From contig CAVSOU010000011.1 in assembly GCA_963729625.1 (NCBI GenBank), positions 384,001 through 448,000 on the forward strand: a stretch of 64,000 nucleotides of DNA. Reading direction: 5' to 3'. The stretch's first letter is position 1. Every line of letters begins with the position of its first letter. This DNA is from an uncultured bacterium. GTDB taxonomy: Bacteria > Chloroflexota > UBA5177 > JANWHV01. Positions 1 to 64,000 of the stretch are shown here, piece after piece. Position numbers and translations under genes: made by a program. The notes below the pieces were generated by a model that was not told where the DNA came from, made no database searches, and worked only from the letters and a program-made list of their open reading frames with translations.

Positions 1-1
1 C

Positions 2-967
2 ATCATGCGCAATCACACTGCCACGCACATGCTGCATCGTCTGGCGCGCGAAGTGCTGGGAGAACACGCGGCTCAGGCTGGATCGCTGGTTGCGCCTGAC
101 AGGCTGCGCTTTGACTTTACGCACGGCCGGGCTGTCTCCGCGGACCAGCTGCGGCGGATCGAACAGGGTATCAACGACTGGATTCGCGCCGACACGCCCG
201 TCGGCTGGCGAGTAACTGGCTACCAGGAAGCGCTGGAAGACGGCGCGATGGCGCTCTTCGGCGAGAAGTACGGAGACAGCGTGCGCACGGTGACGACTGG
301 CTGCGGCGAGACTGCCCCGTACTGCTCGCGCGAGCTGTGCGGAGGAACCCATGTCGGGCGCACCGGCGAGATAGGGCTCTTTAGAATCGTACAGGAAAGC
401 AGCAGCGCGAGCGGGATACGGCGGATCGAGGCGTTGACCGGACGCGGGGCTGACGATTGGGCCACCGCGCAAGCAGCGAGCCTGCACGAGGTGGCAGCGC
501 GACTCGGCACGCCGGCGAACCAGGTCGTGGAGAGAGTTGACAACCTGCTTGCCGAGCTTAAGCAAGCGCAGCGTGCGTTAGAACAAACACGCGTGACCCT
601 CGGTAAGAACGCCCTCGAGTCGCTGCTGAGCCAAGTAGAACGCAGAAACGGCATTGCGTTCATCGCCGCCCGCGTGCAGGCGCCGGACACCAAGGTGCTG
701 GGCGAGATGGGCGACTGGCTGCGCGATAAGCTCGGGTCCGGCGTCGTGGTGCTCGGCACGGTGGTCGGCGACAAGCCGCAGCTGCTCGCCATGGTTACCA
801 GGGATCTGGTAGACAACGGTTATCACGCCGGAAAGCTGGTCAAGGCGCTCGCCGCCGTGGTCGGTGGTGGAGGCGGGGGCCGTCCCGACATGGCAACTGC
901 CGGCGGGCGTGACGCGGGCAAGCTGGACGACGCGCTGGCCCAGGTTGGCCGCCTGCTGGACGACTAG
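2..967 (+). CDS. alaS: Alanine--tRNA ligase, C-terminal part (5' end outside window)
   Basis: Editing-domain motifs NHTATH and ELCGGTH, then GIRRIEA and a C-terminal DHHA1 GGGGGGRPDMA; frame is open to the window edge. Confidence 0.97.
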   Translation: MMRNHTATHMLHRLAREVLGEHAAQAGSLVAPDRLRFDFTHGRAVSADQLRRIEQGINDWIRADTPVGWRVTGYQEALEDGAMALFGEKYGDSVRTVTTGCGETAPYCSRELCGGTHVGRTGEIGLFRIVQESSSASGIRRIEALTGRGADDWATAQAASLHEVAARLGTPANQVVERVDNLLAELKQAQRALEQTRVTLGKNALESLLSQVERRNGIAFIAARVQAPDTKVLGEMGDWLRDKLGSGVVVLGTVVGDKPQLLAMVTRDLVDNGYHAGKLVKALAAVVGGGGGGRPDMATAGGRDAGKLDDALAQVGRLLDD

Positions 968-990
968 AGATTCTCGCGGCAGGTCAATAA

Positions 991-2970
<1,980 letters not shown>

Positions 2971-2992
2971 GTGGACGACCCCCGATGCACAG

Positions 2993-3008
2993 TAGTACGT
3001 GTGTTCTA
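2993..3008. promoter_or_regulatory. Probable LexA (SOS) box upstream of uvrB
   Basis: TAGTACGTGTGTTCTA = TAGAAC-ACAC-GTACTA on the minus strand; matches the GAAC-N4-GTTC type box, 22 bp upstream of the uvrB start. Confidence 0.75.
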
Positions 3009-3106
3009 TCAACGTTGGCGTAGCACGTTGAACTGGAACGTTTGGGCTAGTTCATAGTGTACCGCACGGCTGGCCGCATTGCACGGACGGCCCCAAGAAC
3101 CCCACT

Positions 3107-3156
3107 TTGACAGCCCCGATCCACTCATGCTAGGATCTGCCCTGCACACGTGTTCA
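3107..3156 (+). promoter_or_regulatory. sigma70 promoter plus LacI-type operator for the iolE-like gene
   Basis: TTGACA (3107-3112), N18, TAGGAT (3131-3136) with extended-10 TG; operator TGCACACGTGTTCA at 3143-3156. Confidence 0.75.
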
Positions 3157-3200
3157 TGGCGTCGAAGCTTGCGCACGCAGCGCGGCAAGAAGGAAAATAT

Positions 3201-4097
3201 ATGTTTCGAGTGGCTAACGCACCGTGCTCCTGGGGTGTCATCGAGGGCATTGAAGGCGATCGCAATCAGTATCGACGGGTCCTGGATGAGATGCAGCAGA
3301 CCGGATTCAGTGGCACCGAGCTCGGCGATTGGGGCTTCATGCCGACCGACCCGGAGCGCCTGCGCGATGAGCTTCAGACACATGGTCTGGCCTTGATCGG
3401 CTCGTGGGTGAGCGTCTTCTTGCATGATGCCCTGCGACACGAGGAGAGCATCCGGGATGCCGTGCGTACCGCCCGGCAGCTGGCAACGGTGGGCGGCCCA
3501 GACTGCGTGATCGTTCTCGGCAACGATCCCTATGGGAACGCCGTGCGTACCAAGAATGCCGGACGCATCACGCCTGCCCTGTCGATGGACGATAGGACGT
3601 GGGAGCTGTTCGCGGGAGGCGCCTCTCGCCTGGCACGCAGTGTTCGCGACGAAACCGGCTTGCGCACAGTGTTCCACCATCACATAGGCACCTGGATCGA
3701 AACCGAGCAGGAGACGCGGCGCCTGCTGGATATGACCGATCCCGACCTGCTCGGGCTGTGCTTCGACACCGGCCATTGGCAGTTCGCCGGAGGCGATCCC
3801 GTGATGGCAATCCAGACGTATGCCGCACGAATCTGGCACGTTCATTTCAAGGACTGTGACCAGGATATCGCGGCACAATCGCATGCCGAGGAATGGGACG
3901 GCGTCACCTCCGTCGGTCACGGCGTGTTTTGCGAGCTCGGCAAAGGCGGCGTGCCTTTCCCAGCAGTGCGTGACTCACTGAAATCAGCCGGCTATCACGG
4001 ATGGATCGTGGTCGAGCAGGACATCCTTCCCGGCATGGGCACCCCCAAAGAGAGCGCTCAGCGCAACCGGGACTACCTGGCGTCTCTCGGTCTGTAG
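3201..4097 (+). CDS. iolE: Inosose dehydratase-like sugar-phosphate isomerase/epimerase TIM barrel (IolE/MocC family)
   Basis: [46 protein letters not shown] motifs; RBS AAGGA before ATG 3201. Confidence 0.8.
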
Positions 4098-4187
4098 TCG
4101 GTGAGGCGCGTCGCGAGCACGTTGACCCCTGCTTGCGACGCGCCCATTCTCATTGGATGGCCGGCGTTGGCTGGAAACTGAAGGAAT

Positions 4188-5219
4188 TCAGTCGGTTGTA
4201 ACTTCTTCGATCCGAATCGCGCGGCGCTCCTGAAGCGCGCGTCCTGCCGCCACCGCGACGCGCAGCGCCACGTAGCCATCCTCCACGCCAACGCACGGCG
4301 TGCTCCCGGTACGAACGCAGTCGACAAAATGCACTATCTCCGCCCGGAATGCCTCGGCAAAGCGATCGATGAAGAAGGCAACCTGCGCCAGGGCCTCTTC
4401 GTCCGGGCCAAGCACGGTCAGGCCCGGTCCGCCGGAGCCTTCCACGAACAGCGTCCCATCGGAACCATGCACCTCTGCACGAATGTCATAGCCGTGCACA
4501 GCCCTGCGACAATTGTCGACCATGCCCAAAGCGCCGCTCGCGAACTTCAGTGTCGTAATGGCAGTATCAACGTCGCCGATCTCTTTGATAGCAGGGTCGA
4601 CGAGCACCGAGCCTGTGGCGTAGACTTCTACCACGTCGGACCCAATCAGCCAGCGCGCCATGTCGTACTCGTGAATCGCTTGATCCTTGAACTGGCCGCC
4701 GCTGGACTTAAGGTAGGGTATCGGTGCGATGCGCGGGTCCCGCCCGACCAACCGCACCATCCACGGCGTGCCGATGTCGCCGCGCTGGATTGCCGCGTGC
4801 GCCTGCGCGAAGCCGGGATCGAACCTTCGATTGAAGCCAAGCTGCAGCAGTACCTTGCTCGCTTTCACCGCCTCTATCGCGGATTGGGTGGCCTGCAGGC
4901 TCTGGGCGACCGGTTTCTCGCACAGCACGTGCTTGCCGTGCCGCGCCGCCTCGACCATGAGTGCGGCATGTGTGTCCGTCGACGTTGCAATGATGACCCC
5001 GTCAACCGCCGGATCGTCCAGGATGGCTTCGAATCGATCGGTCGCCCATCCCTGTTCCGCTGTGGCCACCGCTCGCTGGGCCGAGGCGAGGTCGATATCC
5101 GCAACGGCGATCAGCTTCGCGCCCGGAACGTGGCGAGCCACATTGAGCGAATGGAGTGTGCCGATTCGTCCCGCACCAACAACACCAATGCCAATTACAC
5201 CTTGTTTCACCCTGACCAT
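4188..5219 (-). CDS. iolG: Inositol 2-dehydrogenase (Gfo/Idh/MocA family)
   Basis: GAGRIG Rossmann motif, CEKP, GFNRRFDP, RDP, SGGQFKDQAIHEYD, GYDIRAEVHG. Confidence 0.88.
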   Translation of the reverse strand: MVRVKQGVIGIGVVGAGRIGTLHSLNVARHVPGAKLIAVADIDLASAQRAVATAEQGWATDRFEAILDDPAVDGVIIATSTDTHAALMVEAARHGKHVLCEKPVAQSLQATQSAIEAVKASKVLLQLGFNRRFDPGFAQAHAAIQRGDIGTPWMVRLVGRDPRIAPIPYLKSSGGQFKDQAIHEYDMARWLIGSDVVEVYATGSVLVDPAIKEIGDVDTAITTLKFASGALGMVDNCRRAVHGYDIRAEVHGSDGTLFVEGSGGPGLTVLGPDEEALAQVAFFIDRFAEAFRAEIVHFVDCVRTGSTPCVGVEDGYVALRVAVAAGRALQERRAIRIEEVTTD

Positions 5220-5333
5220 CTCCTATTCTGTCACACGAACCACGTCGTTCATCCTCGCCCCGCGCAGGTGACACGCGCAACGGCGCGGCCATACACACAG
5301 AACACCAGGTTGTTCCAGCCGCGTAGGGGCGGA

Positions 5334-5371
5334 TCGCACCAAGCCGTTACGACCGTAACGGCTTGGTGCGA
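5334..5371. terminator. Perfect inverted repeat between the transaldolase gene and iolG
   Basis: TCGCACCAAGCCGTTACG-AC-CGTAACGGCTTGGTGCGA, 18-bp arms, 19 bp past the transaldolase stop; no U-tract, so it may be a processing or stability hairpin. Confidence 0.6.
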
Positions 5372-5390
5372 GCGGCGACGGCCCGCAGCA

Positions 5391-6491
5391 TCATCTAAGG
5401 TCCGGGTTAGGTAGCATCACGTCCCGGATTAGCGCATCCAGATCGGAACAGGCGGCGATAAACTGGCGCAGCGTTCGCGCGGTAGAGCCAAACGCATCAA
5501 AGTCTTCTACGGCAATGCCGTCTTCACTGTAGGCGCGCCGGAAATCGGCGAACTTTCCGAGCAGCTCGCCAACGACCTTCTCGTCGACAGGCGTGCTGAT
5601 TCGCGGCACGACCTCGACGTCGCTCGCATTGAAGCGAACCTGCCAGGAGTAGGGCGGCGAGATGACGACGTCTCCGCCAATGAACTCGCTCCAGTGCATG
5701 TGATTGCGGAACGCCGCGGACAGAAGGCGGATCCGGTATCCCCGCTCCTGGAAGATGCGGTACGCCTTCTTAAAGACGGCGACACCTGCCCACTCCAGAT
5801 AGCCAGGGTCGATCGCGATGTCTTCCTTGTCGATCAGCACCTTCAGCCAGTCGTCCAAACGTCCCACCATGATGGTGCACACCGGACCCATGGAGGCAAT
5901 GCTCAGACCCTCGCGCTCGCGGCGCTTCAGGCCGCGTTCCACTGCCTCGGCTACGGCGATGGCCTGTGGCAGCGTGAAGCTCACCGTGGCGTTGATGCTG
6001 ACTCCGCGGTAGGTAGCCTCCTCAATCGCGGGAATACCCGCGCAGGTCACCGGTATCTTCACGATCATGTTGGGCGCAAGCTGGCTGAAATGCACGGCCT
6101 GTTCCACGATCGCTTGCGTGTTTCGATACATCCTGGGATCCGTCTGAATGGAAAGCCGGCCATTGCGCCCGCCCTGCGCGTCGAAAATAGGCTTGAGCAG
6201 CGCCGCCGCCTTGGTAGAGACCTCTTCAACGACCTTCCACGCGACTTGGTCCTCGGTTGCCGTCGGCATCTCGTCGACAAGGGTCTGAATCCGCGGTCGC
6301 CACAGCGACATCTCCTTCTTCAGGACACCGAGCACAATCACCGGATTGCAGGTTGCGCCCACCGCGCCATGATCGATTGAGTACGTCAGCTCATTGATGG
6401 CCGCTGAGTCATTCCACAGACAAGTCTGAGTCGTTTGCGTCATCTGATGCAACGGACTCTTGAACGTTGTGACCGTGCTGGTTTGAGCCAT
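5391..6491 (-). CDS. Transaldolase-family protein (atypical active site)
   Basis: WNDS, GATCNP, Schiff-base lysine in IVKIPVT, INATVSF, MVGRLDD, AAFRN; start at ATG 6491 behind AGGAG (the ORF-track extension to 7271 overlaps lacI). Confidence 0.9.
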   Translation of the reverse strand: MAQTSTVTTFKSPLHQMTQTTQTCLWNDSAAINELTYSIDHGAVGATCNPVIVLGVLKKEMSLWRPRIQTLVDEMPTATEDQVAWKVVEEVSTKAAALLKPIFDAQGGRNGRLSIQTDPRMYRNTQAIVEQAVHFSQLAPNMIVKIPVTCAGIPAIEEATYRGVSINATVSFTLPQAIAVAEAVERGLKRREREGLSIASMGPVCTIMVGRLDDWLKVLIDKEDIAIDPGYLEWAGVAVFKKAYRIFQERGYRIRLLSAAFRNHMHWSEFIGGDVVISPPYSWQVRFNASDVEVVPRISTPVDEKVVGELLGKFADFRRAYSEDGIAVEDFDAFGSTARTLRQFIAACSDLDALIRDVMLPNPDLR

Positions 6492-6570
6492 GTAATTCTC
6501 CTGCGCTGAGTATCCCCTTATGCCTCTGGCGAGCCGGGACCCGCGGCACCCTGACAAACGTGCCACGGCG

Positions 6571-6619
6571 TGCACACGTGTGCAAGCAGAGTATAGTCCC
6601 GGACCGGTCGAGGCGTCAA
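6571..6619 (-). promoter_or_regulatory. sigma70 promoter plus perfect palindromic operator for transaldolase-iolG
   Basis: Minus-strand TTGACG (6619-6614), N18, TATACT (6595-6590); palindrome TGCACACGTGTGCA at 6571-6584. Confidence 0.75.
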
Positions 6620-6819
6620 GCCCTGCGCTGGACATGGTCGGCCGTTCAAATCGTGTACCAGGCACGTGGCAACGGGCCTTGGATCGCCGGGGACCCGCGT
6701 GCGGGTGTCCTGCCTGCCGGTCCGGCACATCAAGCACGAGCCGCCTTTGTGACCGTAGCGTCTGGTTCCAGCGTGCCGGCAGACGCAACGCATGGGTGCA
6801 CCGCCTAGCAACGCGGCGG

Positions 6820-6868
6820 TTGACACGCCGGAGCATCAGTGCTAGAATCCCTGGTGCACACGTGTTCA
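6820..6868 (+). promoter_or_regulatory. sigma70 promoter plus operator for lacI-mmsA
   Basis: TTGACA (6820-6825), N17, TAGAAT (6843-6848) with extended TG; operator TGCACACGTGTTCA at 6855-6868, identical to the copy at 3143. Confidence 0.8.
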
Positions 6869-6929
6869 TCGGTCTATCCGATGGCCTGCGATGTACCCGG
6901 CCCGGCCCACCCGCGTGAAGGTGATCGTC

Positions 6930-8012
6930 ATGAGTTCGGTGAAGCGCGTCTCGATCAAAGACATCGCGCGGTTGGCAAACGTGTCGCACCCCACGGTCTC
7001 TCGCGCTCTCCATCATAGTCCGTTGGTCAATCCCGAGACCGCGTGCAGAATCAGACGCATCGCCGCCGAGTCCGGCTACCGGCCGAGCGCCGTGGCTCGC
7101 AGTCTGGTCACCAGCCGAACGCGCACGATCGGCGTTGTGGTCACCACCATCGCCGATCCGTTCATCGCGGAAGTCGTCGCAGGGATCGAGGACGAGGCCA
7201 ATGCGCACGAATACTCCGTGTTCCTTGCCAATTCGAACGCCGACCCCCAACGCGAGATCAAAGCAGTGCATTCGTTTGAAGAGCGGCGCGTCGACGGCAT
7301 CATTGTCACAGCCTCGCGGGTGGGCGCGCTCTACGCTGACGTGCTGTCACAAATGCGCGTGCCCGTCGTATTGCTCAACAATGAGCATCCCAGCGAATTT
7401 GGCTATTCGGTGAGGATTGCCGACTTCGAAGCCAGCCGCCAGGCGGTCGGCTACCTCCTGAGCCTGGGCCACCGCCAGATTGCCTACATCGGCGACCGCT
7501 ACGGGCGTAGCTCAGACACGGAGCGATTCAGTGGCTACCGTGCCACGCTCGACGAAGCGGACATCCCGTTCCAGCCCGACCTCGTCGTGCATGGGGACGG
7601 CCAGCCCGAGGGCGGCGCTCGGGCAATGGCGAGACTGCTCGATCTCCCAGGACTGCCGACCGCCGTGTTCTGCTACAACGATATGACCGCGATCGGCGCG
7701 CTGAAGACGCTCCGCGCTCATGGAATCCAGGTGCCGTGGGATGTCTCGATGATTGGCTTCGATGACCTCTTCCTCGCCCAGTATGCGGAACCCGCGCTGA
7801 CCACCATCCGCCAACCGAAACACGAAATGGGTCGCCTGGGGATGGATACGCTGCTGAAACTGCTGAGCGGCGGCGATCCCGAGCAGAACGTCAAAGTACC
7901 TGGCGAGCTGATCGTGCGCCAATCGACCGCGCCACGCAGGAGCCAATCAACCGCACCGCACAAGGAGGCGAGTATGTCATTGCGGGTCGCGCAGCATGTG
8001 ACAGAAGATTAA
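6930..8012 (+). CDS. LacI-family transcriptional regulator
   Basis: N-terminal HTH SIKDIARLANVSHPTVSRAL; sugar-binding domain with AVFCYND, IGFDD, LTTIRQP. Confidence 0.95.
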   Translation: MSSVKRVSIKDIARLANVSHPTVSRALHHSPLVNPETACRIRRIAAESGYRPSAVARSLVTSRTRTIGVVVTTIADPFIAEVVAGIEDEANAHEYSVFLANSNADPQREIKAVHSFEERRVDGIIVTASRVGALYADVLSQMRVPVVLLNNEHPSEFGYSVRIADFEASRQAVGYLLSLGHRQIAYIGDRYGRSSDTERFSGYRATLDEADIPFQPDLVVHGDGQPEGGARAMARLLDLPGLPTAVFCYNDMTAIGALKTLRAHGIQVPWDVSMIGFDDLFLAQYAEPALTTIRQPKHEMGRLGMDTLLKLLSGGDPEQNVKVPGELIVRQSTAPRRSQSTAPHKEASMSLRVAQHVTED

Positions 8013-8099
8013 ACGCTGTCACGGCGAGGAGACCGGTCAAGCCGGTAGAGGATAACGGTTTCGTTGGTAATGGTAGGAAGACGTAGGGGAAAACGGTAA

Positions 8100-9608
8100 A
8101 TGAAGCGACTTATGTACTGCGTGGACAACGAGTGGATCGTCTCCAAGACCGGCAAGTACATGCCGGTGATGAACCCGAGCACCGGCGAGCAGATCGCGGA
8201 GGCGCCATGCTGCACGCAGGAGGAAGTGAATTCGGCGGTGGCCGCGGCCGCCCGAGCATTTCCCGCGTGGTCGAACACGCCAATCCCGGACCGCATTCAG
8301 CTGATGTTCCGCTTCAAGCAGCTGCTTGACCAGCACCTTGATGAGTTGACCCTGCTTCTTGCGACCGAGATGGGAAAGGTACTCAGCGAAGCGCGTGGAG
8401 ACGTGCTGAAGGCTATCGAGGTGGTCGAGTGTGCCTGTTCGACGCACTACCTGATGCAAGGCGACACCTGCATGAACGTGTCCAACGGCTACGACACGGT
8501 GTCGTACCGCGAGCCGATTGGCGTGTTTGTCGGCATCGCTCCATACAACTTCCCGGCCATGATCCCGCTCGGCTGGATGATCCCCTTCGCCATAACGACC
8601 GGCAACACCGTGGTCATGAAAGCTGCCTCCATGGTGCCGCAGACGGCGATGCAGATGGTCGATCTGTTGATCGAGGCAGGCATGCCCAGAGGCGTCGTCA
8701 ATATCCTTACCTGCAGCCGCGTTGAGGCGGACAGCCTGCTGACGCATCCCGATGTCAGGGGCATTACCTTCGTCGGCTCGACCTCGGTCGGGCTCCATAT
8801 CTTCAAAACCGCGTCGGCCGCCGGCAAGCGCGTCCAGTGCCTGACGGAGGCCAAGAACCACGCGCTCGTGCTTGAGGATTGCGTGCTGGAGCGGACGGTC
8901 AGGGGCATCGTCAACTCGACGTACGGCTGCGCCGGTCAGCGCTGCATGGCACTTCCCGCGTTGTGCGTGCAGGAGTCCATCGCCGAAAGGTTGGTCGAGC
9001 TTCTGGTGCGGTACGCGCGCGAGCTCAAGATTGGCCCGGCGTATCTGCCCGAGTCGCAACTCGGCCCCGTCGTATCCACCGGGCAGAAGGAGTGGATCGA
9101 GAAGTGCATCACGCGCGGTGTTGACGAGGGAGCGAAGTTAGTGTTGGACGGCCGCAACGTTGTGGTGCCGGGTTACGAGAACGGCTACTACGTCGGCCCG
9201 ACCATCTTCGACTACGTGCAACCCGGTCATTTCGTCGGTGACGAGGAAGTCTTCGGCCCAGTCACCAGCGTGAAGCGGGTCAAGGACTTCGAGGAAGGCC
9301 TCGCAATCATGAACGCGAACCGCTTCGCGAATGGCTCGTCCATCTATACGAGCTCCGGACGCCATGCTCGGGAATTCGCCAAGCGGACGCACGGCGGCAT
9401 GGTCGGCGTCAATGTCGGCATTCCCGTGCCGTTCTCGATCTTCCCGTTCTCCGGACACAAGCAGTCATTCTTCGGCGACCTGCACACGCTCGGCAAGGAC
9501 GGTGTCGCGTTCTTCACCGAGACCAAATCCGTCACGTCGGTATGGTTCACCGAGGAGGATTCCCTGAAAACGGTCAGCACCTGGGATGGCACGCTGACCC
9601 GTAACTAG
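8100..9608 (+). CDS. mmsA: CoA-acylating (methyl)malonate-semialdehyde dehydrogenase, IolA/MmsA paralog 1
   Basis: PYNFPAMIP, FVGST, AKNH, catalytic GCAGQRCMA, EEVFGPV, GVNVGIPVP, FFGDLH. Confidence 0.9.
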   Translation: MKRLMYCVDNEWIVSKTGKYMPVMNPSTGEQIAEAPCCTQEEVNSAVAAAARAFPAWSNTPIPDRIQLMFRFKQLLDQHLDELTLLLATEMGKVLSEARGDVLKAIEVVECACSTHYLMQGDTCMNVSNGYDTVSYREPIGVFVGIAPYNFPAMIPLGWMIPFAITTGNTVVMKAASMVPQTAMQMVDLLIEAGMPRGVVNILTCSRVEADSLLTHPDVRGITFVGSTSVGLHIFKTASAAGKRVQCLTEAKNHALVLEDCVLERTVRGIVNSTYGCAGQRCMALPALCVQESIAERLVELLVRYARELKIGPAYLPESQLGPVVSTGQKEWIEKCITRGVDEGAKLVLDGRNVVVPGYENGYYVGPTIFDYVQPGHFVGDEEVFGPVTSVKRVKDFEEGLAIMNANRFANGSSIYTSSGRHAREFAKRTHGGMVGVNVGIPVPFSIFPFSGHKQSFFGDLHTLGKDGVAFFTETKSVTSVWFTEEDSLKTVSTWDGTLTRN

Positions 9609-9630
9609 CCGGGCAGTCGACACGTCGCGA

Positions 9631-9663
9631 GGCAGCCCCGCACGCGGTCTCGGCGGGGCTGCC
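9631..9663. terminator. GC-rich hairpin between the convergent dehydrogenase genes
   Basis: GGCAGCCCCGC (9631-9641) and GCGGGGCTGCC (9653-9663) form an 11-bp inverted repeat. Confidence 0.55.
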
Positions 9664-9689
9664 GGACTACTCGCCCGCGACCGCGGCTA

Positions 9690-11159
9690 TTAGAACTTCC
9701 TGGACCATGCCTTGGGCCATCGCTCTATCACGACCTTCTTGTCCGTGTAGAACTCGACAGCATCGCGGCCTTGGGCATGGAGCGCGCCAAAGAAGCTGCC
9801 TTTCCATCCGCTAAATGGAAAGTATGCCATCGGGGCAGCCACGCCGATATTTACTCCCACATTTCCGGTTGGGACCACATTGCGAAACTTTCGCGCCGCG
9901 GCTCCGCTCGTCGTAAAGATTGAGGCAGCATTTCCGTAGGGGCTTCTCGCGAGCACATCTATCGCCTCGTCTATGTCCCTGGCGTGAATAAGGCTCAGAA
10001 CTGGCCCGAAGATCTCCGTTTCCGTCAGCTCGCTGGACGGTGCGAGACCGTCGACGATCGTCGGACCGACGAAATAGCCCTGATCGTACCCTGCAACCCG
10101 CGTGTCCCGGCCGTCTACGACGGGAACGGCGCCCTCGTGCTCTGCCTGTGCGATCAGTGAGCGAATGCGCGCTCCGCTCGCGGCGGTGATTACCGGTCCC
10201 ATCTGAGTGCCGTTGTCGAGCCCAAAGCCAACCTTGAGTGATTCCGCGGCCTGGGCAATTGACCTGGTAAACCACGAGCGAGCGTCTCCGACGGTCACGG
10301 CGACCGACACGGCGAGACAGCGTTGACCGGCGCATCCGAACGCGCTGTCCGCAATGACTTGCTTGGTCGTCTCGGGATCAGCATCGGGTAGCACCACCAC
10401 GTGATTCTTGGCTCCGCCCTGGCACTGTACGCGCTTCCCATTGCCGGCGGCTCTCGCGTAGATATATCGCGCTACCGGCGACGATCCGACGAAACTCATT
10501 GCCTGCACGTCGGGGTGATCGAGCAGCGCGTCCACGGCCACCTTGCCGCCATTGACGAGGTTCACGATGCCCTTCGGCAGCCCCGTCTCCTCGATAAGCT
10601 CTACGATGCGCATCATCGTGAAAGGCACGCGATCGGATGGCTTGACGACAAGCGTGTTGCCACAGGCGATTGCGTAAGGAAGAAACCACAGTGGAATCAT
10701 GGCGGGGAAGTTGAAGGGCGTGATTTCCGCGACCACGCCCAGCGGCTGTCGGATCATCGTCTCGTCGATACCGCGTGCCACGTCCTCGAGGTTGTATCCC
10801 TGCATCAGCGTCGGAATGCCACACGCAACCTCGACATTCTCGATTCCCCGGCGAAGCTCGCCACGTGCCTCGGCAAGGGTCTTGCCGTTTTCTACCGTGA
10901 TACCTCGCGATATCTCGTCAAAATGCTCCTCGAGCAACTGCTTGAGGCGGAACAGGTATTGGATGCGCTCGGGCGCTGGCGTGAGGCGCCACTCCGGAAA
11001 TGCTCTCGCGGCCGCCGCGACTGCCGCGGCGACATCCTCAACACTGCCGACCGGCGAGCGTCCCAGTAGCTCGCCCGTCGCTGGATTACGCACTTCCACG
11101 CCGGCCTCGGATGACGGCGTGCGCCAGGCGCCATCGCTATAGTCGCGAACCTCGGTCAT
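9690..11159 (-). CDS. mmsA: CoA-acylating (methyl)malonate-semialdehyde dehydrogenase, paralog 2
   Basis: [47 protein letters not shown]; strong RBS AAAGGAGG. Confidence 0.92.
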
Positions 11160-11752
11160 GCGTGTTGCGCCTCCTTTCCCGCTTTATTGAAATGCTGCGG
11201 CCAACCCGCCGGCCGGTAATGATCTTGTTGCTATTCGCTCGCGGAGGCTCATCGGGGCGGTGCACGTCGCTTCGCCATTCTCTGGTCGGCGAAGCGGACA
11301 CGCGCGTGACCAGTACGGGCATGCACATCTTGGAGATGATCCCTTGACAACGCATCTGGCGACCGCCTGAAGCCGAACCGGGAGATGTCGCAGCCTCTCA
11401 GGATCGAAAGCCCGCCTTGCTGGCTGCGACCTCCGCGGTCCGTGGGCTGGTCCTGCCGCGCTCAGCGACTGTTCTTCCAGGTTAACACGACCAAGGTTAG
11501 GCCGCTGAGCAGGGTACGCAGCGAGGGCGTCCCTTGAAAAGTAATCGACGACGACCTGCAGTGCGGTAGATCAAGAAGTCGGCACGTCGTCGTTCCAATC
11601 GGCTTCTGCATTTGATCCGTCACTTTCAGGTCGCGGCGGCATTCTCTGTTTGAGGAGAGAAATCGCTTTCCCACTGCCCGATGGGGGATGGTGGTCAGCA
11701 CCCAACCTGTTACACTTTCGAAAGAGCCACCCGTCTGCGGGCAGGGTACACA

Positions 11753-12553
11753 ATGGATTCGTTGCGCTGGACACTGTCACGACTGGATCTGGCAAGTGCG
11801 CTGGATATCGCGATTGTCACACTTGTCTTTTTCTGGTTCCTCGTACTGACCTATCAGACGCGTGCGGACCAGGTGCTGCGTGGTATTGCCGTGCTCGTCA
11901 TTGCCTGCGCGGTACTGGCATCGACCCTCCAGTTGAGCGTGCTTGGATGGTTGGTGGTGCATTCCTTTCCCGTTCTCGTCATTGCCATCCCGGTCATTTT
12001 CCAGCCTGAGCTGCGACGGCTTTTGGAGCAGGTCGGTCGCACAAGCAGGATCATCAATCACCCGCTCGCCTCGCTTGGTGCGCCCGCGGCCGACCTCACC
12101 GTCGGCCAGATCGTCGCGGCATGCGAACACCTTTCGCAGCAGTTGTTTGGCGCCCTGATCGTGCTGGAGCGTAAGACCGGCTTGCAGGACTACGTTGCTA
12201 CCGGCACCAGGCTCGAGGCTACCGTTTCCTTCGAGCTGTTGGAGGCCATATTCTTCAAGAATGCCGCGCTGCACGACGGTGCAGTCATTATTCAGGGCGA
12301 TCGCGTGGTGGCCGCGAAGTGCGTTCTGCCCCTGAGCGAGAATGAGGGCAGCGCCGCGCACATGGGCACGCGCCATCGCGCCGCCATCGGTATCACGGAA
12401 GTTACGGATGCGGTGGCTGTCGTGGTTTCGGAAGAGACTGGCACGATTTCCATGGCGGTGAATGGCAAGCTCGTCCGCGGCCTGACCGGAGATCGACTCC
12501 GGCGTATGCTGATGGCCTTCTATCGTGCGGAGGAGCTGCAGGTGGTATCGTAG
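11753..12553 (+). CDS. cdaA: Diadenylate cyclase CdaA
   Basis: Three N-terminal hydrophobic helices, IFQPELRR, catalytic LHDGA and GTRHRAA, VVSEETG. Confidence 0.95.
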   Translation: MDSLRWTLSRLDLASALDIAIVTLVFFWFLVLTYQTRADQVLRGIAVLVIACAVLASTLQLSVLGWLVVHSFPVLVIAIPVIFQPELRRLLEQVGRTSRIINHPLASLGAPAADLTVGQIVAACEHLSQQLFGALIVLERKTGLQDYVATGTRLEATVSFELLEAIFFKNAALHDGAVIIQGDRVVAAKCVLPLSENEGSAAHMGTRHRAAIGITEVTDAVAVVVSEETGTISMAVNGKLVRGLTGDRLRRMLMAFYRAEELQVVS

Positions 12554-12554
12554 C

Positions 12555-13925
12555 ATGATTCCCACTCTCTCCGATCTTCGGCAGACTCGCCTCAGTCGTG
12601 AGCGGATTCGCACGTTCTCGTATGTGTTGCGCACGATCGCTCTCGGACGCGTCCCCGGCGCCGACGAGCAGCGCATATCGAGCGGCACGCTCGCCACACG
12701 CTTCCTGATCGCTCTCGTCATGTCCATTGCTCTGTGGTACTACGTTACGGATCAAGAGAATCCTGTGGTGAGAAGCCAGCCTTTCACGCTTCAAGTGCAC
12801 TTCATTACGCCGAAAGGCCTCACCGTGCAGGACCCAAACAAGACCGTAACCGTCACCGCTCATGGCCTGCAAAACACCGTAAACAGCACCCAACAAATCG
12901 TTCCCGTGGCGGATCTGAGCAAAGCGGCGCAAACAGGTGGCGCAGTGACGGTGCCAATCAAGATCACGGGCAGTCGATCGGGTGTCGACTACACTGTCCA
13001 GCCGCCCTCCATCACCGTTCAGCTTGAGGCCCTTGTCTCGCGCACCGTTCCCGTGCAGTTCAATGGCGCCGCCATACTGCCCGCGACCGAGGATCTGGTC
13101 GCGCAGGACCTGTCGCCAAAGGCGCTGACGATATCGGGGCCCTCCCACTTGGTCAATCGCGTGACCAGCGCCACGGTGCAGCCACCGTCCAGCTCGATTT
13201 CGGCGCCCACTACCTCGACGACGGCATTCCAGTATCAATTCACTTCGGTGCCCATTCTCCAGGACAAGCTCTTCAACGCGGTTCCGTCCAACGGGCTGCT
13301 GCTTTCCAGCTCGCGAGTGACGGTGACGCTACAGGTCGGCGTGTTGTACGCATTCAAGACCCTTGCCGTGACGCCCGCGATAGCCGGCTGGCCACCCGAG
13401 GGCTATCTGCTCAATGCGGTTCAAGTCACGCCGCCAACCGTAGCCGTGTTCGGGCCGCCAAACGTCATCAACTATCTGAGTGCGGTTCCCACGACGCTCA
13501 TTCCTCTGCAGTCCATAACAAGGACCACAACCATCACGGCCCAGATCGATCTTGGGTCACTCGGACCAGGCGTCAGCCTTTATAGCCGCAGCAGCAAGGG
13601 TGTTGGCACCTCGGCAGCCACCGCTCAGGTGCTGATCAGCATTTCACCGCAACAGGTGACGAGCACACTTGCGGCCAGGGTGGTCGTGGACAATCTGCGA
13701 CCCGGTCTGCGCGCACTGACTGACGTAGTGTGGGAGGGGGTCACGGTCAAGGGGAACTACGCAGACGTCAAGGCTCTGGGCACGCTTACCGCGCATGTCG
13801 ATGCACGCGGCCGCGTCCAGGGTACCTACAATGTCAGGCCCAGCGTCGTACTTCCTCCGAGTCTCAGCCGCTACACGATCTCGCCGGCGACGATCCACCT
13901 GGTCTTGCTTCCTGTACACAAGTAG
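12555..13925 (+). CDS. cdaR: CdaR/YbbR-like membrane-anchored regulator
   Basis: Single TM (LIALVMSIALWYYV) followed by YbbR-type repeats (P..V.V.GP); directly follows cdaA. Confidence 0.8.
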   Translation: MIPTLSDLRQTRLSRERIRTFSYVLRTIALGRVPGADEQRISSGTLATRFLIALVMSIALWYYVTDQENPVVRSQPFTLQVHFITPKGLTVQDPNKTVTVTAHGLQNTVNSTQQIVPVADLSKAAQTGGAVTVPIKITGSRSGVDYTVQPPSITVQLEALVSRTVPVQFNGAAILPATEDLVAQDLSPKALTISGPSHLVNRVTSATVQPPSSSISAPTTSTTAFQYQFTSVPILQDKLFNAVPSNGLLLSSSRVTVTLQVGVLYAFKTLAVTPAIAGWPPEGYLLNAVQVTPPTVAVFGPPNVINYLSAVPTTLIPLQSITRTTTITAQIDLGSLGPGVSLYSRSSKGVGTSAATAQVLISISPQQVTSTLAARVVVDNLRPGLRALTDVVWEGVTVKGNYADVKALGTLTAHVDARGRVQGTYNVRPSVVLPPSLSRYTISPATIHLVLLPVHK

Positions 13926-13976
13926 GCACCGAGCGCCCGCGAGACACCTCCCAGTCGACGATCTCGTTGCCTTGCG

Positions 13977-14807
13977 CTATCGTGTGGATGGCGCTGCGGC
14001 GCGCGGTTGCAGCAACCTGTCGGTATCGATCGCGGCCAGCTCCGCGAGGTTCTCCACCACAAGTGTAGGCTCGATAGTCGACGTGGTCAGTTCGGCGCGG
14101 GTAGTGACGCCGGTCAGCACGAGCACCGACGCAAGTCCCATGGCAGCCGCCGCGGGGATGTCGGTAACCAAGCTGTCGCCTACGACAATGGTGCGCACCG
14201 GGTCCGCGCCCGCGGAGGCAAGCAGGGTCCTGTAGAGCAGCGGGCCGGGCTTTCCGATGGAGACAGCGGGCTGGCGGCAGGCCGCCTCAAGAGCGGCAAC
14301 TATGGCGCCGGCGCCCGGCCAGATGCGGCCATTTGCGCCAGGGAATTGCGGATCGCGATTCGTAGCCACGAGCGTGGCGCCACGCAGCACTGCTTGCTGG
14401 ACACGCGCAAGCTTTTCGTACGTGAAGTGACGGTCGAGACCCGCCACAACGACATCGGGCTGCAAGCCGAGGTCGACCGCCGCATCGTAGACACGAATCC
14501 CAACCGCCTCCAACTCCGTCTTCAATGCCTCCGAACCGACGACCAAGGCTGTCTGAGGAGGAATGTCCAGGGCACGCAGGTACTCCGCGGTAGCCGACGC
14601 CGAGGTTGCGATGTCCTCTGGCCGTGCGGGCACGCCGGCTTCGGCAATCCGCTCCGCGAACTCCGCGCGAAGTCTTGTCGCGTTGTTGGTGGCGAACAGA
14701 ATGCGGTGACCGGCTGCTCGAAGCGCCGCTATTGCTTCAGCGGCAAACGGCACCCGCTCACGGTCGCGATAGATCACGCCATCAAGGTCGAAAATGAAAG
14801 TGTTCAT
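13977..14807 (-). CDS. HAD-IIA family hydrolase (NagD-like)
   Basis: FDLDGV, TNN, ATNRD, GKP, VGDSLVTD, VLTGV motifs. Confidence 0.92.
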   Translation of the reverse strand: MNTFIFDLDGVIYRDRERVPFAAEAIAALRAAGHRILFATNNATRLRAEFAERIAEAGVPARPEDIATSASATAEYLRALDIPPQTALVVGSEALKTELEAVGIRVYDAAVDLGLQPDVVVAGLDRHFTYEKLARVQQAVLRGATLVATNRDPQFPGANGRIWPGAGAIVAALEAACRQPAVSIGKPGPLLYRTLLASAGADPVRTIVVGDSLVTDIPAAAAMGLASVLVLTGVTTRAELTTSTIEPTLVVENLAELAAIDTDRLLQPRAAAPSTR

Positions 14808-15014
14808 GCGTATCAGGATACCCGGAGCGGCAGGCCGGCCGCGGCCCCACGTCGAATTGTCGTCTCCGCCGCCGCACACAGGCTCCTGATATGCCACTTG
14901 TGACTGCCGGCCACGCGTGTTATGAACAATGCAGCAGCGAAAAGCAGCCGCGGGCGTAGAGGTTGATCAGAGCACGGTAGCCTGGGTATCGCTGACGCAG
15001 ATTGGGTAGAGGCC

Positions 15015-16898
15015 GTGGCCGACGAGCGCGAACTGATCAAGGAGCGCCTGCTCATTGAGACTCTAGTGGGCGAGCGCGTAGCGCTTCGGCGCTCGGGTCG
15101 TAACCTCATAGGACTCTGTCCCTTTCACAAAGAGAAGAGCCCGTCCTTTCTCGTCTCGCCAGAGCGTGGGACTTTTCATTGCTTCGGCTGCGGCGCCGGC
15201 GGCGATATCTTCCGTTTCTACATGCTGATAAACAAAGTGGAATTTCCGGAGGCTCTACAGGCGCTCGCAGCCCGCGCGGGCGTGGAGCTCGATCCCGAAA
15301 CAGCCAGACGCAAGGCCAGCGAAGCACGTGGCTATGACGTGCTGCAGGCAGTGAGCCTCTACTTCCAGCAGGCTTTGGCGGCAAGCTCGGGCAAGAACGC
15401 CCGCGATTACCTGGCCAAGCGCGGGCTCACGCAAGCGACGGTCGAACGCTTCGCCCTGGGATTTCTGCCCGACTGGGGAGACGGCATGCGACGCGACCTG
15501 CCTGCGCGCGGCATAACCGTACAGGAACTCGTGGATGCCGGTGTGCTGCTTGTCTCCGACCAGGGCCTCGAGCCCTTCTGCGCGTTTCACGGCCGGCTGA
15601 TATTCCCGATACGCGACCAGCACGGGCGTGTGTGCGGCTTCGGAGGACGTATTCTCGGCGACGGTCAGCCAAAGTATCTTAATTCGCGCCAGAGCGCATT
15701 GTTCGACAAGAGCGCCGTGCTGTACGCGATTGACAGGGCGGCTGAGGTCATTCGAGGCTCGGGTGAAGCCGTGATCGTAGAAGGCTACATGGATGCCCTG
15801 CGGGCGCACCAGGACGGTTTCAATAATGTCGTGGCCAGTCTCGGCACGGCAATTACCGTGGGGCAGCTCACAATGCTGAGCCGGCTTCGCGGTCGCGACG
15901 TCGCACCACTACGCACGGTGCTGGCGCTGGATGCAGATCCAGCGGGTGCTCGAGCCGCGGCTGAGGCCGGGGTGCGTGCCGTGGTGGCCATGCGCGAGCC
16001 GCAAAGGTCCAGCACGCCAACAGTGGGAAAGGCGCCTCAGGCGCCGCTCGAGCTCCGCATCGCAACTCTTCCGGAGGGCTACGATCCGGATGACCTGATT
16101 GCCGAAGATCCTGGCCGCTGGCGGCAGGCGATCGCCGATGCCAAGCCAGCCATGGATCACCTCTTCGATCTTGTGCTGGGCAGCCTGGATCGGCGGCTTC
16201 CCACGTTTACACAGGACCTCCTGGCCCAACTGCTGCCACTGATCGGTCAGCTACCGGGAGTAGGCCAGCAGCAGCCCTATCTCGAGCGACTACAGACGAT
16301 CACGCACATCGAGACCTCGGCGCTGCGTGGCGAACTGGCACGATTGCGCAGCGAAGCCCGGCGTGGGCGACGGGCTCCCACCGCGCGGCAGTCAGAGATC
16401 GCCACCCTGCGGCAGGCAGCGCAAGCGCGTGACCCACGCGAGGAAATCGAGAACGAGCTGCTCAGGTTCCTGCTCCAGAACATGCCACTCGACGACGAGG
16501 TGCTTCAGGCACTCGATAACCTGCCTCTCCAGTCTGCCGCCCGCGCGATCATTGTCGAAGCCGTCCTGGCAGCGCAAAGCGCGTCGAGATCACCGACCGT
16601 CGAGCAGGTACGCGGGCTGCTCGGACCGGAGGAAACCGAGACGCTCGACCACGTCCTCGACAGTCCACCGCCTCCTCCAGTCGAACGACACAAGGTAGCG
16701 TCGGCGATAAGGGTGTACCGGTCGCGGCTCGAGCGCATCAATCAGAGCGACCGTCTGCGTGAGCAGAGCTCGTTGCTGGATCAGGTAGACAGCCAGACGG
16801 CGCGAGAGCTTCTAGGCCCGACCCGCGATCTGATCGCCTCGCGTCAAGAACTCAACCGGCGCATGCTGGAAGAACAGTCGAAGTATCATTTGCAGTGA
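15015..16898 (+). CDS. dnaG: DNA primase
   Basis: CPFH...HCFGC zinc finger, GRLIFPI, FGGR, KYLNS, TOPRIM VEGYMD and DAD, DPDD. Confidence 0.96.
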   Translation: MADERELIKERLLIETLVGERVALRRSGRNLIGLCPFHKEKSPSFLVSPERGTFHCFGCGAGGDIFRFYMLINKVEFPEALQALAARAGVELDPETARRKASEARGYDVLQAVSLYFQQALAASSGKNARDYLAKRGLTQATVERFALGFLPDWGDGMRRDLPARGITVQELVDAGVLLVSDQGLEPFCAFHGRLIFPIRDQHGRVCGFGGRILGDGQPKYLNSRQSALFDKSAVLYAIDRAAEVIRGSGEAVIVEGYMDALRAHQDGFNNVVASLGTAITVGQLTMLSRLRGRDVAPLRTVLALDADPAGARAAAEAGVRAVVAMREPQRSSTPTVGKAPQAPLELRIATLPEGYDPDDLIAEDPGRWRQAIADAKPAMDHLFDLVLGSLDRRLPTFTQDLLAQLLPLIGQLPGVGQQQPYLERLQTITHIETSALRGELARLRSEARRGRRAPTARQSEIATLRQAAQARDPREEIENELLRFLLQNMPLDDEVLQALDNLPLQSAARAIIVEAVLAAQSASRSPTVEQVRGLLGPEETETLDHVLDSPPPPPVERHKVASAIRVYRSRLERINQSDRLREQSSLLDQVDSQTARELLGPTRDLIASRQELNRRMLEEQSKYHLQ

Positions 16899-17112
16899 GC
16901 TGAGGCGGTGCAGGGAAGCATTCGACTGGTAGCTATTCGGTGGTACGCCCCACTGTGTACCCTGTGTAGTGATCGCCGGCAAGCTGGGACCCGTCTGTTG
17001 GCGCGGCGTCCATACCGACCGCGCCCGTGCTCACGCCCACCGGTTCGGAAAACCTTTTGAGAACGCGCAGGCTCATTGGCCCACGCACCAGGAAGCGTAA
17101 GGAGGAGCTACG

Positions 17113-19041
17113 ATGCCGGAGCGCAGTCGCGCGCCATATGGAACCTGGAAATCGCCTATCACTGCGGACACGGTGGTCGCGGGATCGATTAGCTTCGAAC
17201 AGATCGCACTCGACGGAGACCGAGCATACTGGGTCGAACTGCGGCCGAGCGAGGGTGGCCGTTGCGTGCTCGTCTCCCGGGCGGACGACGGCAGCATCTC
17301 CGACGTCATCCCACCGCCGTGGAATGCCCGCACGAGAGTCCACGAGTACGGCGGCGGCAGCGTCACCGTGGCGGGGGGATCTGTCTACTTCTCGCACTTC
17401 GCGGACCAGCGCCTCTACGTTCTCGAGCCAGGCGGGGAGCCTCGACCGCTGACCGCCGAGGGACTTCGCTACGCGGATGCCGATCCCGACCGCCGCAGGC
17501 GACGGCTGGTGGTCGTCCGCGAAGACCATCGAGACGGGGATCGCGAGGCCGTCAATACGATAGCCAGTGTCGCAATGGACGGCTCGGATGAGCGCGTGCT
17601 CGCGTCGGGCCACGATTTCTACTCCAATCCGCGGCTCAGCCCAGACGGCACGAAGCTGGCCTGGCTGGCCTGGAACCATCCCAACATGCCCTGGGACACC
17701 TGCGAGCTCTGGGTAGCTTCCGTCGACGAAGGCGGCATGCTGGGACAGACGACGTGTGTTGCAGGCGGGCACGACGAGTCGATATTTCAGCCATCGTGGT
17801 CGCCAGAGGGTGTGCTGCACTGGGTGTCGGACCGCTCAGGTTGGTGGAATCTCTACAGGCTCAACGGATCGGGATTCGAAGCGCTGTGTCCCATGGAAGC
17901 GGAGTTCGGCCACGCGCAGTGGGTGTTCGGCCTGGCAACCTATGGCTTCGTCGACGAACGGACGCTCCTCTGCGTTTATGAGCAGAGCGGCAAATCGCAC
18001 CTCGCGCTGCTGGATACAGGCAGCGGTGACTTACGGCCGATCGCCCCAGAGTTTTCGGAGTTCGGACACCTGCACGTGGCTGGAAGAACGGCCTGGGCCG
18101 TCGTGGGCTCGGCCTCGGAGCCGGCCGCTCTGGTGCAATTCAACATCGCCGACGGCAGCTATACGGTTCTGCGATCGTCGAGCGCGACGACGGTTGATCC
18201 CCTGTACGTTTCGATACCCGAGCACATAGAGTTCCCCACCGAGGGCGGCCTTACGGCATACGGATATCTCTACATGCCGCGCAACCGTGACTTCGAAGCG
18301 CCGGCCGGAGAGAAGCCTCCGTTGCTTGTGAAGAGCCACGGCGGACCGACTGGCAACACGTCGGGCACCTTCAGCGCCGGCTACCAGTACTGGACCAGCC
18401 GCGGCATCGCCATCCTTGACGTCGACTACGGCGGCAGCACCGGTTATGGCCGTGCGTATCGCCGGAGGCTGAACGGACGCTGGGGCATCGTCGACGTCGA
18501 CGACTGTGTGAACGGCGCGAAGTACCTTGTGAAACGCGACCTAGTCGACGGCAGCCGCCTCGTGATCGACGGCGGGAGCGCAGGCGGCTACACGACGCTG
18601 GCGGTCCTCACGTTTCGGGACACATTCCAGGCAGGGGCAAGCTACTATGGGGTGAGCGATCTGGAAGCGCTCGCCACCGACACGCATAAGTTCGAATCGC
18701 GCTATCTCGACGGAATCGTCGGGCCGTACCCTGAAAGGCGGGATCTTTACCTGGAGCGATCGCCGATCCGGCACGTCGACGGGTTATCGTGCCCATTGAT
18801 CCTGTTCCAGGGCCTGGAGGACAAAGTCGTCCCTCCGGCCCAGGCCGTGACCATGTACGAGGCAGTTAGGGCGAAGGCGCTGCCCGTGGCATATCTGGCA
18901 TTTGAGGGCGAGCAGCACGGGTTCCGCAAAGCCGAGAACATCAAGCGGGCGCTCGAAGCCGAGTTCTACTTCTATGCCAGAGTCTTCGGCTACGCGCCGG
19001 CCGACGACATCCAGCCGGTGGAGATCGCCAACCTGACATAG
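17113..19041 (+). CDS. S9 family peptidase (dipeptidyl aminopeptidase/acylaminoacyl peptidase)
   Basis: APYGTWKSPI N-terminus, HGGPT, GGSAGG nucleophile, QGLEDKVV, GEQHGFR. Confidence 0.93.
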   Translation: MPERSRAPYGTWKSPITADTVVAGSISFEQIALDGDRAYWVELRPSEGGRCVLVSRADDGSISDVIPPPWNARTRVHEYGGGSVTVAGGSVYFSHFADQRLYVLEPGGEPRPLTAEGLRYADADPDRRRRRLVVVREDHRDGDREAVNTIASVAMDGSDERVLASGHDFYSNPRLSPDGTKLAWLAWNHPNMPWDTCELWVASVDEGGMLGQTTCVAGGHDESIFQPSWSPEGVLHWVSDRSGWWNLYRLNGSGFEALCPMEAEFGHAQWVFGLATYGFVDERTLLCVYEQSGKSHLALLDTGSGDLRPIAPEFSEFGHLHVAGRTAWAVVGSASEPAALVQFNIADGSYTVLRSSSATTVDPLYVSIPEHIEFPTEGGLTAYGYLYMPRNRDFEAPAGEKPPLLVKSHGGPTGNTSGTFSAGYQYWTSRGIAILDVDYGGSTGYGRAYRRRLNGRWGIVDVDDCVNGAKYLVKRDLVDGSRLVIDGGSAGGYTTLAVLTFRDTFQAGASYYGVSDLEALATDTHKFESRYLDGIVGPYPERRDLYLERSPIRHVDGLSCPLILFQGLEDKVVPPAQAVTMYEAVRAKALPVAYLAFEGEQHGFRKAENIKRALEAEFYFYARVFGYAPADDIQPVEIANLT

Positions 19042-19212
19042 ATACGGGTTTGTCGATAGAGCAGGTGCGCAATTAGAAAGGTCACACAACTTGGTGACGG
19101 ACAGACCCGTTCGCAGAAGCCAGCGCCGACGCAGGCATCGGGGAGCGTGAGTTGTGCACGAGCCCCTGGGGGTCGGACGTGAGCCGTACGACTGCCCGCG
19201 GCGATCGTGTCT

Positions 19213-20439
19213 CTACACCGGTGTTGACTGCCATGGCTCGGCTGCGTGCTCCAACGTTTCTGTCGAGCCGCCAGAACGCGCCGCCCCCACGCGTGGTACG
19301 AATGTCGCCATGCCCAACCATGCCGGAACGACGAGAACGGCGGCGACGAGGAACACCCCGGATCCGTGGATGTGATCGTACAGCAGGCCGAACAGATTCG
19401 AGCCGATCACGCTGCTCACACTCATGAATGAGAGGCTGAACAGCGTCTGACCGGTGACGCGCAGCCTGACCGGCACGATGGCATCGACGTAGGCCACGCC
19501 AGCCACGCAGAAGGCGCCAAACCCAAGGCCGTGTAGCGGTTGCACGACGAAAACGAGATGGTAATCTCGAATGGCGGCGTAGGCCAGCCAACGGACGCAG
19601 CACGAGCCAAGGCCGAGCAGCAGGACCGGCTTGACTCCGTATAGCCGAATTACGTAGCCGCCAAACACCATCCCGGCGACCTCGCTGAGCGTCGCCAGGG
19701 CAGTGGCCAGGCCCAAAACATCCGTGCCGGCGCCCAGGTCCTTGAGGTACAAGGGGAAGAAGGTGTTGTAGGCGGCAAAACTTGTGTACCCCACGATGAC
19801 GAGAAGCAGGAATATGCTGACGCGGAGGTCGCTCAGGACGAATCGGAGGCCCTCGCCACGAGCGGCCCGCACAAGGCCTTCCTGTTTTGGCATCGCGAGA
19901 CTGGTCAGAAATGCGACACCTAGCGCGCAGCCGAACGCAGGAAACAGCCACAGGATGTGGTTGCCGAGAAACACTTTGCCAATGACGATCGACGAGATCA
20001 GAAAGCCGGCTGATCCGAACAGGCGCACGACGCCATAGCGGTTAGTCGCGCCTTTCAGACATTCCAGGGTGGCCGCATCGGCGAGCGGAGACGCTGGGCT
20101 GAGCACCACCGCCAGCAAGAGAACGGCGGCCAACAACACACCAAAGGGATGGAGCAACGGGATGATGGGAGCGATTACGGCGCCGCCTCCGAGTGCAAGA
20201 CGGACGATCTGATTGCGCCAGCCGAAGCGGTCGCTGAGCGTACCCCAGACCGCAGGAAGCAACACGGCGGCGAGCGCCGACGTCGATGCAAGCAGCCCAA
20301 TCTGGGCACCGTCGAGATGGATCGCTTGATAGTACAAGCTGACATAGGGGAAGTAGATCCCCATGGAGGAGAACAGGCCGAAGTACAGGAGCCTCATGCG
20401 ACCAGGCCCGCTTCCCCACCGATGCATGATACCTGTCAA
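19213..20439 (-). CDS. MFS transporter (MFS_1-like, nucleoside/maltose permease type)
   Basis: About 12 hydrophobic segments, WGTLSDRFG, YGVVRLFGSAG; start uncertain (20439 TTG or a downstream ATG). Confidence 0.88.
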   Translation of the reverse strand: MTGIMHRWGSGPGRMRLLYFGLFSSMGIYFPYVSLYYQAIHLDGAQIGLLASTSALAAVLLPAVWGTLSDRFGWRNQIVRLALGGGAVIAPIIPLLHPFGVLLAAVLLLAVVLSPASPLADAATLECLKGATNRYGVVRLFGSAGFLISSIVIGKVFLGNHILWLFPAFGCALGVAFLTSLAMPKQEGLVRAARGEGLRFVLSDLRVSIFLLLVIVGYTSFAAYNTFFPLYLKDLGAGTDVLGLATALATLSEVAGMVFGGYVIRLYGVKPVLLLGLGSCCVRWLAYAAIRDYHLVFVVQPLHGLGFGAFCVAGVAYVDAIVPVRLRVTGQTLFSLSFMSVSSVIGSNLFGLLYDHIHGSGVFLVAAVLVVPAWLGMATFVPRVGAARSGGSTETLEHAAEPWQSTPV

Positions 20440-20726
20440 ACCCTGGCTAGCCAGTCATCTTCGGCCGTAACACCACCTGCATTCCAGGTCGTTTCGATCT
20501 TCTGGTAGACCAGCTCGATGTCCTCGAGCTCATGCGCGTCGAACTGATTGAGCTGATCGGGACTTGCCGTGTATTGGGTGTACGAAGCGATACTCGCGTT
20601 CGTGAGCCTGATTGTCATGAACTGCACTCCGGCGCTCACGCCCCCGCCTGATCGTGCGACCGGCCGCCAGAACAGGAAATCGCACTCCGTCAGGTTCTCA
20701 TTTGTATACAGCACATTGGATTTCAA
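20436..20726 (-). pseudogene. hcp: N-terminally truncated Hcp/TssD (type VI secretion tube protein) homolog
   Basis: TNENL..F.FWRP, TIRLTNASI, E.IELVYQKIE.TW..GG..AEDDW match the C-terminal part of Hcp1-family proteins; an in-frame stop lies just upstream within aroA. Confidence 0.75.
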
Positions 20727-22042
20727 CCCGGGGAGCCGGCGCAGGCTGCCTCAAGGCGCGCGAAGAAATCGGGAAACGTCTTGGCTACGCAGCCAGGATC
20801 GGCGATCGATATCCCGCGAACTAGCAGCCCGGTGATGGCGAACGCCATGGCAATACGATGGTCGTCATAGGTCCGCACCTCCGCCCCATACAAGGCAGAA
20901 GGATGGATGACGAGGCCATCCGCGCGTTCCTCAACCTGCGCCCCCAAGCGACGCAGCTCGGTCGCGGTGGCGGCAATGCGGTCGGTCTCCTTCTCTCGTA
21001 TGTGGCCGATATTGCGGAGAGACACGGGACCGCGAGCGAAGGGAGCGATCGCGGCGACCGTCATCGTCGTATCAGACATCGCATTGAGGTCGACCTCGAT
21101 GCCGTCAAGCTGCGCTGGGCCGGTCAATTCGACGTCGTTGCCCACGGTCGCAACGTGACATCCCATCTGCTCGAACACGCCCAACAGGCCAAAGTCGCCC
21201 TGATCGCGAGCCAGCGCCAGGTTGCGAACGCGCACGTGGCCACCGGTCACGGCGGCGGCTGCAAGGAAGTACGACGCGCTGGACGCATCTGGAGCAATCT
21301 CGTAGTCGCAGGGCAGAAAGTGCTGTTCTGCCCGTACATGGTAGGCAGCCGGCCGGTCACGTGACGCATGGCTCGGATCACCGGAGACCGTCACGTCAAC
21401 ACCCCAGCTACTCATCATCGTGAGCGTCATCTCGACGTACGGCGCCGACGCGAGGAAGCTCTCGAGCCGCAGTATGGTACCGGACCGCGCGTACGGAGCG
21501 ACCATCAAGAGCGCGGACAGGAACTGCCCGCTCCGCCGGGCGTCGACCGTTGTCTCGCCACCGTTGAGCCCCGAGGCGTGCACTCGCACGGGCGGGCAGC
21601 CGTTTCGCATGATTGATTCGACGTTTCCGCCGAGCGCGTTGAGCGCTTCGAGGAGATCGCCGATCGGCCGCTGTCGCATCCGCGGCACGCCGTCCAGCAT
21701 ATAGTCGCCATGCCCGAGAGTGAGGAAGGCCGTGAGGAAACGGGCGGCGGTTCCCGCGTTTCCCACGAAGATCTCGGCGGTCTCAGTGGGAATCGAGCCG
21801 CCCGCGCCATCGACACGAATGGCTGACGCGCGCTCGTCCGCTTCCACGGCCACACCGAGCCGGCAGAGGGAGTCGACAAACACCCGGGAATCGTCGCTGA
21901 ACAGCGCCCCTCGAAGCACCGAGCTGCCGCGGGCGAGAGCGGCCAGTAGCAGGGCGCGATTTGTCTGGCTCTTGGAGCCCGGCACACTTACCGTCGCGTT
22001 GAACGGCTCCGTTAGCGGCTGCACGTGGTACGTCTCTGCCAT
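20723..22042 (-). CDS. aroA: 3-phosphoshikimate 1-carboxyvinyltransferase
   Basis: PGSKSQTNR, GNAGTAARF, RPIGDL, SGQFLSALL, DASSASY, KETDRI, DDHRIAM, KTFP. Confidence 0.97.
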   Translation of the reverse strand: MAETYHVQPLTEPFNATVSVPGSKSQTNRALLLAALARGSSVLRGALFSDDSRVFVDSLCRLGVAVEADERASAIRVDGAGGSIPTETAEIFVGNAGTAARFLTAFLTLGHGDYMLDGVPRMRQRPIGDLLEALNALGGNVESIMRNGCPPVRVHASGLNGGETTVDARRSGQFLSALLMVAPYARSGTILRLESFLASAPYVEMTLTMMSSWGVDVTVSGDPSHASRDRPAAYHVRAEQHFLPCDYEIAPDASSASYFLAAAAVTGGHVRVRNLALARDQGDFGLLGVFEQMGCHVATVGNDVELTGPAQLDGIEVDLNAMSDTTMTVAAIAPFARGPVSLRNIGHIREKETDRIAATATELRRLGAQVEERADGLVIHPSALYGAEVRTYDDHRIAMAFAITGLLVRGISIADPGCVAKTFPDFFARLEAACAGSPG

Positions 22043-22113
22043 CACCTCTACCGTGCATCGCATTCCATGGCGTCATTATCGCACATGGCGCGGGCCTCGC
22101 GCCCGTCGCTTCA

Positions 22114-22956
22114 TCATCGCAGGCCCTGGGCTTCGCCCCTTTCGCGCGATGCGATCCAGACGTATATTTCGTCGGAAGTACCGTCGACCAGGCCTTCTTC
22201 CGCCAGATCGTTAAGTGCAGCCAGCATCTCGGCCTTGGAAACGCCAAGGGCCTTGGCGAGCGGTGACGGGCGAGCGAAGGCAGCTTGCGGCAGGTAGTGC
22301 TCGAGAATCCGGCGGAGGGCCGCGTCGGGCAAGAGCTCCCCGGCGACAGCCACGTATTCCGGATAGTACGTGCTCACCAACACGTGCCGCATGTCTTCGT
22401 CCGCGTCGTCGAACACCTTCGCCACCAGCAACTTACCATCAAGCTCCGCCACAGCCCTCAGATAGGCGTTGCGCTGCGGCCTGCCGACCGGAAAGCCGGC
22501 AGCCTGGCGCAGCTCACCGGTGCCGAGCGGAGCGTCTGCCTCTTCCAGCACATGCGCAACACGATACGCATCGGACGACATGTCCCCGGTGCCGTAAATC
22601 TCATCTATGACCCGGAGATCGCCACGCAGGCACAGCACCGCGGGCAACAAGGACCACGCCACCCAGGTCGGGCGTTTCAACACGATCGCCGTGTAGAACC
22701 CGGCCTTTCGGCGGCCCAGCAGCCACCGCCACGTGTACACATCTCCGCTCGCGCTATCCCATTCAGACTGCACGCGCGTGTCAGGAGTGCCCGTAAAGGC
22801 GTGAAGGAGATTGGGCAGCTCGGGAGACGCGGGGTAGTGCGTGACGATTCCCAGCCGATCGATGAGACCCGCCGCGCCGTCAGGATGTGTACAGCTCGAC
22901 TCAGGTGTTTGGCCCCAGTTGAAGCGCCGCGTCCGCTCAAGATCCTGCAGGTCCAT
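22114..22956 (-). CDS. Hypothetical protein, AlkZ/YcaQ-related winged-helix DNA-binding family (tentative)
   Basis: Coding-like 280-aa ORF with RBS; HTH-like segments (LGTGELRQAAG, LAKALGVSKAEMLAALNDL); family call by resemblance only. Confidence 0.5.
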   Translation of the reverse strand: MDLQDLERTRRFNWGQTPESSCTHPDGAAGLIDRLGIVTHYPASPELPNLLHAFTGTPDTRVQSEWDSASGDVYTWRWLLGRRKAGFYTAIVLKRPTWVAWSLLPAVLCLRGDLRVIDEIYGTGDMSSDAYRVAHVLEEADAPLGTGELRQAAGFPVGRPQRNAYLRAVAELDGKLLVAKVFDDADEDMRHVLVSTYYPEYVAVAGELLPDAALRRILEHYLPQAAFARPSPLAKALGVSKAEMLAALNDLAEEGLVDGTSDEIYVWIASRERGEAQGLR

Positions 22957-23126
22957 TCGTGCCGCCCCTCTCGCTCACACACGCAGCATAGCAGGACCTA
23001 CCACGGAACAGAGCGCCGGAATGATGATATCCCGAGTTTCGCGGGTTGGATCATCGTCCACGAATGAGGCACCGGTCAGGCCACCGCGAGGGCGACGACG
23101 CCTTGAATCGCAGGAAAGGTATATCA

Positions 23127-23261
23127 TGCCAGACCAAGGCTGCCGCACTGAGGCACGCGCAGCTAGCGTTGATCCAAGCCGCGGACGACACGGGCCGGGA
23201 TGTCAGTGGATCATTCGTCTGGGCGCCGTTCAAGCTGATAGGAGACGCGGGCGTGTTATAA
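23127..23261 (+). pseudogene. C-terminal remnant of a CHAT (caspase-like) domain gene
   Basis: KAAALRHAQLALI...WAPFKLIGD* is the typical CHAT C-terminal signature; no upstream CHAT coding sequence or catalytic His/Cys. Confidence 0.7.
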
Positions 23262-23312
23262 ACGGCGCGGCGGCGTATCGCTCACGCGCGATTGTGTAAG
23301 GAGGAAGAGTAC

Positions 23313-24980
23313 GTGATGCAGGCACTGGGAAGAATCGACACGATCGACCTCAGCCCGATGGCAACGGTGGATCCGGTGGAACACCCTGAACTGCAAGTTG
23401 AAGAACGCACGCATCTCCCTGACGAGATACTCCTGACCTTCGTGGATACAAAGGGCAGAGCCGCGTTCGAGGACCGGCGCGTGCAATCACTGCTCGATCG
23501 CGTCAAGCAGCTCGCCGGCATCGAGCTGGACCACATCGCGGGCGTGAAGCCACGCGGCGACGTGCCAGTTCCCAACATTGCCGGGGCGCCGCTTACGGCA
23601 CGGTTTCGGATGCAGCGAAGCGCCCGCACGGGAACGCAACGCGAACGCGTGAAAGACGTTGTAGACACGATAAACGCGACATTGCATACGCTCGAATACC
23701 AGGGCGTTATTGTATCTTCGGCCTCGCCGAACTGGATCGTCAGCAGCGCCGGCGGGCATGGCTCGCCGATGGGCGGTTCGGGCACGATGCCGTATCCGGC
23801 TCCAGCCGGACAATGGTCGCTCAAGGTTCCGGAGGTCGTAGCTTGGGACGTCGACTCAAATGGTTGGCCCCTTGCAGGCGACGAGCGCGTCATCGTGGCG
23901 GTCCTGGACAGCTCACCCGGACGCCGTGCCCTGGCTGATGCCGCGAAGCGACCAGTACTCAAGGACAACGCGCTGCTCCAGGAGATGGCCGGCGGCGACG
24001 TGATCGTGGAGTGGGATCGCTTCGCACCGTCACAGGACATGCAGCCGCGAGAGTTGGATCCGCAACGCCCTGCTCGCGAGGCGGACCACGGTCTGTTCGT
24101 GGCAGGCATCATCCACCGCATCGCCCCCCTCGCGGAGATTCATCTTCTTCACGTGCTCGATAGCTCCGGGCTCGGGCACATCCATCTCCTGTTTGATGCG
24201 CTCGACCATTGTCTGGCTCTGGCACATTCCGGCCGGCGCATCGTGGTCAACATGAGTATGTACCTGTCAATTCCCCCGGGGACCGAGTTGTGGAGCCACT
24301 GGTTCGGAGCCGATGCGTCGCGCGTTTGCGCGCATCTGGATACCGCGGCAAACCAGATCGAGGCCCTGGACGAGGCAGTCGAGCAGCGCGTGGAACTGCT
24401 ACTCGATGCCGGCGCCGTCATAGTCGCCGCCGCAGGCAACGATGCCCTCCAGTTGCGTGGGAGAAGAGTGATCCATGATGCAGTCCACCCGCAGCCCAGA
24501 CTGCCCGCGGACTACGATGGCGTGATCTGCACGGTAGCAGCCAATCGTGCTGGCAGGATCGCCGCCTACTCGAATCGAGCGGACATACCTGCGACCGGGA
24601 ACTGCGTGGCTACCTACGGCGGCGACGGGAAAGCCGACGGCAGGGTCGTCATCGTGCCGCCTGGCACTCCACGCGACGGCATGGTGAGTCTGTATACGGA
24701 GGTCGATGTGCCGACCGGAATAGACACGTTCGAGCCGAACTTGACCGGGTGGGTCTACTGGTCCGGCACGTCGTTTGCTACTCCGGTCATTAGCGGCATG
24801 GCTGCCAACGTGCTGGCGGAGAATTTGCTCGCCAGGAGAGCGAACAGAAACCTGCCGTTGACAACGCAGCGGCAGGTACTGACTGCGATTCTCAGCCATG
24901 CAGATCCTCCTGCAGAGACGGATCTTGCTCTCGGTTGCCCGCACGTTCCCGTAACGTTATCGCAGTGGGCGGCAGGCTAG
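23313..24980 (+). CDS. S8 (subtilisin-like) serine peptidase without signal peptide
   Basis: Triad motifs VAVLDS, DHGLFVAGII, WSGTSFATP; oxyanion AAAGND; RBS AAGGAGG at 23298. Confidence 0.9.
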   Translation: MMQALGRIDTIDLSPMATVDPVEHPELQVEERTHLPDEILLTFVDTKGRAAFEDRRVQSLLDRVKQLAGIELDHIAGVKPRGDVPVPNIAGAPLTARFRMQRSARTGTQRERVKDVVDTINATLHTLEYQGVIVSSASPNWIVSSAGGHGSPMGGSGTMPYPAPAGQWSLKVPEVVAWDVDSNGWPLAGDERVIVAVLDSSPGRRALADAAKRPVLKDNALLQEMAGGDVIVEWDRFAPSQDMQPRELDPQRPAREADHGLFVAGIIHRIAPLAEIHLLHVLDSSGLGHIHLLFDALDHCLALAHSGRRIVVNMSMYLSIPPGTELWSHWFGADASRVCAHLDTAANQIEALDEAVEQRVELLLDAGAVIVAAAGNDALQLRGRRVIHDAVHPQPRLPADYDGVICTVAANRAGRIAAYSNRADIPATGNCVATYGGDGKADGRVVIVPPGTPRDGMVSLYTEVDVPTGIDTFEPNLTGWVYWSGTSFATPVISGMAANVLAENLLARRANRNLPLTTQRQVLTAILSHADPPAETDLALGCPHVPVTLSQWAAG

Positions 24981-25067
24981 GGAGCAGCACCGCCTCGGCG
25001 ATGAGAGCCCCTGCCATGACCTATCACCCACTCTTGCGGGTACTCGGTCAGGCCGGAGCGACCTTTT

Positions 25068-25625
25068 TCAGACCGTGATTGAAAAGTGGGAGAACGTCGC
25101 AGTGAAGCTGTAGTCTCCCGGCGCGCAACAGAGCAGCCCCACTTGGACCTTCTGGTCAGTCAGCGTGCACTGGCGTGCCAGCGCATAGACCGTGCCGTCG
25201 CTGGAGAAGGAGACGGCCAGCTCCCGTCCCATGCGCTGCAGGCGAATCCACACCGTCTCCCACGCCGCGATCTGACCAAGCGCCCAGTCCGATGTCTCGC
25301 GTGTCACCACAGCGCTGAGGCGCGGCGAGCCTTCGAAGAACTCCACACCCGCTTTCAGCCATAGTGACTCGTCGGCACATGCAATCAACCCGGCCTGGTC
25401 GTACTGATGGACGTAGGAGCCGCGCACCGCTACCACTGCCGTGAAGTCGCCGGACACGTCGATCCCGTAGGCGTGGCCGGTGTGGCGAGCGCCCCCATCA
25501 TGGGTCAGCCGCCAGAAATCCGTCCGCGGATTTGCCACAATCACTACGCTACCGTCCGGCCCACGGCGCCAGTCACGTGGCTCATTGAGCCAGTATCCTG
25601 CATCCCAAGTGCGCTGGTCGATCAT
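25068..25625 (-). CDS. DUF1349 (Ree1-like, concanavalin-fold) protein
   Basis: WLNEP, TDFWR, YDQAGL, WLKAGVE, SAVVT..SDW motifs. Confidence 0.85.
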   Translation of the reverse strand: MIDQRTWDAGYWLNEPRDWRRGPDGSVVIVANPRTDFWRLTHDGGARHTGHAYGIDVSGDFTAVVAVRGSYVHQYDQAGLIACADESLWLKAGVEFFEGSPRLSAVVTRETSDWALGQIAAWETVWIRLQRMGRELAVSFSSDGTVYALARQCTLTDQKVQVGLLCCAPGDYSFTATFSHFSITV

Positions 25626-25909
25626 TTCGGCACTCTCCCTTCACGTGCTGCTGACGCGCATTGTGCACGGCACGCTCATGCCGTCGCCATGTCTGCCCTG
25701 ACCTGATACCGACACCGGTCCTGCCGGAGTGTGCCGTTGCGCCAAGCTGTGCCATCTGACAGGACCAGACGCCCTTCGCGTACAAATCTGTCAGCCTGAG
25801 CGTATTCAATCAGCCGGACCGAGGGGTAGTATGTGCTAACTACCGCTGCCCATCCAGGGCGGGCAACACGCCGAGCCGGTCAAGCGGCACGGCCGGCCTC
25901 ACGGAACGT

Positions 25910-26587
25910 TTACCCGCGCCCTTCAAGGGCGTAGTTCGACTCACGCAACATGGAAGCTGTCACGTCAAGCAACGAATCAAGGACCCTGTCCGCGATTGCG
26001 AAGAACCGATGATCGCACAATCCCTCACCGGGGACAGCATAGCAAACCATCTTCGCTGCTTTTGCCGCGAGGACTCCATAGGGCGAGTCCTCGAAGGCGA
26101 GGCAACGGTCCGGTGCGATTCCCAGCCGCTCGGCAGCTGTCAAAAAGACTCCCGGATGCGGTTTGCCGTTTGGCTCGTCCTCGGCCGAATGTACCAGCTT
26201 GAAGCGATCCGCGATCTGCAGCTTGTTGAGTGTTTGGTTGATGAGGGCCAGAGGCGAAGACGATGCGACTGCCATAGGAAGCCCTTCTCTCGCGCACAGA
26301 TCCAGCACCTCTAGCGCACCCGGTCGAGCCTGGCAACGCTCTGCGATAAGGTCACCCATCCTCTTGAGAACCAAGGCTAGCACATCGGACCTCGACGGAT
26401 CGCGCCAAGGATACCGCGAGTACCAATGGCTCACCGTTTCGTTGGGACGAAGGCCGGCGGTCTCCTTGGTCATGGAGGGCGTAAGCGCTACACCGACCGA
26501 CCCGAGTACATCAGTCTCCGCTACTCCCCAGAGCCACTCGGTGTCGGCCAGGAGACCATCTAGGTCGAAGATCACTGCGCTGATCAA
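25910..26587 (-). CDS. HAD-IA phosphatase, hexitol/2-deoxyglucose-6-phosphatase (HxpB/YniC-like)
   Basis: FDLDGLLADTE, ASSS, GKPHP, AFEDS..G..AAKAA. Confidence 0.85.
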   Translation of the reverse strand: MISAVIFDLDGLLADTEWLWGVAETDVLGSVGVALTPSMTKETAGLRPNETVSHWYSRYPWRDPSRSDVLALVLKRMGDLIAERCQARPGALEVLDLCAREGLPMAVASSSPLALINQTLNKLQIADRFKLVHSAEDEPNGKPHPGVFLTAAERLGIAPDRCLAFEDSPYGVLAAKAAKMVCYAVPGEGLCDHRFFAIADRVLDSLLDVTASMLRESNYALEGRG

Positions 26588-26747
26588 TCCTCACGGTCCT
26601 TCTCTGTGTCGGTAGTCGTTGTGGAACTCCTGAATACGGCAGCCCGAATGCGCATCGTTCGCCCCAGTTCGCTCCACGCACGCACAGCGGTCGTACCGCC
26701 GCACGCCGACGTACCGGAAGAACCGTTCCCAACCGGCCGGCGGCCCG

Positions 26748-28103
26748 TCAGACCATCGACTCCACTTCGTGCAGCGCCTTTCCGAGTATCGACACGATGC
26801 GGTCAGCCTGTTCGATGGTGAGCACAAGGGGCGGCGACAGGATGATGCAGTCGTTATCCGACCGGCAGAGCAACCCTAGTTTGGTGGCACGGTCACGCAC
26901 TTTGACGCCGATTTCCTGATCGGGATCGAAGCGCTGCCCACTGGCCTTGTCCCGCACCAACTCAATACCGAGCAGCAAGCCCTTGCCACGCACTTCTCCG
27001 ACCAAGGGTGACACCAGCAGCTGCTGCAACTGGTCAAGCAAGTGCTGCCCGACCCGCGCCGCGTTCTCGACCAACCCTTCGCGCTCAATGATGTCGAGGT
27101 TCACGAGCGCGGCCTGACAACCCGCGGGATGGCCGGAAAAAGTTTGGCCGTGCTGGAAGTACTGACCGCGGAACGTCTCCGCTATAGCGCGGGTAGTGAT
27201 CGTAGCGGAAATAGGCTGGTACCCGCTCGAAAGGCCCTTGGCCACCGTCATGATATCGGGAGTCACGCCCCAGTGCTCACACGCGAACATCTTGCCGGTC
27301 CGTCCAAAGCCTGTGAGCACTTCGTCGATGATCAGCAGGATGCCATGTCTGTCGCAGATCTCTCGCACACGCGGGAGATAATCATCCGGTGGAATGACCA
27401 CGCCGAGAGCGGCCATGATCGGGTCCACAATGATTGCCGCGATGGTCTCTGGACGCTCGAACTCGATGGCCTCCTCTATGGCCCGAAGGGGAGCATCGCA
27501 GCAGGTCTCATGCTGCGTGCGATAGCGGCAGTGTGTGCAGTCTGGCGGTGTAACATGGATAAAGCCGGGGACCATCGGCTCGAAGGGCGCGCGGCGCAAC
27601 GGGACGCCCGTCGCACTCAGGGCGCCCATCGTCACGCCGTGGAACGCACCCTTGCGGCTGATGATTTTGGTACGGGCGCGCTGGCCCCGAATGCCGTGGT
27701 ACTGGCGGGCTATCTTGATAGCGACTTCAACAGCCTCGGATCCACTATTGGTGAAGTTCACCACATTGAGGGCACCCGGACAAATCGCCGCGAGCCGTGT
27801 TGCCAGCTCAATAGCGGGTGGGTTGGCAAATCCAAAAAGCGAATAGAAATCGAGTGTGCGCAGTTGAGCGCCTACGGCGTCGGCAATCTCCGTGCGACCA
27901 TGCCCGACCTGAGTGGTAAACAGTCCGGCCAGTCCATCAATGTATTCGCGGCCCTGCACATCGCGGACAATGGCTCCATGCCCTTCGGCAATGACATACA
28001 GGCCGCGCTCTTGAATGCGCTGCATATCGGTGAATTGCAACCAAAGATGCTCGACTGCCAGCTCTTGCAGAGACGGGGCTGTTGGCTCCATTGATGTGGT
28101 CAT
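26748..28103 (-). CDS. Class III PLP-dependent aminotransferase
   Basis: YIDGLAGL, NSGSEAVE, FHG.T, DEVLTGFGRTG, PDIMTVAKG, HGQTFSGHP. Confidence 0.93.
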   Translation of the reverse strand: MTTSMEPTAPSLQELAVEHLWLQFTDMQRIQERGLYVIAEGHGAIVRDVQGREYIDGLAGLFTTQVGHGRTEIADAVGAQLRTLDFYSLFGFANPPAIELATRLAAICPGALNVVNFTNSGSEAVEVAIKIARQYHGIRGQRARTKIISRKGAFHGVTMGALSATGVPLRRAPFEPMVPGFIHVTPPDCTHCRYRTQHETCCDAPLRAIEEAIEFERPETIAAIIVDPIMAALGVVIPPDDYLPRVREICDRHGILLIIDEVLTGFGRTGKMFACEHWGVTPDIMTVAKGLSSGYQPISATITTRAIAETFRGQYFQHGQTFSGHPAGCQAALVNLDIIEREGLVENAARVGQHLLDQLQQLLVSPLVGEVRGKGLLLGIELVRDKASGQRFDPDQEIGVKVRDRATKLGLLCRSDNDCIILSPPLVLTIEQADRIVSILGKALHEVESMV

Positions 28104-28223
28104 GGCGACTACACTCCTTTGCCTGTACCTGCGACTGCTCCGCAGCGCCGAGCGGCAACCGCGGGCCTCGGGGATTTGATTGGGCGCGGAAACTCGCCGG
28201 TCACCCAGACACCATACGCTTCG

Positions 28224-28295
28224 TGTAGATCATTTGCATCGAGAAATCAATTACACGCATGGTGTATCCTAATCCCGCACGTTTCACACTGTCAA
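28224..28295 (-). promoter_or_regulatory. sigma70 promoter with tandem LacI-type operators
   Basis: Minus-strand TTGACA (28295-28290), N18, TAGGAT (28271-28266); then TGTAATTGATTTCT (28255-28242) and TGCAAATGATCTACA (28238-28224). Confidence 0.65.
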
Positions 28296-28363
28296 GTCGC
28301 TGGAAGGTGGTGACGTGGTCGCGTGTCGTGCCTGGCCCGCCGAAAGCGCGGCCCGCCGGCCCC

Positions 28364-29404
28364 TTATGTGAGAACGGCTGCAGGAGGAGGCGCGCAGGAG
28401 TCGCGAACTACTAGCCGCGGCGGCAGCGTGATGATATGCCTGCTGGGGCGGCCCTCCTTGATCTGATTCAGCAACAAGCCGACCGACTCTCGACCGATGC
28501 CCGCTTTGTCGGTTGCCACGGTAGTCAGTCGGGGGCTAAGGAATGAAGCGATCAATGTATCGTCGAAGCCCAGCACGCTCAAGTCTGCAGGTATTGCCAG
28601 GCCGCGTTCCTGCGCGGACCGATAAGCGCCCATAGCCATCAGATCACTATAGGTAACGATCGCGGTCGGCCGCGGCCCGTCGAGCAGAGTGCCGCTCACC
28701 GCATAGGCCCCTTCAACGGTGACCTCAGCATGAACCAGCAGATCGTCGCGCCGGAGGCCGGCTTCCTCTGTCGCCCGCAGATAGGCGGCGATCATGCGCG
28801 GATTGGGCAGCAGCTCGGGCGGCGCGGCGATAAAGGCGACCGCCCGATGACCAAGGCCGATCAGGTATTTTGTAGCGTCGTAGATGCCGGAGTCGGGCTC
28901 CGTGAGCACGGCACTGACGCGGGCGTATGGTTCCACCTCAGTATCCATCAGGACAAAGGGCACTTCACGATGAGTGAGTAGCTTGATCGCCTTGCGAGGA
29001 ATGCCTGCCGCCATGAGCAGCACACCATCGACATGGCGGCGAACCAAATCCAACAAAAGCCGCTCCTCGCGGTCGCGACTATAATCGGAGTCGCAGAGTA
29101 CAAGATTGTAGCCGGCCTCCGCAGCCACGCGCTGCGCAACCTTCGTGATCTCGGCATAAAAGGGGTTGGCAATATCAGGGACAACCAGTCCAATTGTCAG
29201 TGTTTCATTGGTTCGCAGAGCACGGGCCAGCACGTTCGGCTCATAATCAAGTGCGACCATTGCTTCCCGCACGCGCGACGCTGTGGCCTCGGTAATGGCG
29301 CGGTTGCCGGCAAGTACGCGCGACACAGTCGCCACGGACACTCCAGTAGCGTCCGCGACATCCTTCAAGGTCACCTTGCTGTTCCAGCGACGTTTCGCTC
29401 GCAT
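28364..29404 (-). CDS. LacI-family transcriptional regulator
   Basis: HTH TLKDVADATGVSVATVSRVL, NPFY, LGFDD, LTTV; start 29404 or 29410. Confidence 0.95.
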   Translation of the reverse strand: MRAKRRWNSKVTLKDVADATGVSVATVSRVLAGNRAITEATASRVREAMVALDYEPNVLARALRTNETLTIGLVVPDIANPFYAEITKVAQRVAAEAGYNLVLCDSDYSRDREERLLLDLVRRHVDGVLLMAAGIPRKAIKLLTHREVPFVLMDTEVEPYARVSAVLTEPDSGIYDATKYLIGLGHRAVAFIAAPPELLPNPRMIAAYLRATEEAGLRRDDLLVHAEVTVEGAYAVSGTLLDGPRPTAIVTYSDLMAMGAYRSAQERGLAIPADLSVLGFDDTLIASFLSPRLTTVATDKAGIGRESVGLLLNQIKEGRPSRHIITLPPRLVVRDSCAPPPAAVLT

Positions 29405-29445
29405 GTCCATCCCCTGCTGCCGCGCTGCAACCTTCAAGACGCGGG

Positions 29446-29515
29446 TTGACAAGCAATCCTTGATAGTATATCGTACGACTGCGGTGTAATGGATTGCATG
29501 GTGCAAAGGACTGCA
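29446..29515 (+). promoter_or_regulatory. sigma70 promoter with tandem LacI-type operators
   Basis: TTGACA (29446-29451), N17, TATCGT (29469-29474); TGTAATGGATTGCA (29485-29498) and TGCAAAGGACTGCA (29502-29515). Confidence 0.7.
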
Positions 29516-29521
29516 AGCACG

Positions 29522-30859
29522 ATGATAGACGCCACTGAAGTGCTCCCAAATATCTCGGAAGAAGATCTTCGCGCAGGACAGCGCGCGCTTATGAGCGGCT
29601 GGACACCGGATGAAAAACCGCTGGTGATGGTGCGCGGTAAAGGATCGTTTCTCTGGGACAGTGCAGGTAGGCGCTACCTTGACTGCATCTCGCAGGCCTG
29701 GAGTCTCAACGTCGGTCACTGCCACCCACGCGTTCTTGCCGCGGCTGAGCGTCAGGCCCGCGAGATCACCCAGGTTCGCAGTAACTACGGCAATGCCCCT
29801 ACACTCCTGCTTGCGAAACGGCTCGCCGAGCTCACTCCCGGGAAACTCAAGCGTTTCGCCTTTTCCTTGCACGGCAGCACGGCGGTTGAGACGGCGATAA
29901 AGCTGGCGATGATCAATCGTCCCGGCGGTGGAGCCTTCATCACCCTGTACGATGGCTACCATGGTCGCACGATGGCCACGATGGCGCTGAGCTGGCCGCA
30001 CCCGAACAACCGCTTCGCCGCGTTTCAGCGGGATTCTGTGCGCGTCCCTCAGGCCTATTGCTATCGGTGTCCCTTACACCTGCAGTACCCATCGTGCGGC
30101 ATTGCATGTGCGGAGCTCGTGCGGGATACCATTCGCCACGCGGTTACCGGCAAGCCCACAGCCCTCGTCATGGAGCCCATTCAGGGTAACGGCGCACAGC
30201 TCGACTTTCCTCGGGAGTATCTCCATGCTATTCGCCAGATCTGCGATGAAGAAGGTGTGCTGCTGATTTGGGATGAGATTCAAACAGCGTTCGGGCGCAT
30301 CCCAGCCATGTTTGCCGCCGACTACTATAGCGTGGTGCCCGACATCATGGTGTTCGGCAAAGCGCTGGGCGGCGGTTACCCACTTGCTGGGGTAGCAGTC
30401 CGGAATGATCTGACGGAGTTTGCGGCTGGCGAAGATGCGCTGACGTTTGGGCACTTCCCTGTCTCGGCCGCCGCCGCGCTCGCGACACTCGATATCCTCG
30501 AGGAAGAGGGAGTGTTCGAAAACTGTGCAAAGCAAGGCGCGTACATCACTGCCAAGTTGCTTGAGCTGCAAGAACACTATCCCTTGATCGGCAACGTACG
30601 TGGACCCGGTCTGGCGATTGGAATCGAGCTGGTGCGCGATCGTCAGACCAAGGAACCGGCGCGGGAAGAGGCGCATGCGTTCTACGAGCTGGGCATGGAG
30701 CGAGGTGTAATCTTTGGGACCACCCGTTATGCTGGACTCGGCAACGTCGTCAAGATCAAGCCACCGGCGACGATTACGCGCGAGGAAGCGGACCTGGCGC
30801 TGGCGGCCTTCGAGGACGTATTGAAGGAAGTGTCGAAGCACAGTGTTGCGCGCCATTAG
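29522..30859 (+). CDS. Class III PLP-dependent aminotransferase
   Basis: YLDCISQ, HGSTAVE, YHGRT, EPIQG, DEIQTAFGR, PDIMVFGKALGGG; start trimmed to lie downstream of the operators. Confidence 0.92.
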   Translation: MIDATEVLPNISEEDLRAGQRALMSGWTPDEKPLVMVRGKGSFLWDSAGRRYLDCISQAWSLNVGHCHPRVLAAAERQAREITQVRSNYGNAPTLLLAKRLAELTPGKLKRFAFSLHGSTAVETAIKLAMINRPGGGAFITLYDGYHGRTMATMALSWPHPNNRFAAFQRDSVRVPQAYCYRCPLHLQYPSCGIACAELVRDTIRHAVTGKPTALVMEPIQGNGAQLDFPREYLHAIRQICDEEGVLLIWDEIQTAFGRIPAMFAADYYSVVPDIMVFGKALGGGYPLAGVAVRNDLTEFAAGEDALTFGHFPVSAAAALATLDILEEEGVFENCAKQGAYITAKLLELQEHYPLIGNVRGPGLAIGIELVRDRQTKEPAREEAHAFYELGMERGVIFGTTRYAGLGNVVKIKPPATITREEADLALAAFEDVLKEVSKHSVARH

Positions 30860-31159
30860 TCCGACGGAATAGGGCCCCAACATGCGTGCGGGCCCCGCGT
30901 TGCTCTCTCGCTTGAGTGCCGTACCTCAAGGAACGGAGGTGCCGAAAGCCCAGCGGCCCTTGCGTGCGTTGCGTGTAGTCGTTGCCGATACGTGCACGGC
31001 AGTGCGTGCAACAATGGGTAGGATGCGGAAACCCGGTTCGCTGATGCTTCATAGCGGCACCCGAGCGTGTCGTCGGGGAAGGAGGTGAAGTCAGGCAACA
31101 GGCATCCATCCACCTCTCAGATTTATGACACGGAAATACTGAAGGAGAAGCGCTTCAAG

Positions 31160-32581
31160 ATGGAAAAGCGGGAACCATTGATCGTCGATCCTTTCGTTTC
31201 GCGACTGCGCTTTCTGCAGCTCACAGCTGCAGGCATGGCGGGTGCGGCGGTGGCCTCAGCTGGGCTCGGTTCTTTGCCTGCATTCGCCGCCGGCAAGCCC
31301 TACGCCGGGGTCACCCTCAACTTTATTGGTGAGGCGACGACGCAAACCGACGTGATTAAGGCGCTCTTGCCCCAGTTCACGCAGCAAACCGGTATTAGCG
31401 TAAATATCGAAGAAGCTCCGTACGACAGCGTCGTCCAGAAAGAGATCCTCGACTTCACGACGCATCGTGCGTACTACGATGTCGAGTCTATGCCCTATGA
31501 ATATCTAGGCACGTACGTCGACCGCGGGTACATCGTGCCTGTTGATACGTACCTGGCCAACACGGGCTTGACGCCCGCGAGCTTCGACAAAGCAGACATT
31601 ATCAGCAAGCTATGGAACGCGGCTTCGAACTGGAAAGGCAAGTTCTACGGCTTTCCTTCCGAGAGCCCGGTCATGATGATGTTCTACCGGAGCGATCTCT
31701 TCAGCAATCCGATCGAGCAGCGTGCTTTCCATGCTCGCTATGGCTATAACCTTGCTCCGGCCAAGACATGGGCCCAGTATCAGGACATCGCGGCCTTCTT
31801 CACCCGCCAGAAGGGCCAGTCGCTGGCCGGCAAGACCTTGAGCCAGAATTTTTATGGCCTGGCGATGACCGGCAAGCGGCATCTTGCTACGGTGTGCGAG
31901 TGGCTGAACTACGCGTGGTCATTCGGCGGAGGAATTTTTGACCAGCACGGTAACCTCATCCTCAACTCCGCTGCGAACAAGCAGGCGCTCAACTACTGGG
32001 TCGGCCTGACCAAGTTCGCTCCTCCAGGCTACACCACCTATACGTGGGACGAGGTTACTTCTGCGATTCAGCAGAGTACAGTCGCGCAGGCCATCCAGTG
32101 GGGCGACACTGCGTCAGCCGCCGAAGATCCCACGCAATCCAAGGTCACGGGGAAGCTTGGCTTTGCAGACATTCCGGCCATGAAGGCCGGGGGCAAAGTT
32201 GTCGCTCACTACGGCGGGTGGTCGTACGTGATTAACAAGGATTCGGCACATCCCGAGGCGGCCTACCTCTTCATGTTGTGGGCCTCGTCCAAGTCGACGC
32301 AACTTCAGCTGTCGCAGCGTGGAGGCCTGCCTGCCCGCATTTCTGTGTTCAAGGACCCAGCGCTAGGTACCAAGCTGCCATACTGGAATCAGGAGCTGCG
32401 CTCCCTCTCTATCAGTACGTCCCGCCCTCGTATCGCGCAGTGGGGCGAGCTCGCATCCACCCTGCAGCTGACGCTCTCGCAGATATTGAGCCACGAGGTA
32501 TCCGTGGACTCGGGTCTGCAACAGGCGCAAGCGACGCTTTCCAGCCAGCTCAAGAGTGTGTTGCCGGTTTCTTACCAGTAG
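31160..32581 (+). CDS. Carbohydrate ABC transporter (CUT1) substrate-binding protein
   Basis: Tat-like leader SRLRFLQ plus hydrophobic stretch and AFA cleavage site; FTQQTGI, MFYRSDLF, GGWSY; followed by permeases. Confidence 0.9.
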   Translation: MEKREPLIVDPFVSRLRFLQLTAAGMAGAAVASAGLGSLPAFAAGKPYAGVTLNFIGEATTQTDVIKALLPQFTQQTGISVNIEEAPYDSVVQKEILDFTTHRAYYDVESMPYEYLGTYVDRGYIVPVDTYLANTGLTPASFDKADIISKLWNAASNWKGKFYGFPSESPVMMMFYRSDLFSNPIEQRAFHARYGYNLAPAKTWAQYQDIAAFFTRQKGQSLAGKTLSQNFYGLAMTGKRHLATVCEWLNYAWSFGGGIFDQHGNLILNSAANKQALNYWVGLTKFAPPGYTTYTWDEVTSAIQQSTVAQAIQWGDTASAAEDPTQSKVTGKLGFADIPAMKAGGKVVAHYGGWSYVINKDSAHPEAAYLFMLWASSKSTQLQLSQRGGLPARISVFKDPALGTKLPYWNQELRSLSISTSRPRIAQWGELASTLQLTLSQILSHEVSVDSGLQQAQATLSSQLKSVLPVSYQ

Positions 32582-32724
32582 CCATCTTCCCGGGGGCGCC
32601 TCAGACGTACCTGATCGCCCCTGTTCTCGAGTTCGAATGCCTCCCGCCGCCTGGAGATGCTCGGTGACGAGCATCTCCAGGGGCGGGAGGCACGGTAAAT
32701 CGACGATCACCCCATGAGGGCCAA

Positions 32725-33714
32725 ATGGGATACGGGGATAGCAACCTTCGGCAGCCAGGTGACCATGCGCCGTCTGCTGACGGCCCGAGTGCGGTGGCCG
32801 GCACATTTACCGCGCGCCGAACGCGAGTATCGCGCAATCTGCGCACCGCGCTGCTGTTCCAGGTGCCGATGCTGGTGGTTCTGGTCTCGATCACTATCGT
32901 GCCCCTTATTTACGGAGCAAACCTGAGCCTGCGCTCCTATAGCATGGTGCTACCGGACATGACAGGCCAGTGGGTTGGCCTGGCAAACTTCCAGCGCATG
33001 CTCCACGATGGCGATTTCTGGCACTCGCTGGCCTTGACCGCGATCTATGTCGGCGTAGGCGTGTCGATCCAGCTAGTGGCTGGCCTTGCCATGGCCCTGC
33101 TGCTGCATGCTCTGGACGCCGGGCGCGGCATAGTCCTGACGCTGCTCATGCTGCCGATGGTAGTCGCACCGCTTGTCGTCGGCTTGATGTTTAGCTTTCT
33201 CTGCAACGCTCAGTTTGGCCTGCTCACGTGGCTGATACAGATAACGCACCTTCCGTTGCCGCAGGGACTGCTTGGCGATCCGTCCACGGCGCTCCCGGTG
33301 CTGATACTCACGGACATCTGGGAATGGACGCCGTTCATGATCCTGATGTTGCTCGCGGGACTGCAGTCCATGCCGACCGAGCCGTTCGAAGCCGCGCGCT
33401 GTGACGGCGCGGGCAGCTGGGACACGCTGCGGTATCTGACGCTGCCTCTGCTGAAACCGTTCATTATGGTTGCCGTGCTGTTCCGATCCGTCGACGCACT
33501 GAAGGAATTTGACAAGGTCTATATCCTCACCGGCGGCGGTCCAGGGACGGCGACGGACCTGATCGACCTCTTCACCTATCGCACGGCATTTCTGAACTGG
33601 GACATGAGTTATGGGGCTGCACTCGGCATGGTCCTATTCGTGATCTCGATGATTGCAGCCAGTATCTTCCTCTTCGTCTTGCGTCGCCAGGAGCGAGAGA
33701 GTGCCAAGTCATGA
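32725..33714 (+). CDS. Carbohydrate ABC transporter permease
   Basis: WVGLANF, WEWTPF, EAA..DGA EAA loop, LTGGGPG. Confidence 0.93.
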   Translation: MGYGDSNLRQPGDHAPSADGPSAVAGTFTARRTRVSRNLRTALLFQVPMLVVLVSITIVPLIYGANLSLRSYSMVLPDMTGQWVGLANFQRMLHDGDFWHSLALTAIYVGVGVSIQLVAGLAMALLLHALDAGRGIVLTLLMLPMVVAPLVVGLMFSFLCNAQFGLLTWLIQITHLPLPQGLLGDPSTALPVLILTDIWEWTPFMILMLLAGLQSMPTEPFEAARCDGAGSWDTLRYLTLPLLKPFIMVAVLFRSVDALKEFDKVYILTGGGPGTATDLIDLFTYRTAFLNWDMSYGAALGMVLFVISMIAASIFLFVLRRQERESAKS

Positions 33715-34538
33715 AGTCCAATCGTAGGTGGCAGCGCACGCTGATGTATATGGTGGCCTTGGCCTTTACTGTCATTATTCTTGTCCCCTACGCATGGCTG
33801 GTCCTCTCGTCCTTCAAGAACCGCTCTGATGCCTTCTCCATTCCGCCGAAGTTCTTCTTCTCACCAACGCTCGAGAATTACAAGGTCGCGCTCCTTGATA
33901 AGGGATACCTGCACAACGTCTTCAACTCATCCGTCGTTGCATTGGGAGCCACCGCCTGCGCATTGCTCATCGGCGTACCTTCCGCATATGGGTTCGCGCG
34001 TTTCCGGCTACCCGGCAAGCAGATTCTCCTGTTCTATCTGCTGGCGAGTCGCATGTTACCGACCATCGTACTGGCGCTTCCACTGTTCATCTTCTTTGCC
34101 AATGAGAGACTGATCGACACGTATCGGGGAATCATCGTTGCGCACGTCACATTCGATCTCCCGTTCGTAGTGTGGATGATGAAGGGCTTCTTTGATGGTT
34201 TGCCGCAAGAGTTGTATGAAGCGGCAATCATAGACGGCACGAATCAGTTCGGAGCGTTCGTGCGAGTAGCACTGCCCCTGAGCGCTGGGGGTCTGGCGGC
34301 GACGGCGATCTTTTGCATTATCAACTCCTGGAACGAATTCCTGTTCGCCCTTCTGCTGACCGGCAGAAATACGAGCACCTTGCCCGTGATCATTCCGACG
34401 ATGCTCACGCCGTACGGGACGTACTGGGGCCAGATTGCGGCCATGGGGACGGTCACGACAGTACCGGTGCTCATCTTCGCCTTCTCGGTTCAGCGCTATC
34501 TGGTTCGCGGATTGGCCGGGGGCGCCGTCCGCGGGTGA
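33711..34538 (+). CDS. Carbohydrate ABC transporter permease
   Basis: PTLENY, EAAIIDG, SWNEFLFA, QRYLVRGL; ATGA overlap with the preceding gene. Confidence 0.93.
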   Translation: MKSNRRWQRTLMYMVALAFTVIILVPYAWLVLSSFKNRSDAFSIPPKFFFSPTLENYKVALLDKGYLHNVFNSSVVALGATACALLIGVPSAYGFARFRLPGKQILLFYLLASRMLPTIVLALPLFIFFANERLIDTYRGIIVAHVTFDLPFVVWMMKGFFDGLPQELYEAAIIDGTNQFGAFVRVALPLSAGGLAATAIFCIINSWNEFLFALLLTGRNTSTLPVIIPTMLTPYGTYWGQIAAMGTVTTVPVLIFAFSVQRYLVRGLAGGAVRG

Positions 34539-34662
34539 TTGCACTGTGCCGGACCCACGCCGACGTCGGTCGCGCGAAGTCCGCGGCATCTATCCTTAAC
34601 GTGCGCGCCTCAACCGATCGCCTCTGGTTGGTGGCACATGCACCGCACAGATCGGTGCTGGG

Positions 34663-35154
34663 CTACACCGGATCCAGCGTGACCGCGACCGCACCCTTTT
34701 CGGACCTTGGCTTGGCCGATGGGCGGCCTGCCGGCTTCAATGCCTTGACCAGATTGTCGAGGATAGCGCGCGCGGGCGCCGGATCGCTTCGCCGCGCCGG
34801 ATCCAGCTCTACGCGAAGCGTCACACGGTAACCTGACACAAGCAACGATTCGGCGCTCTTCCTGCGATTCTCAAGATCAGCCGCCCCGGTGGCCACGCGA
34901 AGACGGATTTCCTTGATCTCCCCGCGCGCGAGGCGCGCCGCGCGCGAGGCAGCCGCCTGGGTAGCCGCGGCGTCGATCAGTCCAAATCGGGGCGGACTGG
35001 AGCGCTGATCGAGCCGAATCAAGTCGAAGCCGCGCTCCCGCGCAGTCGTGAGCGCAACCGAGGCGTCCACGAAGCCAAGGTCGGTGCCGTCGGCGTCGAA
35101 CAGCCATACCTCGCCATGAAGCGATTTGTCCGCAGGCTTCTGCTGCTTGGCCAC
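34663..35154 (-). CDS. Divergent translation initiation factor IF-3-like protein
   Basis: EVWLFDADGTDLG...A...ARERGFDLI...PP (IF3-N) and IKEIRL...D......FL-like..GYRV (IF3-C); GTG start with GGAGGTG RBS. Confidence 0.75.
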   Translation of the reverse strand: MAKQQKPADKSLHGEVWLFDADGTDLGFVDASVALTTARERGFDLIRLDQRSSPPRFGLIDAAATQAAASRAARLARGEIKEIRLRVATGAADLENRRKSAESLLVSGYRVTLRVELDPARRSDPAPARAILDNLVKALKPAGRPSAKPRSEKGAVAVTLDPV

Positions 35155-35329
35155 TGCGACACCTCCGGTCCTCTGAAGATCTCGGACGTCAAGCCTGCCC
35201 GTTCTCAGGCCAAGGCTGCCACGCTGCCAATGGCTCCGGTCGTGACCTTCAGGGACTACCGCGCCGGCACGACGCACCTGATCACAGCGCGAGCAGCTGA
35301 CGGTGCGCCCGACCGCGCGAGCCGTGATC

Positions 35330-38300
35330 TCAGACGTATTCGTCCCACGGCAGCACGGGCAGTTCGTCGAGGCTATAGTGCGCCAGTGCCTGCACGAACA
35401 GCCGGGCAGCCTGCAGATTGGTGAAGAGCGGGATGTTGTAATCTACCGCTGCCCTCCGGATGGCGTAGTCGTCTTCGAACTGCTTGGTCGCGTACTCGTC
35501 CGTGATGTTGACCAACAAGTCGATCTCGTTCCGCTGGATCACGTTCAGTATGCTGGGGCGCGATCCGGGCGCTCCGGGAAGCTTAATGCTTGTCGCGTGC
35601 GTTGCATGAATCTGGCCGATGGCCGTGAGGGCGGCGGAGATCCTGGCGCCCTGCAGCTGAGACGCCGGAGCTTCGACTTCGTGAATCTTGTAGATGCGAT
35701 CGTTCGGCACGTTGTTTGAAGTCAGGAACGCGCTGGTAAGCCTCGTGGCAAAGATCCGGATGCCAAGACTGCCCAGTGTACGCGCCGAGGCCAGGAAGTC
35801 CCACTTGTTCTTCTCACCGCCGAGGCTGATGAAGACACGCGCTCCGGCGTAGCGCCCGTGGTGGTCAACGCCGTCCCCAATGGGCTCACGTCGCCGCGGA
35901 AGCTTCATTCCAACGGCCAACACCGCCTTCAGGTACGCCTCGTGCAGATCCCGTCCGAACGTGCCAACCTCGCCCGTGGATGCCATCTCCACGCGCACGA
36001 CCGGGTCGGCCCCCTTGAGGCGCGCGAAAGAAAACTGCGGCGCTTTGACGGCCACATGATCCAGGTCGACCGTCTGGAACGGCGCGCCACCGCGCGCCGC
36101 CAGAACGTCCTCGCCCAGCATGGTGCGAATGGCAAGGCTAATGAAGTTCTGCCCGGTCACTTTCGAGACCAGTGGGAAACTGCGGCTTGCCCGCAGGTTG
36201 CACTCGATTACTTGCACGTGGTTGTCTCGCGCGAGGAACTGGATGTTGAACGGCCCAGTTATGTTCAGCTCAGCCGCAATCTTCTTGGTAACCATTTTCA
36301 CCTGGCGAACAGTCTCGAGATACAGGCGCTGGGGCGGGACCATGACGGTGGCATCACCTGAGTGTACGCCGGCGTTTTCAACATGTTCGGACAGCGCATA
36401 GATCACGAGTCGCCCGTTTCCGGCCACCGCGTCAATCTCGATTTCTCGCGCGTTCTCGATGAACTTGCTTATCACGACCGGGTGCTCGGTCGACACGCTT
36501 GCCTCGTGCAAGAACCGATGTAGATGCCCCGCCTCGTAGGCCACGTTCATGGCGCTGCCCGAAAGCACGTATGACGGACGGACAAGGACCGGGTAGCCAA
36601 CTTCATCCGCGAACCGCTCGGCCTCGTCGGGTGTCGACAACTCGGCCCACGGTGGCTGGTCCACTCCCAGAGCATCGAGCAGGGCCGAGAACTTGTTGCG
36701 GTCTTCAGCCCGATCGATGTCGAGCGGGCTAGTGCCGAGCACCTTGATTCCTGCGCCGTGGAGGCGCAGGGCAAGGTTGTTGGGGATCTGCCCGCCGACT
36801 GATAGAACAACCAGCTCAGGCAATTCGGCGTCGAATATGTCGAGCACGCGCTCAAATGAGAGCTCTTCGAAGTACAGCGCATCGCACTCGTCGTAGTCCG
36901 TGGAGACCGTTTCTGGGTTGTGGTTGACCATCAGCGTGCGCCAACCGGCCTCTCGCAGCGTACGCGCTGCACTCACTGTGCACCAGTCGAATTCCACGCT
37001 GGACCCGATCCGGTATGGGCCAGAGCCAAGGATCACCACGGATTTCCGCACGTCGCCATCTTTGCGGGCAGGCGCTCTCGTCTCCTGCGACGTCGCGCCC
37101 TGGTACGTGGTGTACAGATAATTCGTCGCTGCCGGGTATTCGGCCGCAAGTGTGTCGATCTGTTTTACTGCCGGCACGATGCCGGCGCTCTTGCGGTACG
37201 CTCGGATTGCCATTTCATCCAGGGACGCAAGTTGGGCGATCCGCTTGTCCGAGAAGCCGAACGTCTTGGCGTCCCGTAGCAGCTTCGGCGAAAGCTGGTC
37301 TACCGAGGTGCGTGGCTGTTCGCCGATCTCGCGTTCCACCCGGACAATGTTCGCGATGCGGTCGATAAACCACGGATCGATGCGCGTCGCCTCGTGAATG
37401 CGCGCAGTCGAGACTCCGTCCCATAATGCTTGGGCGAGCTGGAACAGGCGGTCAGGCGTAGCCTGCAGGAATAGGGGCGACTTCGGATCCGCGTGCATGC
37501 GGTCCTCCGCGTCGAGCTCGGAGCCGTTGGCCGGAGTGCGGAGACCTTCGAAACCGAAACCGAGCATGCGGCTGGCTTTCTGAAGCGCCTCCTCAAAGGT
37601 GCGGCCAATAGCCATCACCTCGCCGACGCTCTTCATTGCGCTACCCAACGTCTGGTCTACCTTGTTGAACTTGTCCAGGTCCCAGCGAGGGAACTTCACG
37701 ACCACGTAGTCCAGAGCTGGCTCGAAGCACGCACTGGTCGTTTGCGTAACGTGGTTTGGCAGGTCCGGCAGCGCATGGCCGAGCGCCAGCTTGGCCGCGA
37801 TCCAGGCAAGCGGGTAGCCGGTGGCCTTGCTGGCAAGAGCTGAGCTCCGTGATAGGCGGGCATTGACTTCGATCACCCGATAGTTGATCCGTGGCCTGCT
37901 GTCGTCGGTATCGAAGGTTGGGCAGGGATCGAGCGCGAACTGAATGTTGCATTCACCCACCACGCCAAGGTGCCGGATGGTCCGAATGGCAACACTTCGC
38001 AGAACATGGTATTCCTCGTTGGACAGAGTCTGGGACGGCGCAACCACGATGCTCTCACCCGTGTGGATGCCCATCGGATCGACGTTCTCCATGTTGCAGA
38101 CGACAATGCAGTTGTCCGCGCTGTCGCGCACGACCTCGTATTCAAGCTCCTTCCAACCGGCGAGGTACTCCTCGATCAGCACCTGGCGGCGGATCATGCG
38201 GCTCGCCCCGGGTGCCCCAACCCTTCCGGCGACGTCGCCCTGCGACTCACCTCCTGGCAACCGGGCAAAAGCAATGGCTGCCAGTGTCGCAAGCTCCTCC

Positions 38301-38857
38301 GGTCCGGCAGCGCGGCCGGAGCCTTCACCGCCAAGCGCGAAACCGGCGCGGAGGATGACTGGGTAGCCAACAGAGGCAGCGACCTCCAGCGCCTCTTCCA
38401 CAGTCTGAGCAACTTGGCTTCGCGGTGTGAAAACGCCGATCTCGTTCAGACGGCGAACGAAGCGCTCGCGATCTTCAGTATCACGGATAGTCTCGATCGG
38501 GGTGCCAAGCACCCGCACGCCGTAGCGGTCGAGCACGCCACGCTCAGCCAGGGCCAGGCCGCAGTTGAGCGCGGTTTGCCCACCCGAGGAGAGCATGATT
38601 GCGTCCGGCCGCTCGCGCTCGATCACGCGCTCAACGAAGTGTGGGTCCACCGGCACGAAGTATACGCGGTCGGCGAATTTCTCGCTCGTCTGCACCGTGG
38701 CAATGTTGGGATTGACGAGAACGACGCGAATACCTTCTTCCTTCAGAGCCTTCACTGCCTGCGATCCTGAATAGTCGAACTCGCCGGCCTCGCCAATTTT
38801 CAACGCACCGCTTCCAAGCAGTAGCACGGTAGCAGGTGTCGAGGGACTCTCAGACAT
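35330..38857 (-). CDS. carB: Carbamoyl-phosphate synthase large subunit
   Basis: GEFDYSGSQA, GGQTALN, GWKELEYE, GIHTGES, EVNARLSRSSALASKATGYP, GVHSGDA, C-terminal MGS domain. Confidence 0.97.
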   Translation of the reverse strand: MSESPSTPATVLLLGSGALKIGEAGEFDYSGSQAVKALKEEGIRVVLVNPNIATVQTSEKFADRVYFVPVDPHFVERVIERERPDAIMLSSGGQTALNCGLALAERGVLDRYGVRVLGTPIETIRDTEDRERFVRRLNEIGVFTPRSQVAQTVEEALEVAASVGYPVILRAGFALGGEGSGRAAGPEELATLAAIAFARLPGGESQGDVAGRVGAPGASRMIRRQVLIEEYLAGWKELEYEVVRDSADNCIVVCNMENVDPMGIHTGESIVVAPSQTLSNEEYHVLRSVAIRTIRHLGVVGECNIQFALDPCPTFDTDDSRPRINYRVIEVNARLSRSSALASKATGYPLAWIAAKLALGHALPDLPNHVTQTTSACFEPALDYVVVKFPRWDLDKFNKVDQTLGSAMKSVGEVMAIGRTFEEALQKASRMLGFGFEGLRTPANGSELDAEDRMHADPKSPLFLQATPDRLFQLAQALWDGVSTARIHEATRIDPWFIDRIANIVRVEREIGEQPRTSVDQLSPKLLRDAKTFGFSDKRIAQLASLDEMAIRAYRKSAGIVPAVKQIDTLAAEYPAATNYLYTTYQGATSQETRAPARKDGDVRKSVVILGSGPYRIGSSVEFDWCTVSAARTLREAGWRTLMVNHNPETVSTDYDECDALYFEELSFERVLDIFDAELPELVVLSVGGQIPNNLALRLHGAGIKVLGTSPLDIDRAEDRNKFSALLDALGVDQPPWAELSTPDEAERFADEVGYPVLVRPSYVLSGSAMNVAYEAGHLHRFLHEASVSTEHPVVISKFIENAREIEIDAVAGNGRLVIYALSEHVENAGVHSGDATVMVPPQRLYLETVRQVKMVTKKIAAELNITGPFNIQFLARDNHVQVIECNLRASRSFPLVSKVTGQNFISLAIRTMLGEDVLAARGGAPFQTVDLDHVAVKAPQFSFARLKGADPVVRVEMASTGEVGTFGRDLHEAYLKAVLAVGMKLPRRREPIGDGVDHHGRYAGARVFISLGGEKNKWDFLASARTLGSLGIRIFATRLTSAFLTSNNVPNDRIYKIHEVEAPASQLQGARISAALTAIGQIHATHATSIKLPGAPGSRPSILNVIQRNEIDLLVNITDEYATKQFEDDYAIRRAAVDYNIPLFTNLQAARLFVQALAHYSLDELPVLPWDEYV

Positions 38858-39285
38858 TCAGGCGTGCCCCCATTCAAGGCGTGCAAGGACTGCGGTCAAG
38901 CGTCGAGTGGAATTGTTCATCCGCTATGGTATAGGAATCGCCCGGCATCGCCCAGTTCGCTGAGATCATCGGCACATTTTGGACAAAACATGCGCATGCA
39001 GACCATCCCCGCACTGACCGAGCGTGCTGTATCTCGCCGCTCGGGCCTTGGAAAATTGTCGACGTTCAGGTGTTGTTGTGTCGTCCGGGCAGCGAACGGA
39101 CACCGCATTGTCGGTGAGGCGAACACGCAGGTGGCTGGAGGGCCGATCGGCCAGACGACAGTATAGACCGTTCCGTTGCACGTGCGCGACGGACTGAGAC
39201 ACCTCGCGCAGTTCGTGCTATCATGCCGAACCGAACCTCCATCGGCGTGGCCCGGAAGCTGGATAAGCAAGTGAGGACGTCGGAA

Positions 39286-40812
39286 GTGAATGCAACAAGG
39301 ACTGGCACGAGCGCGTTCGGCGGGCCAATAGTCCTGACCATAGACGTCGGCACGTCGTCCGTACGGGCCATGCTTTTCGATGGCACGGGTGCGCCTCTTC
39401 CCGACATGGAGGTGCAACGCACGCATCAGATGACAAGCACGGCGGACGGCGGGGTGGAGACCGATGCGCGCGAATTGTTCGATCGGGTAGCTGCATGCAT
39501 TGACGGTCTGCTGGAGCGCGCAGGCGCTCTTGCATACCATGTCGAGGCCGTGGCTCCCACCACCTTCTGGCACAGCCTGATCGGCGTTTCAACGAACGGG
39601 GCGCCGGCGACACCCGTGCTCACCTGGGCCGACACGCGCGCGACTGCGGCAGCCGAGGAATTGCGGAACGAGCTCGACCAGAGCGCGGTCCATGCGCGCA
39701 CGGGCTGTAGAATCCACCCAACGTACTGGCCGGCAAAGATACGCTGGCTGCAGTCCGGCGAACATGGTTGGAGGCGACGGACGATCCGGGCTACTCGGTG
39801 GCTATCGTTTGCCGAATACATGACACTTCGCGTGTTTGGATCGCCCCGCTGCAGTATCTCCATGGCCTCAGGCACGGGTTTGCTCGACCAGCACTCGTGC
39901 TGTTGGGACAACGACATACTGCGCGCGATACCGATAGAGTCCGGGGTGCTGTCCGAGCTAAGCGATACTCCGAGCACGGGAATGCTCCCCGAGTTTGCCA
40001 CGCGCTGGCCTGCACTGGCTAAGGCGCCCTGGTTTCCCGGGTGGGGCGACGGAGCGACCAGCAATGTAGGCAGCGGTTGCGTGACAAAGCGGCAGATCGC
40101 CGTGATGGTCGGCACGTCGGCGGCGATGCGTGCGGTATGGCCGGCTCGGCAGATCGTGATTCCGCGCCAACTATGGTGCTATCGCGCCGATGCATCGCGC
40201 GTGGTCATGGGCGGGGCGTTGAGCGAAGGCGGCAATCTTGTGGATTGGCTGCGCGCCACGCTGCGCCTGCCCGACGATGCCGGAGCGGCTGAGAAGCTCA
40301 TCGAACACATGTCGCCGGACGAGTCCGGACTCACGATGCTTCCGTTCCTGGCGGGCGAGCGCAGTCCCGGCTGGCACGCCGATGCGCGAGCAGTGTTCAG
40401 CGGTCTCAGCTTGCACACCAGCCCTGCCCAGATCTATCGTGCCGGGCACGAGGCTATTGCCTACCGCTTTGCACTCATCTACGCGGCTCTGCGGAGCGAG
40501 GTAAAGAGCCGCGCGCGCGTGATTGCCAGCGGCGGCGGCATCCTGCATTCACCAACATGGATGCAGATGATGGCCGACGTACTGCGCACGCCGGTGACTG
40601 CCTCTGCCGCACGCGAGGCGTCGAGCCGCGGGGCGGCATTGCTTGCGCTGGAGGCGATAGGCGTCATTTCCGACATCAGCGCTCTCGATGCGCCGTTCGG
40701 CGTAACCTTCGCGCCGGACGCCGCGCGAGGACGGCGGTACGGGCAAGCGGCAAAGCGTCAGTATGCGCTTTACGACCTGCTGTTAGGCGCGAGCGATCAC
40801 TCCGAAGCATAG
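39286..40812 (+). CDS. gntK: Gluconokinase (FGGY carbohydrate kinase family)
   Basis: IDVGTSSVRA, WHSL, WADTR, SMASGTGL, GDGA..N.GSG, PFLAGERSPGW; upstream of zwf. Confidence 0.8.
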   Translation: MNATRTGTSAFGGPIVLTIDVGTSSVRAMLFDGTGAPLPDMEVQRTHQMTSTADGGVETDARELFDRVAACIDGLLERAGALAYHVEAVAPTTFWHSLIGVSTNGAPATPVLTWADTRATAAAEELRNELDQSAVHARTGCRIHPTYWPAKIRWLQSGEHGWRRRTIRATRWLSFAEYMTLRVFGSPRCSISMASGTGLLDQHSCCWDNDILRAIPIESGVLSELSDTPSTGMLPEFATRWPALAKAPWFPGWGDGATSNVGSGCVTKRQIAVMVGTSAAMRAVWPARQIVIPRQLWCYRADASRVVMGGALSEGGNLVDWLRATLRLPDDAGAAEKLIEHMSPDESGLTMLPFLAGERSPGWHADARAVFSGLSLHTSPAQIYRAGHEAIAYRFALIYAALRSEVKSRARVIASGGGILHSPTWMQMMADVLRTPVTASAAREASSRGAALLALEAIGVISDISALDAPFGVTFAPDAARGRRYGQAAKRQYALYDLLLGASDHSEA

Positions 40813-41046
40813 GCGGGCCAGTGCTCACCGTCCTGTGGTCTGACCGACATGCACGGTACCATAGAGGAAGTGGCACATGGACGCGCGTATCGCGCGGCCT
40901 GAATTGTGGAACGACTAAGATGCCCAGCTTTCGGCCCGAGGCCCACGGTGTCGAGACCGGTGTTGCCTGGCGCACCAGCCGGATAGCTCCGACAGCGGGC
41001 GGCCGGCAACGGCGTGTGTGGCTTTGAGGGCTACGGGAGGTCCGTG

Positions 41047-42627
41047 GTGGCAGCACCAACGTTAACACCGAACCCTCTTCGCCTGGGCATGGAGCTTGAA
41101 CGGAGCGCGGAGCCGTGCACCATGGTTATCTTCGGCGCGACGGGCGATCTCACACGGAGGAAGCTCATGCCCGCGTTATACAATCTGGCGCTGGAGCGAC
41201 TCTTGCCGCATGGTTTCTCCGTGATCGGTTATTCCCGCGCGGATATCGCGGGCAGCGAGTCAGGGAATCCGCTGGAGGCGTTCCGCGACCGTTTCAAGAG
41301 CTCTGTAGACTCGTTTTCGAGGCGAAAGCCTATCGAGCCTTCGGTATGGCAGACGTTCGCCGATAACACAGATTGGGTACCGGGAGAATTCACCCGGCCT
41401 GCCGACTACAAGACGCTCCGCCGCAAACTCGAGCAGGTGGACAAAGCGCACGGTGCTGGAGGCAACCGCATCTTCTATCTGGCGACTCCTCCGAGCTTCT
41501 ACCCCGAAATCGTGCGCCAGCTGGGCGCAGCCGGCTTGGTCACCGACCGTATCAATGGTCAGGGTTGGACGAGAATCATCGTGGAAAAACCCTTTGGGCG
41601 TGACCTTGCTAGCGCACAAGCACTGAACCAGCAGATACTGCAGGTCTTCAAAGAAGAGCAGGTCTACCGAATTGATCATTACCTGGGCAAGGAGACCGTG
41701 CAGAACATCCTCGTGTTTCGTTTCGCGAACGGCATCTTCGAACCCATTTGGAATCGACGTTACATCGATCACGTGCAAATCACAGTTGCCGAGAGTATCG
41801 GCGTCGAGGGGCGCGGAGGCTACTACGAGGAGGCAGGCGCGCTGCGCGACATGGTTCAGAGCCACATGCTCCAGGTACTCGCGCTTGTGGCGATGGAGCC
41901 GCCGGGGTCATTCGGCGCCGAGGCGGTGCACAACGAGAAAGTCAAGGTGCTTCATGCGCTCCGGCCCATCCACGAACATGATGTCGCCGAATTCACGGTG
42001 CGAGGTCAGTACGGAGCCGGATGGATCGCGGGAACGCGCGTGCCGGGGTATCGTGAGGAACCGGCAGTGCGTCCGGATTCCACGACTGAAACCTACCTGG
42101 CGCTCAAGGTATTTCTTGACAACTGGCGTTGGGCGGACGTGCCGATTTATTTTCGCAATGGGAAGCGCCTGCCGAAGCGCGTGAGCGAGGTTGCGATCCA
42201 ATTCAAGAACGCCCCTCACTCGCCATTCATGAGAGCGGCGCAGCAGCCAACTGAGCCCAACGTACTGGCGATGCGCATCCAGCCGAACGAGGGCATCTCG
42301 CTCAAGTTCGCGGCCAAGATCCCGGGTACCGTCATGAGCATGCGTACGGTCAACATGGATTTCATGTACGACGACGCGTTCGACGTCGAGTCACCCGATG
42401 CCTACGAGCGCTTGCTTATGGACTGCATGATCGGTGATTCGACGCTTTTCACGCGTAAAGACGAAGTCGAAGCGTCGTGGACGTTTATCACGAGCATCCT
42501 GAACGGCTGGCGAGAGGCGGCCGACCGACGTGGCGCGCCGTTCCCAAACTATGAGGCCGGCACATGGGGTCCGCCGGCTGCAGATGCCTTCATCGAGCGC
42601 GACGGTCGGAGATGGCGCCGGCCTTAG
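41047..42627 (+). CDS. zwf: Glucose-6-phosphate 1-dehydrogenase
   Basis: GATGDL, EKPFG, RIDHYLGKE, GALRDMVQ, YERL. Confidence 0.97.
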   Translation: MAAPTLTPNPLRLGMELERSAEPCTMVIFGATGDLTRRKLMPALYNLALERLLPHGFSVIGYSRADIAGSESGNPLEAFRDRFKSSVDSFSRRKPIEPSVWQTFADNTDWVPGEFTRPADYKTLRRKLEQVDKAHGAGGNRIFYLATPPSFYPEIVRQLGAAGLVTDRINGQGWTRIIVEKPFGRDLASAQALNQQILQVFKEEQVYRIDHYLGKETVQNILVFRFANGIFEPIWNRRYIDHVQITVAESIGVEGRGGYYEEAGALRDMVQSHMLQVLALVAMEPPGSFGAEAVHNEKVKVLHALRPIHEHDVAEFTVRGQYGAGWIAGTRVPGYREEPAVRPDSTTETYLALKVFLDNWRWADVPIYFRNGKRLPKRVSEVAIQFKNAPHSPFMRAAQQPTEPNVLAMRIQPNEGISLKFAAKIPGTVMSMRTVNMDFMYDDAFDVESPDAYERLLMDCMIGDSTLFTRKDEVEASWTFITSILNGWREAADRRGAPFPNYEAGTWGPPAADAFIERDGRRWRRP

Positions 42628-42715
42628 TCAGGAATGTCCCCGTGCTCATCCCCCAGTAGGAACCTACTCCGCCCCCTGTAGCCGGCCCATTGTTTAGATA
42701 GGAGACACGAGGTCG

Positions 42716-43966
42716 ATGGGACAGAACGTTGCTGGCAGCGAGACTGGCGGCAAAGGGTGGGAGGCTTTCCCGGTGCCGCTGGCGGCGATCGAATCGGAGC
42801 TTGAGAAGTTGTGGAAATCGGTCGCCCGGGAGGCCCGGCGAGTTGCGCGCAATGCAGCCGAGCGACAGGACGACGCCGCAGCATCATCTCCGGTGACAGG
42901 CGTTGCGCGAGCCCGCGTGCTCAACTTTGTCGCCTACACGAGCGCCAAGACCAACGTTTCGCGTGACAGAGAGCACACGCTGGATATCGTTGAGCACGTG
43001 GTGGCCACCCACCCATTCCGCTCGATCCTCATTGTGGCGGACGAAGGAGAGGGGGCGGTAGATATCAGCGCGACCGTGCGAGCACGTGCGCTCGACGGGA
43101 CTGACGGGCGCAGGATAGTTCACGAACAGGTTCGCATCGACGCGCGCGGCCCGGTATCCGACAGTCTGCCGAGCATCGTACTGCCGCTCTTGCTGCCCGA
43201 CCTGCCCACCTTTCTCTGGTGGCCCGGAGATCCGCCGGTCAACCATGCGTTTTGGCCACGACTGGTGGATGCCTGCGACCATCTGATTCTGGATTCCAGC
43301 GCCTTTTCGTCGCCAATGGCCAGCATCGAGCGGTACGCTGATTTCGTTGAGGTTTCCAAGAAGCACCATACGTTTGGTGACCTGGCCTGGAACCAACTTG
43401 CTCAATGGCGAAGCCTCGTGTCGCAGTTCTTTGATGGCTCTGCCTGCGCGGACTGCATCGAGCAGATTGTCGCTGTGACGATCGAGTTCGTGGTGCGCAA
43501 GCCATCTGGCACCGGTGACCTGCTCCAGCCCAATCCGAGCGTGGCGCTCCTTATGGCAGGCTGGCTCAGCTCTCGCCTCGACTGGACCGTCGTGTCATCC
43601 CAGACAGATCAGGGCATGGTACGCTATGAGTTGAAGGCACGAGATGGCCACCGCATCGACCTGACGCTGAAGCCGCGGATGTCATCTGGCCCGCCGGCAA
43701 CGGTTGCGTGTGTGAGCATCGATACGGGTGTCGGGGCGGGGCGCGCCCATTTCGCGGTCGAGCGGGAGGGTGACAAGCCTGTCGCTCGGGTGTTGGCGAG
43801 CTTGCCGGATGCCTGCGAGGTCGCCCGGTCGGTAAGTCTTGCCATCGATACTCGTGCGTCGCTTCTCGCCAGGGAGCTTGACCAGGGCACGCGGGACGTG
43901 CGCTATGAAGAAGCAGTTGCCGCGGCCGGAGTCATGGCAAGAAGCGCCACCAATAGTCGAGCCTAA
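42716..43966 (+). CDS. opcA: Glucose-6-phosphate dehydrogenase assembly protein OpcA
   Basis: HP.R.I, PLLLPDLPTFLWWPG, LILDS, DLAW..L..WR; lies between zwf and pgl. Confidence 0.9.
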   Translation: MGQNVAGSETGGKGWEAFPVPLAAIESELEKLWKSVAREARRVARNAAERQDDAAASSPVTGVARARVLNFVAYTSAKTNVSRDREHTLDIVEHVVATHPFRSILIVADEGEGAVDISATVRARALDGTDGRRIVHEQVRIDARGPVSDSLPSIVLPLLLPDLPTFLWWPGDPPVNHAFWPRLVDACDHLILDSSAFSSPMASIERYADFVEVSKKHHTFGDLAWNQLAQWRSLVSQFFDGSACADCIEQIVAVTIEFVVRKPSGTGDLLQPNPSVALLMAGWLSSRLDWTVVSSQTDQGMVRYELKARDGHRIDLTLKPRMSSGPPATVACVSIDTGVGAGRAHFAVEREGDKPVARVLASLPDACEVARSVSLAIDTRASLLARELDQGTRDVRYEEAVAAAGVMARSATNSRA

Positions 43967-43985
43967 TGTACAGGGGGAATCGGGT

Positions 43986-44810
43986 ATGCCGGACGGGGAC
44001 CCGGGCCAAGCGCGGTTCAGTATTTCAAAATCTATCGACGACCTCATGCGGACGACGGCCACAGGTATTGTCGATGCCGCGCGTGCCGCGGTTGCCGAAC
44101 GCGGAGTGTTCACCATCGCGCTGTCCGGCGGGGCAACGCCGCAGCGCCTCTTCGAGATGCTGGCAAGCCCTGTAGTTTCCGGTGAGGTGCCGTGGGAAGA
44201 CTTCCAGGTGTTTTGGGGCGATGAACGGCATGTGCCGCCCGACCACCCTGACAGCAACTATCGCATGGCAAAGGAGGCCTTGCTGGACCGCGTCCCGATT
44301 CCTGCCCAGAACACCCATCGTATTCCAGCTGAGCTCCCCAACCCGAGCGCCGTGGCCGCGGCATACGAAGATGAGCTCAAACATGCCTTCGATCTGGAGG
44401 ACGGCGCACCTTCCAACCTGCACGCGGCAATGCCGCGATTCGATCTCATCTTGCTCGGCATTGGCGAGGACGGGCATACGGCCTCGTTGTTTCCGCATTC
44501 GCCGGCACTGGCAGAGCGAACGCGGCTCGTGGTCGCCAACCCCGTGGAAAAGCTGGGTACGACGCGCATTACTCTCACCCTGCCCGTGATCAACAACGCC
44601 GAGAGAGTGTGGTTTCTGGTCACGGGCGGGAGCAAGGCAAAGATATTGCACGACGTGATAGAGGGCCCCTATACTCCCGACGACCTCCCGAGCCAGTACG
44701 TCAACCCGACAGACGGTGAGCTCCTGTTCTTGCTCGACTCGACGGCGGCGGTCGACCTCTCAGCGGGACTAAGGTATGATGGTGGTCACTGCGCCGGTGT
44801 CACGCGCTGA
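43986..44810 (+). CDS. pgl: 6-phosphogluconolactonase
   Basis: ALSGGATP, GDER.VPPDHPDSNY, LLGIGEDGHTASLFP, RITLT. Confidence 0.96.
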   Translation: MPDGDPGQARFSISKSIDDLMRTTATGIVDAARAAVAERGVFTIALSGGATPQRLFEMLASPVVSGEVPWEDFQVFWGDERHVPPDHPDSNYRMAKEALLDRVPIPAQNTHRIPAELPNPSAVAAAYEDELKHAFDLEDGAPSNLHAAMPRFDLILLGIGEDGHTASLFPHSPALAERTRLVVANPVEKLGTTRITLTLPVINNAERVWFLVTGGSKAKILHDVIEGPYTPDDLPSQYVNPTDGELLFLLDSTAAVDLSAGLRYDGGHCAGVTR

Positions 44811-44859
44811 GGGCTGAATCGACGGGGGCTGGTGCTACCCGGCTCCATCATTATCCAGG

Positions 44860-45882
44860 CTAAGCGCGCGGACGGGCGAACACTGTCACTTCGTTGCGGT
44901 TGTAATAGAGGCAGCGCACGCCGAGGATCGCGAATCCCTCGCGGAGTATAGCGAGGGCGTGTTTCAGCACGATCGATGGCGAATGCTCGGGCAGCTTGAG
45001 CGTGATCAGTGCTATGGCCGATGAAAGTAACAGCGGCCGCGCCGCTACCAGCAGCCGCGCCGACTCGCGCGCATCGAGACGCATGTCGTTGACAACAACG
45101 TCGAACCTCTCGCTGGTGGCGCCGATGAAGGCCTGAGCAGTGCAGGTAACGGCATGCACGTCGCGCTGCCGCCTCACCCGCGGATCGAGCTCCCCTGGGT
45201 CGACGGCCGTCACCCGCATGCCGTAGCCAGCGAGCACCTGCGACCAGCCTCCCGGTGCGGCCCCAAGGTCCAGGGCGTTGCCATGCGTCGCCAGTGGGAC
45301 GGAGAACAGGCCGATTGCCTCTAGAAGCTTCAGCGCGGATCGGCTGACAAAGCGCTGGCCGAGCGGAATGACCGGGAAACCAGCCGGCCAGAACGGCGCG
45401 TCGGATACCCCGGCGCCCGCCAGGATCCTACCCGTGACATACTCATCAGGTGTTGCGACGACGAGATAGTGGTTACCTGACGAACTTCCGGCAAGCAACG
45501 AGGCTACCGCCGTCTCGAGCGCTTCGAGACCATGTCGTCTGCGCCCGGAGACGTCACGCACTGCCACGGCGGCGGAGCCTGACGCGCGGCACTGATTTGC
45601 AACCGCGCTCGCATCCACGGCGATCTCGCTTGTGCGGGCAACGCTGCTTGCTTCAAGAAGCAGTTGCCGCACGAATACGGGCGGGCGATCAAGGCATCGC
45701 CTGGCCACCTCATCGGCGTCATGCGAGGTGCTCGCCAGAAACACTCCATGAGTCAAGGAACGGACAAGACGTGCGTCGACTTGGTCACGCAACTCGTTGA
45801 GCGCGACATCTTCGTAGACGGGTGAGACAAACGCCAGCAAATGCTGCTGAGCAGTCTGAGCCACACCAGCCAGATGAGCCAT
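44860..45882 (-). CDS. FtsJ-like SAM-dependent RNA 2'-O-methyltransferase (RlmM-like)
   Basis: SRSALKLLEA, LDLGAAPGGWS, VTAVD, VNDM, TLKL, N..E give the K-D-K-E tetrad. Confidence 0.8.
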   Translation of the reverse strand: MAHLAGVAQTAQQHLLAFVSPVYEDVALNELRDQVDARLVRSLTHGVFLASTSHDADEVARRCLDRPPVFVRQLLLEASSVARTSEIAVDASAVANQCRASGSAAVAVRDVSGRRRHGLEALETAVASLLAGSSSGNHYLVVATPDEYVTGRILAGAGVSDAPFWPAGFPVIPLGQRFVSRSALKLLEAIGLFSVPLATHGNALDLGAAPGGWSQVLAGYGMRVTAVDPGELDPRVRRQRDVHAVTCTAQAFIGATSERFDVVVNDMRLDARESARLLVAARPLLLSSAIALITLKLPEHSPSIVLKHALAILREGFAILGVRCLYYNRNEVTVFARPRA

Positions 45883-46194
45883 ACCCACTCCCCAAAGCGT
45901 GCGACGCCGCCAATGGTTCCGCACGATCCGCTGGACACATTGTCGCGCCCAGGCAGGGTGTGCCTACGTGGGCCATGCTGCCTGTGTGGTCACACACCAC
46001 CCGCACATACTCAGAGCCTCAATCCCATGGTACAAAGTGTGATAGGGCTGTTGAGTGTGACGTATATTAACTCTGGCAAGGCACCTGGTCGTCTGCCTGC
46101 TCCGGCGTCCCTTGCATTTCCCGGTGATTCGAGCGCCGAACGTGCTATCGACTACTGCCGCAGATTGAGTTCAGCGACGAGGGCGAATCGCCAC

Positions 46195-49100
46195 ATGGGC
46201 GGAACTAAGCGAAGGCGGATCACAGGCCCAATCATTCGCGGTCGAGCGCGCCTGCTCGCGGGTTGTCGTGTCACGACAGCGCTGTCGCTCATGCTTTCAG
46301 CCCTCGTGTGGTACGGTTCCTTTGCGGGCGGCGGGCATCCGGTGCTTGCTCGAAGCGCTCAACAGTCTCCAGCACACGGAGCTCCAACTCTGCCAGTGCG
46401 AGAAGTATCACTCGCCGCGCGCGTGACTGACTCTGATCGGGCAGGATTCGGCACCCTCGCCCTCGATCCGGACGCAGGCCCACCCGGCACCACCGTGATG
46501 GTTGAAGGGAACGGCTTCGTCCCCGCAAGCATTGTCATTTTGACGTACGTAGACGCTGCAGCGCCAGCCGCCGTCGTCCTGACGACCACTGTATCCGCGG
46601 ACGGATCATTACCGCAGGCCACCTTCATCGTTCCACAGAATGCGACCCTCGGCGCACTTGGGCAAGTAGTTGCCGGCACTGGGTCAGCGGCCGAGGCTTC
46701 GGCTCTCTTCGGTGTGACGCCATTCACGCAGGGTTTCGATGTGTCATCCAATGTCGCGGCTCCGGGTGGCATCACGCAGATCAGCGGCAGTGGCTTCGCG
46801 CCCAACAGCCCAGTCGCAATCAGCCTCAGCGACGCTGCCGGCGTGCAGACTGTGCTCACTCAGCCCGTCTCGACGACGAGCGCCGGGGTCATTCCGCCGA
46901 TGAGCGTGTCGATTCCTGTCAGCGCGACGGCCGGCCTTGCGGCAATCAACGCTGTGGATGCGACGGGCAGTGCCGGTGGGGTTCCGCTCACGGTAGCTCC
47001 AAACGGCTCGAGCAACGCGATTCAGCTCTCGCCGGCCGTGGCGGCGCTTGGCGAGCCAGTCCGACTTGCCGCCGCGGGATTCAGTCCCAATGAGCCCGTT
47101 CAACTGTACTTGGTCGACGCGAGCACAGCAGTGACGGACCTCACGTCGGCACTGGACCTTCAGGCCGATGCAACAGGCGTGTTGAGCGGCTCGTTTGCGC
47201 TGCCACTCGACGATCAGTCGTTCGCGAACCCGCCATCTGGGCGTGTCCAGGGCTCGGGAAGCAACGCCGGCTCGCTGCTCGAGGTCGTAGTCAAGGGAGC
47301 ATCTAGCGGCACGACACTCCAGGCACCACTTATGGTCCCGGGCACGGCAGTGACCATTGTGCCGGCCCGGGTCGCGAGTCACCACGTGACGATGCTGAGC
47401 GGGAGGGGTTACTACGGACGCGAGACGGTTACCGTCTCGGCGGTGGGCGACAACGGAGCAATAACCCAACTGGGCCTTGCAACCGCCTCCGCGGCCGGAG
47501 CGTTCAATCTAGCGGTGACCGCGCCCGCACCATCGCCCGGGGGGACGGGAGTGCTGACATTCACCGTGTCCGCAACAGGAGAGGCCAGCGACCTGGTCGC
47601 ATCTTCCCAGCTAACCACTGTCGCACCCGCCGCACTCACGTTTAGCCAGTATGTGGTTGCATCCGGCCAGGCGACGATGGTACAGGGAACGGGTTTTGAT
47701 GCGTCCGCAGTCGTCACCATTACCGTGCAGGCTCCATGGGGCAGCAAAATAGGCAGCCGGTCATCGCCCGTGTACCCTCTTCAGGCGGTCACCGACCTCA
47801 CAGGAGCGTTCAGTCTGGACGTCGCTGTGCCGTCCGATGCGGCGGCGGGGTCCGCGGTTTTTCGCGCCGCCGACGTTGCCGGGCGTTCGGCAACGTCCGT
47901 GCTGACGGTAGCCAACTTCCCGGCGAGTTTGCACATCTCGGACATCATCGCCGGGGCCGGTACGTCGATCACGGTGGACGGGACCGGCTTCGCCTCTGAT
48001 GAGAGGGTCGACCTGTTCCTCGCCCCACCATCGATCCCGGTTCGCCCTCTGGCGATTAGCACGCACCAGGTCACGACCGATGCTCATGGCTCGTTCGTAA
48101 CGGCATTTCTCCTGCCCACGGGGGGCGGCGTGAACTCGACGGTCTCCTCTGGTGGCTATATGCTCTGGGCGCGCGGCGAGCTGAGCGCCAGACAGGCGGC
48201 GCATGGCCTGGCTATCCAGGTGTCGCCGACCGGCACCCCGGGACCAGCGGTTCGGACTACGAGCACCCCACTACCTAGCACGTGCACGGGGACCACGTCG
48301 GGCGGTGGCACCGGTTCATCCTCCTACACCGTGGCGTATTTCGCGAACGGAACTACGCTGGTCGTGCATGCGGCTCCGGGCAGCAGTGTGACGTACTCCC
48401 AGGATCTCTACGTCGCTAATGTCGGCGATCAGGCGGCGACGGTCACCGTGATGTACCTGGTTGCTTCCGGCCCGAGCGCACCGGCAATTCGCCAGGTGTC
48501 ATTCACCGTTCCGGCTCACGGTGTTGTGCAGCATTCAGTGAACCACGATGTGGGGACCGGCCATACGCTCAGCATTATGGTGCGTATTGAGACACCCACT
48601 GCCTGCGCGGCGCCGGCTCCTGCGCCTCCATCATGCTCGACCGCGGGCAACATCTGCGATACCGGAATCCGAGTGACACTCCTGACTTGGCGGACGCTAC
48701 GGGAACCGCTCAGCGAATGCAGCCAAAGCAAGAGGGACGACCCTGCCGCGGTCGTCTGCACGTTGAGTAAGGGCAGCGCGAGCGTTGTGACGCGCACGCT
48801 CGACGCATCGGCGACGGCCGGATCGAGCCAGGGGGCGATGAGTCACGCGCAGGGGGGTGGCGGAGGAGGGCCCTCCACGATATGGCGTTTCGCGGAAGGC
48901 AATACGGGCACGCCGTTCCAGGATGTCATCGACGTACTGAATCCTGAGACAGTTCCGGCCATAGTGCGCATCACGTTCTTCACACCAACCGGCCCGGTGC
49001 CCGTTCGGGATCCGATTACCGTGCACGCCTTCGACACGGTGGCACTTGACGTGCGCGCAATCTACTTAAAGGCAATTGGTTGCGAAGTGTCAGGAGCATC

Positions 49101-49956
49101 CACCGCCAAGTTGGCCTCGAAATGCGCGGGGCCGTTGGCCGGTATCGCCCTCGGTGAAGGGTTGCAGAGCACAGAGCCCATCGTTGCAGAGCGCACGCTC
49201 TCCTGGGGCTCGGGCCAGCCGGGCGCCAAGCCTGGGTATGACGTCTCACCCGGGACGCCAGCCGCGAGCACTGTCGCGCACTTTGCCTATGCCTCCACTT
49301 TGGGCGGCGATCAGGCTTATCTCGCGCTGATAAATCCTGCCGGCTCGTGTGCCGAGTCGAGCCGGTGCACGGCGCAGGTGAGCGTGACTGTGTATGCCGG
49401 ATCGGGCCTTCGCATCAGTTCGGGCTCGATCTCAATACCACCTGGCAGCAGGGCAACGCTGTCACTGAGCGCCATCGCTCCTGGCAAGATCTTCGCGTTC
49501 AGTACTCGGTCGACCGTACCGGTGGTGGCCGAGCTCACCCAGTATGTCGGAGGGCCGGCGACGAAGGGCGAGCACCCCGGATTTGAAGCTCACGGGTCGG
49601 GCGGCAGCACCGAGCTCACCGCGATCGGGCTGCCGTCATTGGGTGTCCCGATCCTAGTACGTGTGTTCAATCCAACCGGTGGCCGCATGTTCGTGCGCCT
49701 GTCGGTCTTTCAGGGCGCTGGAGCGGTTGTGGCCCCCGCAGGATACTGGGTCGGAGGCAGAGCCTCGTTGGAGGCGGCAGTCCCCTCGACGACCGCGCGC
49801 GGCGGAGACAGTCCAGGTGGCACGTCACAACCTCTTGCGGTGGAGGTGACTTGTGGCGGAGTGTGCGTGCCCGCGGTCCTGGAAGGCGTCCGAGGTGCGA
49901 CTGTGCCGTTTCCGGCCCACCCGATCGCGCAGGCCATGATCAGTTCGGTGAGTTAA
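46195..49956 (+). CDS. Large secreted/cell-surface protein with Ig-like repeats
   Basis: Basic N-terminus plus hydrophobic signal/TM; six G.G[FY]....V repeats; C-terminal YFANG / WRFAEG / HFAYA repeats; Ser/Thr/Ala/Gly-rich. Confidence 0.8.
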   Translation: MGGTKRRRITGPIIRGRARLLAGCRVTTALSLMLSALVWYGSFAGGGHPVLARSAQQSPAHGAPTLPVREVSLAARVTDSDRAGFGTLALDPDAGPPGTTVMVEGNGFVPASIVILTYVDAAAPAAVVLTTTVSADGSLPQATFIVPQNATLGALGQVVAGTGSAAEASALFGVTPFTQGFDVSSNVAAPGGITQISGSGFAPNSPVAISLSDAAGVQTVLTQPVSTTSAGVIPPMSVSIPVSATAGLAAINAVDATGSAGGVPLTVAPNGSSNAIQLSPAVAALGEPVRLAAAGFSPNEPVQLYLVDASTAVTDLTSALDLQADATGVLSGSFALPLDDQSFANPPSGRVQGSGSNAGSLLEVVVKGASSGTTLQAPLMVPGTAVTIVPARVASHHVTMLSGRGYYGRETVTVSAVGDNGAITQLGLATASAAGAFNLAVTAPAPSPGGTGVLTFTVSATGEASDLVASSQLTTVAPAALTFSQYVVASGQATMVQGTGFDASAVVTITVQAPWGSKIGSRSSPVYPLQAVTDLTGAFSLDVAVPSDAAAGSAVFRAADVAGRSATSVLTVANFPASLHISDIIAGAGTSITVDGTGFASDERVDLFLAPPSIPVRPLAISTHQVTTDAHGSFVTAFLLPTGGGVNSTVSSGGYMLWARGELSARQAAHGLAIQVSPTGTPGPAVRTTSTPLPSTCTGTTSGGGTGSSSYTVAYFANGTTLVVHAAPGSSVTYSQDLYVANVGDQAATVTVMYLVASGPSAPAIRQVSFTVPAHGVVQHSVNHDVGTGHTLSIMVRIETPTACAAPAPAPPSCSTAGNICDTGIRVTLLTWRTLREPLSECSQSKRDDPAAVVCTLSKGSASVVTRTLDASATAGSSQGAMSHAQGGGGGGPSTIWRFAEGNTGTPFQDVIDVLNPETVPAIVRITFFTPTGPVPVRDPITVHAFDTVALDVRAIYLKAIGCEVSGASTAKLASKCAGPLAGIALGEGLQSTEPIVAERTLSWGSGQPGAKPGYDVSPGTPAASTVAHFAYASTLGGDQAYLALINPAGSCAESSRCTAQVSVTVYAGSGLRISSGSISIPPGSRATLSLSAIAPGKIFAFSTRSTVPVVAELTQYVGGPATKGEHPGFEAHGSGGSTELTAIGLPSLGVPILVRVFNPTGGRMFVRLSVFQGAGAVVAPAGYWVGGRASLEAAVPSTTARGGDSPGGTSQPLAVEVTCGGVCVPAVLEGVRGATVPFPAHPIAQAMISSVS

Positions 49957-50091
49957 CAATTTGCGCGTTTGGCACGCGAGAGCTTGTATGCTAGAGCTGT
50001 TCCAAAGGTGCGATCAGGCTTCGCAAGACGACTCCAGCCACGCGGTCGTCGCCCATATAGGTGGCGCCGAATCTTCTCGCGGGAGACCAGC

Positions 50092-51183
50092 ATGACAGCA
50101 TTGAAGGGTCTCGTATTGAGCGGCGGTAAGGGCACGCGTCTGCGCCCCTTCACGTTCACGGCTGCAAAACAGCTTGTCCCAATTGCGAACAAGCCGGTCC
50201 TGTTCTTCGTGATCGAAGATCTTGTGCGGGCTGGGATCAGCGATATCGGCATCGTGGTGGGAGAAACCGCGGACCAGATTCAGGATGCCGTCGGAGACGG
50301 CGCCAGATTTGGCGCCACAATCACGTATATACCGCAGCCGGCCCCTCTAGGACTTGCACACGCCGTGCTGATTGCAGAGCCGTGGCTGAACGGGTCGCCG
50401 TTTGTGATGTACCTCGGAGACAACTTTCTGCGGGATGGCATTCGCGACCTCGTGCGCGACTATCGGAACTCCGGCGCGACCGCTCAGATCCTCCTGAAGC
50501 AAGTGGCGCACCCGGAGCACTTTGGCGTGGCAGTCGTGAAGGACGGAAAAGTCGTCAAGCTTGTCGAGAAGCCCGCTCCACCGCCGCCAGGTGAATCCTG
50601 CATCAGCGATCTCGCGCTGGTCGGTGTCTACATGTTCGACCAGACCATCATGCAGGCGGCCAAGAGTATCTCGCCCTCAGGACGCGGCGAGTTGGAGATC
50701 ACGGACGCGATAGCCTGGCTGGTCGAGCAGAATCACGCGGTACAGCCACGCATTCTTGAAAGCCGGTGGATCGACACGGGCAAGATGGAAGACCTCCTGG
50801 AAGCCAATCGCCTGGTCCTGGAACGCCTGCAAGACGACATGCAGGGCGAGGTGGACGACGCGTCATCAGTCGTGGGGCCAATCGAGCTGCGAGCGGGCTC
50901 GCGAGTGATCAATTCCGTCCTCCGAGGTCCCCTGAGCATCGCCTCTGGAACGGAGATCCGAGATTCGTTTATCGGGCCGTTTACCGCCGTCGGAGAGAGC
51001 TGCGTCATCCAACGCACCGAGCTGCAGCATTCCATCGTGATGGATCACTGTGCCATCGTCGATATCGGCACTCCCATCGAGAGCAGCGTGATCGGCAGAT
51101 ACAGCCGTGTGGCGCGGGTCGAGCGGCGGCCCTATGCGTACCGGCTGACACTTGGCGATTACTCGCACATCGAGGCGCCCTAG
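50092..51183 (+). CDS. rmlA: Glucose-1-phosphate thymidylyltransferase, long form
   Basis: LSGGKGTRLRP, KQL.P, PLGLAHAV, YLGDN, EKP, RGELEITD, WIDTG. Confidence 0.93.
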   Translation: MTALKGLVLSGGKGTRLRPFTFTAAKQLVPIANKPVLFFVIEDLVRAGISDIGIVVGETADQIQDAVGDGARFGATITYIPQPAPLGLAHAVLIAEPWLNGSPFVMYLGDNFLRDGIRDLVRDYRNSGATAQILLKQVAHPEHFGVAVVKDGKVVKLVEKPAPPPPGESCISDLALVGVYMFDQTIMQAAKSISPSGRGELEITDAIAWLVEQNHAVQPRILESRWIDTGKMEDLLEANRLVLERLQDDMQGEVDDASSVVGPIELRAGSRVINSVLRGPLSIASGTEIRDSFIGPFTAVGESCVIQRTELQHSIVMDHCAIVDIGTPIESSVIGRYSRVARVERRPYAYRLTLGDYSHIEAP

Positions 51184-52043
51184 CCCTGCGCGCGACCAGC
51201 CTCACCCAGCTGCGTCATGTAGCGGCGAAGCGCGTCACGCCAGTGCGGCATGGTGACGCCATGGCTCGCGAGATGTCCCAGATCGAGCACTGAGTACAGG
51301 GGCCGTCGTGCGACATCCCCCACGGCCGTTGTCGCTACCGCCTCGACCGGCACTGAGAGCCCGGCCTCCTCGAGGATTGCGCACGCGAGCGCGTGCCAGG
51401 TACACGAACCCTGGTTCGTAATGTGCACGATGCCGGAAGTCCCCTGGTCCACGAGCGCAAGCAGCGCGACTGCCAGATCGACTGCGTAGGTTGGGCTCGC
51501 CGTCTTGTCCGCCACCACGCGAAGCGGCGCGCCGCCCCTGGCCTGCCGCAAAATGGCCCCGACGAAGTTGCTGGAATGCCGTCGCCTCGTAACACCGAAC
51601 AGCCCACTGGTGCGCGCGATCAGCGCGCCCGGAGCATATGCCTGTACAAGGTGCTCCCCGGCCAGCTTGCTGGCGCCATACACGCCCAAAGGCATGGGCA
51701 AGTCGTCTTCGCGGTACGGACGGTTTAGGTCGCCCGAGAACACGTAGTCGGTACTGATGTGGACAAAACGCGCGGCCAGAGCTGTCGCCACGCGGGCAAG
51801 GCGGCCAGGCGCGATGGCGTTGATGGCAAAAGCGACTTCGGGGCTCTTTTCCGAATCGTCGACCCTGTTATACGCAGCGGCATTGATCACCACTGCCGGA
51901 GCAAGCGAGCCCAGCACCGACTCTATCTGCTCCTCTTGCGTTATGTCAAGAACCCTCCGATTGAGAATGACCAGATCGTCTCTATCCGTGCCGGCCAGTG
52001 CAGTGCCAAGCTGGCCCGTCCCAACCACTACTATGCGCTGCAC
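51180..52043 (-). CDS. rmlD: dTDP-4-dehydrorhamnose reductase
   Basis: GTGQLG, NAAAY..VD..E, ISTDYVF, YGASK..GE, SPTY, RPLYS. Confidence 0.94.
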   Translation of the reverse strand: MQRIVVVGTGQLGTALAGTDRDDLVILNRRVLDITQEEQIESVLGSLAPAVVINAAAYNRVDDSEKSPEVAFAINAIAPGRLARVATALAARFVHISTDYVFSGDLNRPYREDDLPMPLGVYGASKLAGEHLVQAYAPGALIARTSGLFGVTRRRHSSNFVGAILRQARGGAPLRVVADKTASPTYAVDLAVALLALVDQGTSGIVHITNQGSCTWHALACAILEEAGLSVPVEAVATTAVGDVARRPLYSVLDLGHLASHGVTMPHWRDALRRYMTQLGEAGRAQG

Positions 52044-52378
52044 GATGCCGCCCCCTGAACACGATAAGCTCGCATACCAGCATAGCGGAGCGATGCACGT
52101 CGCGCGAATGGCATGTTCAGGCGCGGCGTCCGCGGCGCGGCATGTCAACGACGCTGGGATCACGCGCGCCATCGCCGAGTGGTCCGCGTCGGTGCCCGGC
52201 TGATTGCCTGAGATCCTGCGTCGTGCATCGTGCGACCACCCGCGGATTGGGCCGTCGCCGTTCGAAGCCACTCCTGCGCCTCAGCTATACTCAAGAAAGT
52301 GGCTGGACCCAGTCGAGGCGACGCGACAGCCCGGCGTCATGCCTGTGCCACGCACCGTAAGAGCCCTGATGCCTCGGA

Positions 52379-53359
52379 GTGTACTCAATCTTGCGTGACA
52401 TTCAGCTGCTGGCGGACCGCGCGATCGACAACATAGAACAGGTTATCGTTGGGAAGCCTCAGGCCGTCCGTCTCGTGATGGTTGCTCTCCTGTGTAGCGG
52501 ACATGTCCTCATCGAGGACGTGCCAGGAGTAGGGAAGACGGTGCTGGCCAAGTCGTTTGCGCGTTCAGTCGGCGCAACCTTCAAGCGGATACAGTTTACG
52601 CCAGACTTGCTGCCGAGCGATATCACGGGCGTGGAAATCTATAATCAGCAGAGCCGCGCGTTCGAGTTCCGGCCCGGGCCGCTAATGGCGCAGTTCGTCC
52701 TCGCCGATGAGATAAATCGTGCCACTCCCAAGACCCAATCCGCACTGCTTGAAAGCATGGACGAGGGACAGATCACGGTCGACGGCCAGACACACGTTCT
52801 GCCCCGGCCGTTCATCGTTCTAGCCACGGAGAACCCTGTAGATTTCGAGGGCACGTTCCCGCTGCCCGAAGCGCAGCTCGACCGTTTCTTGCTGACGATA
52901 AACCTCGGCTACCCGCAACTGGAGGACGAGGTCGCGATTCTTAGCGGCCATCAGCGCGCGCACCCTTTGGATGCATTGCGGCCCGTCGTCACCATCGACG
53001 ATCTTCGTGAAGCGCAGCTGCGCGTGCGGGAAGTGTACGTCGACGACGTGATCAAGCGCTACATCGTCGGCATCGTTCAGCAAACTCGCCGGCAACCCGA
53101 ACTGCGTCTTGGCGCTAGCCCGCGAGGGTCCCTTGCCGTGTTCCATTGCGCTCAGGCATGGGCTGCCATACACGGCCGCGACTTTGCCACGCCCGACGAT
53201 GTGAAGGCCGTAGCCGTATCTGCATTGAGTCACCGTTTGATCGGTCGCGCGTGGACTGAGTCTGCATCAACGTCGATGCGAGCACTCGTGAGCACCATCC
53301 TCGCGGCAACACCGGTACCGGGCAACTTCGCGGACCGCTCGGCCATGGCCCGGCGTTGA
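52379..53359 (+). CDS. MoxR family AAA+ ATPase
   Basis: EDVPGVGKT, RIQFTPDLLPSD, DEINRA, TQSALLE, PLPEAQLDRF, GASPR; start uncertain by a few codons. Confidence 0.95.
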   Translation: MYSILRDIQLLADRAIDNIEQVIVGKPQAVRLVMVALLCSGHVLIEDVPGVGKTVLAKSFARSVGATFKRIQFTPDLLPSDITGVEIYNQQSRAFEFRPGPLMAQFVLADEINRATPKTQSALLESMDEGQITVDGQTHVLPRPFIVLATENPVDFEGTFPLPEAQLDRFLLTINLGYPQLEDEVAILSGHQRAHPLDALRPVVTIDDLREAQLRVREVYVDDVIKRYIVGIVQQTRRQPELRLGASPRGSLAVFHCAQAWAAIHGRDFATPDDVKAVAVSALSHRLIGRAWTESASTSMRALVSTILAATPVPGNFADRSAMARR

Positions 53360-53398
53360 CGTGCTCCATCGGCGCGTCTGGCCTGCTATAGTATCTGG

Positions 53399-54883
53399 GT
53401 GAAAGTCTTCCGAACTGTGACCCCAGACACGAGCCTCGCGGTTCCCGAGGACGTCTTCCGTTTACCGCCGTTGCACGTCGCCCGACGCATTTCGAGCGCT
53501 GCCGCATCACGGCGCGTGGTATATGGCTTGGTGCTCGTCGGCGGCATCATCGTTACTGTTGCGCCGCCCGCGCTGAGCGCGGTAGCGATCGTTGGCATCG
53601 CGGGTCTGCTACTGTTGCTCTCACAACCATTTGGCGCATTGTGCACACTGGCGTTCTCTGTCCCGTTTGAGTCGGTCCGCAACCTGCAGGTAGGCGGGCT
53701 CAATGTAACCACGACCAACCTCATCGTGTTCACGATTGTCATGGCGCTTGCAACTCGGAGCACTGTATCCGGAAGGATAAACCTTGGCCCCGCACCGTGG
53801 CGCACGGCTCTCTTGCTGTACGGCGTGGTATTGCTCGCGTCCGTGAGCCAGTCGACGGACTATGTGGGAAGCGTCAAAGAACTGCTCAAGTGGGGCCAGT
53901 TGACGCTCGTCTATCTTGCAGGCGTGACGCTCGTGCAGTCGCGCCGCCAGGCGCGCGTGCTCCTGACCGTGCTGTTCTTGGCGGTCCTATCCGAAGCCGC
54001 GGTCGGAGTGGCACAAACCCTGTTGGGCAGCGGCCCCAGCAGCTTTGGCCGGGGCGCTATTCTTCGCAGCTCAGGCACGTTCAGTCAACCCAACCCGTTT
54101 GCCGGCTACCTCAACATGACCTTTCCGCTCGCAGTGGGCTGTCTGATGTTCCGCGTGTTTCCGCGAAAGTACATGTGGCTGGTCACGCTGGTGACCGGCG
54201 CCGGTGTCCTCTCATCGCTTTCCCGTGGAGCGGAGCTCGGATCGATTATTGCGCTGGCGGTCATGTTCGCCGTGACGTCACCGCGCGTGCGGTCGTTGTT
54301 GCCGCTAGCGGCGGTGGTGATCGTGGCGCTTGGCACCCTGGGGTTCATCGGAATCATTCCGGGCGCGGTAACGGATCCTATCGCGAATGGTCTTGGTGTG
54401 TCGAACGTCGACGTCCAGAATCCTACTCCAGTTACCTGGAGCTCCGCCGAGCGCCTTGCACACATGGAGGCTGGCTTGCGCATGTTCGCGGCCAATCCAG
54501 CCCTTGGCGTTGGCATCGGCAACTATCCGGCCGCCTATTGGCACTATCGCGTGGAGGGTCCCTGGGACAACCCGCTTGGTCACGCGCACAACTACTACAT
54601 TAATATCGCGGCAGAGGCAGGCGTTCCCGGCTTCATCGCCTGGATAATCCTCTTGACCAGCGGCATGGCGATCTGCGTGAAGGCCTATCGACGAGCTCCG
54701 GACGATTTTGGTCGTGCAGTCGCGTTGGGCGGGTTGGGCGTGATAACGGCGTTCTCGACACACATGTTCTTCGACGATCTGCTCGTGCATGGTATTGAGG
54801 CGCAGCTTGGGTTGGTCATGGTCCTGGTGACCGTCGCGGGTTACCGCACGGACGGCGATGCCACGGCCGATCGCTCAAACTGA
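53399..54883 (+). CDS. O-antigen ligase / Wzy_C family membrane protein
   Basis: Multi-TM; R..GTF.QPN..AGY, SRG, GVGIGNY, HAHNYY, E.G..G. Confidence 0.88.
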   Translation: MKVFRTVTPDTSLAVPEDVFRLPPLHVARRISSAAASRRVVYGLVLVGGIIVTVAPPALSAVAIVGIAGLLLLLSQPFGALCTLAFSVPFESVRNLQVGGLNVTTTNLIVFTIVMALATRSTVSGRINLGPAPWRTALLLYGVVLLASVSQSTDYVGSVKELLKWGQLTLVYLAGVTLVQSRRQARVLLTVLFLAVLSEAAVGVAQTLLGSGPSSFGRGAILRSSGTFSQPNPFAGYLNMTFPLAVGCLMFRVFPRKYMWLVTLVTGAGVLSSLSRGAELGSIIALAVMFAVTSPRVRSLLPLAAVVIVALGTLGFIGIIPGAVTDPIANGLGVSNVDVQNPTPVTWSSAERLAHMEAGLRMFAANPALGVGIGNYPAAYWHYRVEGPWDNPLGHAHNYYINIAAEAGVPGFIAWIILLTSGMAICVKAYRRAPDDFGRAVALGGLGVITAFSTHMFFDDLLVHGIEAQLGLVMVLVTVAGYRTDGDATADRSN

Positions 54884-54946
54884 GTATGCTTAAGGCGCCG
54901 GGACCAACATCCACACCGGGCGGGGCAATCGAAGGATCATAGAGAA

Positions 54947-56299
54947 ATGAACAGCGTGCGTACGGATATTGCGCGCCAGGTTCGCGAGCTCGACATCCGC
55001 TTGGTGCGGTTTCTGTTCTGCGACCTCAGTTCGGTGATCCGCGCAAAAGCCGTCCACGTGCGCGGGCTCGAGGAGCGCCGGCAAAGCGGTGTTGCCATCG
55101 GCAAGGCGGCGTTAGCACGCACGGTGCTGGACACTATCGTGCCCATCCGCGGCCTCGGTCAGGTCGGCGAGGTGCGACTGGTACCTGACCAGGACACGTT
55201 TGTGGACCTGCCATACGTTGCGCGCGCCGGATCGATGTGCGCCGATATCGTCACGCCCGATTTTGAACCATGGATGTTCTGCCCTCGATCCTTTCTCAAG
55301 CGAATGCTCGCCCGCTTGAACGCGCGCGGCCTGCGGATTCAGGCAGCTTTCGAAAGCACGTTCACCCTGTTGCAGCACGACGGCGACGCGTTCGCTCCCA
55401 TGGACCGTGCGGGGTGCTTTACTACGGCGGCGATGAATACCGCGGCGCCCATCATCAACAGCCTCATCGACGCGCTGGAGACACAGCGCGTGACGGTCGA
55501 GCAATACAGCGCGGAGGCGGGCCACGGGCAACACCAGCTCGCGATCCGGCACGGCGAAGGTGTTGCAGCCGCCGACAACCTGGTGCTACTTCGAGAGACT
55601 GTGCGGGGCGTCGCCGCAGCACATGGCGTCGTGGCCTCATTCGCGCCGAAACCGGTCATCGACCAGCCAGGGAACGCCTGTCACCTGCACTTCAGCCTGA
55701 CAGGAAATGACGGCCGCGCCTCCCGCTTCTACGAATCCGATGCACCCTACCAGCTAACTGATACGGCGCGCACCTTCCTTGCGGGAGTGGTAGAGCACCT
55801 GCCTGCCCTCACGGTCTTGGCTTGCCCCAGCGTGAACTCGTACCGCCGCCTGCAGACGGACCTGGCGGGAACGCTGGTACCGTCGTGGGGACCCGACAGC
55901 AGACAGGCGGCGGTCCGCGTCGTCTCACCGTACTCGGGCGAGGAGCCAATCACGATCCACGCGGAGCTACGCATCTCCGACCATGCCGCCAACCCCTACC
56001 TGTTGCTCGGCAGCCTGATCGCTGCCGGGCTTGACGGCTTGGCGCGAGAACGCACGCTTCCGCCGCCGCTGCTCGAGGATCCGATTTCGGTTGAGTCTCT
56101 GAGCAGCCCGGGCGAGCCGGGGCCGCTGCCCAGGAATCTTACCGATGCGCTGGCCGCGCTCAAGACGGATACGATATTGGAGGAAGCACTGGGACCAGAA
56201 CTGCTGGCTGCATTCCTGGGTATCAAGACACTCGAATGTCGCCAGTTCGCGGACCATGATGCAGCATTTGAACTGAGTGCATATACTGCCTGCCTGTAG
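54947..56299 (+). CDS. Glutamine synthetase-family protein (gamma-glutamyl ligase fold) with degenerate metal site
   Basis: CPRSFL, FAPKP, GNACHLHFS, NSYRRL, WG..R.A.VR, ELR..D..ANPY; FEST replaces ExE and GQHQ replaces GQxE. Confidence 0.88.
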   Translation: MNSVRTDIARQVRELDIRLVRFLFCDLSSVIRAKAVHVRGLEERRQSGVAIGKAALARTVLDTIVPIRGLGQVGEVRLVPDQDTFVDLPYVARAGSMCADIVTPDFEPWMFCPRSFLKRMLARLNARGLRIQAAFESTFTLLQHDGDAFAPMDRAGCFTTAAMNTAAPIINSLIDALETQRVTVEQYSAEAGHGQHQLAIRHGEGVAAADNLVLLRETVRGVAAAHGVVASFAPKPVIDQPGNACHLHFSLTGNDGRASRFYESDAPYQLTDTARTFLAGVVEHLPALTVLACPSVNSYRRLQTDLAGTLVPSWGPDSRQAAVRVVSPYSGEEPITIHAELRISDHAANPYLLLGSLIAAGLDGLARERTLPPPLLEDPISVESLSSPGEPGPLPRNLTDALAALKTDTILEEALGPELLAAFLGIKTLECRQFADHDAAFELSAYTACL

Positions 56300-56411
56300 G
56301 CAAGGACGTCTCTGCCGCGTTGCCGGCGAGGGCCAGGTACAGCTCGCCCGGCGTGGTCGGGGCGCCGGTGCCGGGCCGGTTCGGTGAGTGAGCGCGGGCT
56401 CGCGCCTCCTT

Positions 56412-56604
56412 ATGCTGTCGCGCTGTCACTGCAAACGATATAGCCGGGCAGCCGGTCACCGAGGATCGTTTGACACGCGGTATCAAGGAGATACCATATA
56501 GCTTGATCGAAGCCACGGAGGCGCTCGCGGCGGACCCGGTGCGGCCGAGAGGCTTGAGACCGGGCTGCAGTCCGATATACATGGAGTCTGGCGCTCGGCG
56601 GCAT
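56412..56604 (+). ncRNA. Candidate 6S-RNA-like rod-shaped RNA (unconfirmed)
   Basis: 193-nt region with terminal pairing 56412-56425/56589-56604, inner stem 56448-56457/56558-56568, and A-rich unpaired strands between them. Confidence 0.35.
56470..56497 (+). promoter_or_regulatory. Putative sigma70 promoter upstream of the ybjQ-like gene
   Basis: TTGACA (56470-56475), N16, TACCAT (56492-56497). Confidence 0.5.
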
Positions 56605-56679
56605 GCATCTTCCCTGGCCAGGACGGTACCTTTGAGTTGAACGCTTGCAATACCCGGTTGATAGAGACGGAGGACGGCA

Positions 56680-57003
56680 GTGATCATCACAACCACCGAG
56701 AACGTACGCGGGTACAAAGTTCGTGAGGTCAAGGGCCAGGTTTTTGGCGTCGTCGTGCGGAGCAGGGGGATCGGCGGCAACATCATGGCCTCGCTGCGCA
56801 CCATCAAGGGCGGCGAGATCAAGGAGTACACGCAACTGCTCGAAACGACGCGCAATGACGCCATAGATCGCATGGTGCAGAATGCGCAGGCAATGGGTGC
56901 CAACGGCGTGGTGATGATGCGGTTTGATTCTTCTGAGATAGGCACCAGCATGAGCGAAATCGTAGCGTATGGAACGGCTGTCGTGCTCGATCCTGAGGCG
57001 TAG
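56680..57003 (+). CDS. YbjQ / UPF0145 family protein
   Basis: MIITTTE..., GGEIKEY, GANGVV..RFD, E..AYGTAV. Confidence 0.93.
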   Translation: MIITTTENVRGYKVREVKGQVFGVVVRSRGIGGNIMASLRTIKGGEIKEYTQLLETTRNDAIDRMVQNAQAMGANGVVMMRFDSSEIGTSMSEIVAYGTAVVLDPEA

Positions 57004-57434
57004 CCCCACGATTTGACAACCACATTCTTCAATGCGCGCCAATCCATCCGCGCCAGTTGCGCCGCCGTATCAACTGCCTGGTACCCCAAGCTCGCCGCGG
57101 GCTGCGAATGCCCACCTGCGGTAACTGGCAGCGCGCATGATCCGGGACGATGAGATGCGCGTTACTTTTGCCGGCGACGGCAGCGTTTTCTTTATGAGTG
57201 GGTCGGTGGGCGGTGCGCAACTCGCCAGTCGGCGCCTCTGCATAAGGATGTGGTGTGCGCATAACCATGCAAGAATCCGGGGCGGCCCTGTCTCAAGAAT
57301 CTGCGTGCGGCGCGGAGTTAGTGCGGCCGTGGTCGCTGCCCCGGGTCGCTCCAGCGGTTGGAGGGAGGATTTCCGCGGGGCGGGTTGTGGTTCCGATACG
57401 TGGACGTGCTGTGCCACGAAGTAGTGACGATGGC

Positions 57435-58085
57435 TTGACGGATATAGCCGCGCTACAGGACGCGCGCGACGGTGGTTCAGCCTCCACGCGGAGCACTGGC
57501 GAGCCGCGTTCATCTCTGCTCGTGCTGAGCGAAGCCGAGCTGGTTGAGAGCGCCAAGACCAATCCAGAAGCTTTCGCCTTGCTGTACGAGCGACACGTGC
57601 GGTCTGTCTACGCGTTCGCCCTCAGCAAGGTGCGGGACGTCAGCAACGCCGAGGACGTCACGTCGCAGACATTCCTCAAAGCGCTTCGCGGTTTGCCTCG
57701 ATACGAGCAGCGCGGAGTTCCGTTTCGCAGTTGGTTGCTGCGTATAACAGCAAACGCGATAGTCGACCAAAGCCGCTCGCCGCACGTTGAGGTGCCCCTG
57801 CACCGCCAACCGGACGGCGCGGAGCCGGATGAGGAAATCCAGGTGGTTGACGCACATGCGGAACAGGAGATCGTCGCTTGGGAGCAGGCCGAGGCATTCG
57901 GCAGGCTCATCGCGGACCTCTCGACGGAGCAGCGGACGGTGGTGCAGCTCCGCTTCGTCGATGGATTGCCTATTGCAGGTATTGCCACCAAGATGTCCCG
58001 ATCGGAAGGCTCGGTGAAGATGCTGCTGATGCGCGCGTTGCAGAACCTGCGCCGGACTCTGGCCATGGAGGCGTGCGATGCTTGA
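57435..58085 (+). CDS. ECF RNA polymerase sigma factor
   Basis: AFALLYER, AEDVTSQTF, FRSWLLRI (region 2); LSTEQRTVVQLRF...GSVK (region 4); start uncertain. Confidence 0.9.
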   Translation: MTDIAALQDARDGGSASTRSTGEPRSSLLVLSEAELVESAKTNPEAFALLYERHVRSVYAFALSKVRDVSNAEDVTSQTFLKALRGLPRYEQRGVPFRSWLLRITANAIVDQSRSPHVEVPLHRQPDGAEPDEEIQVVDAHAEQEIVAWEQAEAFGRLIADLSTEQRTVVQLRFVDGLPIAGIATKMSRSEGSVKMLLMRALQNLRRTLAMEACDA

Positions 58086-59628
58086 TGATCGGCGCGCCGA
58101 CCTCCTTTCGCGCCTGTTGGATGAACGCGACAGGATTCCCGACGACCTGTACGATCGGGAGCTGGCCTCGCTCGCCGAGCTTGGCGCCGAACTCGAGCAG
58201 CATCGCGATCGCGTCGCATTCATGATGCGCACCGACGCAGAATTCGATCCCGCGTTCGCCCGAAAGCTGCGCGAAGCGCTTCTGGCGGAGCACCCCGGAA
58301 CGGGCCGCGCGCCGCAGCCGGCGCCGACGCCCGAGCCGTCCAGCGAAGGAGCGCGGGCGTCGCGACATTGGGTTTTCGCATCCCGCTCTCGCGCCTATCG
58401 CGCATTGCTGCTGCCGTTCATTGCCGCTGCCCTGGTCATTACAACCGTGAATGCACTCATGCATCCGTCCTCATCTCCGAAGGTGGCGACAGGCGTGGCC
58501 GCGACGAGCACGCACACGAATGTTTTGTCCGCGCGGATGCCTGGCGCTCAGCCGGCATCCACGGCACCAACGGCCTTTAAGAACCCCGTGCCGGCCGTAC
58601 GTGTATTCGCGGCAAAACAGAGCACGCCCTCGTCCAAGACCGGCGACAGGGTGCCCTTGGACGGGCAAGGGTTCACACCTGCCTCCACCGCAATGGCGCA
58701 CGCCTCTGCCGACGGCCACGCGACTGGCGCGGGTTCGAGCGCAGCTAGACCGCTGCCGACCACGGCTGCCGCGACACCAACCCTTTCAACAAGCGTGGGG
58801 CCGCCTGGCGGAACGGCCGTGGCTCGGCCGTTCCCGACAGTTGCCCAGTCCGGATCTGCTCTTACCGCTCCCCTCGCGGCAGTGAGATTGCCTCCCATAC
58901 TGCCACGGCTTCCTTCAAGTGCCGATGTCTACGCGTTGCACTATGCGCGCGTCGCTCACGACGACGTTTCCCGTATCGCCAAATCATTCCCACGACTCAG
59001 GAAAGTGGGCGCAGGTGTCTATCAATCACCGGGCGGCCAGGAGGATCTCACCTTCGATGGCGACGTTCCCAGCCATGTCAGCTACAAGAATTCGGGCAAT
59101 GCGGCGGCATTAGGCGCCGTGGAGACGGCTCGCGATGCCTCCGAGATAGCGCGAGGCTGGCTGACATTGCATCACATGGCTCCACTGGGAGTTGACCTGG
59201 TGCGCGCTCACACTGTCTATTCCCCTGCCACGCGTACTGTTGTGTTCGGCCCACCGCCAGCTCATGGTTTGTCGGGCAGCACCGCGCCCAGCGGCATCTC
59301 CGTCGTTCTTGGCGCCAGGCGTACCGTGATTGCGGCTGATATCCTCTGGCCCGTACTGAGCCCGGGAAAGCCCCAACCGCTGATTTCCCTGCGCCAGGCT
59401 CTTGCAGCCAACGGCGAGACAGACCAGGTGCCCACAGCCACACAGCCCGCCACAACGCTTGGAGCGATACTGCAAGTAGACGCCATTGACCTGGTCTACG
59501 ACAAGGTAGGCGCGGGTGACGCGCTCACCTGGCAGCCGTTCTATCGGCTGGTCGGCCATGTCGAAACCCCCGAAGGCGGTCGTACGCACGTTGTACGCGA
59601 GATCCCGGCAACGGCGATCGACAAGTAA
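58078..59628 (+). CDS. Putative anti-sigma factor, single-pass membrane protein
   Basis: Overlaps the ECF stop; acidic cytoplasmic N-domain (FDPAFARKLR), one TM, Ala/Pro/Thr linker, extracytoplasmic domain. Confidence 0.65.
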   Translation: MLDDRRADLLSRLLDERDRIPDDLYDRELASLAELGAELEQHRDRVAFMMRTDAEFDPAFARKLREALLAEHPGTGRAPQPAPTPEPSSEGARASRHWVFASRSRAYRALLLPFIAAALVITTVNALMHPSSSPKVATGVAATSTHTNVLSARMPGAQPASTAPTAFKNPVPAVRVFAAKQSTPSSKTGDRVPLDGQGFTPASTAMAHASADGHATGAGSSAARPLPTTAAATPTLSTSVGPPGGTAVARPFPTVAQSGSALTAPLAAVRLPPILPRLPSSADVYALHYARVAHDDVSRIAKSFPRLRKVGAGVYQSPGGQEDLTFDGDVPSHVSYKNSGNAAALGAVETARDASEIARGWLTLHHMAPLGVDLVRAHTVYSPATRTVVFGPPPAHGLSGSTAPSGISVVLGARRTVIAADILWPVLSPGKPQPLISLRQALAANGETDQVPTATQPATTLGAILQVDAIDLVYDKVGAGDALTWQPFYRLVGHVETPEGGRTHVVREIPATAIDK

Positions 59629-59893
59629 ACGCGACCTGGTCCACAACATTGCCGGATTCCGGCCGCGGCCACCCAGAAGGCCTGCAGCTGCCGCTCTGGT
59701 AGCCTGCTCTGGCGGCGAACCCCACAGCCGGCCGCGGTCGAATCATGACGGCCATCCACGGACTCCGGGTCACCGGCTTGCAAGGTGGGTCGTGCTGCGC
59801 AGGCCAGGCCGCGGGTCAACTACGCGTACCGATTGGCCGGAGTCTCCCCGTCGCCGGTTACTATCAATGGAGAGCAGCTGAAAGGCATGAAGT

Positions 59894-60940
59894 GTGAGTG
59901 AGACGATCGACCTTCGAAGCGATACCGTGACTATGCCCCCGCCCGAGATGCGTCGCGCAATGTATGAGGCCGAGCTGGGCGACGATGTCTATGGTGAAGA
60001 CCCTACGGTCAATGCACTGCAAGCGCGAGCCGCCGAGCTTCTGGGCAAGGAGGCGGCCCTCTTCGTAACGAGCGGTACGCAGGGGAACATCGTCGCGATA
60101 TTGACTCACTGCACGCGCGGTGACGAAATCGTCGTCGGAGACAAGGCGCACATCCTGCACTACGAGGTTGGTGGGGCGTCTGCGTTGGCCGGTGTGCAGG
60201 TTCGCACAATTCCTAACCGCGCCAATGGCACACTGGCTCCCGAGGCAGTCCACGCGGTGATGCGCGATCGCAGCGACGTTCACAACCCATATACACGCCT
60301 TATCTGTCTCGAGAACACGCAGAACCTTTGCGGAGGCGTCATCTTATCACCGGAGTACATTCAGCGGATCGGTGCTCTGGCTCACGCCAATGATGCCTCG
60401 CTCCACGTTGACGGAGCTCGTCTCTTCAACGCGGCTGTTGCGCTCGGCATATCGGCGGCGGATGTGGTTGCCGGCGCGGACTCGGTCATGGTTTGCGCCT
60501 CGAAGGGTCTGGCAGCGCCGGTGGGGTCGGTGCTGTGCGGCAGCCACGAGTTCATCGAGCGAGCCCAACGCTGGCGCAAGATGCTGGGAGGCGGAATGCG
60601 CCAGGCGGGTGTCATCGCGGCAGGCGCGCTGTATGCGCTGAACAATATGGTCGATCGACTGGACGACGACCACCGTCTGGCAAGAGCCCTGGCAGAGGGT
60701 TTGGCCGAGATACCAGGAATCTCGGTGAGCCTGGAGGCCGTACAGACCAACATCGTGATCTTCGACGTAACCGCGTCAGACCATAGCGCGCAAGACGTTG
60801 TCGACCGGCTCAGTCGCGCCGGGGTGCTCAGCGGTGCTTTGAACGGATCTACCATCCGCCTGGTCACGCACTTCGGCATTGAACAGCGCCACGTGGAGCA
60901 GGCGCTTACCTGCACCGCAGCGGTCATGCGAGAACTGTAG
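59894..60940 (+). CDS. ltaE: Low-specificity L-threonine aldolase
   Basis: DLRSDTVT, GDDVYGEDPT, SGTQGN, LENT, HVDGARLFNA, SKGL.APVGS, GGGMRQAG. Confidence 0.95.
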   Translation: MSETIDLRSDTVTMPPPEMRRAMYEAELGDDVYGEDPTVNALQARAAELLGKEAALFVTSGTQGNIVAILTHCTRGDEIVVGDKAHILHYEVGGASALAGVQVRTIPNRANGTLAPEAVHAVMRDRSDVHNPYTRLICLENTQNLCGGVILSPEYIQRIGALAHANDASLHVDGARLFNAAVALGISAADVVAGADSVMVCASKGLAAPVGSVLCGSHEFIERAQRWRKMLGGGMRQAGVIAAGALYALNNMVDRLDDDHRLARALAEGLAEIPGISVSLEAVQTNIVIFDVTASDHSAQDVVDRLSRAGVLSGALNGSTIRLVTHFGIEQRHVEQALTCTAAVMREL

Positions 60941-60977
60941 CATCGGGCTCGCGGCTCACGCCGCAACCGACATGACA

Positions 60978-62189
60978 TCACACGACAAAGTCGGGGAATA
61001 ACATTAGCTGCACTGGCTGAGGACCGACATTGCGCAGAGCGCGCCTGATTCGATGCAGTGACATCGTCGCTTCAGGCGGTCGACGGCCGTTGAGCAAGAC
61101 AAAGGGCGCGGCGCGAGAGGTGACGACTCCCAGCACCTTCAAGTCGCTCGTTTCCGCAAGCGTGCCGAGGTGCCGCATGTCCACGATGCGCCGCGCGCTG
61201 ACCGGCCCGATTCCCGGCACGCGCAGCAGGTCCTCAAACGTGGCAGTATTGACCTCCACTGGTGTGCGGTCTGGAATCGCGAGCGTCACTGCCAACTTGG
61301 GGTCCAGGGCAAGGGGAAGGTTGCCGTGCCTATCAAAGGCCGCGTCGAGATCAGCATCGCCAAACTGGTACTGTTCAGCCAGCCATTCCAACTGGTAGAG
61401 TCTGGCTCGACGGCGAGGATCGGGCGGCGTAGCCTCAACCAGCGGTGTGCCCGGTGCAGGCTGAAACGAGCCGTAATGGACGCGGCGCAGATCGAATTCG
61501 CGGCGCAAGCGGCGGCTCGCATCAGCCAACGCACGATCCGCAGCCGGTAACCGGCCGTTGGCCGCTACGCCGACCAACAGTTGTCCGGTCACTCCACTGC
61601 GGATCTTGCCCTCGAGATTCAACCGGCGCAGTGCGTGCAGCGGCCGCAGGATGTCCTGCTCCCAGCGCTTGCCGGTTTCAAGTCCCTCCAGGTACTCTGG
61701 AGCCGGCACTTCCACGTTGAGCGAAAGCCGATCGGCTACCGTCGCTGCTTCCTCGATGGACGAGTCGGACGATCCCGGCAGGACCTTCATATGCACGTAA
61801 CCATCGAACTCGTGGCGGGAGCGCAGGATGCGAACGGTATCGATCATTCGCTGCATCGACGCGTCCGCGCTGCCGTCGGCTGCCGAGCTGAGCATCAATC
61901 CGTCCGCACGCCGACGAAGCCAGTGATCGGCAAATGCTTGGGCAAGCTCATCCGAGCCAAAGGACGAGCGCCGTGGATCGTTGCTCCGCCTGAGCGGGCA
62001 ATAGGCGCAATCGTGTTCGCAGTAGCTGCTCTGCAAGACACGGAGCAACGTGCCGGCTGCATCGTGCGTTGAGTCTCCGACGCAGAGCGCAGACCGCGGT
62101 CCTTGCGCGGCGCGAGCCAGTTGCCGCTCGCCGGCGATTTCGTATCGTGCCGCGCTCCCGAGCAGCGCAAGCTTTTCGGCCGTGTCCAT
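60978..62189 (-). CDS. Putative DNA modification/repair radical SAM protein with HhH motif
   Basis: EKL..L...ARY N-terminus, CEHDCAYC, GYVHMK, ADRLSLNVE, RLYQ..WL, LDPKL, LLRVPGIGP. Confidence 0.85.
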   Translation of the reverse strand: MDTAEKLALLGSAARYEIAGERQLARAAQGPRSALCVGDSTHDAAGTLLRVLQSSYCEHDCAYCPLRRSNDPRRSSFGSDELAQAFADHWLRRRADGLMLSSAADGSADASMQRMIDTVRILRSRHEFDGYVHMKVLPGSSDSSIEEAATVADRLSLNVEVPAPEYLEGLETGKRWEQDILRPLHALRRLNLEGKIRSGVTGQLLVGVAANGRLPAADRALADASRRLRREFDLRRVHYGSFQPAPGTPLVEATPPDPRRRARLYQLEWLAEQYQFGDADLDAAFDRHGNLPLALDPKLAVTLAIPDRTPVEVNTATFEDLLRVPGIGPVSARRIVDMRHLGTLAETSDLKVLGVVTSRAAPFVLLNGRRPPEATMSLHRIRRALRNVGPQPVQLMLFPDFVV

Positions 62190-62420
62190 ACGCGTATTGT
62201 CCGACGTCTGCTCGATCGGCGCCAGTAGCGACGAGACCGGGGGACACGTCCGGCGAGAACTGGTTGCGACGCGGCGCGGACAGCTGCCTCGCGTGGCCTC
62301 CGGCGCTGCCAACGGGGCTCGTGGGCTGCGTCTCCCCAAAAGGGGTGGTTGCGACGCACCGCGCAACAGCCGATAATGCCACCGAGAGCATATCGCACGG
62401 GCTAGAGAGAGGGGTAGCGG

Positions 62421-62837
62421 ATGATTGGCGGCAAGGACGACGCATTGAGCTCGATCCTAGAGATCAGACGAAAGCGCGTCTCACGACCAGAATCCGATTA
62501 TCCAGAGGCGGAAGGGTGCCCGGCGCCAGCTCAGACGATGCCCGGTCAGCCGGCGACGGCAACCGCGCGAGGCTGGGCCCACGCGCTCGAGCAGACCCCA
62601 ACCTCCGTCGATGCCCAGGCCCAAGCCGAGCCGCCGGCAGCGCAGGCCCAGGCGAGCGGTTCTGCAATCGCGGATGCGAAAGCCAGGGCGACGAGGGCCC
62701 CGTCTCCGCTGATCGCGAAGATTCGGATATGCCCGACGAGCTTTTCTGGTAACCACGAGTGGGTCTATCCGGCGCAGCGGCGCGGCGCCGTCGACATCTA
62801 TTGCAGGCGCTGCGGCCACCGGAAAGCAAACCGCTAA
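62421..62837 (+). CDS. Hypothetical protein with C-terminal Cys/His zinc-ribbon-like motif
   Basis: RBS AGAGGGG; low-complexity N-part; CP......HEW...YCRRCGH. Confidence 0.6.
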   Translation: MIGGKDDALSSILEIRRKRVSRPESDYPEAEGCPAPAQTMPGQPATATARGWAHALEQTPTSVDAQAQAEPPAAQAQASGSAIADAKARATRAPSPLIAKIRICPTSFSGNHEWVYPAQRRGAVDIYCRRCGHRKANR

Positions 62838-62868
62838 GCCGGCGAGAAGTCTGTCCCGCCGGGCCAGG

Positions 62869-63237
62869 TCACCATTCGCCTGCACCGCGGACGAGCCGGA
62901 TCTCTTCGACGCGGCCGGCAGATCCAAGGACAATTGCTACCACGTCGATTCGCCACGCGCAGTCCTCTACGGCGTGCTCGACCATATAGTGCGCTGCCGC
63001 AGCCGCTACATGCGCTATCTTCGTCGGTGTAACAGCTTCTTCTGGCGCGCCGAACAGATTGCCACGACGGGTTTTGACCTCCACGAAAGCCAACGTATCG
63101 CCGTCACGGCAAACCAGATCGACCTCACCCGCACGGCACGTATAGTTCGTAGCCAGTACGGAATACCCTTGCTCTACCAGGAACCGGAGCGCGAGATTCT
63201 CGCCGCGATCGCCCAGGCGGCGGCGAGCGTGCCGCAT
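62869..63237 (-). CDS. yraN: YraN (UPF0102) family putative endonuclease
   Basis: GDRGE, GEVDLV, FVEVKTR, EAVT..K, RIDVV; follows rplS. Confidence 0.92.
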   Translation of the reverse strand: MRHARRRLGDRGENLALRFLVEQGYSVLATNYTCRAGEVDLVCRDGDTLAFVEVKTRRGNLFGAPEEAVTPTKIAHVAAAAAHYMVEHAVEDCAWRIDVVAIVLGSAGRVEEIRLVRGAGEW

Positions 63238-63238
63238 G

Positions 63239-63610
63239 CTATGCCTTGGCGGCCGCCTGCGGTACGTAGCGCTTCTCTCGGATCCGCGCCGACTTTCCGG
63301 TCCGCTTGCGGAGGTAGTACAGCGCCGCCCTGCGGACCGCGCCATGGCGAACGATCTCGAACTTGTCAATCCGAGGAGAGTTTACGAGGAACGTCCGCTC
63401 AACGCCTATCTGACCGCTTAACCGGCGCACTGTGATGCTGGCGTCGACGTTGGCCTTCCGGCGGCGAATCACGGTACCCTCGAAGACCTGCACACGCTCT
63501 TTGTTCCCCTCGACGATGCGCGCATGCACGCGGATAGTGTCGCCGACACTGATCCTGGGCAGATCGGACTTCAGCTGGCTGGTGCGGACCAAATCGAGGA
63601 TATTGCCCAT
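63239..63610 (-). CDS. rplS: 50S ribosomal protein L19
   Basis: GDTIRV, EGNKERVQVFEG, GVERTF, G.VRRA.LYYLR. Confidence 0.97.
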   Translation of the reverse strand: MGNILDLVRTSQLKSDLPRISVGDTIRVHARIVEGNKERVQVFEGTVIRRRKANVDASITVRRLSGQIGVERTFLVNSPRIDKFEIVRHGAVRRAALYYLRKRTGKSARIREKRYVPQAAAKA

Positions 63611-63620
63611 TATCTCTTCT

Positions 63621-63675
63621 CCCGCCAACTCCACGTGGAGTGTTTCCGCGCGGGCCGCGGTGGCGGGAACACCCC
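63621..63675 (-). promoter_or_regulatory. Structured rplS leader (possible L19 autoregulatory element)
   Basis: Minus-strand GTGTTCC...GGAAACAC stem, with an alternative CCCGCCA/TGGCGGG pairing next to the RBS. Confidence 0.4.
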
Positions 63676-63769
63676 GGCCTTCCAACGCAACCGCCCGCTG
63701 CAATCAACAACGTTGCTAACCAAGAGCACATGGTAGCATACCGATACTGGCAGAACAAGGCACAGTGCG

Positions 63770-64000
63770 CTAGTAGCCCATGGCATACGCGGTCTGGCCG
63801 CGAGGTGACGCGCAGGCCTCCAGGCGCCCGCTATCCGGGTCTATGCGCGCGCCGCACACCTGGCCATTCGCCCAATTGTCCACGACCGCGACCTCATGGC
63901 CAAGCGCTTCGAGCGCGGAGCGCGTCGCATGGGGAATCCGTCCCTCCACGGACAGGCAGCCAAGCAGCGTTTCGCGCGGATAAAACGAGGATGCCAGGTG
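63770..64000 (-). CDS. ggt: Gamma-glutamyltransferase, C-terminal end (not in the ORF track; 5' end outside window)
   Basis: Manual translation HLASSFYPRE...VEGRI...LGHEV...W.NG...D..SG.L...ASPR...YAMGY* resembles a GGT small-subunit C-terminus. Confidence 0.8.
   Translation of the reverse strand, partial: HLASSFYPRETLLGCLSVEGRIPHATRSALEALGHEVAVVDNWANGQVCGARIDPDSGRLEACASPRGQTAYAMGY

Follow-up and report, generated by a model that had tools for sequence, protein, structure and literature searches.

An atypical transaldolase-family enzyme that seems to replace the IolC kinase and IolJ aldolase in a bacterial inositol gene cluster

In the classic route of inositol breakdown, IolC phosphorylates 5-dehydro-2-deoxy-D-gluconate (DKG) and IolJ cleaves the product. 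How might DKG be cleaved where inositol-type genes are accompanied by neither enzyme? This question is raised by a gene cluster at positions 3201–11159 of a stretch of DNA of 64,000 nucleotides (hereafter, the window). An earlier note on this DNA had described the cluster as an iolE-like gene, iolG, an atypical gene of the transaldolase family (here tal, encoding Tal), lacI and two mmsA/iolA genes, and had reported that the window lacks iolB, iolC, iolD and iolJ. Our analysis confirmed this gene set (Table 1) and found none of the four other genes in the window. The note had further proposed that the transaldolase-family enzyme takes the place of IolC and IolJ.

Gene content and regulation of the cluster

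The iolE-like gene lies in an open reading frame that opens at 3150, and the ATG at 3201, behind the ribosome-binding site AAGGA, was chosen as its start. Its product is probably an inosose dehydratase. The same below-cut-off type of IolE is also present in canonical acidobacterial iolB-iolC-aldolase-iolD clusters, with 41–42% identity between their IolE-like genes and that of the window. The true start of iolG is possibly the in-frame GTG at 5210, behind AGGAGA. The hairpin between tal and iolG is not followed by a run of T, and the terminator scan did not call it. In L122, an acidobacterial iol cluster of the canonical type, the gene directly 5' of iolB encodes a LacI that is 66% identical to that of the window.

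Table 1. Genes and regulatory features of the cluster, in window coordinates.
Feature	Position	Strand	Remarks
Promoter of iolE-like gene	3107..3136	+	sigma-70-like, TTGACA-18-TAGGAT; 10/12 matches
Operator O1	3143..3156	.	TGCACACGTGTTCA; at predicted transcription start of iolE-like gene
iolE-like gene	3201..4097	+	xylose-isomerase-like TIM barrel; PF01261 91 bits; TIGR04379 207 bits (cut-off 290)
iolG, inositol 2-dehydrogenase	4188..5219	-	TIGR04380 389 bits (cut-off 355)
Hairpin	5329..5376	-	23-bp stem, 91% complementary
tal, atypical transaldolase-family gene	5391..6491	-	366 aa; PF00923 124.7 bits
Operator O2	6571..6584	.	TGCACACGTGTGCA; perfect 14-bp palindrome; start of tal-iolG transcript
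Promoter of tal-iolG	6590..6619	-	sigma-70-like, TTGACG-18-TATACT; promoter scan
Promoter of lacI-mmsA	6820..6848	+	sigma-70-like, TTGACA-17-TAGAAT; 11/12 matches
Operator O3	6855..6868	.	TGCACACGTGTTCA; lacI-mmsA side
lacI, LacI-family repressor	6891..8012	+	probable start 6931
mmsA/iolA, CoA-acylating (methyl)malonate-semialdehyde dehydrogenase	8100..9608	+	downstream of lacI; TIGR01722 545 bits (cut-off 448.5)
Second mmsA/iolA paralogue	9690..11159	-	TIGR01722 585 bits (cut-off 448.5)

As the note had observed, the promoters of the iolE-like gene, tal-iolG and lacI-mmsA share one operator, and the palindrome TGCACACGTGTKCA occurs at all three. Only 0.05 copies are expected by chance in the window, and the observed count was reached in none of 100 shuffles. 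The three copies are the only ones with at most one mismatch in the 5.4 Mb assembly; among 20 two-mismatch sites genome-wide, the nine that we inspected lay mostly inside genes and none adjoined an iol-type gene. A promoter scan of positions 2900–11800 returned just three sigma-70-like promoters, each with an operator copy immediately downstream. The LacI repressor is presumed to bind the three operators and thereby to control the three transcripts. The common operator ties tal to iolG, the iolE-like gene and mmsA. The second mmsA gene is not visibly part of this regulon, because the region upstream of it (11100–11720) contains no operator-like site within four mismatches; in this respect the earlier reading is corrected.

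Inositol genes in the source genome and the distribution of tal

The source assembly is 87% complete, which bears on all gene absences reported here for it. IolG, IolD, IolB and IolA/MmsA all score above their model cut-offs in this genome, with IolD (920 bits, cut-off 715) and IolB (287 bits, cut-off 205) encoded on a contig (C14) other than that of the window. The IolE model matches three paralogues, at 207–217 bits against a cut-off of 290. The note had named iolC and iolJ under the same operator elsewhere as the case that would count against its proposal. They were not found in the source genome, which contains no further operator copy with at most one mismatch, no iolC over cut-off (best match 226 bits against 300) and no match to a Cgl0159-type aldolase. 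The 226-bit match, a PfkB protein on contig C8, was rejected as IolC; its gene is solitary and the protein scores similarly as a fructokinase. A single DUF2090-like gene lies 146 kb from the cluster, beside genes for a ribokinase-like PfkB and a RuBisCO-like protein, and this PfkB and DUF2090-like pair looks unrelated. Two class II aldolases are encoded on contigs C7 and C10, with no iol-related seed found near the C7 copy. None of these candidates for a DKG-6-P aldolase (class II, DUF2090-like) lies near an operator copy.

Does tal take the place of iolC in other genomes as well? Among 50 tal-bearing genomes, iolC was found in none, even at E ≤ 1e-45, and iolD in 43; in the remaining seven, tal stands in other sugar contexts. 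Most of the comparison genomes are MAGs. Among 301 evenly sampled Acidobacteriota genomes, iolB plus iolD over cut-off, used as the marker of the pathway, occurred in 11, five of them with Tal and without iolC, and six with iolC and without Tal. A class-level sample of 401 genomes of the Terriglobia class yielded 46 published genomes with iolB of at least 248 bits, which included 21 with Tal, 23 with iolC over cut-off, none with both and two with neither (Fisher p 7e-11, a value that overstates the case because related genomes are not independent). Of the 23 iolC genomes, 15 also carry a Cgl0159-type aldolase, which none of the 21 Tal genomes has. In G461 and G523, Tal coexists with an IolC-like kinase that scores close to, but below, the cut-off (285 and 271 bits, respectively, against 300). 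The marker iolD alone was rejected in favour of iolB, or iolB plus iolD, because 11 Acidobacteriota genomes carry an 'IolD' over cut-off with neither iolC nor Tal. All of these are without over-cut-off iolB, and the homologue stands alone in three of the four loci viewed.

The neighbourhoods of tal point in the same direction. In genome contigs 518 relatives were confirmed, and the loci of the best 80 of these were searched by tblastn over ±10 kb. They contained iolD in 53 cases, iolB in 50, iolG-like genes in 65, iolE-like genes in 59 and mmsA in 16 (to which the second mmsA of the window has a median identity of 66%). The enrichment of tal homologues near iol genes, a test set in advance by the earlier note, was thus overwhelming. 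Two PfkB seeds and the DUF2090-like seed matched none of the same 80 loci, and the class II aldolase seed only one. The genes recur in the order receptor, Zn-ADH, iolE-like, iolG, tal, aminotransferase, GFO oxidoreductase and lacI, followed on the opposite strand by a transporter, iolD, iolB and then mmsA. In some clusters tal directly adjoins iolB, the position that iolC holds in canonical clusters. In one fusion protein (P0128), a Tal-like domain is joined to a true IolE, which scores 341 bits against a cut-off of 290. In an Elusimicrobiota MAG a Tal-like gene stands in line with iolG, an iolB-like gene, iolD and iolE, directly after the last of these. Bryobacterales loci without iolD have an mmsA-tal-SDR operon. 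A search with a 42%-identical representative (P0143) as query found no related loci, and 16 diverse representatives, once aligned, offered no segment with sufficient conservation to serve as a search query. Members with 30–35% identity had no iol context in the four genomes looked at, one of which has mmsA at a distance of 1 kb.

An alternative explanation might be that Tal serves another cyclitol or sugar-acid branch, for example by cleaving a ketose formed by the TIM-barrel isomerases, SDRs or aminotransferase encoded nearby, and that DKG is processed elsewhere by a kinase and an aldolase that have escaped recognition. The seven Tal genomes without iolD would fit this explanation, as would the Spirochaetaceae loci, where tal is paired solely with AP_endonuc_2 proteins and ABC transporters, and the PfkB and DUF2090-like pair of the source genome. 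The acidobacterial clusters also carry a DegT aminotransferase, a GFO oxidoreductase and a Zn-ADH to which no role is assigned. We nevertheless consider this explanation quite unlikely. It is at odds with the near-perfect complementarity of tal with iolC and the Cgl0159-type aldolase among iolB-bearing genomes, with the fusion to a genuine IolE and with the position of tal beside iolB. Moreover, DKG is to our knowledge the sole ketose of the pathway with a free CH2OH-CO-CHOH-CHOH end. Clustering, complementarity with iolC and the IolE-Tal fusion support the proposal of the earlier note, and the Tal-like enzyme seems to replace both the IolC kinase and the IolJ aldolase of inositol breakdown, which is strongly supported by comparative genomics.

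Fold and active site of the Tal-family protein

Its PF00923 match, far above the gathering score of 27, assigns the protein to the Transaldolase/FSA superfamily (FSA, fructose-6-phosphate aldolase). An AF2 model built from a 41-sequence alignment (pLDDT 95.6) has a TIM-barrel fold, with Foldseek TM-scores of 0.79–0.83 and 20–22% identity to 3clm, 7oey, 7bbx and 3r5e. The Schiff-base lysine is Lys145; its surrounding sequence, IVKIPVT, corresponds in the alignment to the VKIP/IKVP motif of 3r5e and 3clm, and the lysine is invariant in the 41 subfamily sequences. In common with the classical and long transaldolases (E. coli TalB; N. gonorrhoeae, 3clm; C. glutamicum, 3r5e), the protein keeps the active-site Lys, Asp, Asn, Thr and Arg positions. 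Among the residues kept are Arg211 and Arg262, which we take to be the counterparts of phosphate-binding residues of TalB. It differs from these enzymes in that Gln116 replaces the catalytic Glu, Met208 replaces Phe and a Ser is replaced by Ala. Glu and Phe are replaced across the Tal-like subfamily, with Gln throughout at the former position. The two columns presumably correspond to TalB Glu96 and Phe178, a numbering consistent with PDB titles.

Membership of PF00923 and the fold, with TM-scores of 0.79–0.82 to the N. gonorrhoeae and 0.80–0.81 to the C. glutamicum enzyme, would also be expected of an ordinary pentose-phosphate transaldolase (EC 2.2.1.2) that is co-regulated with inositol genes by happenstance. 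This is very improbable. The protein stays below the cut-off of all eight NCBIfam Tal/FSA models (best PRK03343, 115 bits against 367), and both Glu and Phe are absent. Furthermore, the source genome already encodes a canonical transaldolase on contig C7, with Glu and Phe in the respective columns, and tal is therefore an extra copy rather than the housekeeping gene. Within the lineage, tal was found in three of four same-genus genomes versus none of 36 other relatives, and its tight tie to iol genes at the loci of the best 80 of 518 relatives likewise argues against an ordinary role.

A more serious alternative is that Tal acts as an FSA-type, non-phosphorylative DKG aldolase, which would hydrolyse the Schiff base and release free dihydroxyacetone and malonate semialdehyde, with dihydroxyacetone then passing to a DHA or glycerol kinase. 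FSA has Gln at the transaldolase-Glu position, as the window protein does, and its catalytic Tyr at the position equivalent to Phe178. The PDB titles of 4rz5 and 4rz6 ('TalB E96Q, E96Q F178Y') corroborate the Glu96 column as the position of the switch from transaldolase to FSA. Tyr321, a subfamily-specific and nearly invariant C-terminal residue, could serve as acid/base, three DhaK genes are present in the source genome, and clustering and complementarity fit this alternative equally well. The protein differs from FSA in its length of 366 rather than about 220 residues and scores only 36 bits with the FSA model TIGR00875 (cut-off 246). Against the alternative, the catalytic-Tyr position is occupied by Met208, not Tyr. 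In addition, a DhaK-type kinase occurs in just five of the 43 Tal genomes with iolD, and a kinase of any kind is absent from the recurrent neighbours of tal. Release of free dihydroxyacetone is therefore possible, but in our view rather improbable.

Transfer of the dihydroxyacetone unit is the most likely course, as suggested by the lack of Tyr at the FSA position, the retention of Arg211 and Arg262 and the scarcity of DhaK-type kinases. Yet a true transfer mechanism is not assured, because Gln stands at the transaldolase Glu position across the subfamily, as in FSA. The subfamily as a whole comprises 404 representative clusters at E ≤ 1e-30. We tentatively suggest that it might form an unrecognised Tal/FSA catalytic class that cleaves non-phosphorylated, carboxylate-tailed ketoses with a Gln-based site, perhaps involving Tyr321.

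A proposed kinase-free variant of the inositol pathway

On balance, and with some reserve, we consider it probable that the cluster specifies a myo-inositol pathway variant in which the Tal-family enzyme cleaves unphosphorylated DKG and passes the dihydroxyacetone unit, most likely, to glyceraldehyde-3-P. IolG, the IolE-like dehydratase, IolD and IolB would convert inositol to DKG. Numbered from its keto end, DKG is 5-deoxy-D-fructuronate, with the D-threo configuration at C3/C4 as in fructose. Lys145 would form a Schiff base with it, and cleavage of the C3-C4 bond would free malonate semialdehyde for oxidation to acetyl-CoA by MmsA/IolA. The enzyme-bound dihydroxyacetone unit and glyceraldehyde-3-P would then most likely yield fructose-6-P. 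The analysis shows the genes present, the operator, the clustering, the complementarity with iolC, the fusion protein, the fold and the active-site residues; substrate, product, acceptor and the binding of LacI to the operator are inferred. Several observations count against this pathway variant, namely the PfkB and DUF2090-like pair, the three DhaK genes and the three IolE-like paralogues of the source genome, its incomplete assembly, the seven of 50 Tal genomes without iolD, and G461 and G523.

The proposed step has the same position in the pathway as IolC with IolJ, or with a Cgl0159- or DUF2090-type aldolase, in Bacillus subtilis and Corynebacterium glutamicum. It would act on the same C-C bond and carbon skeleton, and would likewise supply malonate semialdehyde to IolA/MmsA. 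However, a single Schiff-base enzyme of an unrelated family would replace kinase and aldolase, its substrate would be unphosphorylated, and the three-carbon unit would appear as fructose-6-P (or free dihydroxyacetone) instead of DHAP. The ATP balance would not improve overall, since phosphofructokinase would still spend one ATP on the resulting fructose-6-P.

The logic mirrors that of the sulfoquinovose transaldolase pathway. There, 6-deoxy-6-sulfofructose transaldolase transfers the dihydroxyacetone unit of a fructose analogue, whose tail is anionic but not a phosphate, to glyceraldehyde-3-P and frees a C3 acid aldehyde. The tail of the ketose would be a carboxylate on the 5-deoxy carbon in our case, versus a sulfonate in the latter. 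The resemblance is one of analogy, since BmSF-TAL (PDB 8bc3) belongs to another subfamily of ~220 residues and matches only residues 105–181 of the window protein (E 1.8e-6, 77 residues), which, unlike SF-TAL, has Gln and Met at the TalB E96 and F178 positions.

A search of the full-text literature, with subscription journals outside the coverage, yielded no article that connects a transaldolase with inositol breakdown. Myo-inositol is freed from phytate and lipids and forms a large soil carbon pool. The replacement of kinase and aldolase by Tal would be a variation on a known pathway, and apparently a common one among soil bacteria. Genome surveys recognise inositol catabolism by iolB, iolC, iolD and iolE; a large survey demands three of these four, and the passages of it considered here mention neither a transaldolase nor Acidobacteria (PMC9430895). 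If our reading is true, an enzyme annotated merely as 'transaldolase family protein' would serve inositol breakdown in 21 of the 46 iolB-positive genomes sampled from the Terriglobia class, or about half. The transaldolase shortcut of sulfoquinovose catabolism would then be a more general strategy, and a Tal-family active site without the canonical Glu and Phe would call for a mechanistic explanation. Should the Gln/Met subfamily indeed form a catalytic class of its own, several pathways of sugar acids and cyclitols would gain shortcuts that need no kinase, the inositol route being only the first recognisable case.

Gene content and regulation of the cluster

Six genes were found between positions 3201 and 11159, which bears out the clustering described in the earlier note: an iolE-like gene, iolG, the atypical transaldolase-family gene (tal; protein, Tal), a lacI-family regulator and two mmsA genes. 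Tal falls below the cut-off in all eight NCBIfam transaldolase and fructose-6-phosphate aldolase (FSA) models that it touches, with a top score of 115 bits against 367.

Features of the window, with family-model scores and cut-offs
Feature	Position	Strand	Score
Operator copy	3143-3156		
iolE-like, xylose-isomerase-type TIM-barrel	3201-4097	+	TIGR04379, 207 bits, below cut-off of 290
iolG	4188-5219	-	389 bits, above cut-off of 355
Hairpin	5329-5376		
tal, transaldolase family, 366 aa	5391-6491	-	PF00923, 124.7 bits
Operator copy	6571-6584		
Operator copy	6855-6868		
lacI-family regulator	6891-8012 (probable start 6931)	+	
mmsA, CoA-acylating (methyl)malonate-semialdehyde dehydrogenase	8100-9608	+	TIGR01722, 545 bits, above cut-off of 448.5
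Second mmsA, CoA-acylating (methyl)malonate-semialdehyde dehydrogenase	9690-11159	-	TIGR01722, 585 bits, above cut-off of 448.5
Two class-III aminotransferases and ABC sugar-type transporter	26748-34538		
FGGY kinase, then G6PD and OpcA	39223-43966		

The single operator proposed for the iolE-like, tal-iolG and lacI-mmsA promoters was recovered as the palindrome TGCACACGTGTKCA, of which 0.05 copies would be expected in the window by chance. Only three sigma-70-like promoters occur in the region 2900-11800, and one of the three operator copies lies directly downstream of each, which defines a regulon of iolE-like, tal-iolG and lacI-mmsA. Throughout the 5.4 Mb assembly, these three copies are the only occurrences at up to one mismatch, and no iolC or iolJ stands under the same operator elsewhere. 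Upstream of the second mmsA, no operator-like site is present. We only infer co-transcription of tal and iolG, because the 171-base gap between them contains a hairpin without a T-run. This hairpin (23-bp stem, 91% complementary, 2-nt loop) directly follows the tal stop codon ahead of iolG, and may act in RNA stability or processing.

A related perfect palindrome, TGCAGACGTCTGCA, occurs twice on contig C11 outside the window (492785 and 492879, 94 bp apart), upstream of a gene at 492971. Another regulator of the LacI type probably uses this pair as its operator. The aminotransferase-transporter and FGGY kinase regions of the window have no visible link to the iol regulon.

Inositol genes in the rest of the genome

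The genome assembly (21 contigs, 87% complete) was searched for the remaining pathway genes, as the earlier note had suggested. On contig C14, iolB (287 bits) adjoins iolD (920 bits), with an IclR-type regulator ahead of the pair and no operator-like site ahead of it at up to three mismatches. Neither an iolC over the cut-off nor a Cgl0159-type aldolase was found in this assembly. The top iolC match (226 bits) was rejected as IolC, being a solitary PfkB that scores about equally as a fructokinase. The single DUF2090-like gene, 146 kb from the window, adjoins a ribokinase-like PfkB and a RuBisCO-like protein (C11:594500-598600; locus L021:8495-12538), with corrinoid methyltransferase genes next to the cluster, which probably serves a separate sugar-acid pathway. 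Two class II aldolases are present (contigs C7 and C10), and no iol-related seed was found around the C7 copy. Contig C7 also encodes a canonical transaldolase, in which the usual Glu and Phe are present, and hence tal is an extra paralogue.

Two further IolE-like paralogues (C17:233275-238261 and C11:126408-129935; 217 and 209 bits) adjoin Gfo/Idh/MocA oxidoreductases and LacI-type genes. These loci probably represent additional clusters for cyclitols or sugars.

Neighbourhoods of tal and its complementarity with iolC

Close relatives of Tal number in the thousands at 77-88% identity, and are mostly unnamed or annotated as 'transaldolase family protein'. Our neighbourhood set comprised the best 80 loci of 518 confirmed relatives in genome contigs. 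Most are Acidobacteriota MAGs, accompanied by four Spirochaetaceae, one Methylomirabilota, one Verrucomicrobiia and one Chloroflexota record, the last matching a congener of the window's organism. Using the genome's own proteins as tblastn seeds, we found the predicted association with inositol genes in these best 80 of 518 loci: iolD in 53, iolB in 50, iolG-like in 65, iolE-like in 59 and mmsA in 16. A class II aldolase was matched in one of the 80, and two PfkB seeds and a DUF2090-like seed in none. When genes were called in the 80 loci and clustered, and representatives named, the five core families were all missing in 12 loci, seven of them shorter than 20 kb. The recurrent order on the first strand is outer-membrane receptor, Zn-ADH, iolE-like, iolG, tal, DegT aminotransferase, GFO oxidoreductase and lacI, followed by APC transporter, iolD and iolB on the opposite strand, and mmsA last.

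The accompanying DegT-family aminotransferase (27 of 80 loci), Gfo/Idh/MocA oxidoreductase (29) and Zn-ADH (29) were seen between tal and lacI in L039, L040, L042, L059 and about 25 other loci. The Zn-ADH weakly resembles the scyllo-inosose 3-dehydrogenase IolM, and the three genes may add an entry branch for aminocyclitols (inosamines) or other inositol isomers. In Bryobacterales MAG loci that lack iolD, tal lies in an mmsA-tal-SDR operon (L063:8327-11954 and L068), which links it to malonate-semialdehyde dehydrogenase also where the ring-opening enzymes are missing. The SDR resembles glucose-1-, gluconate-5- and KduD-type dehydrogenases, and the operon may offer another way of making a ketose acid from which malonate semialdehyde is formed.

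A library-wide search returned 4512 Tal relatives with E<=1e-3, of which 404 reach E<=1e-30. In one representative of 655 aa, P0128, a genuine IolE (341 bits, cut-off 290) is fused to a Tal-like domain 44% identical to Tal. The closest genomic relative of P0128 comes from an Elusimicrobiota MAG, in which iolG (461 bits), an iolB-like gene, iolD (913 bits), iolE (388 bits) and a Tal-like gene stand in one row.

Whole-genome searches covered the genomes of 50 of the 80 loci, selected on their place in the list and on locus length ahead of any result. None of these Tal-bearing genomes contained iolC, even at E<=1e-45, and 43 contained iolD (40 over the cut-off). Among 301 evenly sampled Acidobacteriota genomes, six had the Tal clade (at least 65% identity) and 22 had iolD over the cut-off. 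Eleven of these 22 also had iolB over the cut-off: five carried Tal without iolC, and six carried iolC adjoining iolD without Tal. The other 11 had no iolB over the cut-off, and in three of four inspected loci of such genomes the IolD homologue was solitary (L105, L106 and L107, from G093, G141 and G245; 812-911 bits against a TIGR04377 cut-off of 715). Either TIGR04377 may over-call IolD, or these enzymes may have another role.

A class-level sample of 401 Terriglobia genomes gave bimodal iolB scores. A second IolB/KduI-like family, at 175-230 bits, straddles the TIGR04378 cut-off of 205, so that the over-cut-off count (80 of 401) mixes two families. True IolB was taken as at least 248 bits (48 genomes; 46 after two unpublished ones were left out), and presence of the Tal clade as at least 56% identity. 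The anti-correlation foreseen in the earlier note was evident: none of the 46 genomes had both Tal and iolC over the cut-off, 21 had only Tal, 23 only iolC and two neither. Fisher's test gave p 7e-11, or 1e-8 with G461 and G523, which carry Tal and a near-cut-off IolC-like kinase (285 and 271 bits), counted as having both, and these values overstate the case because related genomes are not independent.

Canonical acidobacterial clusters have a Cgl0159-like aldolase gene between iolC and iolD. This family occurs in 15 of 23 genomes with iolC, in none of the 21 with Tal and in neither of the two remaining ones. In several Tal genomes, tal directly adjoins iolB, the place of iolC in canonical clusters. 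The canonical clusters also contain an IolE-like protein of the same below-cut-off type (41-42% identical) and, in one case, a LacI 66% identical to that of the window; hence, the window's iolE-like and lacI genes are plausibly true parts of an inositol pathway.

Active site, proposed reaction and possible spread of tal

The alignment-based AF2 model of Tal (pLDDT 95.6) matches the Neisseria gonorrhoeae and Corynebacterium glutamicum transaldolases with TM-scores of 0.79-0.83 at 20-22% identity. Alignment to these structures and to the genome's canonical transaldolase indicates that the Schiff-base Lys145, Asp28, Asn49, Thr169, Arg211 and Arg262 are kept. The catalytic Glu is replaced by Gln116 (Gln in all subfamily members but one), the Phe by Met208 and one Ser by Ala; in E. 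coli TalB, the Glu and Phe are E96 and F178, consistent with the PDB titles returned by the structure search. Tal resembles FSA in having Gln at the Glu position, but the position of FSA's catalytic Tyr is not Tyr in Tal. Tyr321 is subfamily-specific and nearly invariant.

Viewed from its keto end, 5-dehydro-2-deoxy-D-gluconate (DKG) is 5-deoxy-D-fructuronate, with C3/C4 in the D-threo configuration, like fructose. To our knowledge, it is the only pathway intermediate that a Tal/FSA-type enzyme could use as donor. Cleavage of DKG at the bond cut by IolJ yields malonate semialdehyde. Tal would cleave the same bond to malonate semialdehyde, and would transfer the dihydroxyacetone unit to glyceraldehyde-3-P, forming fructose-6-P. 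A serious rival is that Tal releases free dihydroxyacetone without transfer, for which the three DhaK genes of the window's genome speak. We favour transfer because Tal lacks the FSA Tyr, because it keeps Arg211 and Arg262, which match phosphate-binding arginines of TalB, and because a DhaK domain occurs in only 5 of the 43 Tal-bearing genomes with iolD. Among the Tal-bearing genomes without iolD, 6 of 7 have a DhaK domain, a difference that may stem from taxonomy or from another use of the enzyme. The Tal route would bring no net ATP saving, since phosphofructokinase must still act on fructose-6-P.

Across the 80 loci (L025-L104), median identity to the window's proteins is 76% for Tal, 66% for the second mmsA and 33-56% for the remaining neighbours. 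Tal is 72-79% identical across the window's organism and the Acidobacteriota, Spirochaetaceae and Verrucomicrobiia MAGs, whereas identity is only 33-37% for the IolG, IolE-like and LacI proteins encoded next to it. This contrast between sequences points to unusually strong constraint or to recent horizontal spread of tal alone. Within the window's lineage, tal occurs in three of four same-genus genomes and in none of 36 other relatives, a patchiness that suggests horizontal acquisition.

Our full-text literature search, which covered journals outside subscription access, returned no description of a transaldolase step in inositol catabolism. A large survey of iol clusters defined a cluster by three of iolB, iolC, iolD and iolE, and in the searched part of its text the words 'transaldolase' and 'Acidobacteria' do not occur (PMC9430895). 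The substitution of Tal for IolC and IolJ in inositol breakdown, as originally proposed, is supported by gene clustering, the fusion protein, the shared operator and near-perfect phyletic complementarity. The predicted variant, apparently common in soil Acidobacteriota, would have its analogue in the sulfofructose transaldolase route.
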